Counted from the stretch's first letter, positions 1 to 64,000 are shown. The stretch: DNA of 64,000 nucleotides from Candidatus Tayloriibacteriota bacterium (GCA_943354385.1 CALRBR010000002.1:4208-68207), one strand, 5' to 3'. Translations and numbers: made by a program. Notes: generated by a model from the letters alone, not told the origin.

Positions 1-105
1 GTAGCTGAGGCGGAGAAATTTTTCACCAGAAAAATATTCGTGCTTTCAAAAAGATGCACCAAGAAAGAATTTTTTCGTTACCCTAGCCAATAAAGTAATC
101 CCCCC

Positions 106-1779
106 ATGGTCCAATTTGACGAAGATAGACAAAAATTAAAAATAAACGATCTTCTTAAAAAAGAGGAGGAGGAGCTCGCCCAGCTTCTCGCCAGTCGCTA
201 TGGCATCAGCTACATCGACCTCCTCACCGTCGCTATCAACACCGATGCGCTCGGCCTGATCAAAGAAGAAGATGCTCACCGTGGCAAACTCGCAGCCTTT
301 GGTATGGTAGATAAAAAAATAAAAGTCGCCGTACTCTCTCCAAAATCCGATACCACAAAAGAAGTGCTGACCGAGCTGACCGAGCGTGGCTACACCACTC
401 AAATATTTATGTCGAGCACCGCGAGTCTTGAAAAAGCATGGAACACCTACAAAGACGTGGCCTTTGCACACGAAACCAAAGCCGGCGCACTAGAAATTTC
501 CAACCAACAAATCCTCGAGGTGATCAACCAGGTCAAATCTGTGGGAGACATCAAAAAACTCATTGAAGATCTCCTTGCTTCAAATAAATCTTACCGTATT
601 TCCAAAATCCTCGAAATTATTCTCGCTGGTTCCCTTTCTATCGGTGCCTCCGACGTGCATATCGAGCCCGAGGAGAAAATTGTCCGCATTCGCTACCGTC
701 TCGACGGAGTGCTCACCGAAATCCTCACCTTTGACTCCGAAACATTCGGCCTCCTCCTCTCACGTATCAAACTTCTCTCGGGATTAAAGCTAAACATCAA
801 ACAGGACGCGCAAGACGGCCGCTTCAGTATTAAGCTCTTAGAGAGCGACATCGAAATCCGTACCTCCGTCCTCCCTGGTGCCTACGGCGAGTCTATCGTG
901 CTCCGAGTACTCAATCCAAAAAACATTGCCGTTCCACTTGAGGAGCTCGGCATTCATCCAAAACTCTTAAAATTACTAGAGCAAGAGACCGAGCGCCCAG
1001 ACGGTATGATTCTGACCACAGGGCCTACCGGCTCTGGAAAGACCACCACACTCTACGCTTTTTTGCGCCGGGTTTATAGTCCAGGTATTAAAATCATCAC
1101 TATCGAGGACCCTATCGAATACCACCTTCCAGGCATCGTGCAAACACAGACCAACGACAAAGGCTACAACTTCCTCGATGGCCTCCGTTCAGCCCTCCGC
1201 CAGGATCCAGACGTGATCATGGTGGGAGAAATCCGAGATGCTGAGACTGCTGCTATCGCGATAAACTCAGCTCAGACTGGCCACCTCGTTTTCTCGACTC
1301 TCCACACCAACAACGCCGCCGGTGCCTTTCCCCGCTTGATCGACCTCAAAATCAATCCGAAGGTGCTCACTTCGGCCATCAACATTTCCCTCGCCCAGCG
1401 CCTCCTCAGAAAGCTCTGTATTCATTGTAAAAAAGAGGTGTTGATCGAGGGCGATGCAAAAATAATTATCGATAAAGTAATAGCGACTCTCCCACCAGAC
1501 GAAAGGTTTCAGCTCAGAAATACTTCCAAGATGTGGGTACCTGCTGGCTGTGAAAAATGTAACTCGACCGGATACAAAGGGCGTATCGGTATTTATGAAG
1601 CGATTCTTACTGACGAGGCCGTCGAACAGGTTGTCATAAACAATCCAAGTGAACGAGAAATAAAAAAGGCCGCGATACCCCAGGGCATCCTCACTATGGA
1701 GCAAGACGGCGTGATTAAAATCCTCTCTGGTGTTACTGCACTCGATGAGCTCGCCAGAGTAATAGATGTGACGGAGTAA
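106..1779 (+). CDS. GspE/PilB-family secretion/pilus assembly ATPase
   Basis: 557-aa ORF. N-terminal GspII_E-like region, Walker A GPTGSGKTT, conserved Asp/His boxes, C-terminal CxxC...CxxC zinc motif. Confidence 0.85.
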   Translation: MVQFDEDRQKLKINDLLKKEEEELAQLLASRYGISYIDLLTVAINTDALGLIKEEDAHRGKLAAFGMVDKKIKVAVLSPKSDTTKEVLTELTERGYTTQIFMSSTASLEKAWNTYKDVAFAHETKAGALEISNQQILEVINQVKSVGDIKKLIEDLLASNKSYRISKILEIILAGSLSIGASDVHIEPEEKIVRIRYRLDGVLTEILTFDSETFGLLLSRIKLLSGLKLNIKQDAQDGRFSIKLLESDIEIRTSVLPGAYGESIVLRVLNPKNIAVPLEELGIHPKLLKLLEQETERPDGMILTTGPTGSGKTTTLYAFLRRVYSPGIKIITIEDPIEYHLPGIVQTQTNDKGYNFLDGLRSALRQDPDVIMVGEIRDAETAAIAINSAQTGHLVFSTLHTNNAAGAFPRLIDLKINPKVLTSAINISLAQRLLRKLCIHCKKEVLIEGDAKIIIDKVIATLPPDERFQLRNTSKMWVPAGCEKCNSTGYKGRIGIYEAILTDEAVEQVVINNPSEREIKKAAIPQGILTMEQDGVIKILSGVTALDELARVIDVTE

Positions 1780-1882
1780 TTTCTTTACTCTCCCATATCC
1801 CCAAAATAAAATTGACAGGTCTACAAAAGCGGAGTACCCTTTTCTTTGGTAAAAAGCTCCAGTTAAAAAAACTAAACATATT

Positions 1883-2116
1883 ATGGCCATCAAAGAACTG
1901 TTCGACATTGCTAAGAAAATCATCGTTTGCAAAAAGTCCAAACGACTGATCTTGGAACCCGCCGTCCGTCTGAAGGACAATCTCACAGATGAAACGGTCT
2001 TTGCGGAATGTGTTTCCCTGAGGCGTAAGGATAATCCTCACATCCGTCTGCGCGACAACACCAGAGTTACACCACGCTGGATGCCTCTCTCGGAATTCAA
2101 GCCCGCCACCAAGTGA
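1883..2116 (+). CDS. hypothetical small protein (weak)
   Basis: 77-aa ORF in an otherwise non-coding ~0.9-kb gap. TTGACA-like -35 at 1813. No recognisable domain. Confidence 0.2.
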   Translation: MAIKELFDIAKKIIVCKKSKRLILEPAVRLKDNLTDETVFAECVSLRRKDNPHIRLRDNTRVTPRWMPLSEFKPATK

Positions 2117-2721
2117 TCAGACCTCCCCACACAAACGAGTGTGCTGGATTTTTATTTTGTAAAAAACTTTTCCTCAACAAGAACCATCAAACCATCTCTG
2201 TCAATTGTATTTTTCTGAAAGAGGAGTACTATTTTAAGTAGAAGTTTGTTTTGGTAGGTCAGAAAAATCTGTCGAAGGCGCATGTTTATAGGAGGCTTCG
2301 GAGACGGGTAGTCGAGACTTGAGAAATTTTTCACCAGAAAAATATTCGTACTCCTAGAAACATGTGCCGAGAAAAGATTTTCCTGACCCACCAAACGAAA
2401 ACCGTCCGCCAAAGGCGGACGGTCAGTTCCAGGTCATAATTCTCTAAGCAATACTTTTAATACGGATACCAAAAGCTAAGCAAGTTTCCTAGGATAACCC
2501 CAGAAAGGTTACCGAAGTAACAACCAGAATGTCCTGAGATAAGAGTCAGTAAAGCCCCGCGAAGGACTCAATTGCTTAGAGATCTATGACTTGGAATTTC
2601 AAAGCCTTAATGAAAAGTGTTTTTGAGCATAAAAAAACAGCTCGTGAACAGGGGCGCAACTCCATTTGATGCGCACCCTTATTTAAGGCTCTACCCCTTA
2701 GTCTAGCATACAATAGTTTTA

Positions 2722-3747
2722 ATGTCAAGTACCTCCCCTCACAATTCTCCTACTCCAGAAAAAGACGGCTCGGTTGAGGCGTATCTTGACCAGACCCTCC
2801 GGCCCGACAAATGGGCTGAATACATTGGTCAGAAAAATATCAAGGATAATCTCCACATCCTTCTCACTGCAGCCAAGGGACGCAAACACCCTCCAGAACA
2901 CATCCTTTTCTACGGTCCCCCAGGTCTCGGCAAGACAACGCTCGCGCATCTTATCGCAAAAGAGACTGGAGCGCAAATCAAAATCACCTCAGGTCCTGCT
3001 ATAGAAAAAGTCGGGGACCTCGCATCGATCCTCACCAACCTTTCCCACGGAGATATTTTATTTATTGATGAGATCCACCGCCTAAACAAAACCATCGAGG
3101 AGGTGCTTTACCCTGCTATGGAGTCTGGCTCGCTCGATATCATCATCGGCAAGGGCCCATCTGCTCGCACCATCCAGCTCGAGCTCCCTGCCTTTACTTT
3201 GATCGCTGCGACCACTCGTATCGCCATGCTCTCTTCCCCACTACGCTCACGATTTGGTGGTGGAGTATTTCGTCTCGAGTTTTATAGCCAAGACGAGATC
3301 GAGCAAATCATTGCTCGGTCGGCTCAGATTTTAAAAATTAAACTGGAGAAAGATGGGGCGCAACAGATTGCGAAAAGAAGCCGTTTTACTCCTCGTACTG
3401 CCAATTATTTCCTCAAACGTTGCCGAGATTTTGCCGAAGTACATGGCACGGGAGTACTCGATAAAACAAGTGTCGAAAAAGCCCTCTCGCTCCTCGGAGT
3501 AGACAATGTCGGCCTCACTTCATCAGATACAGCACTTCTCAAAACCATGATTGAAAAGTTTGGTGGTGGTCCTGTCGGTCTCAACACTATCGCAGCAGCA
3601 CTTTCCGAAGAGCAGTCTACCGTGGAGGAAGTGCACGAACCATACTTGATTCAGCTCGGCTTTCTCGAACGTACTCCGAGGGGGCGCACTGTCACCACCA
3701 AAGCCTACGAGCATTTGCACATCAAGGGTTCGCCGAAGTTGATTTAA
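2722..3747 (+). CDS. ruvB: Holliday junction branch-migration helicase RuvB
   Basis: 341 aa. Walker [10 protein letters not shown], RuvB-typical AAA+ and C-terminal winged-helix region. Confidence 0.9.
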
Positions 3748-3767
3748 CTACGAGCTATATAAAACAA

Positions 3768-3800
3768 AATCCCCCGCACTAGTGTGCGGGGGATTTTTTT
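3768..3800. terminator. bidirectional rho-independent terminator
   Basis: Hairpin cccccgcactagtgtgcggggg flanked by A-run and T-run. Same GC-clamp hairpin family recurs at 42961-43004, 47941-47985 and 63868-63900. Confidence 0.6.
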
Positions 3801-3802
3801 AA

Positions 3803-3880
3803 CTATCTCTTCTTAGAAGTCTTCTTTGCTGTCTTTCGTTTAGCGGTCTTCTTTGTCTTCTTTGCAACTTTCTTTGCCAT
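3803..3880 (-). CDS. 25-aa Lys/Ala-rich peptide MAKKVAKKTKKTAKRKTAKKTSKKR (speculative)
   Basis: ATG..TAG ORF convergent with ruvB, sharing its terminator. AT-rich promoter-like upstream region. Below the ORF-track length cutoff. Confidence 0.25.
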   Translation of the reverse strand: MAKKVAKKTKKTAKRKTAKKTSKKR

Positions 3881-4126
3881 GTGAGTTTGAATATAAATAT
3901 TAAGATGCGTTTCGAAATAAAAGTATACAAACTATTTTCTCCGACCTTAGCACACGCTAAAATAAAAAATAATTTACATTGACTAAACACATTATGTGCT
4001 TATCTACAGAAAATACAATGGAAAAATATCTCTAAGCTGTGGACAACTTTAAAAAACTTGTAGTCTACCGACTTGCGTTTAGAGCATGAAAATTATAAGC
4101 TAGAAATACACACCACCATAAACACC

Positions 4127-4657
4127 ATGTCCGGACATAATAAATATTCAAAAATAAAACATCAGAAAGCTAAAACTGATGCACAAAAGAGTAAAATCTT
4201 TACCAAAATGGTGCGCTTGATCAGTGTAGAGGCCAAAAAAGCTAAGGGTAATCTGAGCTCGCCAGGATTACGTGCAGCGATTGAAAAAGCCAAGACTTTT
4301 AATACTCCCAACGACACGATCGACCGAGCGGTGAAAAAAGCTAGTACCGATAACACCGCCGTCATGGATGCTGTGACCTATGAATCATACGGCCCTGGGG
4401 GATGTGCGCTGATTATTGAGGCACTGACAGACAACCGCAACAAAGCTGCCCAGGAAGTAAAGTTTATTTTGAGTAAACACGGATCGGAGCTCGCCGGTAT
4501 GGGTAGTGCGACTTGGGCGTTTCAAAGGTCTCACGAGGGATGGACCCCTACTACCACCGTGCCCCTTTCTGAAGAAGATGGGGTAAAACTCTCTGCGCTC
4601 ATAGACGAGCTTGAAGAGAATGATGAGGTGCAGGAGGTGTTCACCAATGCGAACTAA
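4127..4657 (+). CDS. YebC/PmpR-family DNA-binding regulatory protein
   Basis: Starts MSGHNKYSKIKHQK, the family signature (MAGHSKW.NIKHRK). Lies between ruvB and ruvC as in many bacteria. The track ORF 4073 start is probably too far upstream. Confidence 0.75.
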   Translation: MSGHNKYSKIKHQKAKTDAQKSKIFTKMVRLISVEAKKAKGNLSSPGLRAAIEKAKTFNTPNDTIDRAVKKASTDNTAVMDAVTYESYGPGGCALIIEALTDNRNKAAQEVKFILSKHGSELAGMGSATWAFQRSHEGWTPTTTVPLSEEDGVKLSALIDELEENDEVQEVFTNAN

Positions 4658-4770
4658 ACTAAATTAGTAAATTTGGTTTAGTTCGCACATTTTACTAAAA
4701 ATGTTTTAGGCGTAGCAAGCACAGAATCCCCGCGCCGTAATCGGCACGGGGATTCTGATATACTTATCCT

Positions 4771-5253
4771 ATGAGAATTTTATCCATCGACCCAGGCTAC
4801 GAAAGACTCGGTATCGCCATCATCGAGAAAAACCCGGGCAACAAAAAAGAAACTCTGCTCTATTCAGACTGTTTTAAAACGAGTGCTAAGCTGGCTTTTG
4901 TCACACGTCTCGCCCAGATAGGAAAAGAACTCGAGAGACTAATAGATGAATACCAACCAAAGGCCCTCGCCATCGAATCCCTCTTTTTTACCAATAACCA
5001 GAAGACGGCCATGCGCGTCTCCGAGGCGCGAGGAGTGATTATCTACACCATGGCTTCTCAAGGATTTCCCATCCACGAATATACCCCTCTCCAGATAAAG
5101 GTCGCTGTCACCGGTCATGGAAAAAGTGACAAAAAACAAGTAATCGGTATGGTTCCTCGCCTGATCGATATCAAAAAAGAAATTGCTCATGACGACGAAT
5201 ACGATGCGATAGCCATCGGCCTTACCTGTATCGCCTCCGAGTATCGCCGGTAG
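4771..5253 (+). CDS. ruvC: crossover junction endodeoxyribonuclease RuvC
   Basis: 160 aa. MRILSIDPGYERLGIAII N-terminus with catalytic Asp. RNase H-like fold. Confidence 0.9.
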   Translation: MRILSIDPGYERLGIAIIEKNPGNKKETLLYSDCFKTSAKLAFVTRLAQIGKELERLIDEYQPKALAIESLFFTNNQKTAMRVSEARGVIIYTMASQGFPIHEYTPLQIKVAVTGHGKSDKKQVIGMVPRLIDIKKEIAHDDEYDAIAIGLTCIASEYRR

Positions 5254-5438
5254 GTCTTTTTTAGCGATTCCGCTAGTCCGACTATCATCAAATGAGCACT
5301 TCAAAGGCTAAACACAATGTTTAGCCTTTGAAAGAGGCTCTACAGAGCCATTTTTAAATATACCGCTTATTTCCACAAGTTATCCACAGGTATGGCAAAA
5401 ATAGACGAGTTGCAAAAAATCTATAATTTGTTAAAAAT

Positions 5439-5696
5439 ATGAAATCTAGGATTTTAAATAGGCCATGTGTCTGCAAATCCAACGAAGCAAACATTATCAT
5501 CAATAACGCAACAATGAAGAAGAAAATCGCTACAAAAGAAAAAATCGTTGAGAAAACCAAACCAGAAAAACCTCTTATCGAGGAGGAAGAGCTTGAGGAA
5601 AAGCGTTCAGAGGAACCAAACCCAGAAGAGCTCTCTGACGCCAGCGATGATGAGGGCTTTGTGGAAGATTCGTACGAGGACGTTTCGGATTTCTAA
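5439..5696 (+). CDS. small acidic low-complexity protein (hypothetical)
   Basis: 85-aa ORF with Glu/Asp-rich C-terminus. TATAAT at 5426-5431 places the TSS at the ATG (possible leaderless mRNA). DnaA box at 5380-5388 upstream. Confidence 0.3.
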   Translation: MKSRILNRPCVCKSNEANIIINNATMKKKIATKEKIVEKTKPEKPLIEEEELEEKRSEEPNPEELSDASDDEGFVEDSYEDVSDF

Positions 5697-5798
5697 ATAA
5701 AATTCTCACGAGAGCAGTTCCTGAGAGACCTCAAAAAAATTACTCGCTCCCCCGACTCTACATCTACGCCATGGCGTAGATGTTATTTTGGGAGACAC

Positions 5799-6551
5799 CT
5801 ATAGTCGATCGGCCAAATGTACAGCATTAAATCGAATAGCGTCCAAAAAATCATCACCATGGGCCTCCTTAAACTGCTCCTCGGTGATCTCTTTTTCTGT
5901 AATAATCTTTTCTACAATGGCCAAAGAGTGCTGATATACTTCCACTAGCCTTGGCTTACCCACAGATTCTGCGTACTTTGCAAACGCACTCAGTTGAATT
6001 CTTATTTCCTCCAAAATCTTCACCTGTGCAGGATGTTCCGCCAGAGCTTTTTGATCTTTTTGCGTCCAGGCTTTTATCATGCTAAAAAGTGTCGGCCTGT
6101 CCACCGCAATCACCACACTTGGAATCAGACTTTTTTCTCCTTTAAAGTTTCCTGCGTCGGTTGCAAAGTATTTAATTTTAGTCAGCTCCCCCGTATCAAT
6201 CGATTTCTTAATATGAGCAAATTTATCACCAAAATGTCCACTGATAGTGACGTCCATCGCCAGTGCCAAGTGAGATGTTGAGGTAGGACTCTCTTCGATT
6301 TCGACAATACAATCAACTTTATTTATAATATCATCATAGTCAGATGGCTGAATCGTATTCGCATTTTCACCTAGCCAATTACTCAGCTCAATCTGCTCAA
6401 AAATAATCGCCTCAAATATTTCCCCCAATTTTGCAGATTCCACTTCTTCTGGACTCGATCCAACAGCATCTCTTTTAAATTTTTCTTTCAATTTATCGAC
6501 GTAGGCCTGATCCTCTTCCCAATCACGGTAATTGGGAAAATCTTCTAGCAA
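5799..6551 (-). CDS. hypothetical protein
   Basis: 250-aa ORF with coding-like composition. No recognisable motif. Confidence 0.5.
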   Translation of the reverse strand: MLEDFPNYRDWEEDQAYVDKLKEKFKRDAVGSSPEEVESAKLGEIFEAIIFEQIELSNWLGENANTIQPSDYDDIINKVDCIVEIEESPTSTSHLALAMDVTISGHFGDKFAHIKKSIDTGELTKIKYFATDAGNFKGEKSLIPSVVIAVDRPTLFSMIKAWTQKDQKALAEHPAQVKILEEIRIQLSAFAKYAESVGKPRLVEVYQHSLAIVEKIITEKEITEEQFKEAHGDDFLDAIRFNAVHLADRL

Positions 6552-6694
6552 AATTGGGTTTAAAAGGACTTTTTCGCCCTTTTGTGTGCCTCATCAATCT
6601 CTCTCGGACTTACATATATTTCTTCCTGATGTTCCCTTGAAAATTCATACTTATTCATAATTGTTGTTTGATTAAATTGTCATTAAACCTATGG

Positions 6695-7912
6695 CTACTT
6701 AACCATCACCTTCAAAAATCTTTTCTTTCCTATTTTAAGAGTTACATCTTTTGTAACCATAAAATCAGCGCTTATAATAGCCTCCCCGCGCACTTCACTG
6801 ACCGCGCCTTCTTCCACCAAACGACGGAACTCTGTTTTTGACTTTACCACACCGTTTGCAAGTAACACATCCACCAAAGCTGTTCCTGATGTCACCCCCA
6901 CCTCTTGAGTATCGTCTGGTATGCCTCCCTTTTTAAAGGTATTTTCAAAATTGATCACTGCTGCCTCGGCAAAAGCGCTTCCGTGATAGAGTTCCACGAT
7001 TTCCTTTGCCAAGCACACTTTTAGATTCCGCGGGTTTTCCCCTCCCGTCAAACTTTTTTCCATTTCAGCAATTTCAGCAAGAGAAACGTCGGTACATAGT
7101 AAAAAATACTTAGTAATCAATTCGTCCCGCAAAGACATCACTTTACCAAACATCTCGTTTGGCGCATCGGTAATGTTGATCACGTTACCCCAGCTCGAAG
7201 ACATCTTTCGGCCATCGGTCCCTTCGAGCATCTGAGTGGTCAAAATATCCTGCTCGGGCATGGCATACTGTTTTTGGATAAGTCTTCCCGCCTTGAGATT
7301 GAAAAGCTGGTCAAAACCGCCGATCTCAATATCTGCCTTTACCGCCACCGAGTCGTAGCCCTGCATGAGTGGATACATAAACTCTCGCAGAGACACCTCT
7401 TCTCCTTTATCAAATCGGTCTTTAAAATTTCTCCGCGCTGACATTTGCTGTACTGAAAAAGTTTCAGCGAGACGGCAAATTTCCGCAAAACCAAGCTTTG
7501 CGAGCCAGTCGCTATTGTATACAAACTCGGCCCGATCCACATTGATCACCTTTCCAATAATTTCTTTGTAGTTTTTGAGATTCTCGGTGACCTTGCTCGC
7601 GTCGAGCATGGGGCGTTTATCGAGTTTGTCGGACGCATCCCCTATCTGCGCTGTAAAGTCCCCAACAATAAGCACCGCGATGTGTCCAAGGTCTTGGAAT
7701 TTGCGAAGTTTATGTAAAAGAGTCGCTCGGCCTAGGTGGATGGAGGCACTAGTTGGGTCAATCCCGAGCTTTACTCGCAACACCTTGCCCGAAAGCAACT
7801 TTTTTCGGAGACTTTCTTTGACAAACACGTCCTCAACACCACGAGTCAATATTTCGTCCACTTTTACTTCATTAGTATCGACAATGTCTGGTTTCCTACC
7901 AAATAATTTCAT
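6695..7912 (-). CDS. tyrS: tyrosyl-tRNA synthetase
   Basis: 405 aa. Class I HIGH-region (GIDPTSASIHLG), KMSKS-like KMSSS, C-terminal S4-like domain. Confidence 0.9.
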   Translation of the reverse strand: MKLFGRKPDIVDTNEVKVDEILTRGVEDVFVKESLRKKLLSGKVLRVKLGIDPTSASIHLGRATLLHKLRKFQDLGHIAVLIVGDFTAQIGDASDKLDKRPMLDASKVTENLKNYKEIIGKVINVDRAEFVYNSDWLAKLGFAEICRLAETFSVQQMSARRNFKDRFDKGEEVSLREFMYPLMQGYDSVAVKADIEIGGFDQLFNLKAGRLIQKQYAMPEQDILTTQMLEGTDGRKMSSSWGNVINITDAPNEMFGKVMSLRDELITKYFLLCTDVSLAEIAEMEKSLTGGENPRNLKVCLAKEIVELYHGSAFAEAAVINFENTFKKGGIPDDTQEVGVTSGTALVDVLLANGVVKSKTEFRRLVEEGAVSEVRGEAIISADFMVTKDVTLKIGKKRFLKVMVK

Positions 7913-8117
7913 CCCATTACTCTATCACAATTCGCAGATTTACGAAATTCGTTGAAGATGTGTCTTTTTAGTAGGGTTCACAGGCGGGTAGCCGGGATTT
8001 CAGAAAAATTCTATCAGGAATTTATTCGTACTACTAAAAAAATATCGAGAAAGAATTTCTTAAATCTTAAGTCCTAATTCTTAAATAAAGCCAAAAATAT
8101 GCTATTATGGTATCACT

Positions 8118-10718
8118 GTGAAAAAAATAAAACACCCCCTACAGCACACCGTGTCCCATCATTATCACAAGGTGGTAGGTTCAATAAAAAACCAAAGGCA
8201 CTTTGTCAAAAAACATCTACCTAAGGTAAAACATGGGGTAGTTTTAGCCATCTCATCTGGTTTTGTACTGCTCGGTCTTTTCGCCATCTGGGTTTCTACC
8301 TTCAAAATTCCTGACTTCAAATCTTTTGATGCTCGAAAAATTGTTGAGTCGACAAAGATCTACGACCGGACAGGTGAAATCCTCCTCTACGACATCAATC
8401 AAGGCACCAAACGTACCATCGTGCCTTTTGAGGACATTTCCCGCAATCTCAAAAACGCCACGGTAGCCATAGAGGACTCTGAATTCTACCAGCACCTCGG
8501 CATTCAACCAAAAGCGATTGCTCGAGCAATACTCGTAAACCTAAGACTCAAAGATGGTATTGTTGGCCAAGGAGGTTCAACTATCACTCAACAGGTAGTT
8601 AAAAACACCATCCTTACTGGAGACAAAACTATCACCCGCAAACTCAAGGAGTGGATTTTGTCTCTCAAACTCGAACGAGTAATGTCTAAGGAGCAAATCT
8701 TGGCCCTTTACCTAAACGAAACCCCTTACGGTGGTAATATTTACGGCGTGGAAGAAGCGAGCCGAGCTTTTTTTGGTAAGAAATCAAACAATGTTACTAT
8801 CGCAGAGGCTGCCTACATAGCCGCCCTTCCACAAGCCCCTTCTTTTTATTCACCCTACGGACAAAATAAGGAACGGCTAGAGGTACGTAAAAATTTTGTT
8901 CTGCGACGAATGCTCGATAACAAATTTATCTTATTAGAGGATTATAAAAAAGCCCTTGAAGAAAAAGTTACTTTTTCACAGAAGGACAACAAAAATATTC
9001 GTGCTCCTCATTTTGTTTTTTTCATAAAGGACTATCTTGATAATAAATATGGCGAGCGCGTTGTTGGAGAAGGGGGTTTTAAAGTTATCACGTCGCTCGA
9101 CTATCCCCTCCAACAGAAAGCTGAGGAGCTGGCAAAGAAACACTCCGACCGCATTCAAGCTGAATTCAAAGGAGACAATGTTGCACTGGTAGCGATCGAC
9201 CCAAAAACCGGCCAGATCCTTTCGATGGTCGGCTCGCGAGACTATTTTGACACAAAAATTGATGGAAACTTTAATGTAGCTACTGCTCACAGACAGCCTG
9301 GCTCTTCCTTCAAGCCGTTCATATACGCGACAGCTTTCAAAAAAGGTTACACTCCCGAGACAGTGGTATTTGATGTGGAAACCGAGTTTTCACTTGAGTG
9401 TGGTGCTGATGGATCCACCACCACCCCAGCGGCCATTTGCTACTCACCAAAAAACTTTGACAATCGTTTCAGGGGGCCTATGACTCTCCGTAGTGCACTC
9501 GGACAGTCCATAAACATTCCCGCCATCAAAACACTTTACCTCGCTGGACTTATAGACTCTCTCCAGACCGCAAGGGACATGGGTATTGAAAGCCTTTCTG
9601 ATTCAAATCGTTATGGCCTTACCTTGGTACTTGGAGGTGGTGAGGTTAGCCCACTTGAGATGGCTGGTGCTTATGGTGTTTTTGCAAATAACGGCATCCG
9701 CAACCCTTCTACTGGAATAATTCGGATCGAGGATGGTCGGGGAAACATTATTGAAAGTTTTGAACCAAAACCCTCAGTGGTTCTCACTGAAAATGTCGCC
9801 TTACAAATATCTGACATTCTCTCTGATGATACAGCTAGGACGCCTGCATTTAGGCCTCGCTCATCTCTATATTTTTCCGGGCGACATGATGTTGCTGTAA
9901 AAACAGGTACTACAAACGACTCTAAGGATGCCTGGATTGTGGGTTATACACCAAATATTGCAGTGAGCATTTGGGCAGGAAACAATAGTGGTTTACCTAT
10001 GGAACAACATGTTGCGAGCACTATAGTTTCTGGGTTTTTTCACGAATTTATTAGTGAGGTGATACGAGGTACTCCAGACCAACCGTTTAAAAAACCACAA
10101 TCCTCCCCCGATGGATTGAAGCCTGTACTTAGAGGGATTTGGCAGGGTGGACAAACCTATATCACCGACAGTGTTTCAGGCAAGCTTGCCACTGACAGTA
10201 CCCCCCAAGAAACACAAGTGGAAAATGTCTTTACACAGATACATGATATTTTATATTGGATAAATAAAAACGATCCAAACGGACCAATTCCTACAAACCC
10301 AAATGATGATCCTCAGTTTGATCATTGGGAGTATGGTGTGCGGGAGTGGGTGAAAAAACACAAAATACCAGAAGAGGCCACCTCATCTATACCAGTTCTC
10401 TACGACAACATACATGTAGTAGAAAATGTGCCGAGGGTGACAATTACCTTTCCTAAATTGGGAAAAATCTATCCAAGTAACTCAAAAATGACGATTGACA
10501 TAGAGACTTCTGGTAAATTCCCTGTTACCAAAGCCGACTTCTTTATAAATGGCGATCGTATCGGTGGAGTTGACCAACCACCACTCAATTTTTCTTTTAT
10601 TCCTGAAGGGATAGATAATATTCAAAGTGAGAATGATTTACAAGTTGTGGTGTACGACAGCGTATTTAATAAAGCTGAGGTGACACAAAAATTACTTCTA
10701 AATACTGCTCGTCAATAG
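8118..10718 (+). CDS. class A penicillin-binding protein (transglycosylase/transpeptidase)
   Basis: 866 aa. N-terminal TM, GT51 motifs (EDSEFYQH, GGSTITQQ), transpeptidase SSFKP, SxN and KTG motifs. Confidence 0.9.
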   Translation: MKKIKHPLQHTVSHHYHKVVGSIKNQRHFVKKHLPKVKHGVVLAISSGFVLLGLFAIWVSTFKIPDFKSFDARKIVESTKIYDRTGEILLYDINQGTKRTIVPFEDISRNLKNATVAIEDSEFYQHLGIQPKAIARAILVNLRLKDGIVGQGGSTITQQVVKNTILTGDKTITRKLKEWILSLKLERVMSKEQILALYLNETPYGGNIYGVEEASRAFFGKKSNNVTIAEAAYIAALPQAPSFYSPYGQNKERLEVRKNFVLRRMLDNKFILLEDYKKALEEKVTFSQKDNKNIRAPHFVFFIKDYLDNKYGERVVGEGGFKVITSLDYPLQQKAEELAKKHSDRIQAEFKGDNVALVAIDPKTGQILSMVGSRDYFDTKIDGNFNVATAHRQPGSSFKPFIYATAFKKGYTPETVVFDVETEFSLECGADGSTTTPAAICYSPKNFDNRFRGPMTLRSALGQSINIPAIKTLYLAGLIDSLQTARDMGIESLSDSNRYGLTLVLGGGEVSPLEMAGAYGVFANNGIRNPSTGIIRIEDGRGNIIESFEPKPSVVLTENVALQISDILSDDTARTPAFRPRSSLYFSGRHDVAVKTGTTNDSKDAWIVGYTPNIAVSIWAGNNSGLPMEQHVASTIVSGFFHEFISEVIRGTPDQPFKKPQSSPDGLKPVLRGIWQGGQTYITDSVSGKLATDSTPQETQVENVFTQIHDILYWINKNDPNGPIPTNPNDDPQFDHWEYGVREWVKKHKIPEEATSSIPVLYDNIHVVENVPRVTITFPKLGKIYPSNSKMTIDIETSGKFPVTKADFFINGDRIGGVDQPPLNFSFIPEGIDNIQSENDLQVVVYDSVFNKAEVTQKLLLNTARQ

Positions 10719-10726
10719 GGAGAATC

Positions 10727-10778
10727 TGGCAGGAAAACACCCCACGGCGTACTCGCCGTGGGGTGTTTTCCTGCCAGA
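10727..10778. terminator. long GC-rich hairpin (terminator-like)
   Basis: ctggcaggaaaacaccccacggcg / cgccgtggggtgttttcctgccag, ~22-bp stem directly after the PBP stop. Confidence 0.5.
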
Positions 10779-10923
10779 AAAGCCATTTTGCCTATTTTTA
10801 CGAAATGGCTCTATAGAGCCAAGCTAAACGGCTAAACGTCACGTTTAGCCGTTTAGCTTGTGTAGCCTGGGCCATAAATTTTCAGTAGAAAATTTATGGG
10901 GTTAAGTTATACCGAGCCTATAA

Positions 10924-11008
10924 GGTTACTTCGCTTTATTGGCCTTGACCGAAGATAATACTTTGGTCTGCTCGATTTATATAGTCGCTTTGCTCCTTAT
11001 AAATCGGC
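10924..11008. repeat. family-2 ~85-bp hairpin repeat
   Basis: ggttacttcgctttattggccttgaccgaag...ctcgatttatatagtcgctttgctccttataaatcgg. Contains ccgaag/cttcgg-type hairpin. Confidence 0.7.
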
Positions 11009-11010
11009 AC

Positions 11011-11268
11011 CTACCTCACATCCTTCACCACCATTCCCACCACCTCCCTCTCGCAACGCTTTAAAATCTGCCCCTTTTTAATATAAACCTGACTTTTTTG
11101 GGATAAAGGAATCTTTAGGCTAATCACACCATTTTTATACTGAATCATTTCAACACCTACCACTACCCCACACTCCTCCGATACGATTTTTGATATCGTC
11201 TCCTTCGCAAAACGCTCCTTTAACCCAACATTTTTAAATTTTTCTAGGAAGGAAGCAATGTTGTACAT
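11011..11268 (-). CDS. small protein downstream of dnaN (DUF721-like, tentative)
   Basis: 85-aa ORF immediately 3' of dnaN in the same orientation. Position is typical of the DUF721 family. Similarity not verified. Confidence 0.3.
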   Translation of the reverse strand: MYNIASFLEKFKNVGLKERFAKETISKIVSEECGVVVGVEMIQYKNGVISLKIPLSQKSQVYIKKGQILKRCEREVVGMVVKDVR

Positions 11269-11382
11269 TTTTGTAGAAGTAAGACTTAAGATTAAATATT
11301 TAAGAATGGATACATGGGCATATTCTGAAGGCAGTTTTTGGTTCCCAACCTTGAATCTGGATTCTGGAATCTATATTCTACT

Positions 11383-12483
11383 TTACCGGTTCATCGGCAT
11401 CACTAAATACATAAATGTTTTATCAGAAACACCTCTAATCACAACAGGACGATTTATACCATTGAATTGTAGGCAAATGGCCTCTACATCGATTGATTGA
11501 AAACAATCCACAATATATTTATAGTTAAAGTTAATATCAACATCCTCTCCAGAAACTGTCGCAATCAGTCGACTAACATTCTCCCCCACCTCGTTACTTC
11601 GTGTTTTAAGCTCAAAAACCTTCTGTTCTGGTCTCACACTCACACTGATCTGATTAAACTTGTCTGAGAAGATTGTGGCGAGCTTGAGGCTATGTAGGAG
11701 GTCTTGTTTAAGTACTATCGCCTCGGTCTTTGTTTCCTTTGGAATAATTTGTTTGTAATCAGGAAAAATTCCATCAATAACTCGAGACACTAGATAAATT
11801 CCGTCTGCTGAAAAAGAGATTTGGTTTTTGCTCAAGTGTACTGTGGTACTATCCTTCATTCCTTCCAAAACACGAATGATTTCAGGGATATTTTTGAAAG
11901 GTATTAATATTTGACCAAAATCATTCTGCTTCTTTGTTTTAATTTTCTTCTCAGCAAGTCGAAATGAGTCTGTGGCAGCAAAAACCAACCCTTCGTCCTC
12001 TGAAGAAATAAGAATACTTGATAGTTCAGGTTTTATTCCAGAAACAGAAGAGCTGTACCAAACTGATTTTAATCCTTTCACAAAATCTCCCGGCACAATT
12101 TCAAATGATTTTTCTTTTGGTACCATGGGGATGGTTGGAAAATCCTCAGAAGACATCGATTTGATTGTGGTTGAGCCCATTGATGATGAGATCGAGAGGT
12201 TTCCGTCTACTACTTCAAGTTTTATATTTTTATCTCCCTGAATATTGTTTATAAACTGAGAAATGGTTTGACCAGGAACTGCCACCGCACCTTCCTTCTC
12301 TATTTTTACAGGGATATGTATTTCAATTCCCAAATCAAGATTGGTAGAGCGTATGGTGAGTGAATTATCTTTAGCCTCAAGAAGAATACACCCAAGAACA
12401 GGTAAGGTCAGGTTTTTTCCCGTGATGCGTTCTGCGTATATAAGTGAAGCTGACAATTTTTCTTTAAGACATTCTATTTTCAT
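11383..12483 (-). CDS. dnaN: DNA polymerase III beta sliding clamp
   Basis: 366 aa. Three-domain beta-clamp architecture. Directly downstream of dnaA. Confidence 0.9.
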   Translation of the reverse strand: MKIECLKEKLSASLIYAERITGKNLTLPVLGCILLEAKDNSLTIRSTNLDLGIEIHIPVKIEKEGAVAVPGQTISQFINNIQGDKNIKLEVVDGNLSISSSMGSTTIKSMSSEDFPTIPMVPKEKSFEIVPGDFVKGLKSVWYSSSVSGIKPELSSILISSEDEGLVFAATDSFRLAEKKIKTKKQNDFGQILIPFKNIPEIIRVLEGMKDSTTVHLSKNQISFSADGIYLVSRVIDGIFPDYKQIIPKETKTEAIVLKQDLLHSLKLATIFSDKFNQISVSVRPEQKVFELKTRSNEVGENVSRLIATVSGEDVDINFNYKYIVDCFQSIDVEAICLQFNGINRPVVIRGVSDKTFMYLVMPMNR

Positions 12484-12739
12484 ATATCCACAAGTGTTAC
12501 TCTTTATTATATATTAAATCTATTATTACTATTACTTCTGTGTATAAGTGTATAAGTCTCTAAAACCTTTGCCTACCAAGCTCAAACAGATTTTATGAAA
12601 CTATCTAAGTGTGGATAAAAAATGTCGGTGTGGATAACTTGGATTTTATTTTAAAAAGGTCATTTTTTATCCAGTTTTTATTCCTATGTTTTCCTGATAC
12701 TATCCCTCTATTCTTCCCCATCTTTTCCCCAGACTTATC
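12484..12739. promoter_or_regulatory. candidate oriC (DnaA-box cluster plus AT-rich unwinding element)
   Basis: Perfect TGTGGATAA (reverse complement of TTATCCACA) at 12610-12618 and 12629-12637. Near-consensus boxes at 12484-12494 and 12667-12674. AT-rich tract at 12500-12560. Located between dnaA and dnaN. Confidence 0.55.
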
Positions 12740-14113
12740 CTAAACTAACATTGTTCGAATCTCAGCAATCTCCTGGACCAGTAAATTATCACTCTTGAGC
12801 TCCTCTTTTATTTTTTCACAAGAGTGGATGACGGTGGTGTGGTCTCTTCCCCCTAGTTTTTCACCGATAGATGGGTAAGAGATATTGAAGTCTTCCCGAA
12901 GCAGAAACATAATCACCTGCCTAGGTTTCACCACTTCCTTTTTTCGGGTTTTATCATAAATACTGTTTTCTTCTATTTGATAAAAATTAGCGATTATTTT
13001 TATAACATCTTTCACCGCGACCATTTTCTTTGGTTTTATGCTGTTTTTAATGAGATTTTTTATCTCATTAAGGCCGAGCTCAAGCCCCTTGAGCTGAAAC
13101 TGACACACTATGGAGTTTAAAATACCCTCAAGCTCACGAATACTACCTTCTACTGAGGAGGCGAGGTATTCCAAGGCCTCTGGAGAGACCGGTATATTGT
13201 TTTGAAGCACCTTTGATCGCAAAATAGCTAGCCGAGATTCCATATCTGGGTTTGGAATATCAACAATCATACCAGCACCAAAACGAGACTTGAGGCGTTC
13301 CTCAAGGTTTGGGATAAAGTTCGGGTGTTTGTCTGACGAGAAGATGATTTGCTTGTTATTTTCGTAAAGGCTGTTGAATAGGTGAAAGATTTCCTCTTGG
13401 GACCTGTCTTTTCCAGCAAAAAATTGAATGTCGTCGACAATAAGGACATCATATTTTCGATATTTTTCTTTAAATTGATTTACTTTTTGACTGTTGACCG
13501 AAACCGCATTCATATACTCAATTACAAATTTTTCTGACGTGAGGTAGTAAACCTTTTTCCCTGGGTGGGCTAGCTTGATATGATTCCCTATCGCTTGGGT
13601 GAGGTGTGTTTTTCCAAGACCTGTGTTTCCGTAGACGAAGAATGGATTGTATGCAAAGCCGGGCTTTTTTACTACGGCTTGAGCGGCAGCGTGGGCGAGC
13701 TCATTGAACGGACCTACCACAAAAGATTCAAAGGTGTACTTTGGATTGAGGTTGTCCTCTTTGTTTATATAGAAGTCGTGGAGAGGTAGTTCGGTGTTGG
13801 ACTGCTGGGTAAAAGTTCGAGGAGCTTCTGAAGATTCTTTTTTCCTCCCCTCTTCCTTGGTGACTATGTATTCAAGAGCGCGTACCTGCTCACTAAAACT
13901 TCTAAGAATTTTTAGGATAGTGTTGTGGTATTTGTTATTAAGCCAGTCTTTTACAAACGCATTTGGGACACTAACAAAAACAATCCCTTCTTCTTGTTTG
14001 AGAATGTAGGTTCCTTTAAACCAAGTACTAAAGTTTGCCTTGGACACCGCTAGCTCCACTTCAACAAGTACATTTTCCCAGAGTTTAGAATTATCGACGA
14101 GAGTGTGAGGCAT
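12740..14113 (-). CDS. dnaA: chromosomal replication initiator DnaA
   Basis: Walker A GNTGLGKTHL, AAA+ sensor motifs, C-terminal DnaA-box-binding HTH. Start taken at MPHTLVDN (14113). The track ORF extends 28 codons further upstream. Confidence 0.9.
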   Translation of the reverse strand: MPHTLVDNSKLWENVLVEVELAVSKANFSTWFKGTYILKQEEGIVFVSVPNAFVKDWLNNKYHNTILKILRSFSEQVRALEYIVTKEEGRKKESSEAPRTFTQQSNTELPLHDFYINKEDNLNPKYTFESFVVGPFNELAHAAAQAVVKKPGFAYNPFFVYGNTGLGKTHLTQAIGNHIKLAHPGKKVYYLTSEKFVIEYMNAVSVNSQKVNQFKEKYRKYDVLIVDDIQFFAGKDRSQEEIFHLFNSLYENNKQIIFSSDKHPNFIPNLEERLKSRFGAGMIVDIPNPDMESRLAILRSKVLQNNIPVSPEALEYLASSVEGSIRELEGILNSIVCQFQLKGLELGLNEIKNLIKNSIKPKKMVAVKDVIKIIANFYQIEENSIYDKTRKKEVVKPRQVIMFLLREDFNISYPSIGEKLGGRDHTTVIHSCEKIKEELKSDNLLVQEIAEIRTMLV

Positions 14114-14355
14114 AAGTAAAAAAGATTTGTGTGTGCACTCTAGTATATACCTTCTGGAAAAATACTGAACTTGTGGAAAAGACACTTTTATGTGCATATG
14201 TTGGGGATATGCTGGGGATATCGAGCGATACTGGTCGCGAAGACGCTGAGCTCACCAGAGCATAGTGCAGGTCGATGGGAATCTGAGCGAAGCGAAGATA
14301 CGAACAATAATAAAATTAAAAATTTCGTAATTCATGGCCAGATACAAAACCATAA

Positions 14356-14439
14356 GGTTGCTTCGCTCTACTGGCCTTCACCGAGGGAAATACCTAGGTG
14401 CTCTCGATTTATATAGTCGATCCGCTCCCTATAAATCGG
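14356..14439. repeat. family-2 repeat (divergent copy)
   Basis: ggttgcttcgctctactggccttcaccgaggg...ctctcgatttatatagtcgatccgctccctataaatcgg. Confidence 0.6.
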
Positions 14440-14479
14440 GGGGTTGATTTTTTAGCCAAGATGGCGTATGCTATCCCCT

Positions 14480-14614
14480 ATGTCGTTTACATACAAACCA
14501 AAAAAGCGAAAGAGAGCGAGATCACACGGCTTTATAAAGCGCCGACGTACTACTGCGGGTAGAAAGGTGGTAAAGCGCCGACGAGCTAAGGGACGAACAC
14601 GATTGACGGTCTAA
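14480..14614 (+). CDS. rpmH: 50S ribosomal protein L34
   Basis: 44-aa [47 protein letters not shown] matches the L34 consensus. Immediately upstream of rnpA. Missed by the 60-aa ORF track. Confidence 0.85.
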
Positions 14615-14629
14615 TTTATAAATAAACTC

Positions 14630-14971
14630 ATGCTCCCTAGAGAAAGGAGAGTACATAAAGAAGAGTTTGGAGAGGTCTTGAAAAAAGGCCTTTCTTTTCA
14701 TTCTGCGCATATTTCCTTGAGAGGGATTAAGAAGGACGATGTCTCCCCTAGCAAGTTTTCTGTAGTGGTCTCAAAAAAGTTTGCTATGCTGGCAGTGGAT
14801 AGAAATCTGATTCGGAGACGAGCGATTGCTGTCATTGAAGCACATGTAACCGGTATGAAAAAAGGTATTTCAGCTATTTTTTCTTTTAAAACAGGTGCAT
14901 CTAAACTTTCATCCCAAGAGATAAAGACGGAGATAATCACTTTGCTCAAGCAGTCTGGACTAATTTCGTAA
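14630..14971 (+). CDS. rnpA: ribonuclease P protein component
   Basis: 113-aa basic protein in the canonical rpmH-rnpA-yidC arrangement. Confidence 0.75.
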   Translation: MLPRERRVHKEEFGEVLKKGLSFHSAHISLRGIKKDDVSPSKFSVVVSKKFAMLAVDRNLIRRRAIAVIEAHVTGMKKGISAIFSFKTGASKLSSQEIKTEIITLLKQSGLIS

Positions 14972-15105
14972 ATCCCTCGACTAACGTCTGCTGAGTCGAT
15001 CGTTTGTGATCGACACCTGTAGACGGCCTCTATGAAAGGAAGAACGTAACCCGAATTAATTCCTCCTTTTCTAAAGGAGGTGGTGAGTACTCGAGACGGA
15101 GGATT
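14970..15105. repeat. MITE/REP-like modular repeat (family 1), copy between rnpA and yidC
   Basis: Contains core gctgagtcgatcgtttgtgatcgacacctgtagacggcc and arm attcctccttttctaaaggagg...gagacggaggatttt. Confidence 0.7.
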
Positions 15106-15153
15106 TTATTATTTTGATTGATTACTCAGACTTAGTGCGCTAATATTACCCTT

Positions 15154-15894
15154 ATGTTCACTTTATATCACGAAATAGTTTATCAGCCATTATATAACGG
15201 TCTCATTTTCCTAATCGATGTAGTGCCTTGGGCAGATGCAGGTATTGCGGTGGTGATTTTGACAGTATTGGTAAAACTTATCCTCTTCCCTCTTTCTAAA
15301 AAAGCTATCGTCACTCAGGTGCGGATGAAAGCGCTTGAGCCAGAGCTTGCAAGTATTCGTGTAAAATATAAGGACGATAAGCAAACCCAGGCACAAAAGA
15401 CGATGGCTTTGTATAAGGACAAGAAGATCAATCCTTTTGCAGGTATTGTGGTGATTTTGATTCAGTTCCCTATCATTATCGGACTCTACTCTATCTTTTT
15501 GAAGTCTGGATTGCCGACCATTACTACCGACTTACTCTATTCGTTTGTCTCGACTCCAAGTGTTGTGAATATGCACTTTTTGACTTTGGTAGATATTGGT
15601 CAGAAAAGTCTCTGGCTCGCACTCATTGCAGCAGCAACGCAGTACTTTCAGATTAAATTTGCAATACCGACGATTACCCCTGCCACATCTACCGGAGCAA
15701 AGCCGACTTTCCAGGAGGACCTTGCTCGCAGTATGCAAGTACAGATGAAGTATGTGTTTCCTGTCATGGTTTTCTTTATTTCGTACAATATTCTCTCAGC
15801 AGTAGCGCTTTATTGGACAGTCAGTAACCTGTTTGCGATCGGTCAGGAGATTGTGGTGCGAAGGAAGTTTCACCTTGGGGAGAGTAATAAGTAG
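15154..15894 (+). CDS. yidC: membrane protein insertase YidC (short form)
   Basis: 246 aa with five predicted TM segments. Conserved YidC/Oxa1 core. Follows rnpA. Confidence 0.85.
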   Translation: MFTLYHEIVYQPLYNGLIFLIDVVPWADAGIAVVILTVLVKLILFPLSKKAIVTQVRMKALEPELASIRVKYKDDKQTQAQKTMALYKDKKINPFAGIVVILIQFPIIIGLYSIFLKSGLPTITTDLLYSFVSTPSVVNMHFLTLVDIGQKSLWLALIAAATQYFQIKFAIPTITPATSTGAKPTFQEDLARSMQVQMKYVFPVMVFFISYNILSAVALYWTVSNLFAIGQEIVVRRKFHLGESNK

Positions 15895-16067
15895 AAGTAG
15901 GATATATGGACAAAGACTCAACGGCCGACCCCACTGGGGTCGGCCGTTGAGTCTTTGTTATAGGTGGCATGTTTAGTAAGAACCGTTCTTGCAAAGATAG
16001 TAGTGAGGCTAGTCTGACTAGCCTCACTACTACGATAGTCCGACTATCATAAACCTGAATCAATCTT

Positions 16068-17336
16068 CTACCTCAGATCAAAACTCCACAGCGTCAGGTC
16101 AGCTTTGTTGATAAAGACCAGGAGGTCCTCCCTACCACTCAGCATGAGGTGGGTAATGTCGATATCTTGTCCGGAGAGATTTTTGAGGTCGGCTACCCAT
16201 TCAAATACTCCAGAGAGTGTATCTATTTTCCAAATCTCATCACTAAATAAAACCTTGCCTTGATACCAGGCGTCAGGGTATTTTCCGGCAGTGATTACGA
16301 GGGGTACCCCACAGTACAAGACGGTTTTTTCTTTTTTACTCCAAACACATTTTTCAGGCAAGGTGGTTAAGCCAGCGGGCTCCACCCTATTTTTCTTAGT
16401 GTCGTATACAAACAAAGCCAATCCATCTTCTGTGCTATTTGAAAATAAAACTTTAGAAGTGTCGGTGTTGGTGAGTGTGGTCAGGCCGTTTATTCCACCG
16501 AGAATTTTGGTGGTTGCATTAGTTAGTGTCGATACAAAATAAAGGAAGCCCGGACTATTTGAAAGCGCTTTGGTGGTAAAGGTCAAGGTATTTTCGGTAG
16601 GCCATTCAACAAGCCAGCTTTTGAGCGAAGAGTCGAAAATCTGCACCTTTTTTGAGCCGTCTGTTTTTGAAATAATTCCTACTACCCCGCCTGTAGTGTT
16701 TGAGGTGAGGTATGCCATACGGTCTTTTGCTGGAGATAGTACAAAGCCTTGAATATTTGAGCCTAGGAAACTCGGAGTGATTTTGCTCGAAAGAGATCCT
16801 TCGAGGGAAGTGCTAGAGGCCTGGAGTAGAGACGGACTGCTCATGGTTACCAAGAAGCTGTCTATGGTCTGGGCGTCGTCTTTTAGTTTTTGTACAATAA
16901 GAGCATTGTTTTTGTCTGTCCAAAACGCATCATAGATTTTTATCATTGGCGTGTTGGAAAGTTTGATGGCTTCAGTCCCCCCTACCTTGTTTTGATAGAT
17001 ATAACCTGTGCCTCGCTCAATATATCGAACTACAGTGCTACTACCACTGGTATATATGCCGGCACCAGCTACAGGGACAAGGGAGAGGTGTTGTAGGATC
17101 GGTCGGGTCGTTCCAGAAACAGGAGGCTTGTTGCCAGAACCCGTGCCTGTGGACGTGGTTCTATTCCCCCCACCAAATATGCCACTACCAAATGGAAATG
17201 GATTGCTGTCGCCATCCTCAACGGTATTTGTATCGACAATAGTAGAGGGTTTAATTGATAAAAAGAGGTACGCAATAGCTCCCCCAAAGAGGATGAGAAG
17301 AAAAGTGACTAAAATAATAAGGCTTTTTTTGGACAT
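16068..17336 (-). CDS. secreted beta-rich (propeller-like) protein, hypothetical
   Basis: 422 aa. N-terminal TM/signal anchor, Gly/Ser/Thr-rich linker, repeated beta-strand blocks. First gene of the co-oriented T4SS-like block. Confidence 0.5.
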   Translation of the reverse strand: MSKKSLIILVTFLLILFGGAIAYLFLSIKPSTIVDTNTVEDGDSNPFPFGSGIFGGGNRTTSTGTGSGNKPPVSGTTRPILQHLSLVPVAGAGIYTSGSSTVVRYIERGTGYIYQNKVGGTEAIKLSNTPMIKIYDAFWTDKNNALIVQKLKDDAQTIDSFLVTMSSPSLLQASSTSLEGSLSSKITPSFLGSNIQGFVLSPAKDRMAYLTSNTTGGVVGIISKTDGSKKVQIFDSSLKSWLVEWPTENTLTFTTKALSNSPGFLYFVSTLTNATTKILGGINGLTTLTNTDTSKVLFSNSTEDGLALFVYDTKKNRVEPAGLTTLPEKCVWSKKEKTVLYCGVPLVITAGKYPDAWYQGKVLFSDEIWKIDTLSGVFEWVADLKNLSGQDIDITHLMLSGREDLLVFINKADLTLWSFDLR

Positions 17337-17338
17337 GT

Positions 17339-18511
17339 CTATGGATTACTGCTAACTTGTGCGTTTGTTAACGCTCTTTCTCGGTCAAGTCCTTTTTGAT
17401 AGGCTTCGTCAATCTTTTTTATTCTTTCACTGGTGTATGCCCTTATCGCTTCTGCCTCAGCGGGGTATGTTTTTAAGAATTTATTATACACTTCGTTACT
17501 TCGTTTGCTGACATCTCTTTTGACATTCCTGATATTTTCCTCGAGCGCCTTTTGGTTGGTTGTTCCACCAGGAACATAAAATCTGGACGCGGCAGTAAGT
17601 GCTTTTTGAATGTCATACTCTTGATCAAGTTTTGTAAGGTCGATAGCTTTTTGGGTCTTGAGCAGGTCGATATTAGAGGTTATTTCCATTGCACCATCAG
17701 GTTCATCTGATTGTTCAATTTCTGATCGTTCTTTTTCTAACTTAAGAATTGCTTCGTTGTAGTTTCTTTCTGTGTTTCTTTTTCCACCGTCGATAATATT
17801 TTTAATTGTTTCCGCATCCTCTTTAGAGGTATCTTTTGAAAAAAACTGAAACACATCATTCTTTATACTTACACTTTCTGCCTTTGCAAGAACGCTGTCT
17901 CTTGCGACGTTGGTTTTACATTTTAACTTCGCGTTATTTGCGGCAACCTCATCTCCTGAGAGTCTTAAATCTTCTGCTTTTTTATTGCATTCGTCGAGCG
18001 CTGCTCTGACAGCGTCGAGCTTTCGATTATTTTCAAGGTATGGATCTACATACTGAATTCGCTTCGCCAATTCTTCTGTTTTTATAGGCTCCAATCCCCC
18101 GCTAAACTCTAGTAGCTGTGGGTTTATGGTATTTAAAATAAGGAAAGAGCCGAGGGCGAGGCCGAGTCCCCAGAGGGCACCCTCGATTTTTTCCTTTCCC
18201 TCGCTTTTTCCCCTGACAGCATCGGTACTCATATACTGGAATCCTCCCCAAATAATCATAAAGACTGCGAAGACACCCGCGAGACCGATACCAATCTTGA
18301 ACATTTCTTTGAGATATGTAGCGATATTTACGCTAGGCTTTGAAACACCACCCACCACCAGAGGCTCGAGGAGGCAGTATTCGTCTTTTGAAGATACACA
18401 CGGTGTTTTTTTCTCAGTAGCTGTTGAACCTGTTGTTTTGGAAACATCTACTTGTGCCTCTACATCTGTTGGAACAACAAAAAAAGCACTGATATAAAAC
18501 ATCACCATCGT
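17339..18511 (-). CDS. membrane protein with VirB2/TrbC-like double hydrophobic hairpin and long coiled-coil C-terminus
   Basis: Signal-like N-terminus, then two hydrophobic helices (IGIGLAGVFAVFMIIWGG / LWGLGLALGSFLIL) separated by a short charged loop, as in T4SS pilins, followed by ~250 aa of coiled coil. Start moved to M94: the upstream 93 codons of the track ORF are encoded by a MITE copy. Confidence 0.45.
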   Translation of the reverse strand, partial: TMVMFYISAFFVVPTDVEAQVDVSKTTGSTATEKKTPCVSSKDEYCLLEPLVVGGVSKPSVNIATYLKEMFKIGIGLAGVFAVFMIIWGGFQYMSTDAVRGKSEGKEKIEGALWGLGLALGSFLILNTINPQLLEFSGGLEPIKTEELAKRIQYVDPYLENNRKLDAVRAALDECNKKAEDLRLSGDEVAANNAKLKCKTNVARDSVLAKAESVSIKNDVFQFFSKDTSKEDAETIKNIIDGGKRNTERNYNEAILKLEKERSEIEQSDEPDGAMEITSNIDLLKTQKAIDLTKLDQEYDIQKALTAASRFYVPGGTTNQKALEENIRNVKRDVSKRSNEVYNKFLKTYPAEAEAIRAYTSERIKKIDEAYQKGLDRERALTNAQVSSNP

Positions 18512-18567
18512 AGCGAGTAGAGTGGATGCGAATACTTTTTTAAGAAAGAGGGTTTTAAGGTTGATAT

Positions 18568-18713
18568 TAATTCCTCCTTTTTTAAAGAAGGCCGTCCACA
18601 GGTGTCGATCACGAACGATCGACACGGCGAGTACTCGAAACGGAGGATTTTGAGCGATGAAAAAATCCCTCCTTCGCAGTAGCGAAGTGCTCCCTTTAGA
18701 AAAGGGAGAATAA
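18568..18713. repeat. family-1 MITE-like repeat
   Basis: Terminal inverted arms aattcctccttttttaaag ... ctttagaaaagggagaataatt. Internal hairpins gtcgatcacgaacgatcgac and ccttcgcagtagcgaagg (CAGTAG loop). Confidence 0.75.
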
Positions 18714-18796
18714 TTCCCGTACAGTCGACATAGAAAAGGGAGAATGGGGAGCGAGTCAGTAAAAAATTTTTTAAAAATAATGTTTTTCATCTTGTA

Positions 18797-19852
18797 TTAA
18801 AAGGCAACCTCTTTACTCTTGGCATCAAAAGATATTGAAAAGTCGTACCCTGCATTTTGGAGAATGTTCCTACTATTTTCTATTCCCACACTTACCCCCA
18901 CACTTCCAGCTTCGGCCTGACCACTCCTCCTTAGAGTGACACGATTTTTCTTTGCTACTCCACTGATATCAGCACCGTTCATGCTCCAGAGATAGTCAAG
19001 GTGTGTTACGGCCGGTGTTTTGCCTGAAAAATAGTATGGCACTGCCACAAAAGTCGCCTCGTCATTGGATAACGTAAATGTATCCAAAAGAGCTTTATTG
19101 TAAAGCACTCCATAGATAGGGTCATCCTGGTAGACCAAAATAGACGGTCTCTCTGGATCGAGCTCAAGATCGGCACTAGCACGAGTCCCGTCAGCCATAG
19201 ACGAAACCTCGACAGAAATCTCAGTCGCCTTTGGCAAGAGGGTTCCTAAAAAAGAAAAGCTGTCCTTACCATACCCTGAGTCACTTCCCTGCACCACTCC
19301 ATCCATACTCCACTTATATACGAGATTTTTAGCGCTCAATTTTTTGCCATTGACCCCCAGCAAATTTGGAATAGCGACCACGGTGACAAAGCCCTGATTG
19401 ACATAGGGTGACCGGCCTTTGTAAAAAGGCGGGGTGTAGCCACTGGTCTCCCAGACGAGGTCGACTTCTCCGGGACGGATGGGAATGTTTTTGCGAATCG
19501 TTCTACCCGAAACAGTAACGATGACAATATCGATAGATGAAGGGGTACCGAGAGACCCCGTGCGGAACTCAAACCGATTCAAACCAATCGCTTTTTGCAT
19601 TTGTTTACCATTTAAAAACCAGGCGATGGTAGCGCGGTCGAGATCGGTAGAATAATTTTTAACAGTAACACTGACGAGTGTATTTGGACCAGGGCGACTC
19701 GGTGACACTTCTATTTCCAAAGCATCGGGGATAGCGGTCATGAGCTGGGCGTGCAAAGGTGTAAGAGGAGTGCAAAACAAAACCCCAGCGAGTAAGGCAA
19801 ATCCAAAGATACAAAATTTTTGAGAAACGAAAGAATAGGAGTTTGACCGCAC
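18797..19852 (-). CDS. secreted hypothetical protein
   Basis: Signal peptide FVSQKFCIFGFALLAGVLFCTPLTPLHAQ. Start set at GTG 19852: no ATG precedes the signal peptide, and the upstream part of the track ORF is MITE-derived. Confidence 0.4.
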   Translation of the reverse strand: MRSNSYSFVSQKFCIFGFALLAGVLFCTPLTPLHAQLMTAIPDALEIEVSPSRPGPNTLVSVTVKNYSTDLDRATIAWFLNGKQMQKAIGLNRFEFRTGSLGTPSSIDIVIVTVSGRTIRKNIPIRPGEVDLVWETSGYTPPFYKGRSPYVNQGFVTVVAIPNLLGVNGKKLSAKNLVYKWSMDGVVQGSDSGYGKDSFSFLGTLLPKATEISVEVSSMADGTRASADLELDPERPSILVYQDDPIYGVLYNKALLDTFTLSNDEATFVAVPYYFSGKTPAVTHLDYLWSMNGADISGVAKKNRVTLRRSGQAEAGSVGVSVGIENSRNILQNAGYDFSISFDAKSKEVAF

Positions 19853-19853
19853 C

Positions 19854-19998
19854 AATTCCTCCTTTTTTAAAGTAGGCCGTCCACAAGTGTCGATCACAAA
19901 AGATCGACACGGCGAGTACTCCAGACGCAGGATTTTGAACGTTGAGAAAATCCCTCCTTCACAGTAGTGAAGTGCTCCCTTTAAAAAAGGGAGAATAA
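19854..19998. repeat. family-1 MITE-like repeat
   Basis: Same architecture. Hairpin ccttcacagtagtgaagg. Confidence 0.75.
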
Positions 19999-20042
19999 GA
20001 AAAATTCTTTGAGAAAGTTTCCATTTCATTGCATATATTTTA

Positions 20043-20549
20043 TCATACCCGTGGTCGGATGTCTTGCATCGATCTCTCGGGTGGCTGTGGAGAATTAATC
20101 GGCATGTTTGTATCTGGAGAAGATGTGTCATTTGGTAATGGAGGTGGACCAGATCTGGGGCTGTTTTGTGCTGGACCTTCTTGACCTTCTTGTCCTTTTG
20201 CATTGGCTTCAGCTACCATTTTACCTCCAGGGACTTTCGCTAGGGCCTCCTCCGCCTTGACGGTGCTCCAGGTAAAGAGTATATCCGCAGTCCACAGTGG
20301 GAGTGCATCTACACCTGGAATCATTTCACCCACAAAAGCGCCAAGCATTGCCAGCATTCTTTTTGGGTTCGCGAGTTTGACACCCTGGGTTCGCAAGAAG
20401 AGTGGAAGCCCGACCCCAATAGCGATGTCTATAAAACGATTAACCACAACCCCAATAGCAAAAAAATCAAGGACAATCTGTAGAATGTCTATTATTACAA
20501 ATAGACCAACGAGCAGTCTCCACCTAGTTTTAGTAAGTCTACAAGCCAT
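20043..20549 (-). CDS. small polytopic membrane protein with Pro-rich tail (pilin/VirB2-like candidate)
   Basis: 168 aa. Two to three TM helices followed by a disordered P/Q/G-rich C-terminus. Confidence 0.4.
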   Translation of the reverse strand: MACRLTKTRWRLLVGLFVIIDILQIVLDFFAIGVVVNRFIDIAIGVGLPLFLRTQGVKLANPKRMLAMLGAFVGEMIPGVDALPLWTADILFTWSTVKAEEALAKVPGGKMVAEANAKGQEGQEGPAQNSPRSGPPPLPNDTSSPDTNMPINSPQPPERSMQDIRPRV

Positions 20550-20578
20550 TTGGGAAGTTTAAAGTTTAAGGATTTTGA

Positions 20579-20724
20579 GTTATTCTCCCTTTGTAAAGGC
20601 CGTCTACAGGTGTCGATCTCGAACGATCGACTCAGCAGACCAGCAGGCTGAGGATTTAGGAGATTCGGGTTTCAAATCCCTCCTTCACAGTAGTGAAGTG
20701 CTCCCTTTAAAAAAGGGAGAATAA
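20579..20724. repeat. family-1 MITE-like repeat
   Basis: Same architecture. Precedes the virB4-like ATPase gene. Confidence 0.75.
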
Positions 20725-20728
20725 CCCA

Positions 20729-22537
20729 CTACTGGTTCGCCAGCTCGTCTTTTGCTCGCTTTATAGCGAGGACCTGCTCGGGGTTGGTGGTGATGATCTG
20801 GTCCTCGGTGTATGAAGCGATCACCTTGATAGCCACATGTTTGAGGCCGACAAAGAAGATCCCCTCTCCAATATCCGACTCGAGCAGGAGATACTTCTCC
20901 TCGTCGGTAAGGTTGAAGGTTTTTTGAAGTATATCCATCGAAGACGGCGACTGCTTGAGCAATATCTGAATAGAAGAGTTGGTAATAATCGGCAATCCGT
21001 AAGGAGATTTTAGAAAGTCGTCCACGTCTTGAGTAATAGTCGCAAGGCCGAGATAGTATTTTCGTCCTCGTTTTGCGAGCCCAAGCAAGAACGATGCGGT
21101 GTCATCGGATTTCATCATCCACCATGCCTCGTCGATGACGAGTAGACGCTTTTTGAGATTCTTGCGGATAGCGTTCCAAATATAGTGGGTGACAATGTAC
21201 ATGGCTACCGGCTTGAGCTCGTCTTCCATGTCGCGGAGAGAAAAGACCACGAATTTTTTATTGATATCTACATTTGAAGGTCGATTGATAAAGCCCGACC
21301 AAGTACCTTTTGTATATTTACTGAGCTTTTGTACCAGCGACTCCCCTCCTTCCATGCCCGCAAGCACGAGCTCAAAGTCAGAGAGAAGTGGTGGCTCAAC
21401 ACTTTTAAAATCAGACTCGGCGGTGATATCTTTGAGTGCGTATGTCTCGGTAATAGCTCGGTCGATGATCGCGTCCTCCTCCTGAGTCAGTCCCCCCATC
21501 ATGATACGGAAAAGGCCCACGAGATTGACAATGTTTGAGCGGAGTACATCCGAGGCCGACTCGTCTTCTCGAGGTATTGGAAGGTCAAAGGGATTTATAT
21601 GGTGTTCTGAAGTAAGTGAAATATTGAAATATCTACCACCCACTGCTTCAGACATGTACTCGTATTCTTTTTCTGGGTCGATGACGATAACTTCAGTTTC
21701 AAACATTAGTGTTCGGAGTATTTCCAGCTTTACGGCGTAGGACTTACCAGAACCGGCTTTGGCAAAGGTTACTGAGTTGTAGTTTTCTAGCAGGAAGCGG
21801 TCAAAAAGAACGAGGCTGGAGTTGTGACGGTTGATACCATATAGAATACCTTTGTCAGAGGTGAGGTCAAATGAGACGAATGGAAAAAGACTTGAAAGTG
21901 GTGAGGAGTTGAGCTTTGAGTGCACATTGAGCTCATCGGTAGCAATAGGTAAAATACTTTTGTACCCTTGCTCCTGCTGGAAAAGGGCGGGCTTGAGGTA
22001 GACGAGCTTTGATTCCAGTACTGATTTTATCTCGGACTCTGTTTTGTCGAGCTCCCCTGCACTATCTCCATATATAGTAATGTATACACCGACGTCAAAA
22101 AGTTTCTCCTGGGCCTGCTGGAGATTGTCGCGAAGCTGTTCGAGATCACGATAAGCGGTGTCGAGCATCGGATCGCGCACGAGACCTTTTTCTTCTCGTA
22201 CATTGATCTGGCTTTGTACCTCGGCTACCTTTTTCTGAAATGTTCGGAGAGCTTTGGCGGTATCTACCGGGTGAATGAAAATAGAAATATTAAAAACTTT
22301 GTCGAGGTTTATGATTGGTGCAAACCAGCTATCGGAAAGAAAGCGAGGGTATGAGATCACGAAAAAAGTGCGGGCAATTTTCTCTCCTAGATTGAGTTCT
22401 TTTGGACTGACTTTCAGCGCAGATGGAGCAATAATGTCTTTTAGCTCGAGTATGCCAGCCTCATATATTTGCTGTGGCAAAATAGATGCGATGGGCACCT
22501 CTTTTTTACTTCCAAATAAATTAGAAAATATTCCCAT
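20729..22537 (-). CDS. VirB4/TrbE/CagE-family type IV secretion ATPase (C-terminal ATPase region)
   Basis: 602 aa. Walker A FAKAGSGKSYAV, Walker B LLVIDEAWWMM, conserved VirB4 motifs (VIDPEKEY, ATQ). Lacks the usual N-terminal ~200 aa. Confidence 0.8.
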   Translation of the reverse strand: MGIFSNLFGSKKEVPIASILPQQIYEAGILELKDIIAPSALKVSPKELNLGEKIARTFFVISYPRFLSDSWFAPIINLDKVFNISIFIHPVDTAKALRTFQKKVAEVQSQINVREEKGLVRDPMLDTAYRDLEQLRDNLQQAQEKLFDVGVYITIYGDSAGELDKTESEIKSVLESKLVYLKPALFQQEQGYKSILPIATDELNVHSKLNSSPLSSLFPFVSFDLTSDKGILYGINRHNSSLVLFDRFLLENYNSVTFAKAGSGKSYAVKLEILRTLMFETEVIVIDPEKEYEYMSEAVGGRYFNISLTSEHHINPFDLPIPREDESASDVLRSNIVNLVGLFRIMMGGLTQEEDAIIDRAITETYALKDITAESDFKSVEPPLLSDFELVLAGMEGGESLVQKLSKYTKGTWSGFINRPSNVDINKKFVVFSLRDMEDELKPVAMYIVTHYIWNAIRKNLKKRLLVIDEAWWMMKSDDTASFLLGLAKRGRKYYLGLATITQDVDDFLKSPYGLPIITNSSIQILLKQSPSSMDILQKTFNLTDEEKYLLLESDIGEGIFFVGLKHVAIKVIASYTEDQIITTNPEQVLAIKRAKDELANQ

Positions 22538-22628
22538 GGGATAATTATAGCTTAAATGTTGACGAGCACGAAATTCTTTCTTGGAGTATATTGTGGTTTT
22601 TCATGAGAGTTGTTGTCATTTTTTTGTA

Positions 22629-22743
22629 TTATTCCTCCTTTTCTAAAGGAGGTGGCTCGTACTCGAGACGGAGGATTTGTGTCTTCTGGTAAAATCCCTC
22701 CTTTCCAGTAGTGAAGGGATCCCTTTAGGAAAGGGAGAATAAT
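22629..22743. repeat. family-1 MITE-like repeat (short form) between the two virB4-like ORFs
   Basis: attattcctccttttctaaaggagg...cctttccagtagtgaagggatccctttaggaaagggagaataat. Confidence 0.75.
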
Positions 22744-22750
22744 ACAGTGC

Positions 22751-23398
22751 CTACGTCAACTGTATTGGCTTTTCCATATCTCCTGGATTGAAAATGCGGT
22801 AGTAGAGCTCGATAATTTCTTCGGTACCGAGCTGTACCACGCGAACACCAGATCTGACGAGTCCCTGCTCTACCACACTCATTCTTTGCTCTAGCTGACT
22901 GCGGTGTTCCTCAAAATCCTCTATTTTCTGCTTACCAGCATCTTCGGATACAGAAGGTTTTTTTCCTAGAAGCTTGCCCATGAAGTTATCTTTTGTTTGC
23001 AGGAGCGGTGGTGAGTATGGGATAACAACAAAAAAGCTTTTGGTCATGATGCTCGAGTTGTCGGTAAAGTTTTTGATAAATTCGATATATTCTCGCGTCT
23101 GAATTTTCATCAAGTCCCCCATTTGTTCCTTGTATCTGTTTTCGAGGAGTGCAATATAGGGTCTGATGTCTAGGCGTTTTGATTGTACAAATATTTGTAT
23201 AGAAAAATCTAGGGAGTTTAATAAATTTTGAAACTGATAGATGATGGAGTTTTGCTCGTCGGTCGATTTGAGAGCGAAGTTTAGAGATGAAGCCATGAGT
23301 ATTCCACGCATACCACCGTCTTTGAGAATGACCACGCCATTTTTGACCTCTTTGATCGGAACAAAATCTTGAGTTGTTTTTGAGCTTGCAGTCGCCAT
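22751..23398 (-). CDS. hypothetical protein, candidate detached N-terminal domain of VirB4
   Basis: 215-aa ORF immediately upstream of the VirB4 ATPase, separated from it by a MITE copy. Combined length (817 aa) matches full-length VirB4. Confidence 0.4.
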   Translation of the reverse strand: MATASSKTTQDFVPIKEVKNGVVILKDGGMRGILMASSLNFALKSTDEQNSIIYQFQNLLNSLDFSIQIFVQSKRLDIRPYIALLENRYKEQMGDLMKIQTREYIEFIKNFTDNSSIMTKSFFVVIPYSPPLLQTKDNFMGKLLGKKPSVSEDAGKQKIEDFEEHRSQLEQRMSVVEQGLVRSGVRVVQLGTEEIIELYYRIFNPGDMEKPIQLT

Positions 23399-23445
23399 AG
23401 GTAAATTATATCATGAGATGTCCAGAAGTATGAAATGCCTTGCAT

Positions 23446-23591
23446 CATTCCTCCTTTTTTAAAAGGAGGCCGTCTACAGGTGTCAATCATAAACGATTGA
23501 CTCTGCTGGTACTCCAGACGGAGGATTTTTAACTCTAACAAAATCCCTCCCTCACAGTAGTGAAGGACTCCCTTTAGAAAAGGGAGAATTA
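23446..23591. repeat. family-1 MITE-like repeat
   Basis: Full-length copy with CAGTAG hairpin cctcacagtagtgaagg. Confidence 0.75.
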
Positions 23592-23620
23592 GTTCTCGTA
23601 AATCTTGCTTCTACCCAAAT

Positions 23621-24061
23621 CTACCTCTGTCTCTTATCCGAATATACACTGTTGTTTATATCCAAACTCCAAGTAAGATCCTTGAGCTTACTGTCGGAAA
23701 GCTTTGGTACAGAAAGCATTGGAATGTCCTCCGTCGATTCGTCGGGGACACCACTTACTACTGGCCGATCATGTTTTTTCCAAATATATAATTTTTCATT
23801 TACCACATATTTGAACGCAGATTCTACCAGAGCAGAAAAAGGCATCGGGCTCGGATTGTAGGGTTTATAAAAGGCTAGAGCTCCTGCAAAAGCGAGGATA
23901 GGTAGGATCAGGATAAGACTAATATAGATAGGCACAGGCAGAAACTGGTACACCATAAAAGACATTCCTAGTCCCCCACCCATATATACAAACTGTTTAA
24001 AGGTCAGCTGGCCAAATATCTTGTCTTCTATTTCTATAAATTGTGGGACTTGGAAGCGCAT
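23621..24061 (-). CDS. VirB3/PrgI-like small membrane protein
   Basis: 146 aa. N-terminal QF.EIEDKIFG..T..QF motif followed by two TM helices. Positioned directly upstream of virB4-like genes, as VirB3 usually is. Confidence 0.4.
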   Translation of the reverse strand: MRFQVPQFIEIEDKIFGQLTFKQFVYMGGGLGMSFMVYQFLPVPIYISLILILPILAFAGALAFYKPYNPSPMPFSALVESAFKYVVNEKLYIWKKHDRPVVSGVPDESTEDIPMLSVPKLSDSKLKDLTWSLDINNSVYSDKRQR

Positions 24062-24105
24062 GGGGCAAGCTTAAAATTAAAAATGCAAAGTTTGAGAGTC
24101 TTGAG

Positions 24106-24160
24106 TTATTCCTCCTTTCCTAAAGGAGCTGGCTCGTAATCGAGACGGAGGATTTAATCT
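24106..24160. repeat. family-1 repeat, left half, flanking DUF559 gene
   Basis: ttattcctcctttcctaaaggagctggctcgtaatcgagacggaggattt. Overlaps the last codons of the DUF559 ORF. Confidence 0.6.
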
Positions 24161-24482
24161 CTCGCACGACACTCTCTATATTATACCTCACATCCGCATC
24201 ACTAAACCTAAGGAATCGGATACCTTTTAATTCTAACATATTCTGTCGAATAATGTCCGCTTCGACTTTACTATCATGACTCACCCCATCTATCTCTATA
24301 GCTAGGTTTAAAGTGTGGCAGTAAAAATCAACGATATATTTATTAACAGGTCTTTGTCGTAAAAATTGATATCCAAGTTTTTTCTTTTTTAACTCTTTCC
24401 ATAATAATACTTCTGCAAGATTGCCTGATTTGCGTAGGTTTTTTGCAAGAGGCTTGAGATTTTTATGATAGATGAGCTTCAT
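24120..24482 (-). CDS. DUF559 (Vsr/PD-(D/E)xK-like) endonuclease-domain protein
   Basis: 120 aa. Characteristic ...YIVDFY...LAIEIDG..H.... pattern. Last ~12 codons are encoded by a MITE arm. Gene is nested between two halves of a MITE copy. Confidence 0.7.
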   Translation of the reverse strand: MKLIYHKNLKPLAKNLRKSGNLAEVLLWKELKKKKLGYQFLRQRPVNKYIVDFYCHTLNLAIEIDGVSHDSKVEADIIRQNMLELKGIRFLRFSDADVRYNIESVVREIKSSVSITSQLL

Positions 24483-24497
24483 TTTTTAATGAAATCT

Positions 24498-24636
24498 AAA
24501 TCCTCCGCCTTTCAGGCACCTCCTTTAGAAAAGGAGGAATAATTCGGAATCCATACCCATTCTCCCTTTCCTAAAGGCCGTCGACAGGTGTCGATCACGA
24601 ACGATCGACTCAGCAGGCTCCAAGCCGAGGGATTTG
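24498..24636. repeat. family-1 repeat, right half plus additional core module, flanking DUF559 gene
   Basis: aaatcctccgcctttcaggcacctcctttagaaaaggaggaataattc followed by ccattctccctttcctaaaggccgtcgacaggtgtcgatcacgaacgatcgac... Confidence 0.6.
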
Positions 24637-24638
24637 AG

Positions 24639-25490
24639 CTAAAAAGTCTCTCGGTAAGGATCTGCTTTATACGGTGCTTGAGGCGCAGAAGGCTTTTGGG
24701 AGATGACTGTGGTGGCCGTGACGACTACTCCACTGAGCTTGGCGCTGACGATGTTGTTGGCTGGGGCGGCGGGTGTTTTGGGAGCAGGTTGAGTTTGAGG
24801 AGGTGTGGGGTAGGAGTGATTGTTTTGCGGGACGATCGCTGGCAGATCATTGTCGTTATGTGCCACAGGGAGATTTGATGGAGCGGGAGAGGTTTTGGCT
24901 ACAGCAGGTGAAGCCACGGTATTATTCCTAGCAGGGATAGTCCTTGCTAGGGTTATGGGAGCTGGGTCCTCGATGTCGTTTTTAGCAAGGACCGTCCTTG
25001 CTAAGGTTGTTGGAGCCGGATCCTCGATGTCGCGGAGGATATCTTCCCTCTTTAGAGTCGCGTGATGCTCGTCGGTCTCGACGGGATGCTCGCTGTCAGG
25101 GGCGAGATTGGAGGTTTTATCGTCTGATAACGTTGTGTTTGTCGTGCCAGCTCCCTCTTCCTCAAGAAGTGGTGCTTGTTCGGCGAGCTTTTTCAATGAT
25201 TCTCTAATGGCTAAGAAAATCTCATTATTTACATCTCTGGCAATCATTTCGGCTACACCCTGAGATACTTCGAGCTTTTTTCTAATACTTGTGACAAAAT
25301 TATTGGGATGAGTGAGTCCGAGCATAACCATATCTGTAGTGGCGTACAAAGCACCAATTTTGTCGACGTGCAAGGAATGTTTTTCACCTATTTTGTTTAT
25401 TTTTGATCCCAGATTAGAATATTCTATCGCCCGCTGTATCTCGGGAGGTAAGGAAGCTATTATTTCTTGTCGAGTTTTTTGTTGAGACAT
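24639..25490 (-). CDS. hypothetical protein with disordered Pro/Ala/Thr-rich C-terminus
   Basis: 283 aa. Structured N-terminal ~110 aa, then low-complexity repeats (EDPAPTTLARTVLAKN twice). 3' end abuts a MITE. Confidence 0.45.
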   Translation of the reverse strand: MSQQKTRQEIIASLPPEIQRAIEYSNLGSKINKIGEKHSLHVDKIGALYATTDMVMLGLTHPNNFVTSIRKKLEVSQGVAEMIARDVNNEIFLAIRESLKKLAEQAPLLEEEGAGTTNTTLSDDKTSNLAPDSEHPVETDEHHATLKREDILRDIEDPAPTTLARTVLAKNDIEDPAPITLARTIPARNNTVASPAVAKTSPAPSNLPVAHNDNDLPAIVPQNNHSYPTPPQTQPAPKTPAAPANNIVSAKLSGVVVTATTVISQKPSAPQAPYKADPYRETF

Positions 25491-25527
25491 TTTTTAATAT
25501 GTGTAACTAGAGTAATATTTTATTCTA

Positions 25528-27624
25528 TTATACACGCCAGCGATCCGTTTTTCCTATCGGATCACTGATGTAATTAAAGGCGGGATGGGTAGGAATTTGA
25601 CCCATTATTTTATTTCCAATATCTATCTTTATAGATTCATCAAGATCATTAGTTAATTCCTTTAATTTGCCAATTTTTAATTCTTTAATAAAATCTGGAT
25701 TGTTGACGATCGCGGCTCTGCTGGGACCTTCAATTATTTCTATAAGGTCTTTTGCGGGCAAGGAAGCAAGCATTTTTTTAATCTTAGCGGAATCATTCGA
25801 GATTAGGGCATCATTTCTCTGCTTAGACATCTCGGCTTTAATAGCAATTTTGGTCGGTTGTTCAATGCTACTACCCAGTAACTTTTTAAGCCTGTCTGGG
25901 TTTTCAGAAATTGCTTCTACGAATTTTGTACTAGACAGTACTGCGGGATCAAGATTTTCAATCTCGCTATCACTGAGCTTGTCTAATTCTTTGGTAACAT
26001 CTGTTCCTGCTGTGGCCCCATCTTTTATGTTTTTTAGACGTGCGGTTCTAAGCTCCGCTTTCCTTTCTTCAGGAAGCTCACTCTTTTCAGACATATGTTC
26101 TGCCTGACCTTTATTGAGATGTGGCATAAGTTTCTCTAATTGTTCTTTTTTTAACCCAAGTGATTCTATTTGCTTACCAGACATATTTTTAACCTCATTG
26201 AGCATCGCTAGGTGTTCTGGGCTAGTAACACTCGCACCTATACCACTTACTATAGTAGCTCTTTTCTTTATGGAATCTTGCTTGGTCGCATTTTCCTTAT
26301 CTCTATCCCCTTGATCCTTGAAAGATCTTTCCCCTCCAAATTTATTTTTTGCCAAAGCACCTATGCTACTTTCACGTAAAGATCTACCGAGGCCTGTGTT
26401 TCCAATCCAGGTGTTTCCCGCTAGTTTATCTAGGTTAGAACCAGCCCATCCAAGGGTATTTCTCGCTGCCCAGCTACCCCCAAGTCTCGGCAATGCCAAG
26501 CCAACATTCTTTGCCCACCCTTCAAATGTAGCCGCTCCCTTCACCCCAAACTCCTTTGCAATAATGAGTGATGCCATGAGGAAGATGATGATGACGCAGT
26601 AGTTGAAGATCACAGCAATAGACCCTCCACCAGTCAAGGCCGAGATGGATCCATTGCCGGGATTGACCGCCGCCTGAAAGCCAGGAGAAGCCACGATCTT
26701 GATTCCCACATAGGTGACCGCGAGATAGACAGGCATAAAGAGGCATTGGTCCATAAGGGCAGACCACCATTTGTCAGCTTGAGCTTTCGCTTTACCACCG
26801 AGGGCTTGCCCCGCAAAGGCAATCGGCGAGGTAACCATGAGTAGGAGGAGTATGACGATACGCACCATAAAGAAGAAGGCGGCAGCCAGGAAGACGATGG
26901 AGGCAATGAGCATGACGATGGAACCCATGATGGTATTGATAAGAAGTCGAACGAAGGGTGGTGCTTCAGCACTCGATGCCGAGCCAGCGAGCTTGTCGTT
27001 TTTAAGGCCTGGTTTTAACCCGGATGGATCATAGGTGGTCTGGATGTAGAGGCTGTCCATGAAAATGGCGGAAAGGCCGGTTCTCTTAAGCCCAAATACT
27101 TTACTAGTACTTAAGTCTCCATCAGGATTCGGTACCAATGCTTTATAAAAACCCAGAGACACCACGTTAGACGCGTCGATCACCAGCTTAGTAAAGAAAA
27201 GACTGAAATTTATAAGAAGACCTGCGATGACAACAGTCATGAGTACCTTCTTGGCATTTTCTTTGCCCCCGCCGACGCCCAGGATGGTGGTGATGGCGGT
27301 GTACAGAAGGATAAAGATAAAAAACATGGTACAGAGATCACGGAAGACTTTCCAACCGGTCTCGATGGCAGGAATTTTTTCGACCAGACTGGCGATATTG
27401 AGAGTCCAGTTGAGCGAGTAGTCGAGGAGCAGTCCAGAGATGTAGATAAAGAAGGACATGGCCTGGAGGACCATGTTTCCCATAAATTGGGCAATACTTT
27501 CGATCGGGCTATCGGCAAATTTTAATATTGCTAATGCTTGTGCGTGTGCTTCATGTACCCCAAAAACCCCGGTCCATCCGAGGATAAGTGCAACTATGAA
27601 AATGTGAGGAAGATATTTTTTCAT
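25528..27624 (-). CDS. VirB6/TrbL-like polytopic inner-membrane protein
   Basis: 698 aa. Signal peptide, at least eight TM helices with Gly-rich loops, ~250-aa hydrophilic C-terminal domain. Architecture matches T4SS VirB6/TrbL. Confidence 0.55.
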   Translation of the reverse strand: MKKYLPHIFIVALILGWTGVFGVHEAHAQALAILKFADSPIESIAQFMGNMVLQAMSFFIYISGLLLDYSLNWTLNIASLVEKIPAIETGWKVFRDLCTMFFIFILLYTAITTILGVGGGKENAKKVLMTVVIAGLLINFSLFFTKLVIDASNVVSLGFYKALVPNPDGDLSTSKVFGLKRTGLSAIFMDSLYIQTTYDPSGLKPGLKNDKLAGSASSAEAPPFVRLLINTIMGSIVMLIASIVFLAAAFFFMVRIVILLLLMVTSPIAFAGQALGGKAKAQADKWWSALMDQCLFMPVYLAVTYVGIKIVASPGFQAAVNPGNGSISALTGGGSIAVIFNYCVIIIFLMASLIIAKEFGVKGAATFEGWAKNVGLALPRLGGSWAARNTLGWAGSNLDKLAGNTWIGNTGLGRSLRESSIGALAKNKFGGERSFKDQGDRDKENATKQDSIKKRATIVSGIGASVTSPEHLAMLNEVKNMSGKQIESLGLKKEQLEKLMPHLNKGQAEHMSEKSELPEERKAELRTARLKNIKDGATAGTDVTKELDKLSDSEIENLDPAVLSSTKFVEAISENPDRLKKLLGSSIEQPTKIAIKAEMSKQRNDALISNDSAKIKKMLASLPAKDLIEIIEGPSRAAIVNNPDFIKELKIGKLKELTNDLDESIKIDIGNKIMGQIPTHPAFNYISDPIGKTDRWRV

Positions 27625-27627
27625 ACT

Positions 27628-29301
27628 TTAATTTGGTCGTAAGGGCGAGGTGTTTGGAAAAGATGCACACTCTGTGAGTTTGCGAGACGTCTCGACATTT
27701 AATGTATCCATTGTAGCAGAGATGGCGGTTTTTTGTTGCTTGGCTTCCCCAATATCTAGCTCATTATAGATTTTACCGGGGCCGTCGTTGGTAGCCATAG
27801 TTTGATATTCGGTGGTTGCCGCCAGAGTGTCCTGGAGCGATTCTGTAGCACTTATTTTTGTTTTAAGTTGTTGTAATTTTCTAAGGACATTATCGGCTGA
27901 GCTGATGTCGTTCGCGATATCTGATTTTGGTTTATCTATATCTGTTTGTATTTTAGTGCGAGCATTGGCTGATCGAATAGTAGCCTCTGCAATATCAGAA
28001 CTTGAAAGAGGTGGTGTCTGAGGGGTAGTGATTTTATTGGTATAGCACGATGCTAGCTGATTGAGTTTGCTTTCGGCACCGGTGAAGGCGCTAAGAGTGC
28101 TTTCTTTTTCAGTTTTAAATTTGCCGACAGTAAGGATTGACTTTTCGACACCTTGCTTGCCCTTTGCGTCAATATTTTTAAGGGTATCCGTATCCTGAGC
28201 TGCACCGAGCTTGTCGAGATATGATGAGCCATCGTATTGGGTATCATTGGCACCTTTGAGGCCACTTCCCCCACCAACCACCTGGTTTACCAGCTGGGCA
28301 AAAAGGGCGTTCACTATTTCATTGAACTCATCGGCAAGACCGAGACCATCGATACTACTACCGAGCACTTTGCCGAGCTGGCCTTCGATGACAGAGCCAG
28401 GGGTGTTGATTTTACAGCCAGTTTGCTCTTCCATTTTAAGCATGTGCTTGTAACCAGCGGCAGCTTCTTTGTCGTAATTATCGCTGTTTTTGTCCCCTGT
28501 TTCTGCCAGCTGGCTACGGTATTCTGCTGCATTTTCAGAGTTTTTACCGGTGCAATCACTTTTAAATGAGAGAAACCCTCGGCCTTGGCCGAGCTCGTCT
28601 TTGCCGAGAACTTGTTTTTGGTTGATGCGTAAAGAAAGCTCGTTTTGAGCCATCAGTGTGGCACCGTAGACATTGTTTTGGGGCTGAGTAGTGAGAGAAA
28701 GCCAGCTGTTCCAGCCACCATTTTTGAAATTGCCTTTGGTAAAGCTTCGACCGTTTATACTAGCGCCGTCGATTGCACCGCCTACATTTTTGACGATATC
28801 TGTGAAAGTACAGGTAACTCTTTTCTTGAAAGGCGAATATTGAAAGGCCAGGGCGATACGAAGATCGATATTAAACTCTTTACAGAGAAAATTGAGGTCA
28901 GAAGAACCCTCGATAAATTTACCAATCTCTTCACTTGCGATGTTGGTAAAAAAGCCTGCAGGGTCGGTGACAAAGGACGGGCTACCCTCAAAGCCAGTGT
29001 TGATCCACTTGACCACGCTGGTGGTGATCTGCCGGAGAATGGCTTTGACGATATATGTGACCAGACCGTCGAGGACGAACTCTTTGTACTGGACGGCGTA
29101 CGTAGCAATATTGGATCCGATAGCGCCCAATGCGGTAACGGGAGCAGATACCGCAGTAACTGTGTTCTGGACCGTGTTGGCGACATCGGCCGTAAGAAGT
29201 TGGGCACTCGCTTTCTGAGATTGTATAAAAAAAGTCGATGAAAAAACAAAAGTGAAGATAAGTGCTGCTGATATGATTTTGTGAAAGATGTTCCCAATCA
29301 T
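27628..29301 (-). CDS. large secreted protein, hypothetical
   Basis: Start at M20 (MIGNIFHKIISAALIFTFVF...ASAQ signal), 1 nt after the upstream gene's stop. Gly/Asn/Ser-rich with several Cys. Confidence 0.5.
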   Translation of the reverse strand: MIGNIFHKIISAALIFTFVFSSTFFIQSQKASAQLLTADVANTVQNTVTAVSAPVTALGAIGSNIATYAVQYKEFVLDGLVTYIVKAILRQITTSVVKWINTGFEGSPSFVTDPAGFFTNIASEEIGKFIEGSSDLNFLCKEFNIDLRIALAFQYSPFKKRVTCTFTDIVKNVGGAIDGASINGRSFTKGNFKNGGWNSWLSLTTQPQNNVYGATLMAQNELSLRINQKQVLGKDELGQGRGFLSFKSDCTGKNSENAAEYRSQLAETGDKNSDNYDKEAAAGYKHMLKMEEQTGCKINTPGSVIEGQLGKVLGSSIDGLGLADEFNEIVNALFAQLVNQVVGGGSGLKGANDTQYDGSSYLDKLGAAQDTDTLKNIDAKGKQGVEKSILTVGKFKTEKESTLSAFTGAESKLNQLASCYTNKITTPQTPPLSSSDIAEATIRSANARTKIQTDIDKPKSDIANDISSADNVLRKLQQLKTKISATESLQDTLAATTEYQTMATNDGPGKIYNELDIGEAKQQKTAISATMDTLNVETSRKLTECASFPNTSPLRPN

Positions 29302-29302
29302 A

Positions 29303-30298
29303 TTATTTGGTATTGCTAAAAAGATACCCCTGTTCCCCTTCGGTAAAGACCATCCCATTTTCTTTGAAGTAGGTGCTGACCCTCTGGAGGGAGGTAATCA
29401 TATTGCCACGAACCTCGGGGAAACGCCCAGCAGCCTGGAGGGTGGAAAGCGGATCTGTATGAATTCGGCTCATGCCTTGCACGACACTAAGTATATCACT
29501 AAAACTGTTCACTAGGGCGAGGTGGATAAGTGAGGCGCTCACAGGGACTTTGGTTTTGAGGAAATTGGTCAGCAGGCTCTGGTACGCCTTGATGATAGGG
29601 TCGAGCTCTTTGATAGATTCAGGGTCTTCTTCCTTGACACTGTCACGAAGAATAATCCCCTCATCTCTGGCGGAAATCGAGTAGGTTTTAATAATCTGAC
29701 CGAGCTCATTACCGTATGCTCGGATAGTTTCTGGCGAGCTATCTTTGGCGATCTCAAGGTCAGTCCGAGCGTATTCTACGTTTGTTAAAATAGTATCACT
29801 TTTGTCGAGTAGATTGAGGACGATTTCTTTTTGCTCGGCAGTGGTCAAAGGAGTCCCTCCGTTGGCCTGCTTGGTGGTCATGTATTGGGTAAAGACATCT
29901 CGGGCAAATTTGTCGGTCGCGGTCAGGGGCTCGCTTTTTGTACCGTCTTGATTTTGGGCAAAGGGATGGTTTGCGATTTTGTCATTTGGGCCTTTGACGG
30001 TCGGGTTGCGTTCGAGCTCGACTTCTTTGCCATCTGATGTGCCATCGCCATCGGTATCGGCCTTTTGTGGATCAGTGTGCCAGAGCACCTCTTCCCAGTC
30101 TTTTAGACCGTCTTTGTCAGTGTCCTTCTCTGCGACGAGGTCGATATTTTGCTCTTCGATACTGACGGCTTGGATGCCTGTCGAGGTTATTGGTTTGGAA
30201 GAATCTTTTTGAGATTTAGTAGCCACGAAAAATATCCCGAATGCAACAATTCCGGTGGTGATAATAATCATTACCCCTTTTCTGGTAGGTAGTTTCAA
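29303..30298 (-). CDS. membrane-anchored protein with acidic DxDxDG (calcium-binding-like) repeats
   Basis: 331 aa. N-terminal TM, DTDKDGLKDWEE / DTDGDGTSDGKE motifs resembling thrombospondin-type-3/EF-like Ca sites. Confidence 0.45.
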   Translation of the reverse strand: MKLPTRKGVMIIITTGIVAFGIFFVATKSQKDSSKPITSTGIQAVSIEEQNIDLVAEKDTDKDGLKDWEEVLWHTDPQKADTDGDGTSDGKEVELERNPTVKGPNDKIANHPFAQNQDGTKSEPLTATDKFARDVFTQYMTTKQANGGTPLTTAEQKEIVLNLLDKSDTILTNVEYARTDLEIAKDSSPETIRAYGNELGQIIKTYSISARDEGIILRDSVKEEDPESIKELDPIIKAYQSLLTNFLKTKVPVSASLIHLALVNSFSDILSVVQGMSRIHTDPLSTLQAAGRFPEVRGNMITSLQRVSTYFKENGMVFTEGEQGYLFSNTK

Positions 30299-30340
30299 AA
30301 GGTTGAGTGTGGTCTAAAGCTTAAGGTGGGAGCGTGGTAT

Positions 30341-30443
30341 CCATTCTCCCTTGGTAAAGGGAGTACCCGTAGGGGGAGGGATTTTATAAAATTCAAATCC
30401 CTCGGCCTCTCGGCCACTCCCTTTAGGAAAGGGAGAATAATTC
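30341..30443. repeat. family-1 MITE-like repeat (variant)
   Basis: ccattctcccttggtaaagggag ... ccctttaggaaagggagaataattc. Confidence 0.65.
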
Positions 30444-30500
30444 ACCACCCCTCGGCACTCCTTTATCAAAGCGAAATAAATACCTATTTATTATATCAAA

Positions 30501-31448
30501 TTATTTCAATGCGTGTGCAAGAGTTTTCCACTGTTTTAGATCTAGGTCCTCGGCGCGAGTGTCGATGGCTATACTGAGGGCAGAAAAAGTGTTTTCGAGG
30601 GTAGTTTTTTCGGCAATTGTCTCGAGATTTCTGATTAATTTCTTTCTTTTGTGAGCAAAACCAGCTTTGATGAGTTTGAAAAAGAATTCTTGTGAGTCCA
30701 TTCCTCCTTTTTTAAAGGAGGTGCTCAGTACTCTGGGCGGAGGATTTAAAATCCCTCCCCCTACTGGTACTGAGTCGATCGTTTTTGATTGACACCCGTC
30801 GACGGCCTTTATGAAAGGGAGAATGGGGAGAGATGCTGTCTGTCCCGTTGTGTTACTTTCTATAAAAAACTGATCTGAAATGTTGTCGATAAGCAAAATA
30901 GCTGAGTCAACAGACGGCACAGGATTAAAAGAACCAGCACTGACTGTCTGTATGTATTTTGGAGAGCCGTAGGCTTTTACTGAAAGCGACAAAATACTCT
31001 CTTTTGCATCCTTTGCCACAATTCTTCTCGCCACTTCTTTTTGGAGCATAAGAGTCATGAGAGATGGCTGTGTGTCTGTCTCGAGAAACTTTTGAATGAG
31101 CTCGCCAGTGATGTAGTAAGGTATATTGGCGACGAGTTTGTATTTGCCAGCCAAAATACCTAGGTCTTTTGGGGACATGTCGAGAATATCGCCGTGAATG
31201 AGCTTTAGTTTACCAGAAGTCACTTCCCCTCCAAAACGTTCCGAAAGATGAGGGATCATGCGGTCATCTTTTTCCACTGCGATCACTTGAGCGCCAGTTT
31301 TGAGTAGAAATTCTGTCAGAACCCCTTTTCCAGGACCAATCTCCAGGACAATATCATCTTTTGTCACTCGCGATGCTTCCACCATAGCGTGCACTGCACC
31401 CATAGAATGGAGGAAATTTTGACCGAGAGACTTTTTGGCGGGGATCAT
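30501..31448 (-). CDS. ksgA: 16S rRNA (adenine1518/1519-N6)-dimethyltransferase RsmA/KsgA, carrying a ~43-codon in-frame repeat insertion
   Basis: N-terminal GQNFL, SAM-binding LEIGPGKG, C-terminal FFKLIKAGFAHKRKKLIRNL matching KsgA. Residues ~201-250 are encoded by MITE copy 30698-30827. Confidence 0.85.
   Translation of the reverse strand: MIPAKKSLGQNFLHSMGAVHAMVEASRVTKDDIVLEIGPGKGVLTEFLLKTGAQVIAVEKDDRMIPHLSERFGGEVTSGKLKLIHGDILDMSPKDLGILAGKYKLVANIPYYITGELIQKFLETDTQPSLMTLMLQKEVARRIVAKDAKESILSLSVKAYGSPKYIQTVSAGSFNPVPSVDSAILLIDNISDQFFIESNTTGQTASLPILPFIKAVDGCQSKTIDSVPVGGGILNPPPRVLSTSFKKGGMDSQEFFFKLIKAGFAHKRKKLIRNLETIAEKTTLENTFSALSIAIDTRAEDLDLKQWKTLAHALK
30698..30827. repeat. family-1 MITE-like repeat inserted in frame within ksgA
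   Basis: ccattcctccttttttaaaggagg...gtcgatcgtttttgattgacacccgtcgacggcctttatgaaagggagaatgg. Lies entirely inside the ksgA ORF without a stop. Confidence 0.75.
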
Positions 31449-31795
31449 GGGTATAGGGTAGCATACTAAGTAGTCGAAAGTCGAAAGTACCGAGTCGAAA
31501 GACCTCGATTTCTGGATGCAAAAGTCATGGGCAAAACCGTCACAAATTTAAACGGCCAGCTATTTTGTTCGTAACACGTCTTGCTAGACCTGTTATCTTC
31601 GTCGCCTTCGCTCCTTGAGCCTTTCAGCATGGCTACACAGAGCCGTTTATTAAAAAAAAGCTAAAACGGCTATTTTTAGGGATTTTGTCTTAATTAGCCC
31701 CCGAAAATCTACTGATTTTCGGGGGAAACACCCATGAACCATGAATCAAATATCATAATTCTATCTTTACCCTTTCCCGTGTTATGATATCCCTC

Positions 31796-33742
31796 ATGAC
31801 TCACCTCGAAGGACTCAATATTCAACAAAAAAAGGCGGTAGAACACACGACTGGCCCCCTGCTCATCGTTGCCGGTGCTGGAGCGGGGAAAACCAAGACC
31901 CTGACTCACAGAATCCTGAATCTCATCAAGTCCGGCGTCGCCCCACATTCTATTTTGGCTATTACTTTTACCAATAAAGCAGCCAAAGAGATGCGAGACC
32001 GCATGGGCAGGCTTCTCGAGAGTGATAAAACCCTCAATCTCCCCATTTCTTCTTCCGAACGGCCATTTATTTCTACTTTTCACTCACTCGGCGTCCATAT
32101 TATCAAGGAAAACGCCTTAAAACTCGGCCTCACCCGCCACTTTACTATCTACGACCGCAACGATTCAAAAAGAGCAATCAAAGAAGCGATCGAAGCCTGC
32201 CAGCTCGACCCAAAACAGTTCGAACCAAGCAAAATTCTTTCTGTAATCTCTCGAGAAAAGGGCAACCTCATGACCCACACGACCTACGCCGACAAATGGG
32301 GTGGAGAATATTGGAATGATATGGTGGCAAAAATCTGGGAGAAGTATGAAAATATTTTGAAAAAAGAAAAGTCGCTGGATTTCGATGACTTACTTTTAAA
32401 GACCGCACTCCTTCTTAAAAATGATGTAGAAGTGCGCACAAAGTATCAAAATCTTTGGCAGTATGTGCACATCGATGAATATCAAGATACAAACGCCGTA
32501 CAATATCAGATCGCTTCCCTTTTGGCGGACAAACACCACAACCTCTGTGTGGTCGGTGATGCCGATCAGACAATTTACAGCTGGAGAGGCGCAAATATTC
32601 AGAATATTTTGAATTTTGAAAAAGATTATCAAGATGCGACGGTGATTGTGATGGAAGAAAATTATCGCTCTACCCAAAACATTCTCGCTGCTGCGAATCA
32701 GGTGATCATAAAGAATGTGATGCGTAAAGACAAAAAGCTATTTACTAAAAATATCGAAGGAGAAAAGATCACAGTCTTCTCTGCGTACGAAGAAGGAGAA
32801 GAAGCCAATTTTGTAGCGGAGACCGCAAAAAAAATAATCGCAGGTGGCGTATCTCCGAGAGAAATCGCCGTGCTTTATCGTGCCAATTTTCAGTCCCGTG
32901 TGCTCGAGGAAGCTTTTTTGCATAAGAGTGTCCCCTATCAGATTTTGGGCACTAGATTTTTTGACAGAAAAGAGGTCAAAGACGTCTTGTCATTTATAAA
33001 AGCATCGCTCAATCGTGACAGCTTTTCTGATGTCGGTCGGGTGATAAATATTCCTCCGCGAGGGATTGGAAAAGTAACTTTGCTAAAAATATTTGATCCT
33101 GGACATGGTGCACTTCCGCCGGCAATGCAACAAAAAGTCGCTACTTTTATGGCTCTACTCGAGCGTATAAGGCAGGCATCACTCACACTCCCCCCATCAC
33201 AAGTAGTCAAAATGATTATTGCTGACAGTGGTATGGAAGCGATGTATCGAAAAGACGGCGAGGAAGGTATGGAAAATATCGAGAACATTCGCGAGCTCGT
33301 GACTTTGGCGAGTAAGTATGATGTCCTCCCTCTCGGCGAAGGCTTAGAAAAAATGCTTGAGGAAGCGGCACTCGCAACGGATCAAGATGAGCTTACTAAA
33401 GATAAAAATGCGGTAAAACTAATGACCGTACATGCGTCAAAGGGCCTGGAGTTTGATTATGTGATTATTCCAGGACTGGAGACAGATCTTTTTCCTCACA
33501 AAAAATTAAATGAAGATGCTTTGGATAAAAATCAGGCAGAGGAAGAGCGCCGGCTTTTCTATGTAGCACTGACACGAGCTCGAAAGAAAATATATTTGAC
33601 TCACACGGTAGTGCGCACTATTTTTGGTGCACAAAAAGTTAATACACCGTCTGAATTTATTTCGGATATCGATGCGGATTTAATTGAGAGTGGAGAAAGA
33701 GAGGAGGTGCGAGGAGTGAAAGCGATATTTATTGATTTTTAG
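31796..33742 (+). CDS. pcrA: UvrD/PcrA/Rep-family ATP-dependent DNA helicase
   Basis: Walker A AGAGAGKTKTLTHR, SF1 helicase motifs I-VI (DEYQDTN, VGDADQTIYSWRGA, YRS). ~650 aa. Confidence 0.85.
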   Translation: MTHLEGLNIQQKKAVEHTTGPLLIVAGAGAGKTKTLTHRILNLIKSGVAPHSILAITFTNKAAKEMRDRMGRLLESDKTLNLPISSSERPFISTFHSLGVHIIKENALKLGLTRHFTIYDRNDSKRAIKEAIEACQLDPKQFEPSKILSVISREKGNLMTHTTYADKWGGEYWNDMVAKIWEKYENILKKEKSLDFDDLLLKTALLLKNDVEVRTKYQNLWQYVHIDEYQDTNAVQYQIASLLADKHHNLCVVGDADQTIYSWRGANIQNILNFEKDYQDATVIVMEENYRSTQNILAAANQVIIKNVMRKDKKLFTKNIEGEKITVFSAYEEGEEANFVAETAKKIIAGGVSPREIAVLYRANFQSRVLEEAFLHKSVPYQILGTRFFDRKEVKDVLSFIKASLNRDSFSDVGRVINIPPRGIGKVTLLKIFDPGHGALPPAMQQKVATFMALLERIRQASLTLPPSQVVKMIIADSGMEAMYRKDGEEGMENIENIRELVTLASKYDVLPLGEGLEKMLEEAALATDQDELTKDKNAVKLMTVHASKGLEFDYVIIPGLETDLFPHKKLNEDALDKNQAEEERRLFYVALTRARKKIYLTHTVVRTIFGAQKVNTPSEFISDIDADLIESGEREEVRGVKAIFIDF

Positions 33743-33888
33743 CACGCCAAATTTTATATTTCTTTCTCGGCATATCTTTTGAAAGAGCACGCATACTTTT
33801 TTGGTAAAAAGTTGCTCTGCTCGGCTACCCGCCTGCGTAAGGCTTTTCAAAAGATGCGCCTTCAACGAAATATAAAATTTGGCGTGCT
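33741..33888. repeat. family-3 ~110-bp repeat with 22-bp terminal inverted repeats
   Basis: Core tcttttgaaagagcacgcatacttttttggtaaaaagttgctctgctcggctacccgcctgcgtaaggcttttcaaaagatgcgccttcaacgaa, flanked by agcacgccaaattttatatttc / gaaatataaaatttggcgtgct. Confidence 0.65.
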
Positions 33889-33996
33889 AGAAATCCGTTA
33901 TTAGGATCGCTTTTCCCTCGCACATGTGCCGGTGTCGGATAAGGGGTAAATAAAAAGCCGCGAAGAGTATTCGCAGCCGAGGTTTGGTGTTAGGAA

Positions 33997-34233
33997 TTAG
34001 CACCGGGGCAAGTCTTTCGAGCTATCCTTTTTGGTGGCCAGACTAAATTCCAGAAGACTCGCATATAGGAGACCCAGGCCACTTCCCAGTGCTGCCAGGG
34101 TGATTCCGCTGAAGAACCAGGCAGGAATCTTGGGTCCACCCTGTCCCCAAGAAACGTAGCCGGTTAGGAGGAACAGAGCACTGAGGCAGGCGAATAAAAT
34201 CACCCACCCGAACTTTTGCAAGTTTTCTTTCAT
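33997..34233 (-). CDS. small two-TM membrane protein (hypothetical)
   Basis: 78-aa ORF with two hydrophobic helices. Confidence 0.3.
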   Translation of the reverse strand: MKENLQKFGWVILFACLSALFLLTGYVSWGQGGPKIPAWFFSGITLAALGSGLGLLYASLLEFSLATKKDSSKDLPRC

Positions 34234-34421
34234 TTTTTGAGCTGTCTTTCCAGATGCATGATTTGGAGCATCTACCCTTTCGAAGAACTTCGCAACGTAT
34301 TATAGCAAATTACACTTCAAATGTCAATAGGTACCCTTGACATCATCTAGCCTTTATTAGTTATCCACAGCTTCTCCCCTAGGTCATTGACTTTGTGGGT
34401 GTAAAAGCCTAGTATGGATAG

Positions 34422-35504
34422 GTGCGTGTACCATGGTTTTCAAATATACGGCTCAACAAAGCCGTCACAACTATCACCTCCGAGCTTTTTTCAAAAAAGC
34501 TTTTTTTGCTATTTGTACTCATTGCGATACCTTTAAAGACCCATGCAGGTCTTATTTCTTTTATTACAGAACTCTTCGAAGACAACACTTTTCCAAAGAT
34601 TGAAGTGTTAGAGAAAAATGCCCAGACCATACCTCTTTTGCAGGCCGCTTTAAATATCGATCCCAACCCATCAAAGGGTGGCGGTGACATCACTATTGTA
34701 GGAGGTACGGCTCTCCTTCCAGAAAGTGGACCATCGGGTACTATTGCAGATGTGGAGGAAAACCCTGTATCAGATCAGATTAGTATCTATGTTGTGCGCG
34801 ATGGGGACTCACTCGGTGCCATTGCTAAAATATTCGGTGTCTCGACCAACACCATTCGTTGGGCCAACGACATCTCTACTGGAGGTACTATTAAGCCGGG
34901 TCAGACCCTCATCATCCTCCCTATTTCCGGAGTACGTCATTTGGTAAAGAGTGGTGATACCATTAAAACCATTGTTGCAAAGTATAAAGCCGATATAAAC
35001 GAAGTACTTCAGTATAACAGCCTGAGAGTCGGGGCGGTTTTGGCCATTGGAGAGACATTGATCATTCCTGACGGAGAGGTTTCAACGGTGCACCCGGCTT
35101 CTGCAGGTGCAAAGAAGGGCTCCTGGCTAAAATTAAAAGGCACGAACGGCCCAAATTATCAGGGTTACTATATGAGACCTGTTGCAGGTGGGTACAGGAG
35201 TCAGGGTCTCCATGGGTATAACGGTGTAGATATCGCTGCCCCATATGCTACTCCTATTGTGGCTGCGGCTCGCGGCGAGGTGATCATTAGTCGTGTAGGA
35301 GGTTGGCATGGAGGCTATGGTAACTATATCGTTATTGCTCATGAAAATGGCACTCAAACACTCTACGCACACCTTTCTCATAATATAGTTTCTGCTGGTC
35401 AGGTGGTGGAAAAGGGACATCTGATAGCGCTCATGGGATCGACTGGTAATTCAACTGGACCGCATGTGCATTTCGAGATCAGAGGCGCAAAGAATCCGTT
35501 TTAG
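34422..35504 (+). CDS. LysM-domain M23-family peptidoglycan endopeptidase
   Basis: Two LysM-like segments (YVVRDGDSLGAIAKIFGV, HLVKSGDTIKTIVAKY). M23 catalytic motifs HGYNGVDIAA and GSTGNSTGPHVHFE. Promoter TTGACT-17-TAGTAT and DnaA box (34361) upstream. Confidence 0.8.
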   Translation: MRVPWFSNIRLNKAVTTITSELFSKKLFLLFVLIAIPLKTHAGLISFITELFEDNTFPKIEVLEKNAQTIPLLQAALNIDPNPSKGGGDITIVGGTALLPESGPSGTIADVEENPVSDQISIYVVRDGDSLGAIAKIFGVSTNTIRWANDISTGGTIKPGQTLIILPISGVRHLVKSGDTIKTIVAKYKADINEVLQYNSLRVGAVLAIGETLIIPDGEVSTVHPASAGAKKGSWLKLKGTNGPNYQGYYMRPVAGGYRSQGLHGYNGVDIAAPYATPIVAAARGEVIISRVGGWHGGYGNYIVIAHENGTQTLYAHLSHNIVSAGQVVEKGHLIALMGSTGNSTGPHVHFEIRGAKNPF

Positions 35505-35517
35505 AGTTTTGAATGAG

Positions 35518-35656
35518 CATTATTCTCCCTTTGCAAAGGGAGCACCGACAGTACTCTGGCGCGGAGGGATTTGAAACTTAAATCCCTCGGCCTGGAGCCT
35601 GATGAGTCGATCGTTTGTGATCGACACCTGTAGACGGCCTTTACAAAGGGAGAATA
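35518..35656. repeat. family-1 MITE-like repeat
   Basis: cattattctccctttgcaaagggagc...gtcgatcgtttgtgatcgacacctgtagacggcctttacaaagggagaataga. Confidence 0.75.
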
Positions 35657-35766
35657 GATCACCATCTCAGCTACTCGCTTCCGAAGCCCTTTTAAAAGAT
35701 ATACCTTCAACACATTTCGTATAATTCGAACTAATTTTTTATTTCTCACTATGCTATACTGTCGAA

Positions 35767-37605
35767 ATGTGTGGATTTGTAGGCTTTACTGGCACAACTA
35801 AAGACAAAGAGAAAGCGCTTTCTCGAATGCTTTCTACTATAGTACACCGTGGCCCAGACTCCCACGATTCTTTTTTCGACTCTGGTGTATCTCTCGGCTT
35901 TCGTCGACTTAGTATCATTGATCTTTCAAACGGCTCACAACCTCTTTCAAACGAAGACGGCACCAAGGTGCTGGTTTTCAATGGCGAAATATATAACTAC
36001 AAAGTATTGCGTGAGGAGCTGGTTCGGTGCGGGCATATTTTCAAAACCCACACTGATTCTGAAGTGTTGCTTCATGGATACGAGGAGTACGGTGTTACCC
36101 TTCTCCAAAAAGTGCGAGGCATGTTCTCTTTTGTTATTTGGGATTCACAGAAAAAAGAACTTTTTGGAGCCCGAGATTTTTTTGGTATCAAACCTTTTTA
36201 CTATGCTACTGTTGGTAATGAGATTTTGTTTGGATCAGAGATAAAAGCTTTTTTACCACATCCAGATTTTAAAAAAGAGTTACATGAGGATAAATTATCC
36301 GATTATTTGACATGGAGCTGTGTCCCGAGTAACGAAACCTTTTTTAAAGGTGTTTACAAACTACCACCGGCTCATTATTTTATTTTCAAGGCAGGTAAAA
36401 TGGATATTCAGCGATACTGGAGACCAGAATTTCAGATTGATTCTGAACATACAGAAGATTATTTTGTAGATAAGGTTAGTAATGGTGTCAGTGAATCAGT
36501 AAAGGCTCATATGGTTGCCGATGTGGAGGTGGGGTGTTTTCTCTCGAGTGGGGTGGACTCGAGCTATGTAGCATCCGAACTTTCGCATCTCAGTAAAATT
36601 AAAACCTACACCGTTGGGTTCGATGATTTAAAATATAGTGAAGCGCCAGATGCACAGAAGCTCGCCCACGAGCTTGGTGTGCAAAATAAAGTCACGATAG
36701 TGTCATCCGAAGACTATTTCGGTAGTGTTGGTAAGGTTCAGTATCATCTCGACGAGCCACTCGCAAATCCCAGTGCCAATCTTCTCTACTTTGTTTCCAA
36801 GCTCGCCGCAAAAGACTTGAAAGTGGTGCTTTCTGGAGAGGGCGCTGACGAAATGTTTGGTGGGTATAATGTATACAAAGAACCGCTTACTATTGCCCCA
36901 TACCAGAAACTTCCATTTGTATTGCGCCACGCACTTGCCAGTCTCGCGGGTAAACTTCCAGATTTCAAGGGTAAAAATTTTATTATTCGAGGTTCAAAAA
37001 CGATTGAAGAGCGATATATTGGAAACAGTAATATTTTTACCAATGCAGAAAAAGAACAAGTACTACTTCGAAAGTATCCATCTAAAAATCCGACAGAGTA
37101 TCTCGCACCGTTTTATAAAGAGGTGCAAGGTCAGGATGATGTAACCAAAATGCAGTATGTAGACATGCATTTTTGGATGGTGCAAGAAATCCTGCTCAAA
37201 GCCGACAAAATGAGCATGGCTCACTCACTCGAGCTCCGAGTTCCTTTTCTAGACCGAGAAATTTTTGATATTGCAAAGACTATTCCGGCTCGATACAAGG
37301 TTAGTAAGGAAAATACCAAGCTGGCTCTGAGAAAAGCTGCGGGCAGACAGATCAATAAAAACTCTGCCGAAAGGGTAAAGATGGCCTTCCCCCTACCGCT
37401 TGTTGAGTGGCTACGCGAGGACCGATACTACATTAAGGTGAAGGGCTATTTTACGAGCGACACATCAAAAAAGTTTTTTAATACGGATGAAATCACTAAA
37501 TTATTAGATATTCATAAAAGGGGCAAGAAAAATAACGCCAGAAAAATATGGACGATCTTTACCTTCTTGGTTTGGTACGAAGAATTTTTTATCAAGACTC
37601 ATTAG
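35767..37605 (+). CDS. asnB: asparagine synthase (glutamine-hydrolysing), AsnB family
   Basis: N-terminal MCGFVGF (Cys2 nucleophile), SGGVDSS PP-loop, ~610 aa. Confidence 0.85.
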   Translation: MCGFVGFTGTTKDKEKALSRMLSTIVHRGPDSHDSFFDSGVSLGFRRLSIIDLSNGSQPLSNEDGTKVLVFNGEIYNYKVLREELVRCGHIFKTHTDSEVLLHGYEEYGVTLLQKVRGMFSFVIWDSQKKELFGARDFFGIKPFYYATVGNEILFGSEIKAFLPHPDFKKELHEDKLSDYLTWSCVPSNETFFKGVYKLPPAHYFIFKAGKMDIQRYWRPEFQIDSEHTEDYFVDKVSNGVSESVKAHMVADVEVGCFLSSGVDSSYVASELSHLSKIKTYTVGFDDLKYSEAPDAQKLAHELGVQNKVTIVSSEDYFGSVGKVQYHLDEPLANPSANLLYFVSKLAAKDLKVVLSGEGADEMFGGYNVYKEPLTIAPYQKLPFVLRHALASLAGKLPDFKGKNFIIRGSKTIEERYIGNSNIFTNAEKEQVLLRKYPSKNPTEYLAPFYKEVQGQDDVTKMQYVDMHFWMVQEILLKADKMSMAHSLELRVPFLDREIFDIAKTIPARYKVSKENTKLALRKAAGRQINKNSAERVKMAFPLPLVEWLREDRYYIKVKGYFTSDTSKKFFNTDEITKLLDIHKRGKKNNARKIWTIFTFLVWYEEFFIKTH

Positions 37606-37803
37606 TGGGTGGGATTTTACTTTAACGGCTCAATGGTTTCCGTTGAGCCTTTCTCCCAAATCGAGCCTATACATGGGCTTATATCTGTTAGAATGCTCAA
37701 ACCTACGAAAATCACCACTGACCCTAAATTACGAAAGGATTTCTCGTTACTTCTTCGACGAGTTGGGAAATTTAAGGTACACTAGCGTAAACAAAGACAC
37801 TTT

Positions 37804-39015
37804 ATGAAGATTCTGGAACAAGATTTTGTACCGCTTTTATTTGGGAATGATATCAATTCCTACAGTATGGCCCGCGCCTTTCACGAGGCGTATGGTGTCA
37901 GGTCTATCGTTGTCGGTAAGTATCTTTCAGGTCCAAATGTAAATAGCTCTATCATTGATTTTCGAGCGATTGAAAACATTGATGAAGATGCTATTTTTAT
38001 TTCCACGGTTAATACATTTGCGGAAGAGAAAAAAGGTAAAAAGATTCTCGTGATCGGTTGTGGCGACAACTACATCAGTCTTATTAGTAAAAACAAGCCA
38101 AAGTTTGCTTCAAATGTCGTTGCGCCGTATATCGATTTCGCTTTTCTCAACGCACTGATTAGGAAAGAGAAGTTTTACGAAATTTGTCGGCAGTACGAGA
38201 TTCCATATCCAAAGACTTTTATCTATCGCAAGGAGCTGGGTAACACTTTCGATCTTGACTTCCCTTTCCCGGTTATTACAAAGCCTTCAAATAGCGTGGA
38301 GTACTGGAACTTCCCATTTGCTAGTCAAAAGAAGGTCTACAAAGCCGATACCAGAGACGAGCTTGTGAAAATCCTCGGTGATATCTCTACAGCTGGCTAC
38401 AAAGATTCAATGGTTATTCAGGACTTTATTCCTGGAGACGATACCTACATGCGAGTGCTTACTTGTTATTCTGACATGCAAGGAAAAGTACAAAGAATGG
38501 CACTCGGACATGTATTGCTCGAAGAGCATACCCCACACGGCCTGGGTAACCACGCCGTGATTATAAACGACTATGATGAAACACTGATGTCATCAGTAAA
38601 AACTTTTCTCGAGAAGATTCAATTTAAAGGTTTTTCAAACTTTGATATTAAATACGACACACGAGATGGTGTATACAAGATTTTTGAAATAAATGTTCGT
38701 CAAGGTAGGAGTAATTTTTATGTCACAGGCGCAGGAGACAATATCGCTCAGGTGGTGGTGGAGGATGCTGTATATGGCCGACCACTAACATTTAAAAATA
38801 CTACCGAAAAACATTTGTGGCTCGTTGTCCCCTTTTTGGTAGCCCTTATCTATGTACGTTCAAGGAAGTTGAGATTTGAAATGCTCGGTCTCTTTTTGAA
38901 GGGTAAAATGGTTAATCCTCTATGGTATACTGGTGATTATTCGTGGAAGAGAAACAAATATTTGTGGAAGTCGCATTTTAGTCACTTTTTCAAATATTTT
39001 AAATACTACCGATAG
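37804..39015 (+). CDS. ATP-grasp family carboxylate-amine ligase
   Basis: 403 aa. ATP-grasp fold signatures (ITKPSNS..., EINVRQG). Stop abuts the start of the downstream racemase. Confidence 0.65.
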   Translation: MKILEQDFVPLLFGNDINSYSMARAFHEAYGVRSIVVGKYLSGPNVNSSIIDFRAIENIDEDAIFISTVNTFAEEKKGKKILVIGCGDNYISLISKNKPKFASNVVAPYIDFAFLNALIRKEKFYEICRQYEIPYPKTFIYRKELGNTFDLDFPFPVITKPSNSVEYWNFPFASQKKVYKADTRDELVKILGDISTAGYKDSMVIQDFIPGDDTYMRVLTCYSDMQGKVQRMALGHVLLEEHTPHGLGNHAVIINDYDETLMSSVKTFLEKIQFKGFSNFDIKYDTRDGVYKIFEINVRQGRSNFYVTGAGDNIAQVVVEDAVYGRPLTFKNTTEKHLWLVVPFLVALIYVRSRKLRFEMLGLFLKGKMVNPLWYTGDYSWKRNKYLWKSHFSHFFKYFKYYR

Positions 39016-39726
39016 ATGAATAAGGCTAATGGATTATATAAAGTGGGAGTTATCGGCGGAATGGGTCCCGCTTCGACTGTTTTTTTCATGGATAAAGTCG
39101 TCCAACACACCGAAGCCTCAAAAGATCAGGACCATATCGATATGGTGGTTTTAAATCACGCTACTCTCCCAGACCGGACCGAGATACTTGCTTCAGGAGA
39201 GCATCAGCCTTTTGTGGAGGCAATGATAAAAGATGCGCAGATGCTACAGTCACTCGGAGTTTCATGTATAGCCATTCCTTGTAACACCGCGCACTATTTT
39301 TACAATGAAATCCAGAAATCAGTCGAAATACCAGTGATCAATATGATAGAGGAAGTGGTTTTGTATGTCAGTAAAATGCCGTCTGTAAAAACTGTCGGTA
39401 TTCTCGCCACTAACGGCTCTCTCCGCACCAAGTTGTATGAAAATGCTTGTGCCAAGGTAGGTCTCAAGGCAATCGCTCCGTCCGAAGGGTCTCAAAAAGT
39501 ACTAACAGATATCATCTACAAAGGTGTTAAAGGCGGTAACGAGAGTAACTTGGCTGAATTTCTGACATTAGTCGAGGAGCTTCGAGATAGGGGTGCCGAT
39601 GTAGTGCTTTTGGCCTGTACAGAGCTATCGTATTTTAAAAGTAACACCTTACCCCTCTACTGTGTCGACGCAATGGATGTTTTGGTGCAGAAAGTAATAG
39701 AATTGTCGGGTAAAAAGTGGAAGTAG
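39016..39726 (+). CDS. aspartate racemase (Asp/Glu racemase superfamily)
   Basis: 236 aa. Two catalytic Cys contexts (IPCNTAH, LLACTEL), GGMGP N-terminal motif. Confidence 0.75.
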   Translation: MNKANGLYKVGVIGGMGPASTVFFMDKVVQHTEASKDQDHIDMVVLNHATLPDRTEILASGEHQPFVEAMIKDAQMLQSLGVSCIAIPCNTAHYFYNEIQKSVEIPVINMIEEVVLYVSKMPSVKTVGILATNGSLRTKLYENACAKVGLKAIAPSEGSQKVLTDIIYKGVKGGNESNLAEFLTLVEELRDRGADVVLLACTELSYFKSNTLPLYCVDAMDVLVQKVIELSGKKWK

Positions 39727-39788
39727 GCCATTCTCGGTTTGTTCTTGATAAGAACAAAACCCCCGACCGTACTCGGCCTGGGGCTTTA

Positions 39789-41417
39789 CTATCTTTTCCT
39801 GGGCCTATATTGCAAAGCTTCAAGAATATGTGGTGTGAGAACACGGCCGCTTTTGTCGAGGTCGGCGATGGTGCGGGCGAGCTTGATGATTTTGTGATAG
39901 GCGCGAGCAGAGAGGTCGAGCTTTTCGGCGGAAGTGGTGAGGATTTTGGTAGTCTCTGGATCTAGGTCAATGAGCTCCTCTATTTGCTTGGCTGACATCT
40001 CGGCATTGGTTTTTATATTCTTGCCGGCTTTTTTGAAACGAGTTTCTTGGATCTCCCGAGCTTCGAGCACTCTTTTTTTGATGGCCTCGGTGGTTTCTCC
40101 TGTTTTGTCTTTGCGAGCAAGGTCGACATGGCTGACTGATCCTACTTCGAGCCAGATATCAATACGATCGACGATGGGGCCGGATATTTTGAGCTGATAC
40201 CTCTGGGACGATAGGGCACTACAGACGCACTCTTTGCCTTTGATGCCGTAGTTGCCACAGGGACATGGGTTCATTGTAGCGATGAGGATAAAATGAGCAG
40301 GAAAAAGCACTGAGCCTTTGGCCCGCGAGATACTGACTACTCTATCCTCGAGTGGCTGACGGAGAGAGTCGATCACTTTGCGGTCAAACTCCGGGAATTC
40401 ATCGAGGAAAAGGACACCTTTGTGGGCGAGTGTGATTTCGCCAGGTTTCGGATTTGTGCCACCGCCGACAAGTGCTACGTAAGATGAAGTGTGATGGGGC
40501 GAGCGAAAAGGCGCTTCGGTCATGAGTCCCCCACGGAGCGCGCCGGCGACTGAGTGGATGCCGGTCACCTCGAGCATATCGTCAAAAGAGAGTGCGGGTA
40601 GAATGTGACAAAAGGCTTTGGCCAGCATGGTTTTACCGGTACCAGGTGGTCCGTACATGGCGATATTGTGGCCACCAGCTGCGGCGATTTCCAAACCTCT
40701 CTTGGCGCTTTCCTGCCCTCGCACATCAGAAAAGTCGATCAGGGATGCAGTAGTCTTTTTACGGAGGACAGTTTTAGGCTGAGGGTGAATCTTTTTATCT
40801 TGTACAAGTTGTACAACATTTTCATTTCTGCCAGCAGGTATTTTCCCCGTAGGCTTTTTTATTTCAATCATCGCCTCTTCTCCCGTCGACTCCCCCACTT
40901 TCCTTCCAAAGTGTTCGACAATTTCTTTTAAATCGGTGACAGGGAAAATGGTGATACCTTCGATGAGCGCCGCTTCGAGTGCATTGTCTTTTGGCACGTA
41001 CATTTCGGTGTAGCCTTTTTTCTTTGCCTCTATCGCGAGGGGAAGCATGCCGGTCACCGCTCGGAGGGAGCCGTCGAGGGATAGCTCACCGAGAAAAAGC
41101 TTTTTCGCTGGATCAAACTTTATTTCCTTTGAGGCGAGGAGATATGCGAGTGCGATACCGAGGTCAAAGCTCGGCCCTTCTTTCTTTATTTGAGCTGGTG
41201 CGAGCGAGACGACGACCTTTTGATTTTTCTGTTTCGGAGACTTGAAGCCAGAGTTTTTTATCGCAGCCGAAAACCGGTCTTTTGACTCTTCTACTGCTTT
41301 GTCTGCCATACCCACCATAGAAAAAGCGTATAGTCCCTTTGAAATATCCACCTCAATAGTAATGATTTGCGCTTTGAGGTAGGTATTCTGGGCACTATAC
41401 ACTTTTGCAAAACTCAT
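39789..41417 (-). CDS. comM: YifB/ComM-family Mg-chelatase-like AAA+ ATPase
   Basis: 542 aa. Lon-protease-like N-terminal domain, Walker A GPPGTGKT, MCM-like arginine finger region. Confidence 0.85.
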   Translation of the reverse strand: MSFAKVYSAQNTYLKAQIITIEVDISKGLYAFSMVGMADKAVEESKDRFSAAIKNSGFKSPKQKNQKVVVSLAPAQIKKEGPSFDLGIALAYLLASKEIKFDPAKKLFLGELSLDGSLRAVTGMLPLAIEAKKKGYTEMYVPKDNALEAALIEGITIFPVTDLKEIVEHFGRKVGESTGEEAMIEIKKPTGKIPAGRNENVVQLVQDKKIHPQPKTVLRKKTTASLIDFSDVRGQESAKRGLEIAAAGGHNIAMYGPPGTGKTMLAKAFCHILPALSFDDMLEVTGIHSVAGALRGGLMTEAPFRSPHHTSSYVALVGGGTNPKPGEITLAHKGVLFLDEFPEFDRKVIDSLRQPLEDRVVSISRAKGSVLFPAHFILIATMNPCPCGNYGIKGKECVCSALSSQRYQLKISGPIVDRIDIWLEVGSVSHVDLARKDKTGETTEAIKKRVLEAREIQETRFKKAGKNIKTNAEMSAKQIEELIDLDPETTKILTTSAEKLDLSARAYHKIIKLARTIADLDKSGRVLTPHILEALQYRPRKR

Positions 41418-41421
41418 CCGG

Positions 41422-41781
41422 CTATTTCATGTGCTTAATACAGTTTTTTGCAGATGGACTGGCCTCGAGGCGAGCGAGCTCTATTTCATGGCCATTGTTT
41501 TCACAGATACCATAGGTGCCGAGGTCGATTTTGGCGAGGGCATGCTTTACCTCGTTGTACTGGATTTCGAGCTGTCTCAAAATGCCAGCATTGTCTTCGA
41601 ACTCATCAATACTTTCTGCCACCTCCATGTTGTCCGCACTGTCCGCGTTGAGCTTGTTCGGCTTGGCTTCCCAGTCGTTTGGGTTTGACGGACTTCTCTG
41701 GCCAACACTTTCGAGCTCCTCTTCGAGTGTTTTAAGTTCTTTTTCTAATAGTTTTTTAAATTTTGTAGTGTCGATTGCCAT
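41422..41781 (-). CDS. DksA/TraR-family protein (zinc-finger region partly degenerate)
   Basis: 119 aa. Coiled-coil N-terminus and C-terminal ...GTYGICENNGHEI...C..H pattern. Confidence 0.45.
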   Translation of the reverse strand: MAIDTTKFKKLLEKELKTLEEELESVGQRSPSNPNDWEAKPNKLNADSADNMEVAESIDEFEDNAGILRQLEIQYNEVKHALAKIDLGTYGICENNGHEIELARLEASPSAKNCIKHMK

Positions 41782-41825
41782 AGGGTAATGGTAGCAGAGC
41801 GGTGGTCAAAAGTCCACTAAGTAAT

Positions 41826-42776
41826 TTACCTCGTAAATTTCCTTTTTGTTACAGCGTCTATGACACCTTCGATGGTTTTTTCGTTGGGAGCGATTACGAT
41901 GGTGTTGTTATCTACAAAACTATAAACGATGCGGGTGAGGCCGTAACGGTCTTTGAGTACACGGACATCGCGATTTTGGATAACCATATCCCTAAATTTT
42001 AATTCTGTTTCCAATATGTCGTCACTTGTCTGTTTAGAAACGTCTTTTTCGACAGAGCTATTGTCTACCAGTAGTCCTCTGAAATCATTGGCAAGAGTTT
42101 TTTCCCAAGCGAGCATGCCGGCGAAACCACTTTGGTAGAAATTAGTTTTTAAAATAAGAAAAGGGTGATTTTTTGTCATGCCAAGTACCCCAAACATGTA
42201 CTGAGGATCGAGGGAACGCACAAATTCATTGGTGGCTTTTAAATCGAGTGCTGAGAAGAGACCCTCTGACGAAAGCATTTGTTTACCGGCTTCTCCGGTG
42301 GTGATGTAGAGATATTCGGCGGAATCTATGGAGACAGCAGAAGTTTGTGTGGCTTGGAAGAGTTTTTCGACAAGGGCTTCTTTACCGAGACCGCTGGCAT
42401 TTATTTCTCGAGCTTTTTGATATGGAATGATACTCGAAAGCGATTGGGATTTGTTTTGAGCCGGTGCTTTTTGTGAGTTGGTGTACACGTAGTAGATAGC
42501 TCCTCCCCCACCAGCGATAAAGGCAATACTTACAAGTATGATGGCGATCTTTTTGCCAATACTCCTTACTTCCACTTCTTCAATCGCTAATGTCTCTTCG
42601 CGTCTGGTGCTTTCAGCGACAGCAATTTTAATTAGCGAGGCATTTTGAGAACGAAGGGCTTCGTTGGCGTCACTTTCGAATGTTCGGATAGGTTTTAGCC
42701 CCCCCATTGTTTGTGAGGGTGGAGTCGGTACTGATTGTGCTGCGCCCCCGGGAAATGAGTTTAGGGTAGTATCCAT
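41826..42776 (-). CDS. membrane-anchored hypothetical protein
   Basis: 316 aa. Single TM (IAIILVSIAFIAGGGGAIYYVY) after a ~80-aa cytoplasmic N-terminus. Confidence 0.45.
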   Translation of the reverse strand: MDTTLNSFPGGAAQSVPTPPSQTMGGLKPIRTFESDANEALRSQNASLIKIAVAESTRREETLAIEEVEVRSIGKKIAIILVSIAFIAGGGGAIYYVYTNSQKAPAQNKSQSLSSIIPYQKAREINASGLGKEALVEKLFQATQTSAVSIDSAEYLYITTGEAGKQMLSSEGLFSALDLKATNEFVRSLDPQYMFGVLGMTKNHPFLILKTNFYQSGFAGMLAWEKTLANDFRGLLVDNSSVEKDVSKQTSDDILETELKFRDMVIQNRDVRVLKDRYGLTRIVYSFVDNNTIVIAPNEKTIEGVIDAVTKRKFTR

Positions 42777-42789
42777 TGATGATCGACTT

Positions 42790-42920
42790 TCTCCGCAAAA
42801 CTCTTAATCGGCAAATCTTTTGAAAGAGCACACATACTTTTTTGGTAAAAAGTTGCTCTGCTCGGCTACCCGCCTGCGCAAGGCTTTTCAAAAGATTTGC
42901 CTTCAACGAGTTTTGCGGCG
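42790..42920. repeat. family-3 repeat, second full copy
   Basis: ~95% identical core to 33765-33880. Flanked by ccgcaaaactc / gagttttgcgg inverted repeats. Degenerate relatives at 12-78, 2326-2396 and 7996-8062. Confidence 0.65.
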
Positions 42921-43012
42921 AGAAGTAGCTAGTCAAAGTATACCGTATTTTAGGAAGAAATTAAAGAAAGAATCCCCCGCGACGCAGTCGCGGGGGATTC
43001 TTTCTTTTTGAT

Positions 43013-43654
43013 TTACTTATCCCCTTCCTTTTTCGGTGCCACCGTAGCCCCAGTATTTAGCGGTGCAGTACGGAGTGGTCGCTCTTCGCGCTCTATCCGC
43101 TCGCCACGATTTACTTCTGGTGCACGTCGTGTGCGTACCTGAGATGCTCCACTCATGAGATATTTGCGTGGATTGCTATCGAGATCGATAAAGTCGTCTG
43201 CCACCTCGATGAGTTTGCTTGAAGTGGATTTGCCAAATGAAAGTACTTCTACCTGACAACCCTCATGTATCTGAAGATACTCTACGAGTGGAACAAAGTC
43301 TCCGTCGCCGGAAATAATAATAACGGTGTCGAGCTTTGGTGCGAGTTTGATCGCGTCTACCGCAAGACCCACGTCCCAGTCGGCTTTCTTGCTTCCTCCT
43401 GCAAAGATCTGAAGGTCCTTGGTTTTAGTTTCAATCCCTGCTTTCTCAAGCGCCTCAAAAAAGTTTTTCTCGTCCCCTGATTCGGTGGTGATGACGTATG
43501 CGACCGCTCGGATGAGGGCCCGTCCTGCAAGTGCATCCTTTACTACTTGGCCAAAATTGACCCGCGCATGGTAAAGATTCTTTGCGCAATGATAGAGATT
43601 TTGTGTATCGATAAAAATACCGACGCGCTGCTCTTTGTGTTTAATAACTGACAT
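43013..43654 (-). CDS. NYN/LabA-like (PIN-like) nuclease-domain protein
   Basis: 213 aa. GIFIDTQNLY...ISGDGDF acidic catalytic pattern of NYN domains. Basic C-terminal tail. Confidence 0.7.
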   Translation of the reverse strand: MSVIKHKEQRVGIFIDTQNLYHCAKNLYHARVNFGQVVKDALAGRALIRAVAYVITTESGDEKNFFEALEKAGIETKTKDLQIFAGGSKKADWDVGLAVDAIKLAPKLDTVIIISGDGDFVPLVEYLQIHEGCQVEVLSFGKSTSSKLIEVADDFIDLDSNPRKYLMSGASQVRTRRAPEVNRGERIEREERPLRTAPLNTGATVAPKKEGDK

Positions 43655-43832
43655 ATAATTGTTTACTAATTATAAAAATACTAATAAATAAATGCTTGGA
43701 TTTTAAAAAAGTGTAAATCCATAAAATACTGCAATGTTACCGACCAAGTACCTAAGTATAGGGTACAAAAATGAAATATCAAAGGTCGAAAACACTCTAA
43801 AACGAATTTGACGGGATAGTTCCCGTCAAATT

Positions 43833-44102
43833 TTACTTTTTCTTGAGATCTAGCTTCTTTGCGACTAAGTTGTATCGCTTTACACTTTTTCGCTGGAGAT
43901 ATTTGATGTGAGTCTGTCGATCAGCTACCATAGCGAGGAGACCACGTCGAGAGTGGTTGTCTTTCTTGTGTTTCTTCAAATGATTTGCGAGCTCGTCTAT
44001 CTTTTTTGACAAAATAGAAATCTGAACCTCTGGAGAACCAGTGTCCTTGTCGTGCATCTGCACCTCTTTGATGATTTTGAGCTTCTTTGTTGCGGTTAAC
44101 AT
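43833..44102 (-). CDS. rpsO: 30S ribosomal protein S15
   Basis: 89 aa. Conserved ...DTGS.EVQ.A.L...I..L..H...HKKD..SRRGLL..V..R...L.YL motif. Confidence 0.9.
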   Translation of the reverse strand: MLTATKKLKIIKEVQMHDKDTGSPEVQISILSKKIDELANHLKKHKKDNHSRRGLLAMVADRQTHIKYLQRKSVKRYNLVAKKLDLKKK

Positions 44103-44143
44103 TGCTTATATATACTAGCATAAAAGGGATTTAATTGCAACCA

Positions 44144-44232
44144 CCCGATTTATAAGGAGCAAAGCGACTATATAAATCGAGCGGACCGAAGTAGTCTCTT
44201 CGGTCAAGGCCGATAAAGCGAAGCAACCTTAT
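44144..44232. repeat. family-2 repeat (inverted orientation)
   Basis: ccgatttataaggagcaaagcgactatataaatcgagcggaccgaagtagtctcttcggtcaaggccgataaagcgaagcaacc. Confidence 0.7.
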
Positions 44233-44307
44233 TGTATTCAGTCCTAGAGCCATATTATCGGATTTTATTATCTTTCTATCTTCCAATCAAGTACTATCTG
44301 TGGGGGG

Positions 44308-45267
44308 GTGGTGGTAATATATTGTGCGACATCTGGTATAATGATAGCTATGAGTCTTCGCGAGCTTAAAACACAATTTCTCGAATATATCGAAATCGAA
44401 AAGGGCCGAAGTGTGAAAACGGTCGAAAATTACGACCACTACCTCATCCGCTTTCTCTCTTTTGCTAAAACCGATAATCCAAAAGATATTTCGGACAATC
44501 TCCTTCGCGAATACCGTCTCTGGCTCAACAGACAGTCGACAGGCAATAATAAACCGACTGGCGCGACGCTCAAAAAGAAAACTCAAAACTATTACCTGAT
44601 CGCTTTGCGTGCGTTTTTAAAATATCTAGCCAAAAGAGATGTGAAAACCCTTTCTCCCGAACATATTGAGCTTGCAAAAGTCGGCGAGAGACATATCGAT
44701 GTGATTTCTGAGCAGGAGCTTGGCCGACTCCTCGAGGCGCCAGAGGGAAATAGTCTCAAATCTCTACGGGACAAGGCGATTCTCGAACTCCTTTTTTCTA
44801 CTGGCTTGCGTGTGTCGGAGCTATGTTCCCTCTCACGAGATCTCGATCTTTCATCAGATGAATTTTCTATACGAGGAAAAGGGGAAAAAGTGCGTGTAGT
44901 ATTTCTCTCTGGACAAGCAAAATCATCAATCAAAGCCTATCTAGATAAACGTGCCGATGTGGAAGACCCGCTTTTTATAAAAATAAACAAAGAACGTGCT
45001 GAAGGCGAAGATACCGGACTGACCCGTCGCTCGATCGAGCGTATCGTGAAGTATTATGCAATCAAAGCTGGTATTTCTAAAAAAGTGACTCCGCACGTGA
45101 TCAGGCACTGCTTTGCCACCGACCTACTTTCCAACGGTGCTGACCTCCGCAGTGTCCAGGCACTCCTCGGTCATGCCAATATCGGCACGACGCAGATCTA
45201 CACACATGTGACCGATAAACATTTGAGAGATATTCATAAAAGTTTTCATAATAAGAGACGAAAATAG
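44308..45267 (+). CDS. Xer-type tyrosine site-specific recombinase
   Basis: 319 aa. Catalytic R...HxxR...Y context (RHCFAT, LLGHANIGTTQIYTHV). N-terminal SAM-like domain. True start probably M at 44350. Confidence 0.85.
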   Translation: MVVIYCATSGIMIAMSLRELKTQFLEYIEIEKGRSVKTVENYDHYLIRFLSFAKTDNPKDISDNLLREYRLWLNRQSTGNNKPTGATLKKKTQNYYLIALRAFLKYLAKRDVKTLSPEHIELAKVGERHIDVISEQELGRLLEAPEGNSLKSLRDKAILELLFSTGLRVSELCSLSRDLDLSSDEFSIRGKGEKVRVVFLSGQAKSSIKAYLDKRADVEDPLFIKINKERAEGEDTGLTRRSIERIVKYYAIKAGISKKVTPHVIRHCFATDLLSNGADLRSVQALLGHANIGTTQIYTHVTDKHLRDIHKSFHNKRRK

Positions 45268-45454
45268 ACAGTAGAAATTAGACATGAGACATAAGACAGG
45301 GGCAAGGTTTTTTGTCGAAAAATTACAAGAAGAATACCCCCACGGCGAGTACGCCGCGGGGAAAGAGTTTTTCCAGTCATTTTCCCCAATCCAGTCTCAA
45401 ATCTAAGGCTTTTTTCATGTACCAAAAATAACCCTCTCAACTGGCTGGGAGGTA

Positions 45455-45483
45455 TTGACTTTAGGATTCATATCCTGTATAAT
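45455..45483 (+). promoter_or_regulatory. sigma70-type promoter (TTGACT-17-TATAAT)
   Basis: Near-consensus -35 at 45455-45460 and -10 at 45478-45483 with a 17-nt spacer, upstream of ORF 45531. Confidence 0.45.
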
Positions 45484-45530
45484 ATATTTTGGTTTGAACA
45501 AACGTTTGGAATTACCAGACGTAATGCAGT

Positions 45531-45935
45531 TTGAAGAATATGAAAACTCAAAACCTTCCGGGAACCTCACCCAGTGTCAGGTTCAGGATCTATACAGAAC
45601 AGCACACGGAGCTCGAATCCAGTCTCCTTGCGCTACAGCAGCAAATGAACCAGGCGGGACATATCGGCAATGTCCTTCTCGACCGCAGTCAACGGCACGG
45701 GAAATTCACCCCACTCATAGATGAAGATGGGGGTCAGAAGGTGGCCTTTGTGGAGTGCCCCAGGATTCGCCAGGAGGATGTGAAGAGGGCCATCAGTTTC
45801 ACTGGACTCCGCATCATGCCATGGCTTGATCCCAAGGGTGCCAAGGCCCAAGTCACGATTGTTACCGCCAAGACCGACGAGGCTGCGTATCGTCAGGTCA
45901 AAGGCTCTCATCGTCGTGCTCTTTCCGACCAGTAG
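45531..45935 (+). CDS. hypothetical protein in GC-elevated islet
   Basis: 134-aa ORF. Local GC clearly higher than flanks. No recognisable motif. Confidence 0.4.
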   Translation: MKNMKTQNLPGTSPSVRFRIYTEQHTELESSLLALQQQMNQAGHIGNVLLDRSQRHGKFTPLIDEDGGQKVAFVECPRIRQEDVKRAISFTGLRIMPWLDPKGAKAQVTIVTAKTDEAAYRQVKGSHRRALSDQ

Positions 45936-46099
45936 CGTTAGTCCCCCCGCCAACCCGCGATCACTTCAACGGTTGGCTTTTTATTTGCATTATTATATAT
46001 GGGCAAAATTGATGAAGTTTGCTATAGTACATCACGGTTTAAAGTTTAGAAGTTGGTCAAAATTTAGCGCGGTCAATTTCAGTCAACTCGTTCTTTTTT

Positions 46100-46408
46100 A
46101 TGGCAAACACAACTATGTATATCGATTTTGCTGCAAATCCGTCTATTGATGACAGTCATCTAATGATTGACAGACTCAGGGGCTATTTGGAAAAGCATGC
46201 TCCGGGTTCTTGTCTGATCATCGATCGCACCGTGTGGAAATGGAAACTCACTCTGCCGGACGGTATTGGTTTGGAAAAGGTCTCGAGAGGAATGAAAGAC
46301 TTTTTGGTCATTCCCACCCCTACCCCAATACCCACCGAGGAGGAGATTCGTCGTTCTAGACATCCTCCTGTGCACCTCGTCCTCCACCACCCTCACCCGG
46401 ATCCTTAG
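46100..46408 (+). CDS. hypothetical protein (weak)
   Basis: 102-aa ORF in the same GC-elevated islet. His/Pro-rich tail. Confidence 0.25.
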   Translation: MANTTMYIDFAANPSIDDSHLMIDRLRGYLEKHAPGSCLIIDRTVWKWKLTLPDGIGLEKVSRGMKDFLVIPTPTPIPTEEEIRRSRHPPVHLVLHHPHPDP

Positions 46409-47157
46409 CAGCCATAAATTCCCTAGCCTCGCCCTTTTGGTCGAGCTTTTTATTTGTCAGTCATTTTAATCTACATATATAATTGCCTATCGGAGAGTTT
46501 TGAGGATATGGACGAGGGGTTTTTATTGTAATTGTGGATAAATCCCCAACGGCTTGCCGCGGGGATGAATCGGCAAGAATGAGGATGAAGTCGGCGGAGC
46601 CGACACCTACATAATAAAGTTTACCATGGTGTCTCGCCTGATACCCCGTCCGCTTTACGGCAGGGATAGGACGAGACTAAACTTTATTACGGTGTTTAAA
46701 TTTGACAGACTTTGGTTTGCTTGGTATTCTCTAAGTCGGTTAAATTTACGTTCCTCATTTATGATTGAATATCCCGTCGGATCTCAGTCCGTTCATCTGG
46801 CCTTTGCGACACTCCCTAGGCCGGGCAATGGTTTGCTGGCGATACGTAGTCTCCATGCGGTGCTCAGGGGTATACCTGGTTCGTTTCTAAATGGATGTAG
46901 TGGGACGATGAAAACGTTCCATGTCGTTGTGCCTGCAAAAGGGAACCTCGATAATCTTTTGCTCAGGGGAACTTTTGTGCTCGAAGATGACCCGAATGTC
47001 GTTAAACCATACAGGCCTCGTTCCCGAACTATACCAAAGTCTGGAGGACTACCGAGATCCACGAGAGTGCCCCCGTCGTAAAAGGCTACGGAAGCTTTCC
47101 TTCCGTCCCTCTTCCCGCCTCGCTCGGGATTTTTATTTACAAAATGTACGTGCTACT

Positions 47158-47931
47158 ATGAGCATAATGAAAATTATTTCCTGGAATGTAAATGGTATCA
47201 GAGCCAATCATAAAAAAGGTGGTTTTGACTGGTTGGTCAATGAAGGTGTTGATATTTTTTGTCTCCAAGAGACCAAGGCTCATCCCGAGCAACTCGCACC
47301 AGAAGTCGTGCACCCTCCGGGCTATCAGAGCTACTTTGATCATTCAAAGATGAAAAAGGGCTACAGTGGTGTGGCGGTGTTTACAAAAGTGAAGCCAGAA
47401 AAAGTGGAATACGGCATGGGTGTGCCCGAACTCGATCAGGAGGGGCGACTGCTCGAGCTCCATTTCAAAGATTTTGTATTATTTAACATCTATTTTCCTA
47501 ATGGCGGAGGTGGCCCAGAGCGTCTCGACTATAAAATGCGCTTCTATGAGGTTTTTTTGAAGCATATTGAGAAATTGCGCAAAAATGGTAAGTCAATCAT
47601 CTTCACTGGTGATGTAAATACAGCACATAGTGAAATTGATCTAGCTCGACCAAAAGAAAACAGGGATCACACCGGCTTTTTGCCATCGGAGCGAGCCTGG
47701 GTGGATATGGTAGTAGAAAAGGGGTATGTCGATACGTTTCGCCATCTGTATCCGAAAAAAGTGCAGTACTCGTGGTGGGATATGAAGACATTTGCTCGAG
47801 ATAGAAACATTGGCTGGAGAATCGACTATTTTTTTATCTCCCCCGACCTCCTCCCCCGCCTCAAAAAAGCTGAGATTTATGATCAGGTGCTTGGTTCGGA
47901 TCATTGCCCGGTTTACCTAGAGTTGAAATAA
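47158..47931 (+). CDS. xth: exodeoxyribonuclease III (AP endonuclease, Xth family)
   Basis: MKIISWNVNGIRA...LQETK...catalytic His at SDHCPV. ~255 aa. Followed by a terminator at 47941-47985. Confidence 0.85.
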   Translation: MSIMKIISWNVNGIRANHKKGGFDWLVNEGVDIFCLQETKAHPEQLAPEVVHPPGYQSYFDHSKMKKGYSGVAVFTKVKPEKVEYGMGVPELDQEGRLLELHFKDFVLFNIYFPNGGGGPERLDYKMRFYEVFLKHIEKLRKNGKSIIFTGDVNTAHSEIDLARPKENRDHTGFLPSERAWVDMVVEKGYVDTFRHLYPKKVQYSWWDMKTFARDRNIGWRIDYFFISPDLLPRLKKAEIYDQVLGSDHCPVYLELK

Positions 47932-56145: not shown

Positions 56146-56916
56146 ATGAAGAAACAGTCGTTTATTCCCGGTGTAGTCTGCTCGGTCAATGAGTCCAAGT
56201 TGCCACATTTTCGGCATGCTTTGGATACTCTCATTGCACAGCCAGAGCTGTGTGATACGGTCGAGATTAGACTTGATGCCATAAGGACACACCTTTTTCA
56301 GTTTTGGGATCAGATTGCACTCATTATGCAGTGTAAACCAACCATCCTCACCTTTTGTTCAAAGGAACACGGAGGACATGAGGTGATTTTACTTGAGGAC
56401 CGTCTGGCCTTTTGGTACGGGTTGCCTCAGGGTATCTATGAAATGATTGAGACCAAAGACTCGAGAGTGTTCGTTGATTGGGAGCTCGATATTCATGAAG
56501 TCTATTCAAGAAATGTGGGCAATGTTCGTTTTCCACCACTATTTCCCTGGAGCCAGGTGATTGCCTCAGAGCACGACTTTGGTGGAACGCCGACCAATCC
56601 TGGAGAGCCTCTTTCTCGCTTAGAAGATACAAGAGCAGAAGCATTTCTTAAGCTAGTAACTAGGGCAAACAGTGATCGGGATGTCGAACGCTTGAGGACG
56701 CTCTTTGACGGTCGGACAGACCCTCGAACACTTGCTTCCTTTGCAATGGGTGCAATAGGCGAACAAAGTCGTTTCGAGTGCATGAACTGGGGGAGTTGTG
56801 CGACCTACGGCTACCTCGAGGGTAGTGCTAGTGCGGCTCCGGGGCAGGTGTCGGTGCAAATGCTCATGGCCAATCCCTCAGTGCAGAGAGCTCGGTGGCT
56901 GTGGGGTCTCGTGTGA
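56146..56916 (+). CDS. aroD: type I 3-dehydroquinate dehydratase-like protein (AroD fold)
   Basis: 256 aa. N-terminal VEIRLD, ASEHDFGGTP (cf. AroD S-H-x-F-E-x-TP), C-terminal FAMGAIGEQSRFECMNWGSCATYGY matching the AroD Lys/Schiff-base region. Local GC higher than neighbours. No other shikimate genes in the window. Confidence 0.5.
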   Translation: MKKQSFIPGVVCSVNESKLPHFRHALDTLIAQPELCDTVEIRLDAIRTHLFQFWDQIALIMQCKPTILTFCSKEHGGHEVILLEDRLAFWYGLPQGIYEMIETKDSRVFVDWELDIHEVYSRNVGNVRFPPLFPWSQVIASEHDFGGTPTNPGEPLSRLEDTRAEAFLKLVTRANSDRDVERLRTLFDGRTDPRTLASFAMGAIGEQSRFECMNWGSCATYGYLEGSASAAPGQVSVQMLMANPSVQRARWLWGLV

Positions 56917-57181
56917 AATGTAAGTTGCTCTGGGCTCGGTGTCCAGAGATTTTTAATTTATGGGGCTTAGATGTATGATGTACGATTTATGATTAACGAA
57001 TTAATGAGTATCCACGGAATTTTCTACTGAAAATTCCGTGGATACTCATTAACCATTGTTAAAAAACAAAAACCTTTCGATATATCGAAAGGTTTTGTTT
57101 CTCACGCCGTACCATTCATGAATTCCCATAGTAGAGATTACTCGCTACAGGGCAAGCATAAATCGTGAATTAATTTTCCTT

Positions 57182-57757
57182 CTACAATATCTTATCCACA
57201 ATCCCGTACTTCTTTGCTTCCTCCGCAGACATATAAAAGTCTCGCTCAATGTCTTTTTCTATCTGTGACACGGTCTGGTCACAGTTTTTGGCAAGCATTT
57301 TGGCGAGATTTTCTCGAGTTTTCAAAATATGCTTTGCGCTGATCGCGATATCGGTAGCCTGACCTTCTGCACCACCTAGTGGCTGGTGTATCATCACTTC
57401 GGCGTTTGGTAGGATAAAACGCTTGCCCTTTTTACCGGCTGAAAGCACCATAGCACCGCCAGATGCGGCGAGTCCGACACAGTAGGTCGCCACGTCGTTT
57501 TTGACAAAGTTCATGGTGTCTATGATCGCGAGAGTGGAGGTTACTGAGCCACCGGGGGAGTTTACATAGAGGCTGATTTCTTTTTTCGGGTCTTCTGACT
57601 GGAGAAAAAGCATCTGGGCGATGACGGTATTGGCTACGCCGTCGTCTATCGGACCGCCGAGGAAGATAATGCCATCACGAAGTAGTCGTGAGTAAATATC
57701 GTAGGCTCGTTCGCCAAAAGGTGACTTTTCGATAACGGTGGGGATGAGGTATGACAT
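57182..57757 (-). CDS. clpP: ATP-dependent Clp protease proteolytic subunit
   Basis: 191 aa. Ser-His-Asp triad contexts ([18 protein letters not shown]). Confidence 0.9.
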
Positions 57758-57854
57758 AAGTATTTTGATTACTGATTAGGATTCATACTATACCATATTT
57801 TCACAAGACGCAAAGTAAGCAGACTTTTTATTAAAAACAGGTATACTGTATTTC

Positions 57855-58577
57855 ATGAAAATACATCGATTCTATGTGGAGGAGGAAATGGGTAAAAAAG
57901 GTGAAAAAGAGCAGATTTCCCTCACTAACCCCGAGTTATTGCACCAAATGAGCAAAGTTTTTCGGTTTAAGGCTGGTGACACGGTCATTTTGTTTGATGG
58001 CACTGGAGGTGAAACGGTGTGTGAAATTACCTTGCTGACGAAAAAAATCGCTGAGTTTTCTGTAAAAGAAAGGCGAGAAGGTCTCGTGGTTCCAGCTCAA
58101 AAAGTAACGATGTATTTATCTCTCATTAAAAAAGATAACTTTGAGTGGGTATTGCAAAAGGGGACGGAGCTCGGCGTGACTCGTTTCGTGCCAGTCATTT
58201 CGGAAAGAAGTGAGAAAAAAGATTTGAATATGGAGCGGGCGAGAAAAATAGTAGTAGAAGCGACCGAGCAGTCTGGCTGGGCGAGTGTGCCTGAGGTTAA
58301 TGATCCGGTTTTACTTGCTGATGTTCTGGAGTCAAAAGAGTCCATTTCAGAAAATCTGATAGCATTTCATCTTGAAGGAAAACGCTTTGAAAAATCTGTG
58401 CTAGTGGGCATGGCAGGCAAAGCATCTCTTGGAATTCTCATCGGCCCCGAAGGTGGTTTTAGCGAAAAAGAAATTGTCCTTTTCAAATCAAAAAATATCC
58501 CTATTTATTCTCTTGGTAAGCAAACTCTTCGTGCCGAGACGGCAGGTGTCGCTATTGCGAGTCTATTGCTTTTGTGA
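57855..58577 (+). CDS. rsmE: 16S rRNA (uracil1498-N3)-methyltransferase RsmE
   Basis: 240 aa. PUA-like N-terminus and SPOUT knot motifs (LIGPEGGFSEKE). Confidence 0.8.
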   Translation: MKIHRFYVEEEMGKKGEKEQISLTNPELLHQMSKVFRFKAGDTVILFDGTGGETVCEITLLTKKIAEFSVKERREGLVVPAQKVTMYLSLIKKDNFEWVLQKGTELGVTRFVPVISERSEKKDLNMERARKIVVEATEQSGWASVPEVNDPVLLADVLESKESISENLIAFHLEGKRFEKSVLVGMAGKASLGILIGPEGGFSEKEIVLFKSKNIPIYSLGKQTLRAETAGVAIASLLLL

Positions 58578-58598
58578 GTAGGGTAGGCATCTTAGTCC

Positions 58599-58727
58599 AT
58601 TCCTCCTTTTCTAAAGGAGGTGGCTGGTACTCCAGACGGAGGATTTTAAATCCCTCGGCTTGAAGCCTGCTGAGTCGATCGTTTGTGATCGACACCTGTA
58701 GACGGCCTTTAGAAAAGGGAGAATGAA
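58599..58727. repeat. family-1 MITE-like repeat
   Basis: ccattcctccttttctaaaggagg...gtcgatcgtttgtgatcgacacctgtagacggcctttagaaaagggagaatg. Confidence 0.75.
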
Positions 58728-58771
58728 TACAAAACCTCTGCGACCCAAAATTGCGGAGTGTTTTTGAAAGA

Positions 58772-59863
58772 TTATTTCTTACCTACAAGCAAATCAAACA
58801 CCTTTTCATTGACCAACATTGACTCGACGTAGTTGCGAACACGATTGAGATCAGCGTCCGGGTAGTGCTCTAGGACGGCCTTGATTTCTTTCTCAGCTCG
58901 CTCTGGATCGGCCGTAATTTTTTCGGTCTCAGCTATTTTGTGAAGCACGATCTGTAGAGTCGCACGCTTCAGAGCGTCTCCCCTCCATTCTGCACGCATT
59001 TCTTCGCGAGTCTTTTTGAGGTGTTTCATATAATCCTCGGCTTTGATGCCCATACGAGTGATGTCGTCGTTGAACTGAGCTTCCATTTTGTCGAGCTCGG
59101 CTTCTACGATCACCTTTGGCAAGTCAGCCTTAGTTTCCTTGATCACCGCCTCGGCAATCTCAATGCGCTTTTTCTCGTTGGCCTTATGTTCTTTATCTTT
59201 CTGAATATTTTCGGTTACTTTGGCCTTAAAATCAGCAACATCCTTGAAATCGCCGACAGTTTTCACAAAAGCGTCATCAAATACAGGAAGGGATGTCTCG
59301 ACAGCTTTGTCATGATCTTCTTTGCTCATTTTGGCATGGTCGTGGCCGGTGTGGTCGACTCGACTTTGACGGATTTCCATAATAACCGCTTCAATTTCTT
59401 TTTCAGTTACGGTGACTTTCTCTACCGGCTTTGCATTTTCTTTATCGGCAATCTTTTTGTAGTCGGGGAGAGTGACTTCTGGCATCACGGCAGTTTTGAT
59501 TTTAAATGAAAGGTCACTTCCCACGGCGATCTTGGTCAGAGCGATTTCTGGACGGCCAATAGCGTCAATTTTGTGCTCGACAAGCAAGTCTGGGTACATT
59601 TTACTGATAGCGATCTCGGCCATCTCCTCAAGTACTGCCATTTCGCCCACTTTGGTCACGAGCATCTTTTCAGGTATTTTGCCTTTGCGAAAACCGTCTA
59701 TTTCGGCATTTTTACCGATATATTCTAGTGCTTCTTTGCGAAAAGGGGCGAGCTTGTCAGCGCTGATCTCTCCGATGATCTCTATCTCAGAGTCAGGTAA
59801 TTTGGTGGTTTTGATGTTTGAATACAGCACAGCTTTTGGTGTTTTTTCTTCGGTTTTTTTCAT
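58772..59863 (-). CDS. tig: trigger factor (short form lacking a recognisable PPIase domain)
   Basis: Start at MKKTEEK (59863). GFRKGKIP ribosome-binding signature. Long helical C-terminal arms. Upstream 36 codons of the track ORF overlap a family-2 repeat. Linked to clpP as usual. Confidence 0.7.
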   Translation of the reverse strand: MKKTEEKTPKAVLYSNIKTTKLPDSEIEIIGEISADKLAPFRKEALEYIGKNAEIDGFRKGKIPEKMLVTKVGEMAVLEEMAEIAISKMYPDLLVEHKIDAIGRPEIALTKIAVGSDLSFKIKTAVMPEVTLPDYKKIADKENAKPVEKVTVTEKEIEAVIMEIRQSRVDHTGHDHAKMSKEDHDKAVETSLPVFDDAFVKTVGDFKDVADFKAKVTENIQKDKEHKANEKKRIEIAEAVIKETKADLPKVIVEAELDKMEAQFNDDITRMGIKAEDYMKHLKKTREEMRAEWRGDALKRATLQIVLHKIAETEKITADPERAEKEIKAVLEHYPDADLNRVRNYVESMLVNEKVFDLLVGKK

Positions 59864-59907
59864 AGTTTCAACAGTGTAGCGTGTGGGTGGGGAATTGGCA
59901 AGCGCCC

Positions 59908-59996
59908 GCCGATTTGTAGGAAGCGGAGCGACGATACAAATCGAGCGGACCGAAGTACCCCCTTCGGTCAAGGCCGATAAAGCGAAGCAACCTTAT
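59908..59996. repeat. family-2 repeat (inverted)
   Basis: ...gcggagcgacgatacaaatcgagcggaccgaagtacccccttcggtcaaggccgataaagcgaagcaacc. Confidence 0.7.
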
Positions 59997-60007
59997 TGAA
60001 TTTGAAA

Positions 60008-60083
60008 ATCCATCGGCACGGAGCCTTCTGAGTCGATCGTTTGTTGATCGACACCTGTAGACGGCCTTTACAAAGGGAGAATG
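60008..60083. repeat. family-1 repeat fragment (core plus right arm)
   Basis: ctgagtcgatcgtttgttgatcgacacctgtagacggcctttacaaagggagaatg. Adjacent to a family-2 copy. Confidence 0.6.
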
Positions 60084-60175
60084 TATCCCACGAAATTGCT
60101 TCCGCAATTTTGTGGGTCTTTCCTCTTTTCCTTGTTAGTACAAACCCCCAACATGCGATAAAATAGAGATACAAA

Positions 60176-61354
60176 ATGAATCATGTAAAACATTTTTTTC
60201 TATTTATTTTCCTTTTGGGTGTTTTTGCCATGGTTTATTTGTTTCTATACTCTTATTTAACAAATAATTTTAACGCTCGTCAGGTGGTGGCAATAAAAGT
60301 CGCTGATCAGGTGAAAGAAAAGCAAAAAGAGGCCATAACTGTGCATGGTCCGTCGCCCGCACCCTTCATTTCAGAAAAAAATGAGTCAGTCGAAGCACAA
60401 ATACCCGAAAAATCGGACTTAAAAAACTTCTCTTGGTCACAGGTGACTTCATCTGCACCATGGGGGAGTAGAGACTCTGCGGTCAGCTTTGTATTTAAAA
60501 ATAAAATGTGGACTATGGGAGGGCTTAATGGAAACGGAGATGTGACGTATGGACACAAGATTAAATATTGGGAGGCTCCGTATTTTAATGATATTTGGAC
60601 AAGTGATGATGGTGCAAATTGGAGTAGAGTGGCTGAACATGCAGAGTGGTCGCCTCGGAGGTCTATGTCGGTCGTTTTGTTTAAGGGAGCCCTATGGATG
60701 TTTGGCGGATGGGGTCCCATTAACGGGTATGCAAAAGACGTTTGGAAATCTACAGATGGAGTCATCTGGAAGCGAGTCGTTTCAAATGTACCGTGGTCTG
60801 TCAGAGAAGGTCAGACAGCAGAAGTTTTCCAAGGCAAAATTTGGCTGATCGGCGGAGTAGATTATGACAATCGCGAAACAAAAAATGACGTGTGGTATTC
60901 GGAAAACGGGATTGATTGGTATGAGGCGACAGCATCGGCCCCGTGGAGCTCTCGTTGGGATCATGCTACGGCGGTATTTGGTGGGAAGATTTTCCTCTCG
61001 GGCGGTATGAATTTGAACAAACAGACCTTTGGTGACGTATGGTCTTCGTCCGACGGTACTAATTGGGAAAAAGTAAGTCCAAATCCGTCCTGGCAGGTAA
61101 GACAAGGTCACACGCTCGTAATTTTTCAGGATATGATCTGGTCTGTAGGAAGACTCAATGATAATGGCGGGGTAAATGATATTTGGTATTCGAAAAATGG
61201 TTTATCGTGGCAAAAGACAGCTTTCGACCCGCCTTGGCTCGGTCGAGAGGATCATTCGGTCTTGGTTTTCAAAGATAGAATATATGTATTTGGCGGGATG
61301 GACTCAAATTGGCATTGGCAAAATGATGTGTGGGTGTCGTCAAATTTAAAATAG
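60176..61354 (+). CDS. Kelch-repeat beta-propeller protein with N-terminal TM anchor
   Basis: 392 aa. About six repeats of W..(G).W....P..R..H..VVF.G..W(M/L)FGG. Confidence 0.6.
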   Translation: MNHVKHFFLFIFLLGVFAMVYLFLYSYLTNNFNARQVVAIKVADQVKEKQKEAITVHGPSPAPFISEKNESVEAQIPEKSDLKNFSWSQVTSSAPWGSRDSAVSFVFKNKMWTMGGLNGNGDVTYGHKIKYWEAPYFNDIWTSDDGANWSRVAEHAEWSPRRSMSVVLFKGALWMFGGWGPINGYAKDVWKSTDGVIWKRVVSNVPWSVREGQTAEVFQGKIWLIGGVDYDNRETKNDVWYSENGIDWYEATASAPWSSRWDHATAVFGGKIFLSGGMNLNKQTFGDVWSSSDGTNWEKVSPNPSWQVRQGHTLVIFQDMIWSVGRLNDNGGVNDIWYSKNGLSWQKTAFDPPWLGREDHSVLVFKDRIYVFGGMDSNWHWQNDVWVSSNLK

Positions 61355-61356
61355 CC

Positions 61357-62301
61357 ATGTTACCGAGTAATAAAATAATCAAACTAGGCATTGCCTGTTT
61401 CGTGGCACTTCTCACGATCGTGGGACTTGTCGTTTGGGACGGTCAGTCTAGAGTCGGCGGGAGGATTGAAGTGGTGGGTGACACAAGCCCCGATTTAAAT
61501 GAAAAAGAGACAGATGCTGATGAAGAAATTATTTCCGCCGAGACATTTTTGGCAGTATTGATAGATAAAGACGGTACGGAGGAGATTTTATTAGAGAAAA
61601 ATAAGGATATGCGCATGCCAATTGCCAGTATTTCTAAATTAATGACAGCTCTAGTGGCGTCTGGTCAATATCGCCCCGAAGAGGTGATTGTTTTTTCTGA
61701 GAACACTTTAAATGGCAAAGGTTTGTCTGGTGTGTATCACACAGGTGATAGTTTTTACTTTTCAGATATATTGCAGACACTTCTCGTGGGATCACATAAT
61801 GAAGTCGCAAGTCTTTTGGCAGAAAAAGTAGGTACAGCAAAATTTGTTAGTATAATGAACCAAAAAACCCGAAAGCTTGGTCTGGAGGAGACATTTTTTG
61901 TAAATGTAACTGGTCTCGATACAGCTACAAGTAGCGATAAAATAAATAGCTCGACCGCTTCTGATGTGGCTGAGCTCGTGAGGTATCTGGAGGAGAGTCG
62001 TCCGGATATTTTATCGGTAACAGGCCAGAAACAATTCGAGCTTTTTGATGTAAATAAAAAGTTCGTCGCAAAGATTATTAATACCAATAGTCTGGTGAGG
62101 GAAGACGATTTACCCTTTCATATTATTGGTGGGAAAACAGGCGAGACACCTAGAGCAAAGCAGAGTCTCGTGACTGTAGTTATTGCTCCGTGTGGAGGAA
62201 GAATTATAGGCGTAGTTTTAGGCTCTCAAGATAGATTCGGAGATATGAAGATGTTGTTTCGACAGGTAGAAGATTCTAGAGAATGGAATTGTGGGATCTA
62301 G
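61357..62301 (+). CDS. serine-type D-Ala-D-Ala carboxypeptidase (PBP5/S11-like)
   Basis: SxxK (ASISKLM), SxN-like (SHNE), KTG (GGKTGET) motifs. N-terminal TM. Start chosen at M 61357 to avoid overlapping the Kelch gene stop. Confidence 0.7.
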   Translation: MLPSNKIIKLGIACFVALLTIVGLVVWDGQSRVGGRIEVVGDTSPDLNEKETDADEEIISAETFLAVLIDKDGTEEILLEKNKDMRMPIASISKLMTALVASGQYRPEEVIVFSENTLNGKGLSGVYHTGDSFYFSDILQTLLVGSHNEVASLLAEKVGTAKFVSIMNQKTRKLGLEETFFVNVTGLDTATSSDKINSSTASDVAELVRYLEESRPDILSVTGQKQFELFDVNKKFVAKIINTNSLVREDDLPFHIIGGKTGETPRAKQSLVTVVIAPCGGRIIGVVLGSQDRFGDMKMLFRQVEDSREWNCGI

Positions 62302-62357
62302 CCTATCCTGAATTAGGAAATATGCCGAGAAAGCCTGTTGCAGTTAACGGTAATAAT

Positions 62358-62621
62358 CTACTCAGTAAGCGCATCTATCTCCGCTTGAATATTTTTTAGA
62401 TCAGTAGCACTCTCTAGTTTCAATTTTTCGAGTTCCTTCTCCTGCTCCAGCTCGCTTTTCTGAGCCTCTTGTCGTTTTTTCTCTTGCTTGTTGAGCTGTT
62501 GTCCCCAGATATAGAGACCACCAATAAGTAGTATGATGATTACTATCGCCGAGCCGATAATAGGGCCGACTGGCTTTTGCTGGTCATTATTTTGTGCGAT
62601 ACTTTTGTTGGGGTTTTCCAT
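62358..62621 (-). CDS. small single-TM protein with Glu/Lys-rich coiled tail (hypothetical)
   Basis: 87-aa ORF. Confidence 0.3.
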   Translation of the reverse strand: MENPNKSIAQNNDQQKPVGPIIGSAIVIIILLIGGLYIWGQQLNKQEKKRQEAQKSELEQEKELEKLKLESATDLKNIQAEIDALTE

Positions 62622-62643
62622 ATTTGCCCCTTCGAGGGGAGGC

Positions 62644-63348
62644 TTATTTGACGGAACTTTTTACTGGTGCTTCTACTTCTTCGTCGTCGTTTTGCGCATC
62701 AGTACTGATGGTCTCTACTACGTCAGTCAATGACTTTTGAGCTTCTTTCATACTTTTACGAGCGTTTTCGTAGATATCTTTCTTTAGAGATGTCTTTGGG
62801 GCAGATGAAACTACTTCTCCGAGGATAATCTCAATATCTCTCTCTGCGTCATCGATTTTTACATCGGCAATAGCGAGGGCAATACGAGCATCGGTGAGGT
62901 CGATTTCCTGGTTTTCAATCTTTTGGATACGGATATCGAGTCGGTCGGCTATCTTCCGCATGTTTTCGATCCGGAGTAGAAGTGGGTCTACCTGTCTTTT
63001 GCTTAATGATGCAAATGAGGTAGATGTTGAGGTGTTTTCCTCGCTACTCTTCTTTCGCTCTTCCATTTTCTGAGCAATCAGCTCGTTTCGCATATTTCGG
63101 TGCTTTTCGCGGTTTTCCTTTGACTGATCTACCCCTTTTTTGAAGGCGGTTTTGAGCTTGAGAATCTCGTTTTTGACCGAATTGGTCGAGGTGGCCTGGA
63201 TTTCGGCGGTCTTGACTACACTTGGGGCTACGGTGACTTTCTTGTCTACTACCTCCGCAGAAGCAGTGTGGGCAGATATAAATACAAGGCTCAACAGAGC
63301 CATTTTAAGGGCTATTTTGGCTTGATTGGGGCTTATAAATGATGACAT
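62644..63348 (-). CDS. secreted coiled-coil protein (hypothetical)
   Basis: Signal peptide MSSFISPNQAKIALKMALLSLVFISAHTASA, then a heptad-rich sequence. The upstream part of the track ORF is unlikely to be coding. Confidence 0.4.
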   Translation of the reverse strand: MSSFISPNQAKIALKMALLSLVFISAHTASAEVVDKKVTVAPSVVKTAEIQATSTNSVKNEILKLKTAFKKGVDQSKENREKHRNMRNELIAQKMEERKKSSEENTSTSTSFASLSKRQVDPLLLRIENMRKIADRLDIRIQKIENQEIDLTDARIALAIADVKIDDAERDIEIILGEVVSSAPKTSLKKDIYENARKSMKEAQKSLTDVVETISTDAQNDDEEVEAPVKSSVK

Positions 63349-63741
63349 AATAGAGTTAAAGTTAGAGTAAAGGGAGTCCAAATGTAGTATCGCTACTACA
63401 GGGGTACAGTATATCACAAAACAAGCTACTTTGATAGATGCCTGGGGATAAAGTGGGGGCAGTGAAATCGGCGATAATTGGGAAAGAAAGGTGTAATACG
63501 GATTGTCCACACCACCCTAATTGTAACTACCTATACCTATAGTGGTTGCTTTTCATAATTACATTAAGAAATAATTTGAAATGTGAAAGAATTTAAAAAG
63601 TCGATGCTGTTCTGCTATTTTTGGTTGGTATTGGAGTGCTCGCTATAGGAAATAGGTTATCCGATCAAGGGGGTCTATCTGATGCTGTTGGGGTAAGGAT
63701 CGCTATATTTGGGGAGGTTCTGATTTTCTACTATCAAAGAA

Positions 63742-63855
63742 ATGGATAGAATTATTGTAATACAGGACGGTAAAATACTGGAAACGGGTACTTTTGATGA
63801 GCTCTATGAGCGAGATGGCCGATTTAGAGAGTTTTGGGATAAGCAACAGGCTTAG
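63742..63855 (+). pseudogene. C-terminal remnant of an ABC-transporter ATP-binding subunit
   Basis: 37-aa ORF MDRIIVIQDGKILETGTFDELYERDGRFREFWDKQQA is the typical tail of ABC exporters (..RIIVL..G.I.E.GTH.EL....G.Y..L). An in-frame stop lies 7 codons upstream, so the rest of the gene is absent. Confidence 0.3.
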
Positions 63856-63910
63856 TGGTATAAAAAATACTCCCCGCGACGCAGTCGCGGGGAGTATTTT
63901 TTAAGATTTT

Positions 63911-64000
63911 AGTTACTTTTTTGCTTTTGTCCCTTTTTTCTTCAAATCATCCTGATAAAATTTGATACCTCGGGCAAAGGCCGCTTCTGCAGCTACTTTG
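63911..64000 (-). CDS. 3' end of a minus-strand gene with Lys-rich C-terminus (partial)
   Basis: The reverse strand reads ...KVAAEAAFARGIKFYQDDLKKKGTKAKK-stop. Preceded by a bidirectional terminator at 63868-63900. Gene continues beyond the window. Confidence 0.3.

What the first reader, a model, noticed from the sequence alone, without database searches (positions are those of the whole stretch)
30698..30827. MITE-like repeat inserted in frame inside ksgA, adding ~43 residues between the methyltransferase domain and the C-terminal helical domain
The ksgA ORF (30501-31448) reads through a complete family-1 repeat with no stop codon. The inserted segment translates to TGQTASLPILPFIKAVDGCQSKTIDSVPVGGGILNPPPRVLSTSFKKGGMDSQ. 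Conserved KsgA sequence resumes afterwards (FFKLIKAGFAHKRKKLIRNL), so frame and length were preserved. In E. coli KsgA this position is the short linker between the Rossmann domain and the C-terminal domain. Rickettsia palindromic elements are known to insert in frame into protein loops. This looks like the same process in a different lineage, and it implies the element has spread recently enough to hit an essential gene.
Basis: seen in the sequence. Interest (0 to 1): 0.7.

Follow-up and report, generated by a model that had tools for sequence, protein, structure and literature searches.

The report
Palindromic repeat translated inside ksgA
A small palindromic mobile-type DNA repeat sits in frame inside the ribosomal RNA methyltransferase gene ksgA of an uncultured Patescibacteria (CPR) bacterium and adds a floppy 53-residue loop between the enzyme's two domains; relatives carry unrelated palindromes at the same spot, so this linker is a recurrent, tolerated landing site.

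Summary
The ksgA/rsmA ORF (30501-31448, minus strand, 315 aa) reads without a stop through one copy of a dispersed, mosaic palindromic repeat (30695-30828). That copy is 82% identical to an intergenic copy at 58594-58725. A 21-nt module of the family occurs 10 times in the window against 0 expected.

The closest syntenic orthologues (84-88% identity outside the insert) are 262 aa and lack exactly 159 nt, or 53 codons. [quoted passage not shown]

The insert-bearing gene was assembled on 18 contigs from many samples. Across its alleles the core shows 14 synonymous and 1 nonsynonymous change, while the insert shows 0 and 2. The gene is therefore maintained and the insert is only tolerated.

- The same family is in frame in two neighbouring genes, each in a different reading frame.
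- In 118 Patescibacteria KsgAs, 14 of 15 proteins with an internal insertion of at least 15 aa have it at this same linker. These represent at least 7-8 independent expansions.
- Three of those were checked at DNA level, and all are strongly palindromic.

The process is like that of Rickettsia palindromic elements, but the family is new. "Recent" spread and "essential gene" are not supported.

The parts
30501..31448 (-). ksgA/rsmA ORF, 315 aa (16S rRNA A1518/A1519 dimethyltransferase). SAM-binding motif LEIGPGKGVLT and catalytic motif NIPYYIT are intact.
   Evidence: AF2 core pLDDT above 90 and Foldseek matches to KsgA structures with target-normalised TM-score up to 0.89
30699..30857 (-). Lineage-specific in-frame insertion of 159 nt, codons 198-250 (SNTTGQTASLPILPF...FKKGGM). 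The boundary is uncertain by about 2-3 codons, depending on the alignment.
   Evidence: 53-codon gap in the protein and DNA alignments with 262-aa orthologues; residues 202-246 have pLDDT below 50
30695..30828 (.). Copy of the mosaic palindromic repeat ('family 1'). The core bounded by terminal inverted repeats is 30700-30824 (ATTCCTCCTTT...AAAGGGAGAAT, 125 nt). Only 1 of its 6 frames is open, and that is the frame ksgA uses.
   Evidence: folding z = -4.35 as DNA and -3.59 as RNA
30829..30857 (-). Unique 25-29 nt between the repeat and recognisable ksgA sequence (encodes about SNTTGQTAS). Origin unexplained.
   Evidence: no other copy in the window or in the loci held at that point, L001-L033
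30343..30438 (.). Partial family-1 copy in the spacer just downstream of the ksgA stop codon. Terminal-hairpin motifs occur at the same place in relatives L005 and L021, with an 81-nt partial copy in L021.
58594..58728 (.). Closest in-window relative of the ksgA copy. Intergenic, between an RNA methyltransferase gene (57855..58577) and trigger factor (58772..59971).
18565..18713 (-). Family-1 copy in frame near the 5' end of a T4SS-pilin-like gene (17339..18790). Orthologues start MKNxFFKKIxAS. Here MKNIIFKKFF is followed by about 68 extra residues and then LKTLFLKKVFAS.
19852..19998 (-). Family-1 copy in frame after the conserved start codon (ATG at 20029) of the neighbouring 410-aa gene (18797..20029). 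It is absent from the orthologues in L005 and L021.
35520..35660 (.). Intergenic family-1 copy (between the LysM/M23 peptidase and asparagine synthase genes).
20581..20724 (.). Intergenic family-1 copy, downstream of the TraG-like ATPase gene.
22631..22742 (.). Intergenic family-1 copy. The same site is occupied in relative L005.
23444..23591 (.). Intergenic family-1 copy between the PrgI-like and TraC-like genes. L021 has a 43-nt spacer at this position.
24102..24652 (.). Repeat modules on both sides of a DUF559 endonuclease gene (24120..24482). Modules lie at 24102-24170, 24497-24540 and 24549-24652.
14962..15108 (.). Two partial family-1 modules between rnpA and yidC.
59993..60087 (.). Partial family-1 copy, intergenic.

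Best explanation
A short non-coding palindromic repeat landed in the part of ksgA that encodes the flexible linker between the methyltransferase domain and the C-terminal RNA-binding domain. The repeat is 125-150 nt, is built from hairpin modules, has terminal inverted repeats ATTCYCCCTTT/AAAGGGRGAAT, and behaves like a MITE or a REP/BIME element.

Shown here:
- The insertion happened after the split from a sister species at about 87% nucleotide identity and before the present strains diverged.
- With about 25 nt of extra sequence it adds exactly 53 codons with no stop.
- The gene is still under purifying selection.

Inferred:
- The insert is transcribed and translated as part of KsgA and forms a disordered surface loop between two independently folding domains.
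- It has no function of its own. It survives because this linker is the most insertion-tolerant place in the protein.
- Insertions elsewhere, out of frame, or carrying stops are removed by selection. This explains why nearly all other copies are intergenic, and why unrelated palindromes occupy the same linker in other Patescibacteria KsgAs.
For: Insertion of a repeat:
- 82% identity to an intergenic copy, E = 1e-29.
- The 21-nt module occurs 10 times against 0 expected.
- The 262-aa syntenic orthologues have a clean 159-nt gap.

Not an artefact:
- The exact 315-aa protein is on 5 contigs and a 99% variant is on 13, from independent samples and assemblers.
- All further alleles keep the whole insert.

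Gene maintained, insert relaxed:
- Among 11 contigs and 4 alleles the core has 14 synonymous and 1 nonsynonymous sites, and the insert has 0 and 2. Fisher one-sided p is about 0.02 by my own calculation.
- At both insert sites the window allele has moved away from the family consensus.
- The catalytic and SAM motifs are conserved.

Selection for an open frame:
- From the table, intergenic full-length copies have about 0.6 open frames of 6, or roughly 9% per frame (my tally).
- The ksgA copy has exactly one open frame, the one the gene uses.
- The total length is a multiple of 3.

Location and structure:
- The insert falls between B. subtilis KsgA residues 207 and 218.
- In the AF2 model the core has pLDDT above 90 and residues 202-246 are below 50, between helices 193-199 and 247-263.
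- The model matches KsgA structures.
- The site is not loop1, loop12 or loop14, the loops reported to contact rRNA, and a KsgA lacking the C-domain keeps about 50% activity (10.1101/2021.09.15.460497).
- The region is described as a 'flexible linker' in PMC2614427.

Permissive hotspot:
- 14 of 15 KsgAs with an internal insertion of at least 15 aa have it at this alignment column.
- The nearest neighbours of most of them have canonical 11-13-aa linkers.
- Three further linker inserts checked at DNA level (P0105, P0066, P0063) are strong palindromes, as is the one insert at a different site (P0067). One linker insert is a family-1-like element in the opposite orientation, and one has a second, intergenic partial copy.

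No functional peptide:
- No related peptide was found among 1.84 billion representative proteins.
- The three in-frame copies in the window use three different frames.
Against: - There is no direct evidence of expression, translation through the insert, or enzymatic activity.
- About 25-29 nt of the 159-nt gap is not explained by the repeat.
- No target-site duplication and no empty allele within the species were found. Transposition as the mechanism is therefore inferred from copy number and terminal inverted repeats only.
- No transposase lies in the window.
- The contrast between insert and core rests on only two insert substitutions.
- AF2 low confidence can mean 'no information' rather than disorder, because only two rows of the alignment contain the insert.
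- The orientation of the loop relative to the 30S subunit was not computed.
Confidence: 0.8

Rival explanations
1. The insert has been exapted. The extra loop (or its mRNA hairpin) now does something useful, for example contacting lineage-specific rRNA or ribosomal-protein features of CPR ribosomes, or pausing translation between the two domains.
For: - The insert is fixed in every strain sampled.
- Long linkers recur in many Patescibacteria KsgAs, and one clade of six proteins (P0036/50/78/88/105/118) has long linkers in all members.
- The RNA fold is very stable, -54 kcal/mol with z = -3.6.
Against: - Both polymorphisms in the insert are nonsynonymous, while the core is 14:1 synonymous.
- The inserted sequences in different lineages are unrelated in sequence, orientation and frame.
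- No homologous peptide exists elsewhere.
- AF2 gives no structure for it.
- The closest species do without it.
Confidence: 0.08
2. The linker hotspot reflects a DNA target preference of the elements, such as a sequence or structure recognised at this position of ksgA, rather than selection for a tolerant protein site.
For: - 14 of 15 proteins with an internal insertion have it at one alignment column.
- The site lies between two T-runs (AAA NNN TTT TTT ... TTT TTT) in all orthologues.
- Family-1-like elements hit it twice independently, in opposite orientations.
Against: - Elements with unrelated termini (ATTCYCCC... versus GTCATTCC...) use the same site, which argues against one shared specificity.
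- Flanks of the intergenic copies show no common target motif or duplication.
- The insertions fall in a 4-6-residue variable centre of the linker rather than at one nucleotide position.
Confidence: 0.15
3. ksgA has been functionally crippled by the insertion. The ORF is intact, but the C-terminal domain is displaced, so the protein is inactive or only partly active.
For: - The insert separates the two domains by 53 residues.
- The C-domain contributes to positioning h45, and deleting it halves activity.
- ksgA is dispensable in model bacteria (established knowledge).
Against: - After the insertion, the whole gene, including the C-domain, accumulated 14 synonymous and 1 nonsynonymous change.
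- The C-terminal domain is 100% conserved among alleles.
- AF2 packs both domains as in KsgA crystal structures.
Confidence: 0.07
4. The insert is not translated. It is removed as an intron or skipped by translational bypassing, as for T4 gene 60 or the mitochondrial 'byp' elements.
For: - The element is a very stable hairpin inside a coding region.
- CPR bacteria are known for insertions in their rRNA genes (general knowledge).
Against: - An untranslated insert would not need an open frame or a length divisible by 3. Here both hold, although only about 9% of frames in other copies are open (my tally).
- No intron or ribozyme family matches. There are none at Rfam gathering thresholds in the window, and only one sub-threshold hairpin match outside the insert.
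- 159 nt is too short for group I or group II introns.
Confidence: 0.02
5. Assembly artefact, or the segment is ancestral KsgA sequence from which the intergenic repeats derive.
For: Repeats can cause chimeric assemblies.
Against: - The junctions are identical on 18 contigs from separate samples and assemblers.
- Both flanks are ksgA.
- All of the closest orthologues lack the segment.
Confidence: 0.01

Closest known systems
Rickettsia palindromic elements (RPE; Ogata et al. 2000, 2002, as summarised in PMC10969869)
   Same: Both are palindromic repeats of about 100-150 nt without their own gene, dispersed in a reduced genome. Both are often inserted in frame in unrelated conserved genes at positions compatible with protein fold and function. 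Here three in-frame copies occur in 64 kb.
   Different: The host lineage is unrelated (Patescibacteria). No sequence relationship was tested. RPE families each encode a conserved peptide in one frame, whereas the in-frame copies here use three different frames or orientations. The family here is a mosaic of hairpin modules.
Bacterial MITEs found intragenically (ERIC and other enterobacterial small mobile sequences, Correia elements of Neisseria; PMC10969869)
   Same: Small size, terminal inverted repeats, strong secondary structure, many mostly intergenic copies, and occasional in-frame fusion with host ORFs.
   Different: No target-site duplication and no cognate transposase were found here. 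Correia and ERIC insertions in genes are mostly disruptive or strain-variable, whereas this one is fixed and the gene is maintained.
REP / BIME elements (repetitive extragenic palindromes mobilised by RAYT transposases)
   Same: Mosaic combinations of short hairpin modules, typically in spacers at gene ends, and absence of target-site duplications.
   Different: The units are longer and bounded by terminal inverted repeats. No RAYT gene is present in the window. REPs are by definition extragenic.
Lineage-specific inserts of the KsgA/Dim1/mtTFB family (PMC2614427)
   Same: The family tolerates added segments that do not contact the small subunit. The domains are joined by a flexible linker.
   Different: The known inserts lie inside the C-terminal domain (Dim1) or the N-terminal domain (mtTFB) and are ancient and conserved. 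These inserts are young, derived from repeats, and located in the linker itself.

Membership tests
KsgA/RsmA (RrnaAD, PF00398) | Significant match to the family profile and to solved KsgA structures, with the SAM-binding GxGxG motif and the N-[IL]-P-Y catalytic motif | tested here: met
   Pfam E = 5e-45. PDB KsgA hits E = 1e-33. LEIGPGKG and NIPYY are invariant in the alignment. The AF2 model matches KsgA structures with target-normalised TM-score 0.78-0.89.
MITE (miniature inverted-repeat transposable element) | Small size (under about 500 bp) and no coding capacity of its own | tested here: met
   Units are 110-150 nt. Intergenic copies have 0-2 short open frames.
MITE | Terminal inverted repeats | tested here: met
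   ATTCYCCCTTT ... AAAGGGRGAAT at 9 element copies in the window. The termini pair in the predicted folds.
MITE | Multiple dispersed copies in the genome | tested here: met
   About 14 full or partial copies in 64 kb. The 21-nt module occurs 10 times against 0 expected.
MITE | Target-site duplication flanking each copy | tested here: inconclusive
   No consistent direct repeat at the flanks. Comparisons of filled and empty sites with sister species are too diverged to resolve this. Only a degenerate duplication of host codons was seen, around the copy at 18565.
MITE | A related autonomous IS or transposase sharing the terminal inverted repeats | not testable with these tools
   No transposase was found among the window ORFs scanned or in the gene tables of the related loci. 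The rest of the genome is not available.
Rickettsia palindromic elements (RPE) | Palindromic element inserted in frame in protein-coding genes at structurally permissive positions | tested here: met
   In frame in ksgA, in the gene 17339..18790 and in the gene 18797..20029. The ksgA insert lies in a disordered interdomain linker.
Rickettsia palindromic elements (RPE) | Each family encodes a conserved peptide read in a consistent frame | tested here: not met
   The three in-frame copies are read in three different frames or orientations. The peptide has no relatives among 1.84 billion representative proteins.
Rickettsia palindromic elements (RPE) | Sequence similarity to RPE-1..10 consensus; occurrence in Rickettsia or Rickettsiales | not tested
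   No RPE consensus sequences were compared. Named genomes carrying the repeat are a Candidatus Taylorbacteria MAG and a Patescibacteria group MAG, and homologues are named Patescibacteria or Paceibacter.
REP/BIME | Strictly extragenic short palindromes associated with a RAYT transposase | tested here: not met
   Three copies are intragenic. No Y1/RAYT-like gene is present in the window. The mosaic modular build is shared.
Self-splicing intron or known structured RNA | Match to a curated RNA family covering the insert | tested here: not met
   Rfam at gathering thresholds finds only 4 tRNAs in the window. The permissive scan of 30300-30900 gives one sub-threshold hairpin hit outside the insert.

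The most novel reading that the evidence does not exclude
Patescibacteria/CPR genomes have a general regime like that of Rickettsia palindromic elements. Several unrelated palindromic repeat families colonise permissive loops of conserved housekeeping proteins. The KsgA interdomain linker is their preferred landing pad, because of a DNA-level target preference or because the added loop or hairpin has been put to use in CPR ribosome biogenesis. This would make repeat insertion a significant source of new protein segments in these reduced genomes.
Probability: 0.2. Interest if true: 0.7.

Novelty: new member of a known kind. Interest (0 to 1): 0.5.

Why it matters
In-frame colonisation of proteins by selfish palindromes is best documented in Rickettsia. 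I found no report of it for the Candidate Phyla Radiation in two full-text searches.

This case is clean and population-verified, in a universally conserved ribosome-biogenesis enzyme. It comes with two further in-frame copies nearby. At least 7-8 independent expansions have hit the same KsgA linker across Patescibacteria.

Practical consequences:
- Annotators should know that long KsgA linkers in CPR can be repeat-derived. This was shown at DNA level for four lineages.
- The linker is identified as a naturally insertion-tolerant site in KsgA.
- It provides a tractable system for asking how essential-type proteins absorb mobile DNA, using complementation of E. coli ksgA deletions with natural insert-bearing alleles.

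It does not reveal a new kind of mechanism.

Tried and rejected
- Peptide searches for other proteins carrying the translated repeat. The word-indexed search returned nothing at all. The exhaustive HMMER search of 1.84 billion representatives gave two low-complexity chance hits. There is therefore no conserved 'repeat peptide'.
- Target-site duplication and exact element ends. Comparing filled sites with sister species and inspecting all flanks gave nothing consistent. A 5-nt CACAA at both ksgA junctions is spaced 158 nt apart, not 159, and was dropped as chance.
- The 25-29 extra nt. I tested whether it is another repeat module and found no other copy. I also tested whether it is an older linker expansion shared with P0006/L020 and found no nucleotide similarity.
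- Hammerhead-like reading of the CTGATGAG...GTCGATC hairpin. This was rejected because other copies read CTGCTGAG, no GAAA core follows, and Rfam finds nothing.
- DUF559 endonuclease gene flanked by repeat modules as a possible autonomous partner. On all 10 contigs it sits in one and the same context, so there is no sign of mobility.
- A suspected split yebC at 4073-5253. The second ORF is simply ruvC.
- 300-aa members of the KsgA cluster as possible partial deletions of the insert. They are only alternative start-codon calls, and the insert is intact.
- Internal terminator or promoter in the insert. None was found.
- KsgA loop12 as the insertion site. This was rejected because loop12 contains K169 of the B. 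subtilis enzyme, well upstream of the linker at 207-218.

Full report
**Observation**

The minus-strand ORF 30501..31448 encodes a 315-aa protein. It is an unambiguous KsgA/RsmA 16S rRNA dimethyltransferase (Pfam RrnaAD E = 5e-45; PDB KsgA chains E = 1e-33).

The stretch 30695-30828 inside it belongs to a dispersed repeat:
- It is 82% identical over 132 nt to the copy at 58594-58725 (E = 1e-29).
- About 14 full or partial copies occur in the window.
- A 21-nt module of the family occurs 10 times with up to 2 mismatches, against none in 100 shuffles.

The elements are mosaics of hairpin modules bounded by terminal inverted repeats ATTCYCCCTTT...AAAGGGRGAAT. They fold far better than shuffled sequence, with z about -4.4. 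Rfam knows no such family.

**The segment is an insertion**

The nearest homologues (P0002-P0005, 79-88% identical outside the segment) are all 262 aa. Two of them lie in the same gene neighbourhood: UvrD, then KsgA, then a 322-aa protein and a T4SS-like cluster. DNA alignment shows a single clean gap of 159 nt, or 53 codons.

The repeat explains 125-134 nt of that gap. The remaining 25-29 nt (30829-30857) has no other copy in any sequence I held and is unexplained.

The window is chromosomal. It contains dnaA, dnaN, rnpA, yidC, ruvB, ruvC, tyrS and a class A PBP, and it comes from a Patescibacteria genome. The repeat module occurs in only two GTDB species representatives, a Candidatus Taylorbacteria MAG and a Patescibacteria group MAG. 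It occurs in 11 metagenome stretches. The family is therefore narrow.

**It is real and fixed, and the gene is maintained**

The exact protein is encoded on 5 contigs and a 99% variant on 13 more, from different samples and assemblers. These strains are 97-99.9% identical to the window. The sister species without the insert is about 87% identical.

Across 11 gene copies (4 alleles), the 262 core codons carry 14 synonymous and 1 nonsynonymous polymorphisms. The 53 insert codons carry 0 synonymous and 2 nonsynonymous. A third haplotype confirms both insert sites. At both sites the window allele has drifted away from the repeat consensus.

The enzyme is therefore under purifying selection after the insertion. 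The insert looks unconstrained at the protein level, although this rests on only two changes.

**Why the frame is open**

Intergenic full-length copies have on average about 0.6 open frames out of six. This is my tally of the table. The ksgA copy has exactly one, the one the gene uses. Relative to its closest relative, its reading frame switches between the two halves of the element.

An open frame together with a length divisible by three would be expected in only a few percent of random insertions. This is what one expects if the insert is translated and other insertions were purged. It argues against splicing or translational bypass, neither of which would require it.

**Structure**

Against B. 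subtilis KsgA the insert falls between residues 207 and 218. This is the flexible interdomain linker described in PMC2614427.

AlphaFold2 with 118 sequences gives pLDDT above 90 for both domains and below 50 for residues 202-246, between helices 193-199 and 247-263. The model superposes on KsgA structures.

The linker is not one of the loops (loop1, loop12 with K169, loop14) reported to contact rRNA in the 30S-KsgA cryo-EM study. That study also found that KsgA lacking the C-domain keeps about half its activity (10.1101/2021.09.15.460497). I did not compute where the loop points relative to the 30S subunit.

**Other in-frame copies in the window**

Two neighbouring genes of the T4SS-like cluster carry the element just after their start codons.

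- Gene 17339..18790. Orthologues begin MKNxFFKKIxAS. The window protein and two strain variants read MKNIIFKKFF, then about 68 residues that include the element, then LKTLFLKKVFAS. This is a degenerate duplication of the N-terminal codons.
- Gene 18797..20029. The conserved start context of the L005 and L021 orthologues is intact, and the element follows in frame. This 410-aa product is called on 13 contigs. A GTG start preceded by the element's AGGAGG end is an alternative that I cannot exclude.

The three in-frame copies use three different frames or orientations, so no particular peptide is being selected.

**A recurrent hotspot**

In the alignment of 118 Patescibacteria KsgAs, the linker is 11-13 residues in 79 sequences. 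It is 44-76 residues in 13, counting the window and its variant P0001. Fifteen proteins have an internal insertion of at least 15 aa, and 14 of these are at this one column. The exception (P0067) is in another loop.

Most long-linker proteins have nearest neighbours with canonical linkers. This implies at least 7-8 independent expansions of 29 aa or more: the window, P0037, P0063, P0066, P0076, P0098, a clade of six, and P0051/P0095.

I checked four of them at DNA level:
- P0105 carries a 93-nt near-perfect palindrome, GTCATTCC...GGAATGAC (-49.9 kcal/mol).
- P0066 carries a family-1-like element in the opposite orientation to the window's copy.
- P0067, the one at the other site, has a 150-nt structured insert.
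- P0063 carries a 189-nt structured element (z = -4.6). A 65-nt part of it recurs at 86% identity in a nearby spacer.

Elements with different termini share the site, and they fall in a variable 4-6-codon centre rather than at one nucleotide. I therefore favour a permissive-site filter over target specificity, but I could not separate the two.

**Comparison with known systems**

In-frame MITE insertions are known, and RPEs are the extreme case (review PMC10969869). This case works like an RPE. It is not a member of that family: the host is unrelated and there is no conserved encoded peptide.

As a MITE it meets the criteria of size, terminal inverted repeats and copy number. A target-site duplication and a cognate transposase were not found. 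Its modular, duplication-free build also recalls REP/BIME elements. Two full-text searches found nothing on such elements in CPR proteins.

**Verdict**

It is a new member of a known kind.

Its value is raised by population-level verification, by two further in-frame copies in the same 64 kb, and by the recurrent use of the KsgA linker across Patescibacteria.

The claims of recent spread and of an 'essential' target are not supported. Expression, activity and the insertion mechanism remain untested.

Noticed in passing
Proteins P0036, P0037, P0050, P0063, P0066, P0076, P0078, P0088, P0098, P0105, P0118 (alignment A5); loci L047 8641-8733, L048 661-780, L050 4869-5057: Many other Patescibacteria KsgAs have 44-76-residue linkers at exactly the same position as the window's insert. 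Three checked at DNA level are strong palindromes unrelated or only distantly related to family 1. The peptides include motifs such as SVIPAQAGIQ...DSCFRRNDKK.
   Followed up: partly
L049 10301-10450 (protein P0067): The one KsgA with a large internal insert elsewhere (50 aa after core column 101) also carries a highly structured 150-nt segment (-71.9 kcal/mol). It has hairpins resembling family-1 termini (CTCCCTT..AAGGGAGAAT, ATTCCTCCTTT..AAGGAGG).
   Followed up: partly
window 18565-18790 (gene 17339..18790, minus strand): An in-frame family-1 copy lies in the N-terminal region of a T4SS-pilin-like protein. It is flanked by a degenerate duplication of the first ~10 codons (MKNIIFKKFF / LKTLFLKKVF) and preceded by an extra partial element terminus (CTCCCCATTCTCCCTTTTCTA).
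   Followed up: partly
window 19852-20029 (gene 18797..20029, minus strand): An in-frame family-1 copy follows directly after the conserved start codon. The element's end, AAAAAAGGAGGAAT, is a perfect Shine-Dalgarno-like sequence 5-6 nt before a TTG/GTG, so the element may have supplied a new translation start.
   Followed up: partly
window 24102-24652: A 120-aa DUF559/Vsr-like endonuclease gene (24120..24482) is bracketed by repeat modules, and its last ~13 codons and stop codon lie inside one module. The gene is absent at this position in L005 and L021, and L006 has a NYN-domain gene there instead. It is always found in this one context (10 contigs).
   Followed up: partly
window 10921-11012, 14353-14444, 48772-48863 and, in the opposite orientation, 44145-44238, 53927-54020, 59909-60002: A second, unrelated dispersed repeat family of about 92-94 nt (78-92% identity), seen in spacers including those flanking dnaN and dnaA.
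   Followed up: no
window 33761-33868 and 42802-42909: A pair of 108-nt direct repeats, 94% identical and 9 kb apart. Not assigned to either family.
   Followed up: no
window 30343-30438; L005 ~10817-10909; L021 10829-10928: A partial family-1 hairpin unit sits just downstream of the ksgA stop codon in the window. Terminal-hairpin motifs or a partial copy lie at the same place in two sister species. This spacer copy is therefore probably older than the intragenic one, and might act as a 3' stabiliser or terminator-like structure, although no T-run follows it.
   Followed up: partly
window 14962-25490: Family-1 copies are concentrated in and around the T4SS-like cluster (PrgI, TraC-like, TraG-like ATPase, pilin-like genes), with roughly one copy per gene boundary.
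   Followed up: no
L020 (protein P0006), linker region: A relative 77% identical to the window's KsgA has an 11-12-residue non-palindromic expansion (SKEDGGSTI) at the same linker position. This shows that small indels also accumulate there.
   Followed up: yes

What the first reader, a model, noticed from the sequence alone, without database searches (positions are those of the whole stretch)
35767..39726. asnB / ATP-grasp ligase / aspartate racemase trio points to a D-Asp or D-isoAsn peptidoglycan cross-bridge pathway
An aspartate racemase (39016-39726) directly follows an ATP-grasp carboxylate-amine ligase (37804-39015), with no gap between stop and start. An AsnB-type amidotransferase (35767-37605) lies upstream. 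In Enterococcus faecium and Lactococcus, an aspartate racemase plus the ATP-grasp D-aspartate ligase add D-Asp to the Lys side chain of the stem peptide. An AsnB-family amidotransferase (AsnH) then converts it to D-isoasparagine. The same three activities clustered here, near an M23 peptidase (34422) and a class A PBP, suggest this organism builds D-Asp/D-iAsn cross-bridges. That would be a cell-wall trait not normally attributed to this kind of bacterium.
Basis: partly seen in the sequence, partly recalled or inferred. Interest (0 to 1): 0.6.

Follow-up and report, generated by a model that had tools for sequence, protein, structure and literature searches.

The report
D-aspartate cell-wall bridge genes in Patescibacteria
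A tiny uncultured bacterium (Patescibacteria) carries the three-gene set that lactic acid bacteria use to hang a D-aspartate/D-isoasparagine branch on their cell-wall peptide. This known pathway has apparently not been reported in this phylum before, and here it is predicted, not measured.

Summary
Three same-strand ORFs sit exactly where stated: AsnB-type glutamine amidotransferase (35767-37605), ATP-grasp ligase (37804-39015) and Asp-type PLP-independent racemase (39016-39726, TAG directly followed by ATG).

- The ligase is a full-length homologue of the racD- or asnB-adjacent ligases of Lys-D-Asp lactobacilli (37-38% identity, E 7e-93). It has no other close ATP-grasp relative.
- Its family is linked across dozens of lineages to a racemase and to a MurE lacking the mDAP-specific DNPR motif.
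- In Patescibacterial relatives the same asnB-ligase-racemase trio recurs. In one it lies directly upstream of murE-mraY.

Most likely function:
- RacD makes D-Asp.
- The ligase adds it to the position-3 diamino acid of the peptidoglycan precursor.
- AsnB amidates it to D-isoAsn.

Not shown:
- This organism's own MurE, and so its position-3 residue, could not be reached.
- The AsnB substrate is inferred from operon context only.
- The "nearby" class A PBP is 25 kb away.

Verdict: a new member of a known kind. IMG already auto-names near-identical copies "D-aspartate ligase". No paper linking Patescibacteria to D-Asp bridges turned up. Interest is moderate.

The parts
35767..37605 (+). AsnB/AsnH-type glutamine-dependent amidotransferase (612 aa). 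Proposed to amidate the alpha-carboxyl of the precursor-bound D-Asp to give D-isoAsn.
   Evidence: PF00733, GATase_7 and GATase_6; TIGR01536 scores 515 bits against a cutoff of 267; the E. coli-type AsnB model NF006949 is below cutoff. N-terminal Cys2 (MCGF) is present. It is 42% identical, E 2e-175, to the L. crispatus asnB adjacent to that organism's ligase. It is 62-71% identical to the asnB genes that precede the ligase in loci L005, L019, L108, L109 and L110.
37606..37803 (+). 198-nt spacer between asnB and the ligase.
   Evidence: Sequence read. Promoter-like and terminator-like matches across the region are no more frequent than in shuffled sequence. In relatives L005 and L110 the two genes overlap by 4 nt.
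37804..39015 (+). ATP-grasp carboxylate-amine ligase of the D-aspartate ligase (Asl/AslA) family (403 aa).
   Evidence: AF2 model with pLDDT 88.9 and an ATP-grasp fold; solved neighbours are all at or below 18% identity (L-amino-acid ligase 3vot, PurK, PylC, CPS). It is 37% identical, E 7e-93, over its full length to the racD-adjacent ligase of L. curvatus and 38% identical to the asnB-adjacent ligase of L. crispatus. There are 4869 homologues. Clostridia are 54-57% identical and Patescibacteria about 60%. IMG names copies at least 90% identical 'D-aspartate ligase'.
39016..39726 (+). PLP-independent two-cysteine aspartate-type racemase (236 aa), start codon abutting the ligase stop codon.
   Evidence: PF01177; TIGR00035 scores 188 bits against a cutoff of 93; the Glu racemase model is far below cutoff. 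1jfl matches at E 3e-42, with Cys89 (PCNTAH) and Cys201 (ACTE) aligned to its two cysteine motifs. It is 34% identical, E 4e-47, to L. curvatus RacD. The junction is TAGATG.
34422..35504 (+). LysM-M23 peptidoglycan endopeptidase, a neighbour. It is conserved next to the trio in one Patescibacterial lineage only; a functional link is not shown.
   Evidence: PF01551 plus two LysM domains. The same neighbour occurs in L005 and L110, which also share the flanking ComM, UvrD and RsmA synteny. It is absent from L017, L019, L108 and L109.

Best explanation
The three genes form a peptidoglycan side-chain (cross-bridge) module of the kind known from Enterococcus faecium, Lactococcus and many lactobacilli.

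- Step 1: the racemase (39016-39726) converts L-Asp to D-Asp.
- Step 2: the ATP-grasp ligase (37804-39015) activates the beta-carboxyl of D-Asp with ATP and joins it to the side-chain amine of the position-3 diamino acid (L-Lys or L-Orn) of the UDP-MurNAc-peptide precursor.
- Step 3: the AsnB-type amidotransferase (35767-37605) uses glutamine to amidate the free alpha-carboxyl of that D-Asp, giving D-isoasparagine.
- Step 4: transpeptidases then use the D-Asp or D-iAsn amine as acceptor for cross-links.

Shown here: the gene identities, the homology to ligases of Lys-D-Asp organisms, and the conserved linkage to racemase, asnB, MurE and MraY.

Inferred: the substrates of all three enzymes, the position-3 residue in this organism, and the order of the steps (taken from the L. 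lactis and E. faecium literature).

Both the ligase and AsnB have their closest non-Patescibacterial relatives in Clostridia (54-57% and 63-67% identity). This suggests, but does not prove, an old gene exchange.
For: Homology:
- The ligase is 37-38% identical over its full length (E 7e-93) to the ligases of L. curvatus (directly downstream of racD) and L. crispatus (directly downstream of asnB).
- Every other ATP-grasp model or solved structure matches only weakly: PRK12767 scores 36 bits, and PDB neighbours are at or below 18% identity.
- The roles of AslA, RacD and AsnH are described in PMC4155827 and PMC13631041.
- The AsnB of the window is 42% identical to L. crispatus asnB, and the racemase is 34% identical to L. 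curvatus RacD.

Linkage across the ligase family:
- A racemase lies directly downstream in 29 of 40 informative clusters.
- A MurE paralogue lies within 1.7 kb downstream in 28 of 33 informative clusters.
- These linked MurEs carry EDPG or EDAG where mDAP-type MurE has DNPR. E. faecalis Lys-ligase has DDPA, L. curvatus DDPG and Collinsella EDPA.

Patescibacteria-clade loci:
- asnB-ligase-racemase recurs in L005, L110, L108, L019 and L109.
- L019 and L109 add murE directly downstream.
- L109 reads DD-carboxypeptidase, asnB, ligase, racD, murE, mraY.
- L108 has a PgdA-type deacetylase directly upstream.
- The Patescibacterial 437-aa MurE family has no DNPR in 120 of 120 members.

Active sites and origin:
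- Catalytic residues are present: AsnB Cys2, racemase Cys89 and Cys201, and the invariant ligase K160/E295/N297/R299 block.
- The window is Patescibacterial: its DnaA clusters at 90% or more with TAK57457.1 'Patescibacteria group bacterium'.
Against: - No enzyme activity or muropeptide data exist.
- The window organism's own murE is not in the window, nor in the roughly 20 kb I could add at either end. Lys or Orn at position 3 is therefore inferred from relatives only.
- I could not obtain the characterised Aslfm (E. faecium) or AslA (L. lactis) sequences. The comparison is with their presumed orthologues in lactobacilli.
- AsnB linkage is rare outside the Patescibacteria clade: 2 of 50 metagenomic clusters, one of which is the window's own species.
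- A 66%-identical AsnB in Paludicola has no ligase within 7 kb. AsnB could therefore be an ordinary asparagine synthetase or amidate another carboxyl.
- The racemase also scores above the NCBIfam cutoff for cysteate racemase CuyB (216.7 against 190).
- 'VDPY' in Patescibacterial MurE is not an established Lys signature. It only lacks the mDAP-binding Arg.
Confidence: 0.72

Rival explanations
1. The ligase and racemase build a D-Asp branch as above, but AsnB is not part of it. It is the cell's asparagine synthetase (free L-Asp to L-Asn) or amidates a different cell-wall carboxyl. It would sit in an 'aspartate-themed' neighbourhood for supply reasons.
For: - AsnB passes the generic asparagine synthase equivalog TIGR01536.
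- Its closest Clostridial relative examined (Paludicola, 66% identity) has no ligase nearby.
- AsnB is within 7 kb of the ligase in only 2 of 50 metagenomic clusters.
- L017 has the ligase and racemase without asnB.
- In L. curvatus, racD and the ligase sit beside aspS and an aspartate transaminase, so aspartate-themed clustering does occur.
- Relatives of this family amidate mDAP in other Gram-positives (PMC4155827).
Against: - asnB lies immediately upstream of the ligase in 6 of 7 Patescibacteria-clade loci, with 4-nt overlaps in L005 and L110, and across at least four different genomic contexts.
- The same asnB-ligase adjacency occurs in L. crispatus, and ligase-racD-asnB in Subdoligranulum.
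- The E. coli-type AsnB model is well below cutoff (289 against 499).
- L. casei AsnH glutaminase is stimulated by cell-wall extract rather than aspartate (PMC3885529).
Confidence: 0.2
2. The ligase and racemase pair acts on something other than D-Asp or peptidoglycan. One example is racemising cysteate or another acidic amino acid and ligating it to a small molecule, a peptide or another polymer.
For: - The racemase scores 216.7 bits on the CuyB cysteate racemase model (cutoff 190), higher than on the Asp racemase subfamily model.
- No Pfam or NCBIfam model names the ligase.
- The nearest solved folds are generic L-amino-acid ligases, PurK and PylC.
Against: - The CuyB model is not discriminating. 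L. curvatus RacD scores 185, and all ligase-linked racemases score 194-221.
- CuyB works with the PLP lyase CuyA (PMC11193023), and nothing of that kind is near the trio.
- The ligase family is linked to MurE in 28 of 33 informative clusters, and to murE-mraY, a DD-carboxypeptidase and a PG deacetylase in Patescibacterial loci.
Confidence: 0.06
3. The adjacency is fortuitous, and the three genes have unrelated housekeeping functions.
For: None beyond the 198-nt gap between asnB and the ligase and the lack of a recognisable promoter or terminator pattern.
Against: Gene order is conserved across loci whose ligases are only 50-62% identical and whose surroundings differ completely. The ligase stop and racemase start abut.
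Confidence: 0.02

Closest known systems
Aslfm/Racfm of Enterococcus faecium and AslA/RacD of Lactococcus lactis (D-aspartate ligase EC 6.3.1.12 plus aspartate racemase)
   Same: Both pair an ATP-grasp ligase with an adjacent PLP-independent Asp racemase in one operon (PMC4155827). The window ligase is a full-length homologue (37-38% identity) of the corresponding ligases of L. curvatus and L. crispatus. The predicted chemistry is the same: beta-carboxyl of D-Asp to the side-chain amine of the position-3 residue.
   Different: - The host is a Patescibacterium, not a Firmicute.
- The gene order is ligase then racemase, whereas L. curvatus has racD then ligase.
- The nearest relatives are Clostridial (54-57% identity) rather than Lactobacillales.
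- The characterised proteins themselves were not compared.
- Activity is untested.
AsnH of L. lactis and L. casei (D-Asp alpha-carboxyl amidotransferase); AsnB1 of L. plantarum and related mDAP amidotransferases
   Same: It belongs to the same long (about 610-650 aa) glutamine-dependent AsnB family with an N-terminal Cys. It is 42% identical to the L. crispatus asnB that sits next to that organism's ligase.
   Different: Here asnB is fused into the same gene string as the ligase and racemase. The reviews read here do not describe that arrangement for L. lactis. Specificity (D-Asp, mDAP or free Asp) cannot be read from sequence. The closest relatives are Clostridial AsnBs of unknown acceptor.
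Clostridial ligase-racemase-MurE2 cassette (seen here in Sellimonas, Aminipila terrae and about 28 metagenomic lineages)
   Same: It has the same ligase subfamily (54-57% identity) and the same racemase directly downstream.
   Different: The Clostridial cassette carries its own non-DNPR MurE paralogue, often beside a canonical DNPR MurE, and usually no asnB. The window has asnB and no adjacent MurE.
PylC (pyrrolysine pathway ATP-grasp, ligates a D-ornithine derivative to the epsilon-amine of lysine)
   Same: It shares the ATP-grasp fold and appears among the top structural neighbours (4ffl and 4ffm). The chemistry is analogous: a D-amino-acid carboxylate joined to a Lys epsilon-amine.
   Different: It is only 12-13% identical and there is no pyl context. 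This is a structural analogue, not a family member.

Membership tests
D-aspartate ligase (Asl/Aslfm/AslA, ATP-grasp, EC 6.3.1.12) | ATP-grasp fold with intact nucleotide and Mg-binding residues | tested here: met
   AF2 model with pLDDT 88.9 and pTM 0.85. Foldseek finds ATP-grasp enzymes only, at probability 1.00. K160, E295, N297 and R299 are invariant in 37 family members.
D-aspartate ligase (Asl/Aslfm/AslA, ATP-grasp, EC 6.3.1.12) | Full-length sequence homology to the ligase of organisms with Lys-D-Asp peptidoglycan | tested here: met
   37% identity, E 7e-93, residues 1-400 against L. curvatus. 38% against L. crispatus and 36% against L. fermentum. Comparison with the purified E. faecium and L. 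lactis enzymes was not possible because their sequences were not retrievable.
D-aspartate ligase (Asl/Aslfm/AslA, ATP-grasp, EC 6.3.1.12) | Genomic pairing with an aspartate racemase | tested here: met
   Stop and start abut in the window. Pairing is seen in 7 of 7 Patescibacteria-clade loci and in 29 of 40 informative metagenomic clusters.
D-aspartate ligase (Asl/Aslfm/AslA, ATP-grasp, EC 6.3.1.12) | Acceptor available: a Lys- or Orn-type (non-mDAP) MurE in the same organism | not testable with these tools
   The window organism's murE was not reached. In relatives, the MurE adjacent to the trio has VDPY instead of DNPR. 120 of 120 members of that Patescibacterial MurE family lack DNPR.
D-aspartate ligase (Asl/Aslfm/AslA, ATP-grasp, EC 6.3.1.12) | ATP-dependent ligation of D-Asp to UDP-MurNAc-pentapeptide | not testable with these tools
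   This needs a biochemical assay.
PLP-independent aspartate racemase (RacD; TIGR00035) | Family model above cutoff and two catalytic cysteines | tested here: met
   TIGR00035 scores 188 bits against a cutoff of 93. Cys89 and Cys201 align with the PCNTAH and GCTE cysteines of 1jfl.
PLP-independent aspartate racemase (RacD; TIGR00035) | Asp rather than Glu specificity | tested here: met
   The Glu racemase model TIGR00067 scores 45.7 against a cutoff of 146.65. The best solved relatives are aspartate racemases. This is sequence-level evidence only.
PLP-independent aspartate racemase (RacD; TIGR00035) | Asp rather than cysteate specificity | tested here: inconclusive
   The CuyB model scores 216.7 against a cutoff of 190. 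As a control, L. curvatus RacD scores 185 and all ligase-linked racemases score 194-221. No CuyA partner is present.
AsnH-type peptidoglycan D-Asp amidotransferase (AsnB family) | Glutamine amidotransferase domain with N-terminal Cys plus an Asn_synthase domain | tested here: met
   GATase_7, GATase_6 and PF00733 are present; TIGR01536 is above cutoff; the protein starts MCGF.
AsnH-type peptidoglycan D-Asp amidotransferase (AsnB family) | Co-occurrence or linkage with the D-Asp ligase | tested here: met
   asnB lies directly upstream in 6 of 7 Patescibacteria-clade loci. The same linkage is seen in L. crispatus, Subdoligranulum and L080. It is rare in Clostridial loci.
AsnH-type peptidoglycan D-Asp amidotransferase (AsnB family) | Amidates precursor-bound D-Asp, not free L-Asp or mDAP | not testable with these tools
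   No sequence signature is known to me that separates these specificities. It needs an enzyme assay or muropeptide analysis.

The most novel reading that the evidence does not exclude
The genes asnB, ligase, racD and a non-mDAP murE, in various combinations, form a transferable 'cross-bridge chemotype cassette' shared between Clostridia and Patescibacteria. In one Patescibacterial clade it has become part of the core wall-precursor gene string (DD-carboxypeptidase, asnB, ligase, racD, murE, mraY). On this reading these ultra-small bacteria, many relatives of which live attached to host cells, build an A4-type (Lys/Orn-D-Asp/D-iAsn) wall like lactic acid bacteria rather than the mDAP wall their annotations assume. 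In Clostridia the cassette would let a cell that also holds a DNPR MurE make a second type of stem peptide.
Probability: 0.35. Interest if true: 0.6.

Novelty: new member of a known kind. Interest (0 to 1): 0.45.

Why it matters
In the papers I could search, no study reported the peptidoglycan chemistry of Patescibacteria (the Candidate Phyla Radiation). Their MurE genes are routinely auto-named 'diaminopimelate ligase'.

A D-Asp/D-isoAsn bridge would give a concrete, testable prediction for muropeptide analysis in the few available co-cultures. In lactic acid bacteria, amidation of the D-Asp bridge changes lysozyme sensitivity, cationic-peptide sensitivity and autolysin activity (PMC4155827, PMC13631041). 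The same could hold here, and the bridge chemistry could also affect sensitivity to phage endolysins.

It would also indicate that a set of wall-chemistry genes was shared between Clostridia and Patescibacteria.

It remains a homology-and-synteny prediction of a known pathway, not a new mechanism.

Tried and rejected
Searches that failed or gave nothing useful:
- Retrieving the characterised Aslfm and AslA. There is no solved structure: the PDB sequence search gave only chance hits. The AFDB50 fold library was unavailable. Bellais 2006 is not held. I used lactobacillus chromosome fragments filed as plasmids instead.
- The single genome-contig scan with the lone protein returned only one locus, which was already known.
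- Finding this organism's murE.

Ideas rejected:
- Cysteate racemase. A control with L. curvatus RacD shows that the CuyB model barely separates the two, and no CuyA partner is present.
- A Ddl-like or cyanophycin-like ligase. No such specific similarity was found.
- The M23 peptidase as independent support. It is shared synteny within one lineage (window, L005, L110) and absent from the other four Patescibacterial loci.
- The class A PBP as a neighbour. It is 25 kb away.
- Promoter and terminator scans, which were uninformative.
- Recent horizontal arrival into this genome. GC is only slightly lower (39-41% against 43.8%), and the trio occupies the same syntenic slot in relatives whose ligases are 61-62% identical.
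- The NJ tree as evidence for the direction of transfer. It has no support values, so I do not use it for that.

Full report
**What is in the sequence**

The three ORFs are exactly as reported, all on the + strand: 35767-37605 (612 aa), 37804-39015 (403 aa) and 39016-39726 (236 aa). The ligase stop TAG is immediately followed by the racemase ATG. A 198-nt spacer separates asnB from the ligase.

- The first protein has glutamine-amidotransferase and Asn_synthase domains. It passes TIGR01536 (515 bits, cutoff 267) and begins MCGF, so the nucleophilic Cys2 is present.
- The third protein is a PF01177 racemase. It passes the Asp-type subfamily model TIGR00035 (188 bits, cutoff 93) and falls far below the Glu racemase models. 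Its best solved relative is the Pyrococcus horikoshii aspartate racemase (E 3e-42). Cys89 and Cys201 align to that enzyme's two cysteine motifs.
- The middle protein matches no Pfam family above threshold. A confident AlphaFold model (pLDDT 88.9) is an ATP-grasp enzyme. Its structural neighbours (L-amino-acid ligase, PurK, PylC, CPS) are all at or below 18% identity.

The M23-LysM peptidase at 34422-35504 is real. The class A PBP is at 8118-10718, 25 kb away.

The window is Patescibacterial. dnaA and dnaN lie at 11-14 kb. DnaA clusters at 90% or more with a protein named 'Patescibacteria group bacterium'. The same sequence occurs in MAG GCA_965006225.1.

**Is the ligase a D-aspartate ligase?**

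The protein has 4869 homologues. Patescibacterial copies are about 60% identical, and there is a very large Clostridial group at 54-57%. IMG names several of them, including copies at least 90% identical to the window protein, 'D-aspartate ligase'.

I could not obtain the characterised E. faecium or L. lactis sequences. A tblastn search against plasmid records did find chromosome fragments of lactobacilli.
- In Latilactobacillus curvatus the homologue (37% identity, full length, E 7e-93) lies directly downstream of an amino-acid racemase and aspS.
- In Lactobacillus crispatus the homologue (38% identity) lies 21 nt downstream of asnB.

According to the reviews read here, AslA, RacD and AsnH make and amidate the Lys-D-Asp bridge. 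AslA adds D-Asp to the epsilon-amine of Lys of the nucleotide precursor. racD is in the same operon as aslA in L. lactis. AsnH amidates afterwards (PMC4155827 and PMC13631041). Those reviews cover L. lactis, L. casei, L. rhamnosus and L. curvatus, not L. crispatus; that L. crispatus has Lys-D-Asp peptidoglycan is my recollection.

The window AsnB is 42% identical (E 2e-175) to the L. crispatus asnB. The window racemase is 34% identical (E 4e-47) to L. curvatus RacD.

**Context across the family**

In Aminipila terrae and Sellimonas the ligase is followed by the racemase and then by a MurE-subfamily ligase (TIGR01085 above cutoff).

A metagenome scan returned 80 loci in 50 clusters at 90% identity.
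- The racemase is directly downstream in 29 of 40 informative clusters.
- A MurE of this type is within 1.7 kb downstream in 28 of 33 informative clusters.

Where mDAP-adding MurE has the DNPR motif, these linked MurEs have EDPG or EDAG. That motif's role is established knowledge recalled from the E. coli MurE structure literature. Sellimonas also has a separate canonical DNPR MurE close by.

For comparison, the annotated Lys ligase of E. faecalis has DDPA, L. curvatus has DDPG and Collinsella aerofaciens has EDPA. Collinsella also has asnB directly upstream of its murE. The ligase family is therefore tied to stem-peptide ligases that lack the Arg needed for mDAP.

**Context in Patescibacteria**

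Seven loci of the clade containing the window were examined.
- L005 and L110 share the window's synteny: ComM, asnB, ligase, racD, M23, UvrD, RsmA. Their genes overlap.
- L108 has a PgdA-type deacetylase upstream of asnB-ligase-racD.
- L019 reads asnB-ligase-racD-murE, close to glmS.
- L109 reads S11 DD-carboxypeptidase, asnB, ligase, racD, murE, mraY.
- L017 has ligase-racD followed by PAP2 and DedA-type membrane proteins, and no asnB.

The racemase therefore follows the ligase in 7 of 7 loci, and asnB precedes it in 6 of 7.

The MurE in L019 and L109 belongs to a highly conserved family of about 437 aa. Source names for its members include Parcubacteria, Minisyncoccales, Nomurabacteria and Patescibacteria. 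The family lacks the Mur ligase N-terminal domain. It has VDPY at the DNPR position in most members, and none of the 120 closest members has DNPR.

**Mechanism and its limits**

The best-supported reading is the known pathway:
- L-Asp to D-Asp by the racemase.
- ATP-dependent ligation of the D-Asp beta-carboxyl to the position-3 side-chain amine by the ligase.
- Glutamine-dependent amidation to D-isoAsn by AsnB.

Only identities and linkages are shown here. Substrates are inferred.

The weakest link is AsnB.
- Outside the Patescibacterial clade it is rarely near the ligase (2 of 50 clusters).
- Its nearest Clostridial relatives are 63-67% identical.
- One of these, from Paludicola, has no ligase within 7 kb.

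The second gap is the window organism's own MurE, which I could not reach.

The racemase also exceeds the NCBIfam cutoff for cysteate racemase CuyB. However, L. curvatus RacD scores 185 against that cutoff of 190, and all ligase-linked racemases score 194-221. CuyB is itself an Asp-racemase-family enzyme that works with the lyase CuyA, which is absent here. I therefore treat that hit as model cross-talk.

**Origin**

An unbootstrapped NJ tree puts the window and about 15 other clusters in a group apart from the Clostridial sequences. Lactobacillaceae were used to root the tree. The identity to Clostridia is high: 54-57% for the ligase and 63-67% for AsnB. GC is slightly lower in these two genes (39-41% against 43.8%). 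Both are compatible with an old exchange. The conserved syntenic slot in relatives with 61-62% identical ligases shows the trio is long resident. I do not claim a direction of transfer.

**Novelty**

The pathway is textbook for enterococci and lactic acid bacteria. Automatic annotation in IMG already attaches the right name.

Full-text searches found no relevant paper for any of these term pairs or sets:
- Patescibacteria with aspartate racemase
- Patescibacteria with peptidoglycan and cross-bridge
- CPR with MurE and lysine
- CPR with D-aspartate
- Saccharibacteria with muropeptide

This is a well-supported new member of a known kind in an unexpected phylum. It carries a clear experimental prediction and is of moderate interest.

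Noticed in passing
L008:8001-14052 (Sellimonas-type contig); L006:8001-11504 (Aminipila terrae CP047591); many of L020-L099: In Clostridia the ligase-racemase pair is followed by a second MurE paralogue with EDPG or EDAG instead of DNPR. It often lies 1-2 kb from a canonical DNPR MurE. These cells thus appear to encode two different position-3 ligases side by side. This could be a dual or switchable stem-peptide chemotype.
   Followed up: partly
L006:5504-16868 (Aminipila terrae): The ligase-racemase-MurE2 cassette lies between a large serine recombinase (5504-7072) and a vanH-like dehydrogenase, a D-Ala-D-X ligase and a VanX-like M15 dipeptidase (14263-16868). This looks like a mobile bundle of wall-remodelling and glycopeptide-resistance-type genes.
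   Followed up: no
L019:10901-12214; L109:9931-11241; proteins P0266-P0385: A highly conserved Patescibacterial MurE family (70-87% identity) is only about 437 aa and lacks the Mur ligase N-terminal domain. It carries VDPY where mDAP ligases have DNPR, and 120 of 120 members lack DNPR. Several members are nevertheless source-named 'diaminopimelate ligase'.
   Followed up: partly
window 39016-39726; L006:9237-9950; L008:9246-9947; L017:7593-8321; L019:10186-10917: The NCBIfam 'equivalog' model for cysteate racemase CuyB (NF052483, cutoff 190) is exceeded by all ligase-linked racemases (194-221 bits) and nearly reached by L. curvatus RacD (185). Automatic annotation may mislabel these racemases.
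   Followed up: yes
L104:2979-6533 (Collinsella aerofaciens): asnB lies directly upstream of a non-DNPR (EDPA) murE in an actinobacterium. It is 49% identical to the window AsnB. This is another asnB and position-3-ligase pairing outside Firmicutes.
   Followed up: no
window 16068-29358 (- strand): A run of large ORFs with no Pfam match (16068-20203 and 25528-29358) surrounds a TraG-type P-loop ATPase (20729-22537). The syntenic relative L005 has TrbL and PrgI-like genes. This is probably a type IV secretion-like apparatus.
   Followed up: no
window 60176-62301: A Kelch-repeat beta-propeller protein (60176-61354) sits immediately upstream of, and slightly overlaps, an S11 D-Ala-D-Ala carboxypeptidase (61330-62301).
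   Followed up: no
window 56146-56916: An isolated type I 3-dehydroquinase gene has no other shikimate-pathway genes in the window.
   Followed up: no
L017:8302-9548: In one Patescibacterial relative, ligase-racD is followed by a PAP2-family phosphatase and a DedA/VTT-domain membrane protein. These families are associated with the lipid-carrier (undecaprenyl phosphate) cycle. There is no asnB here.
   Followed up: no
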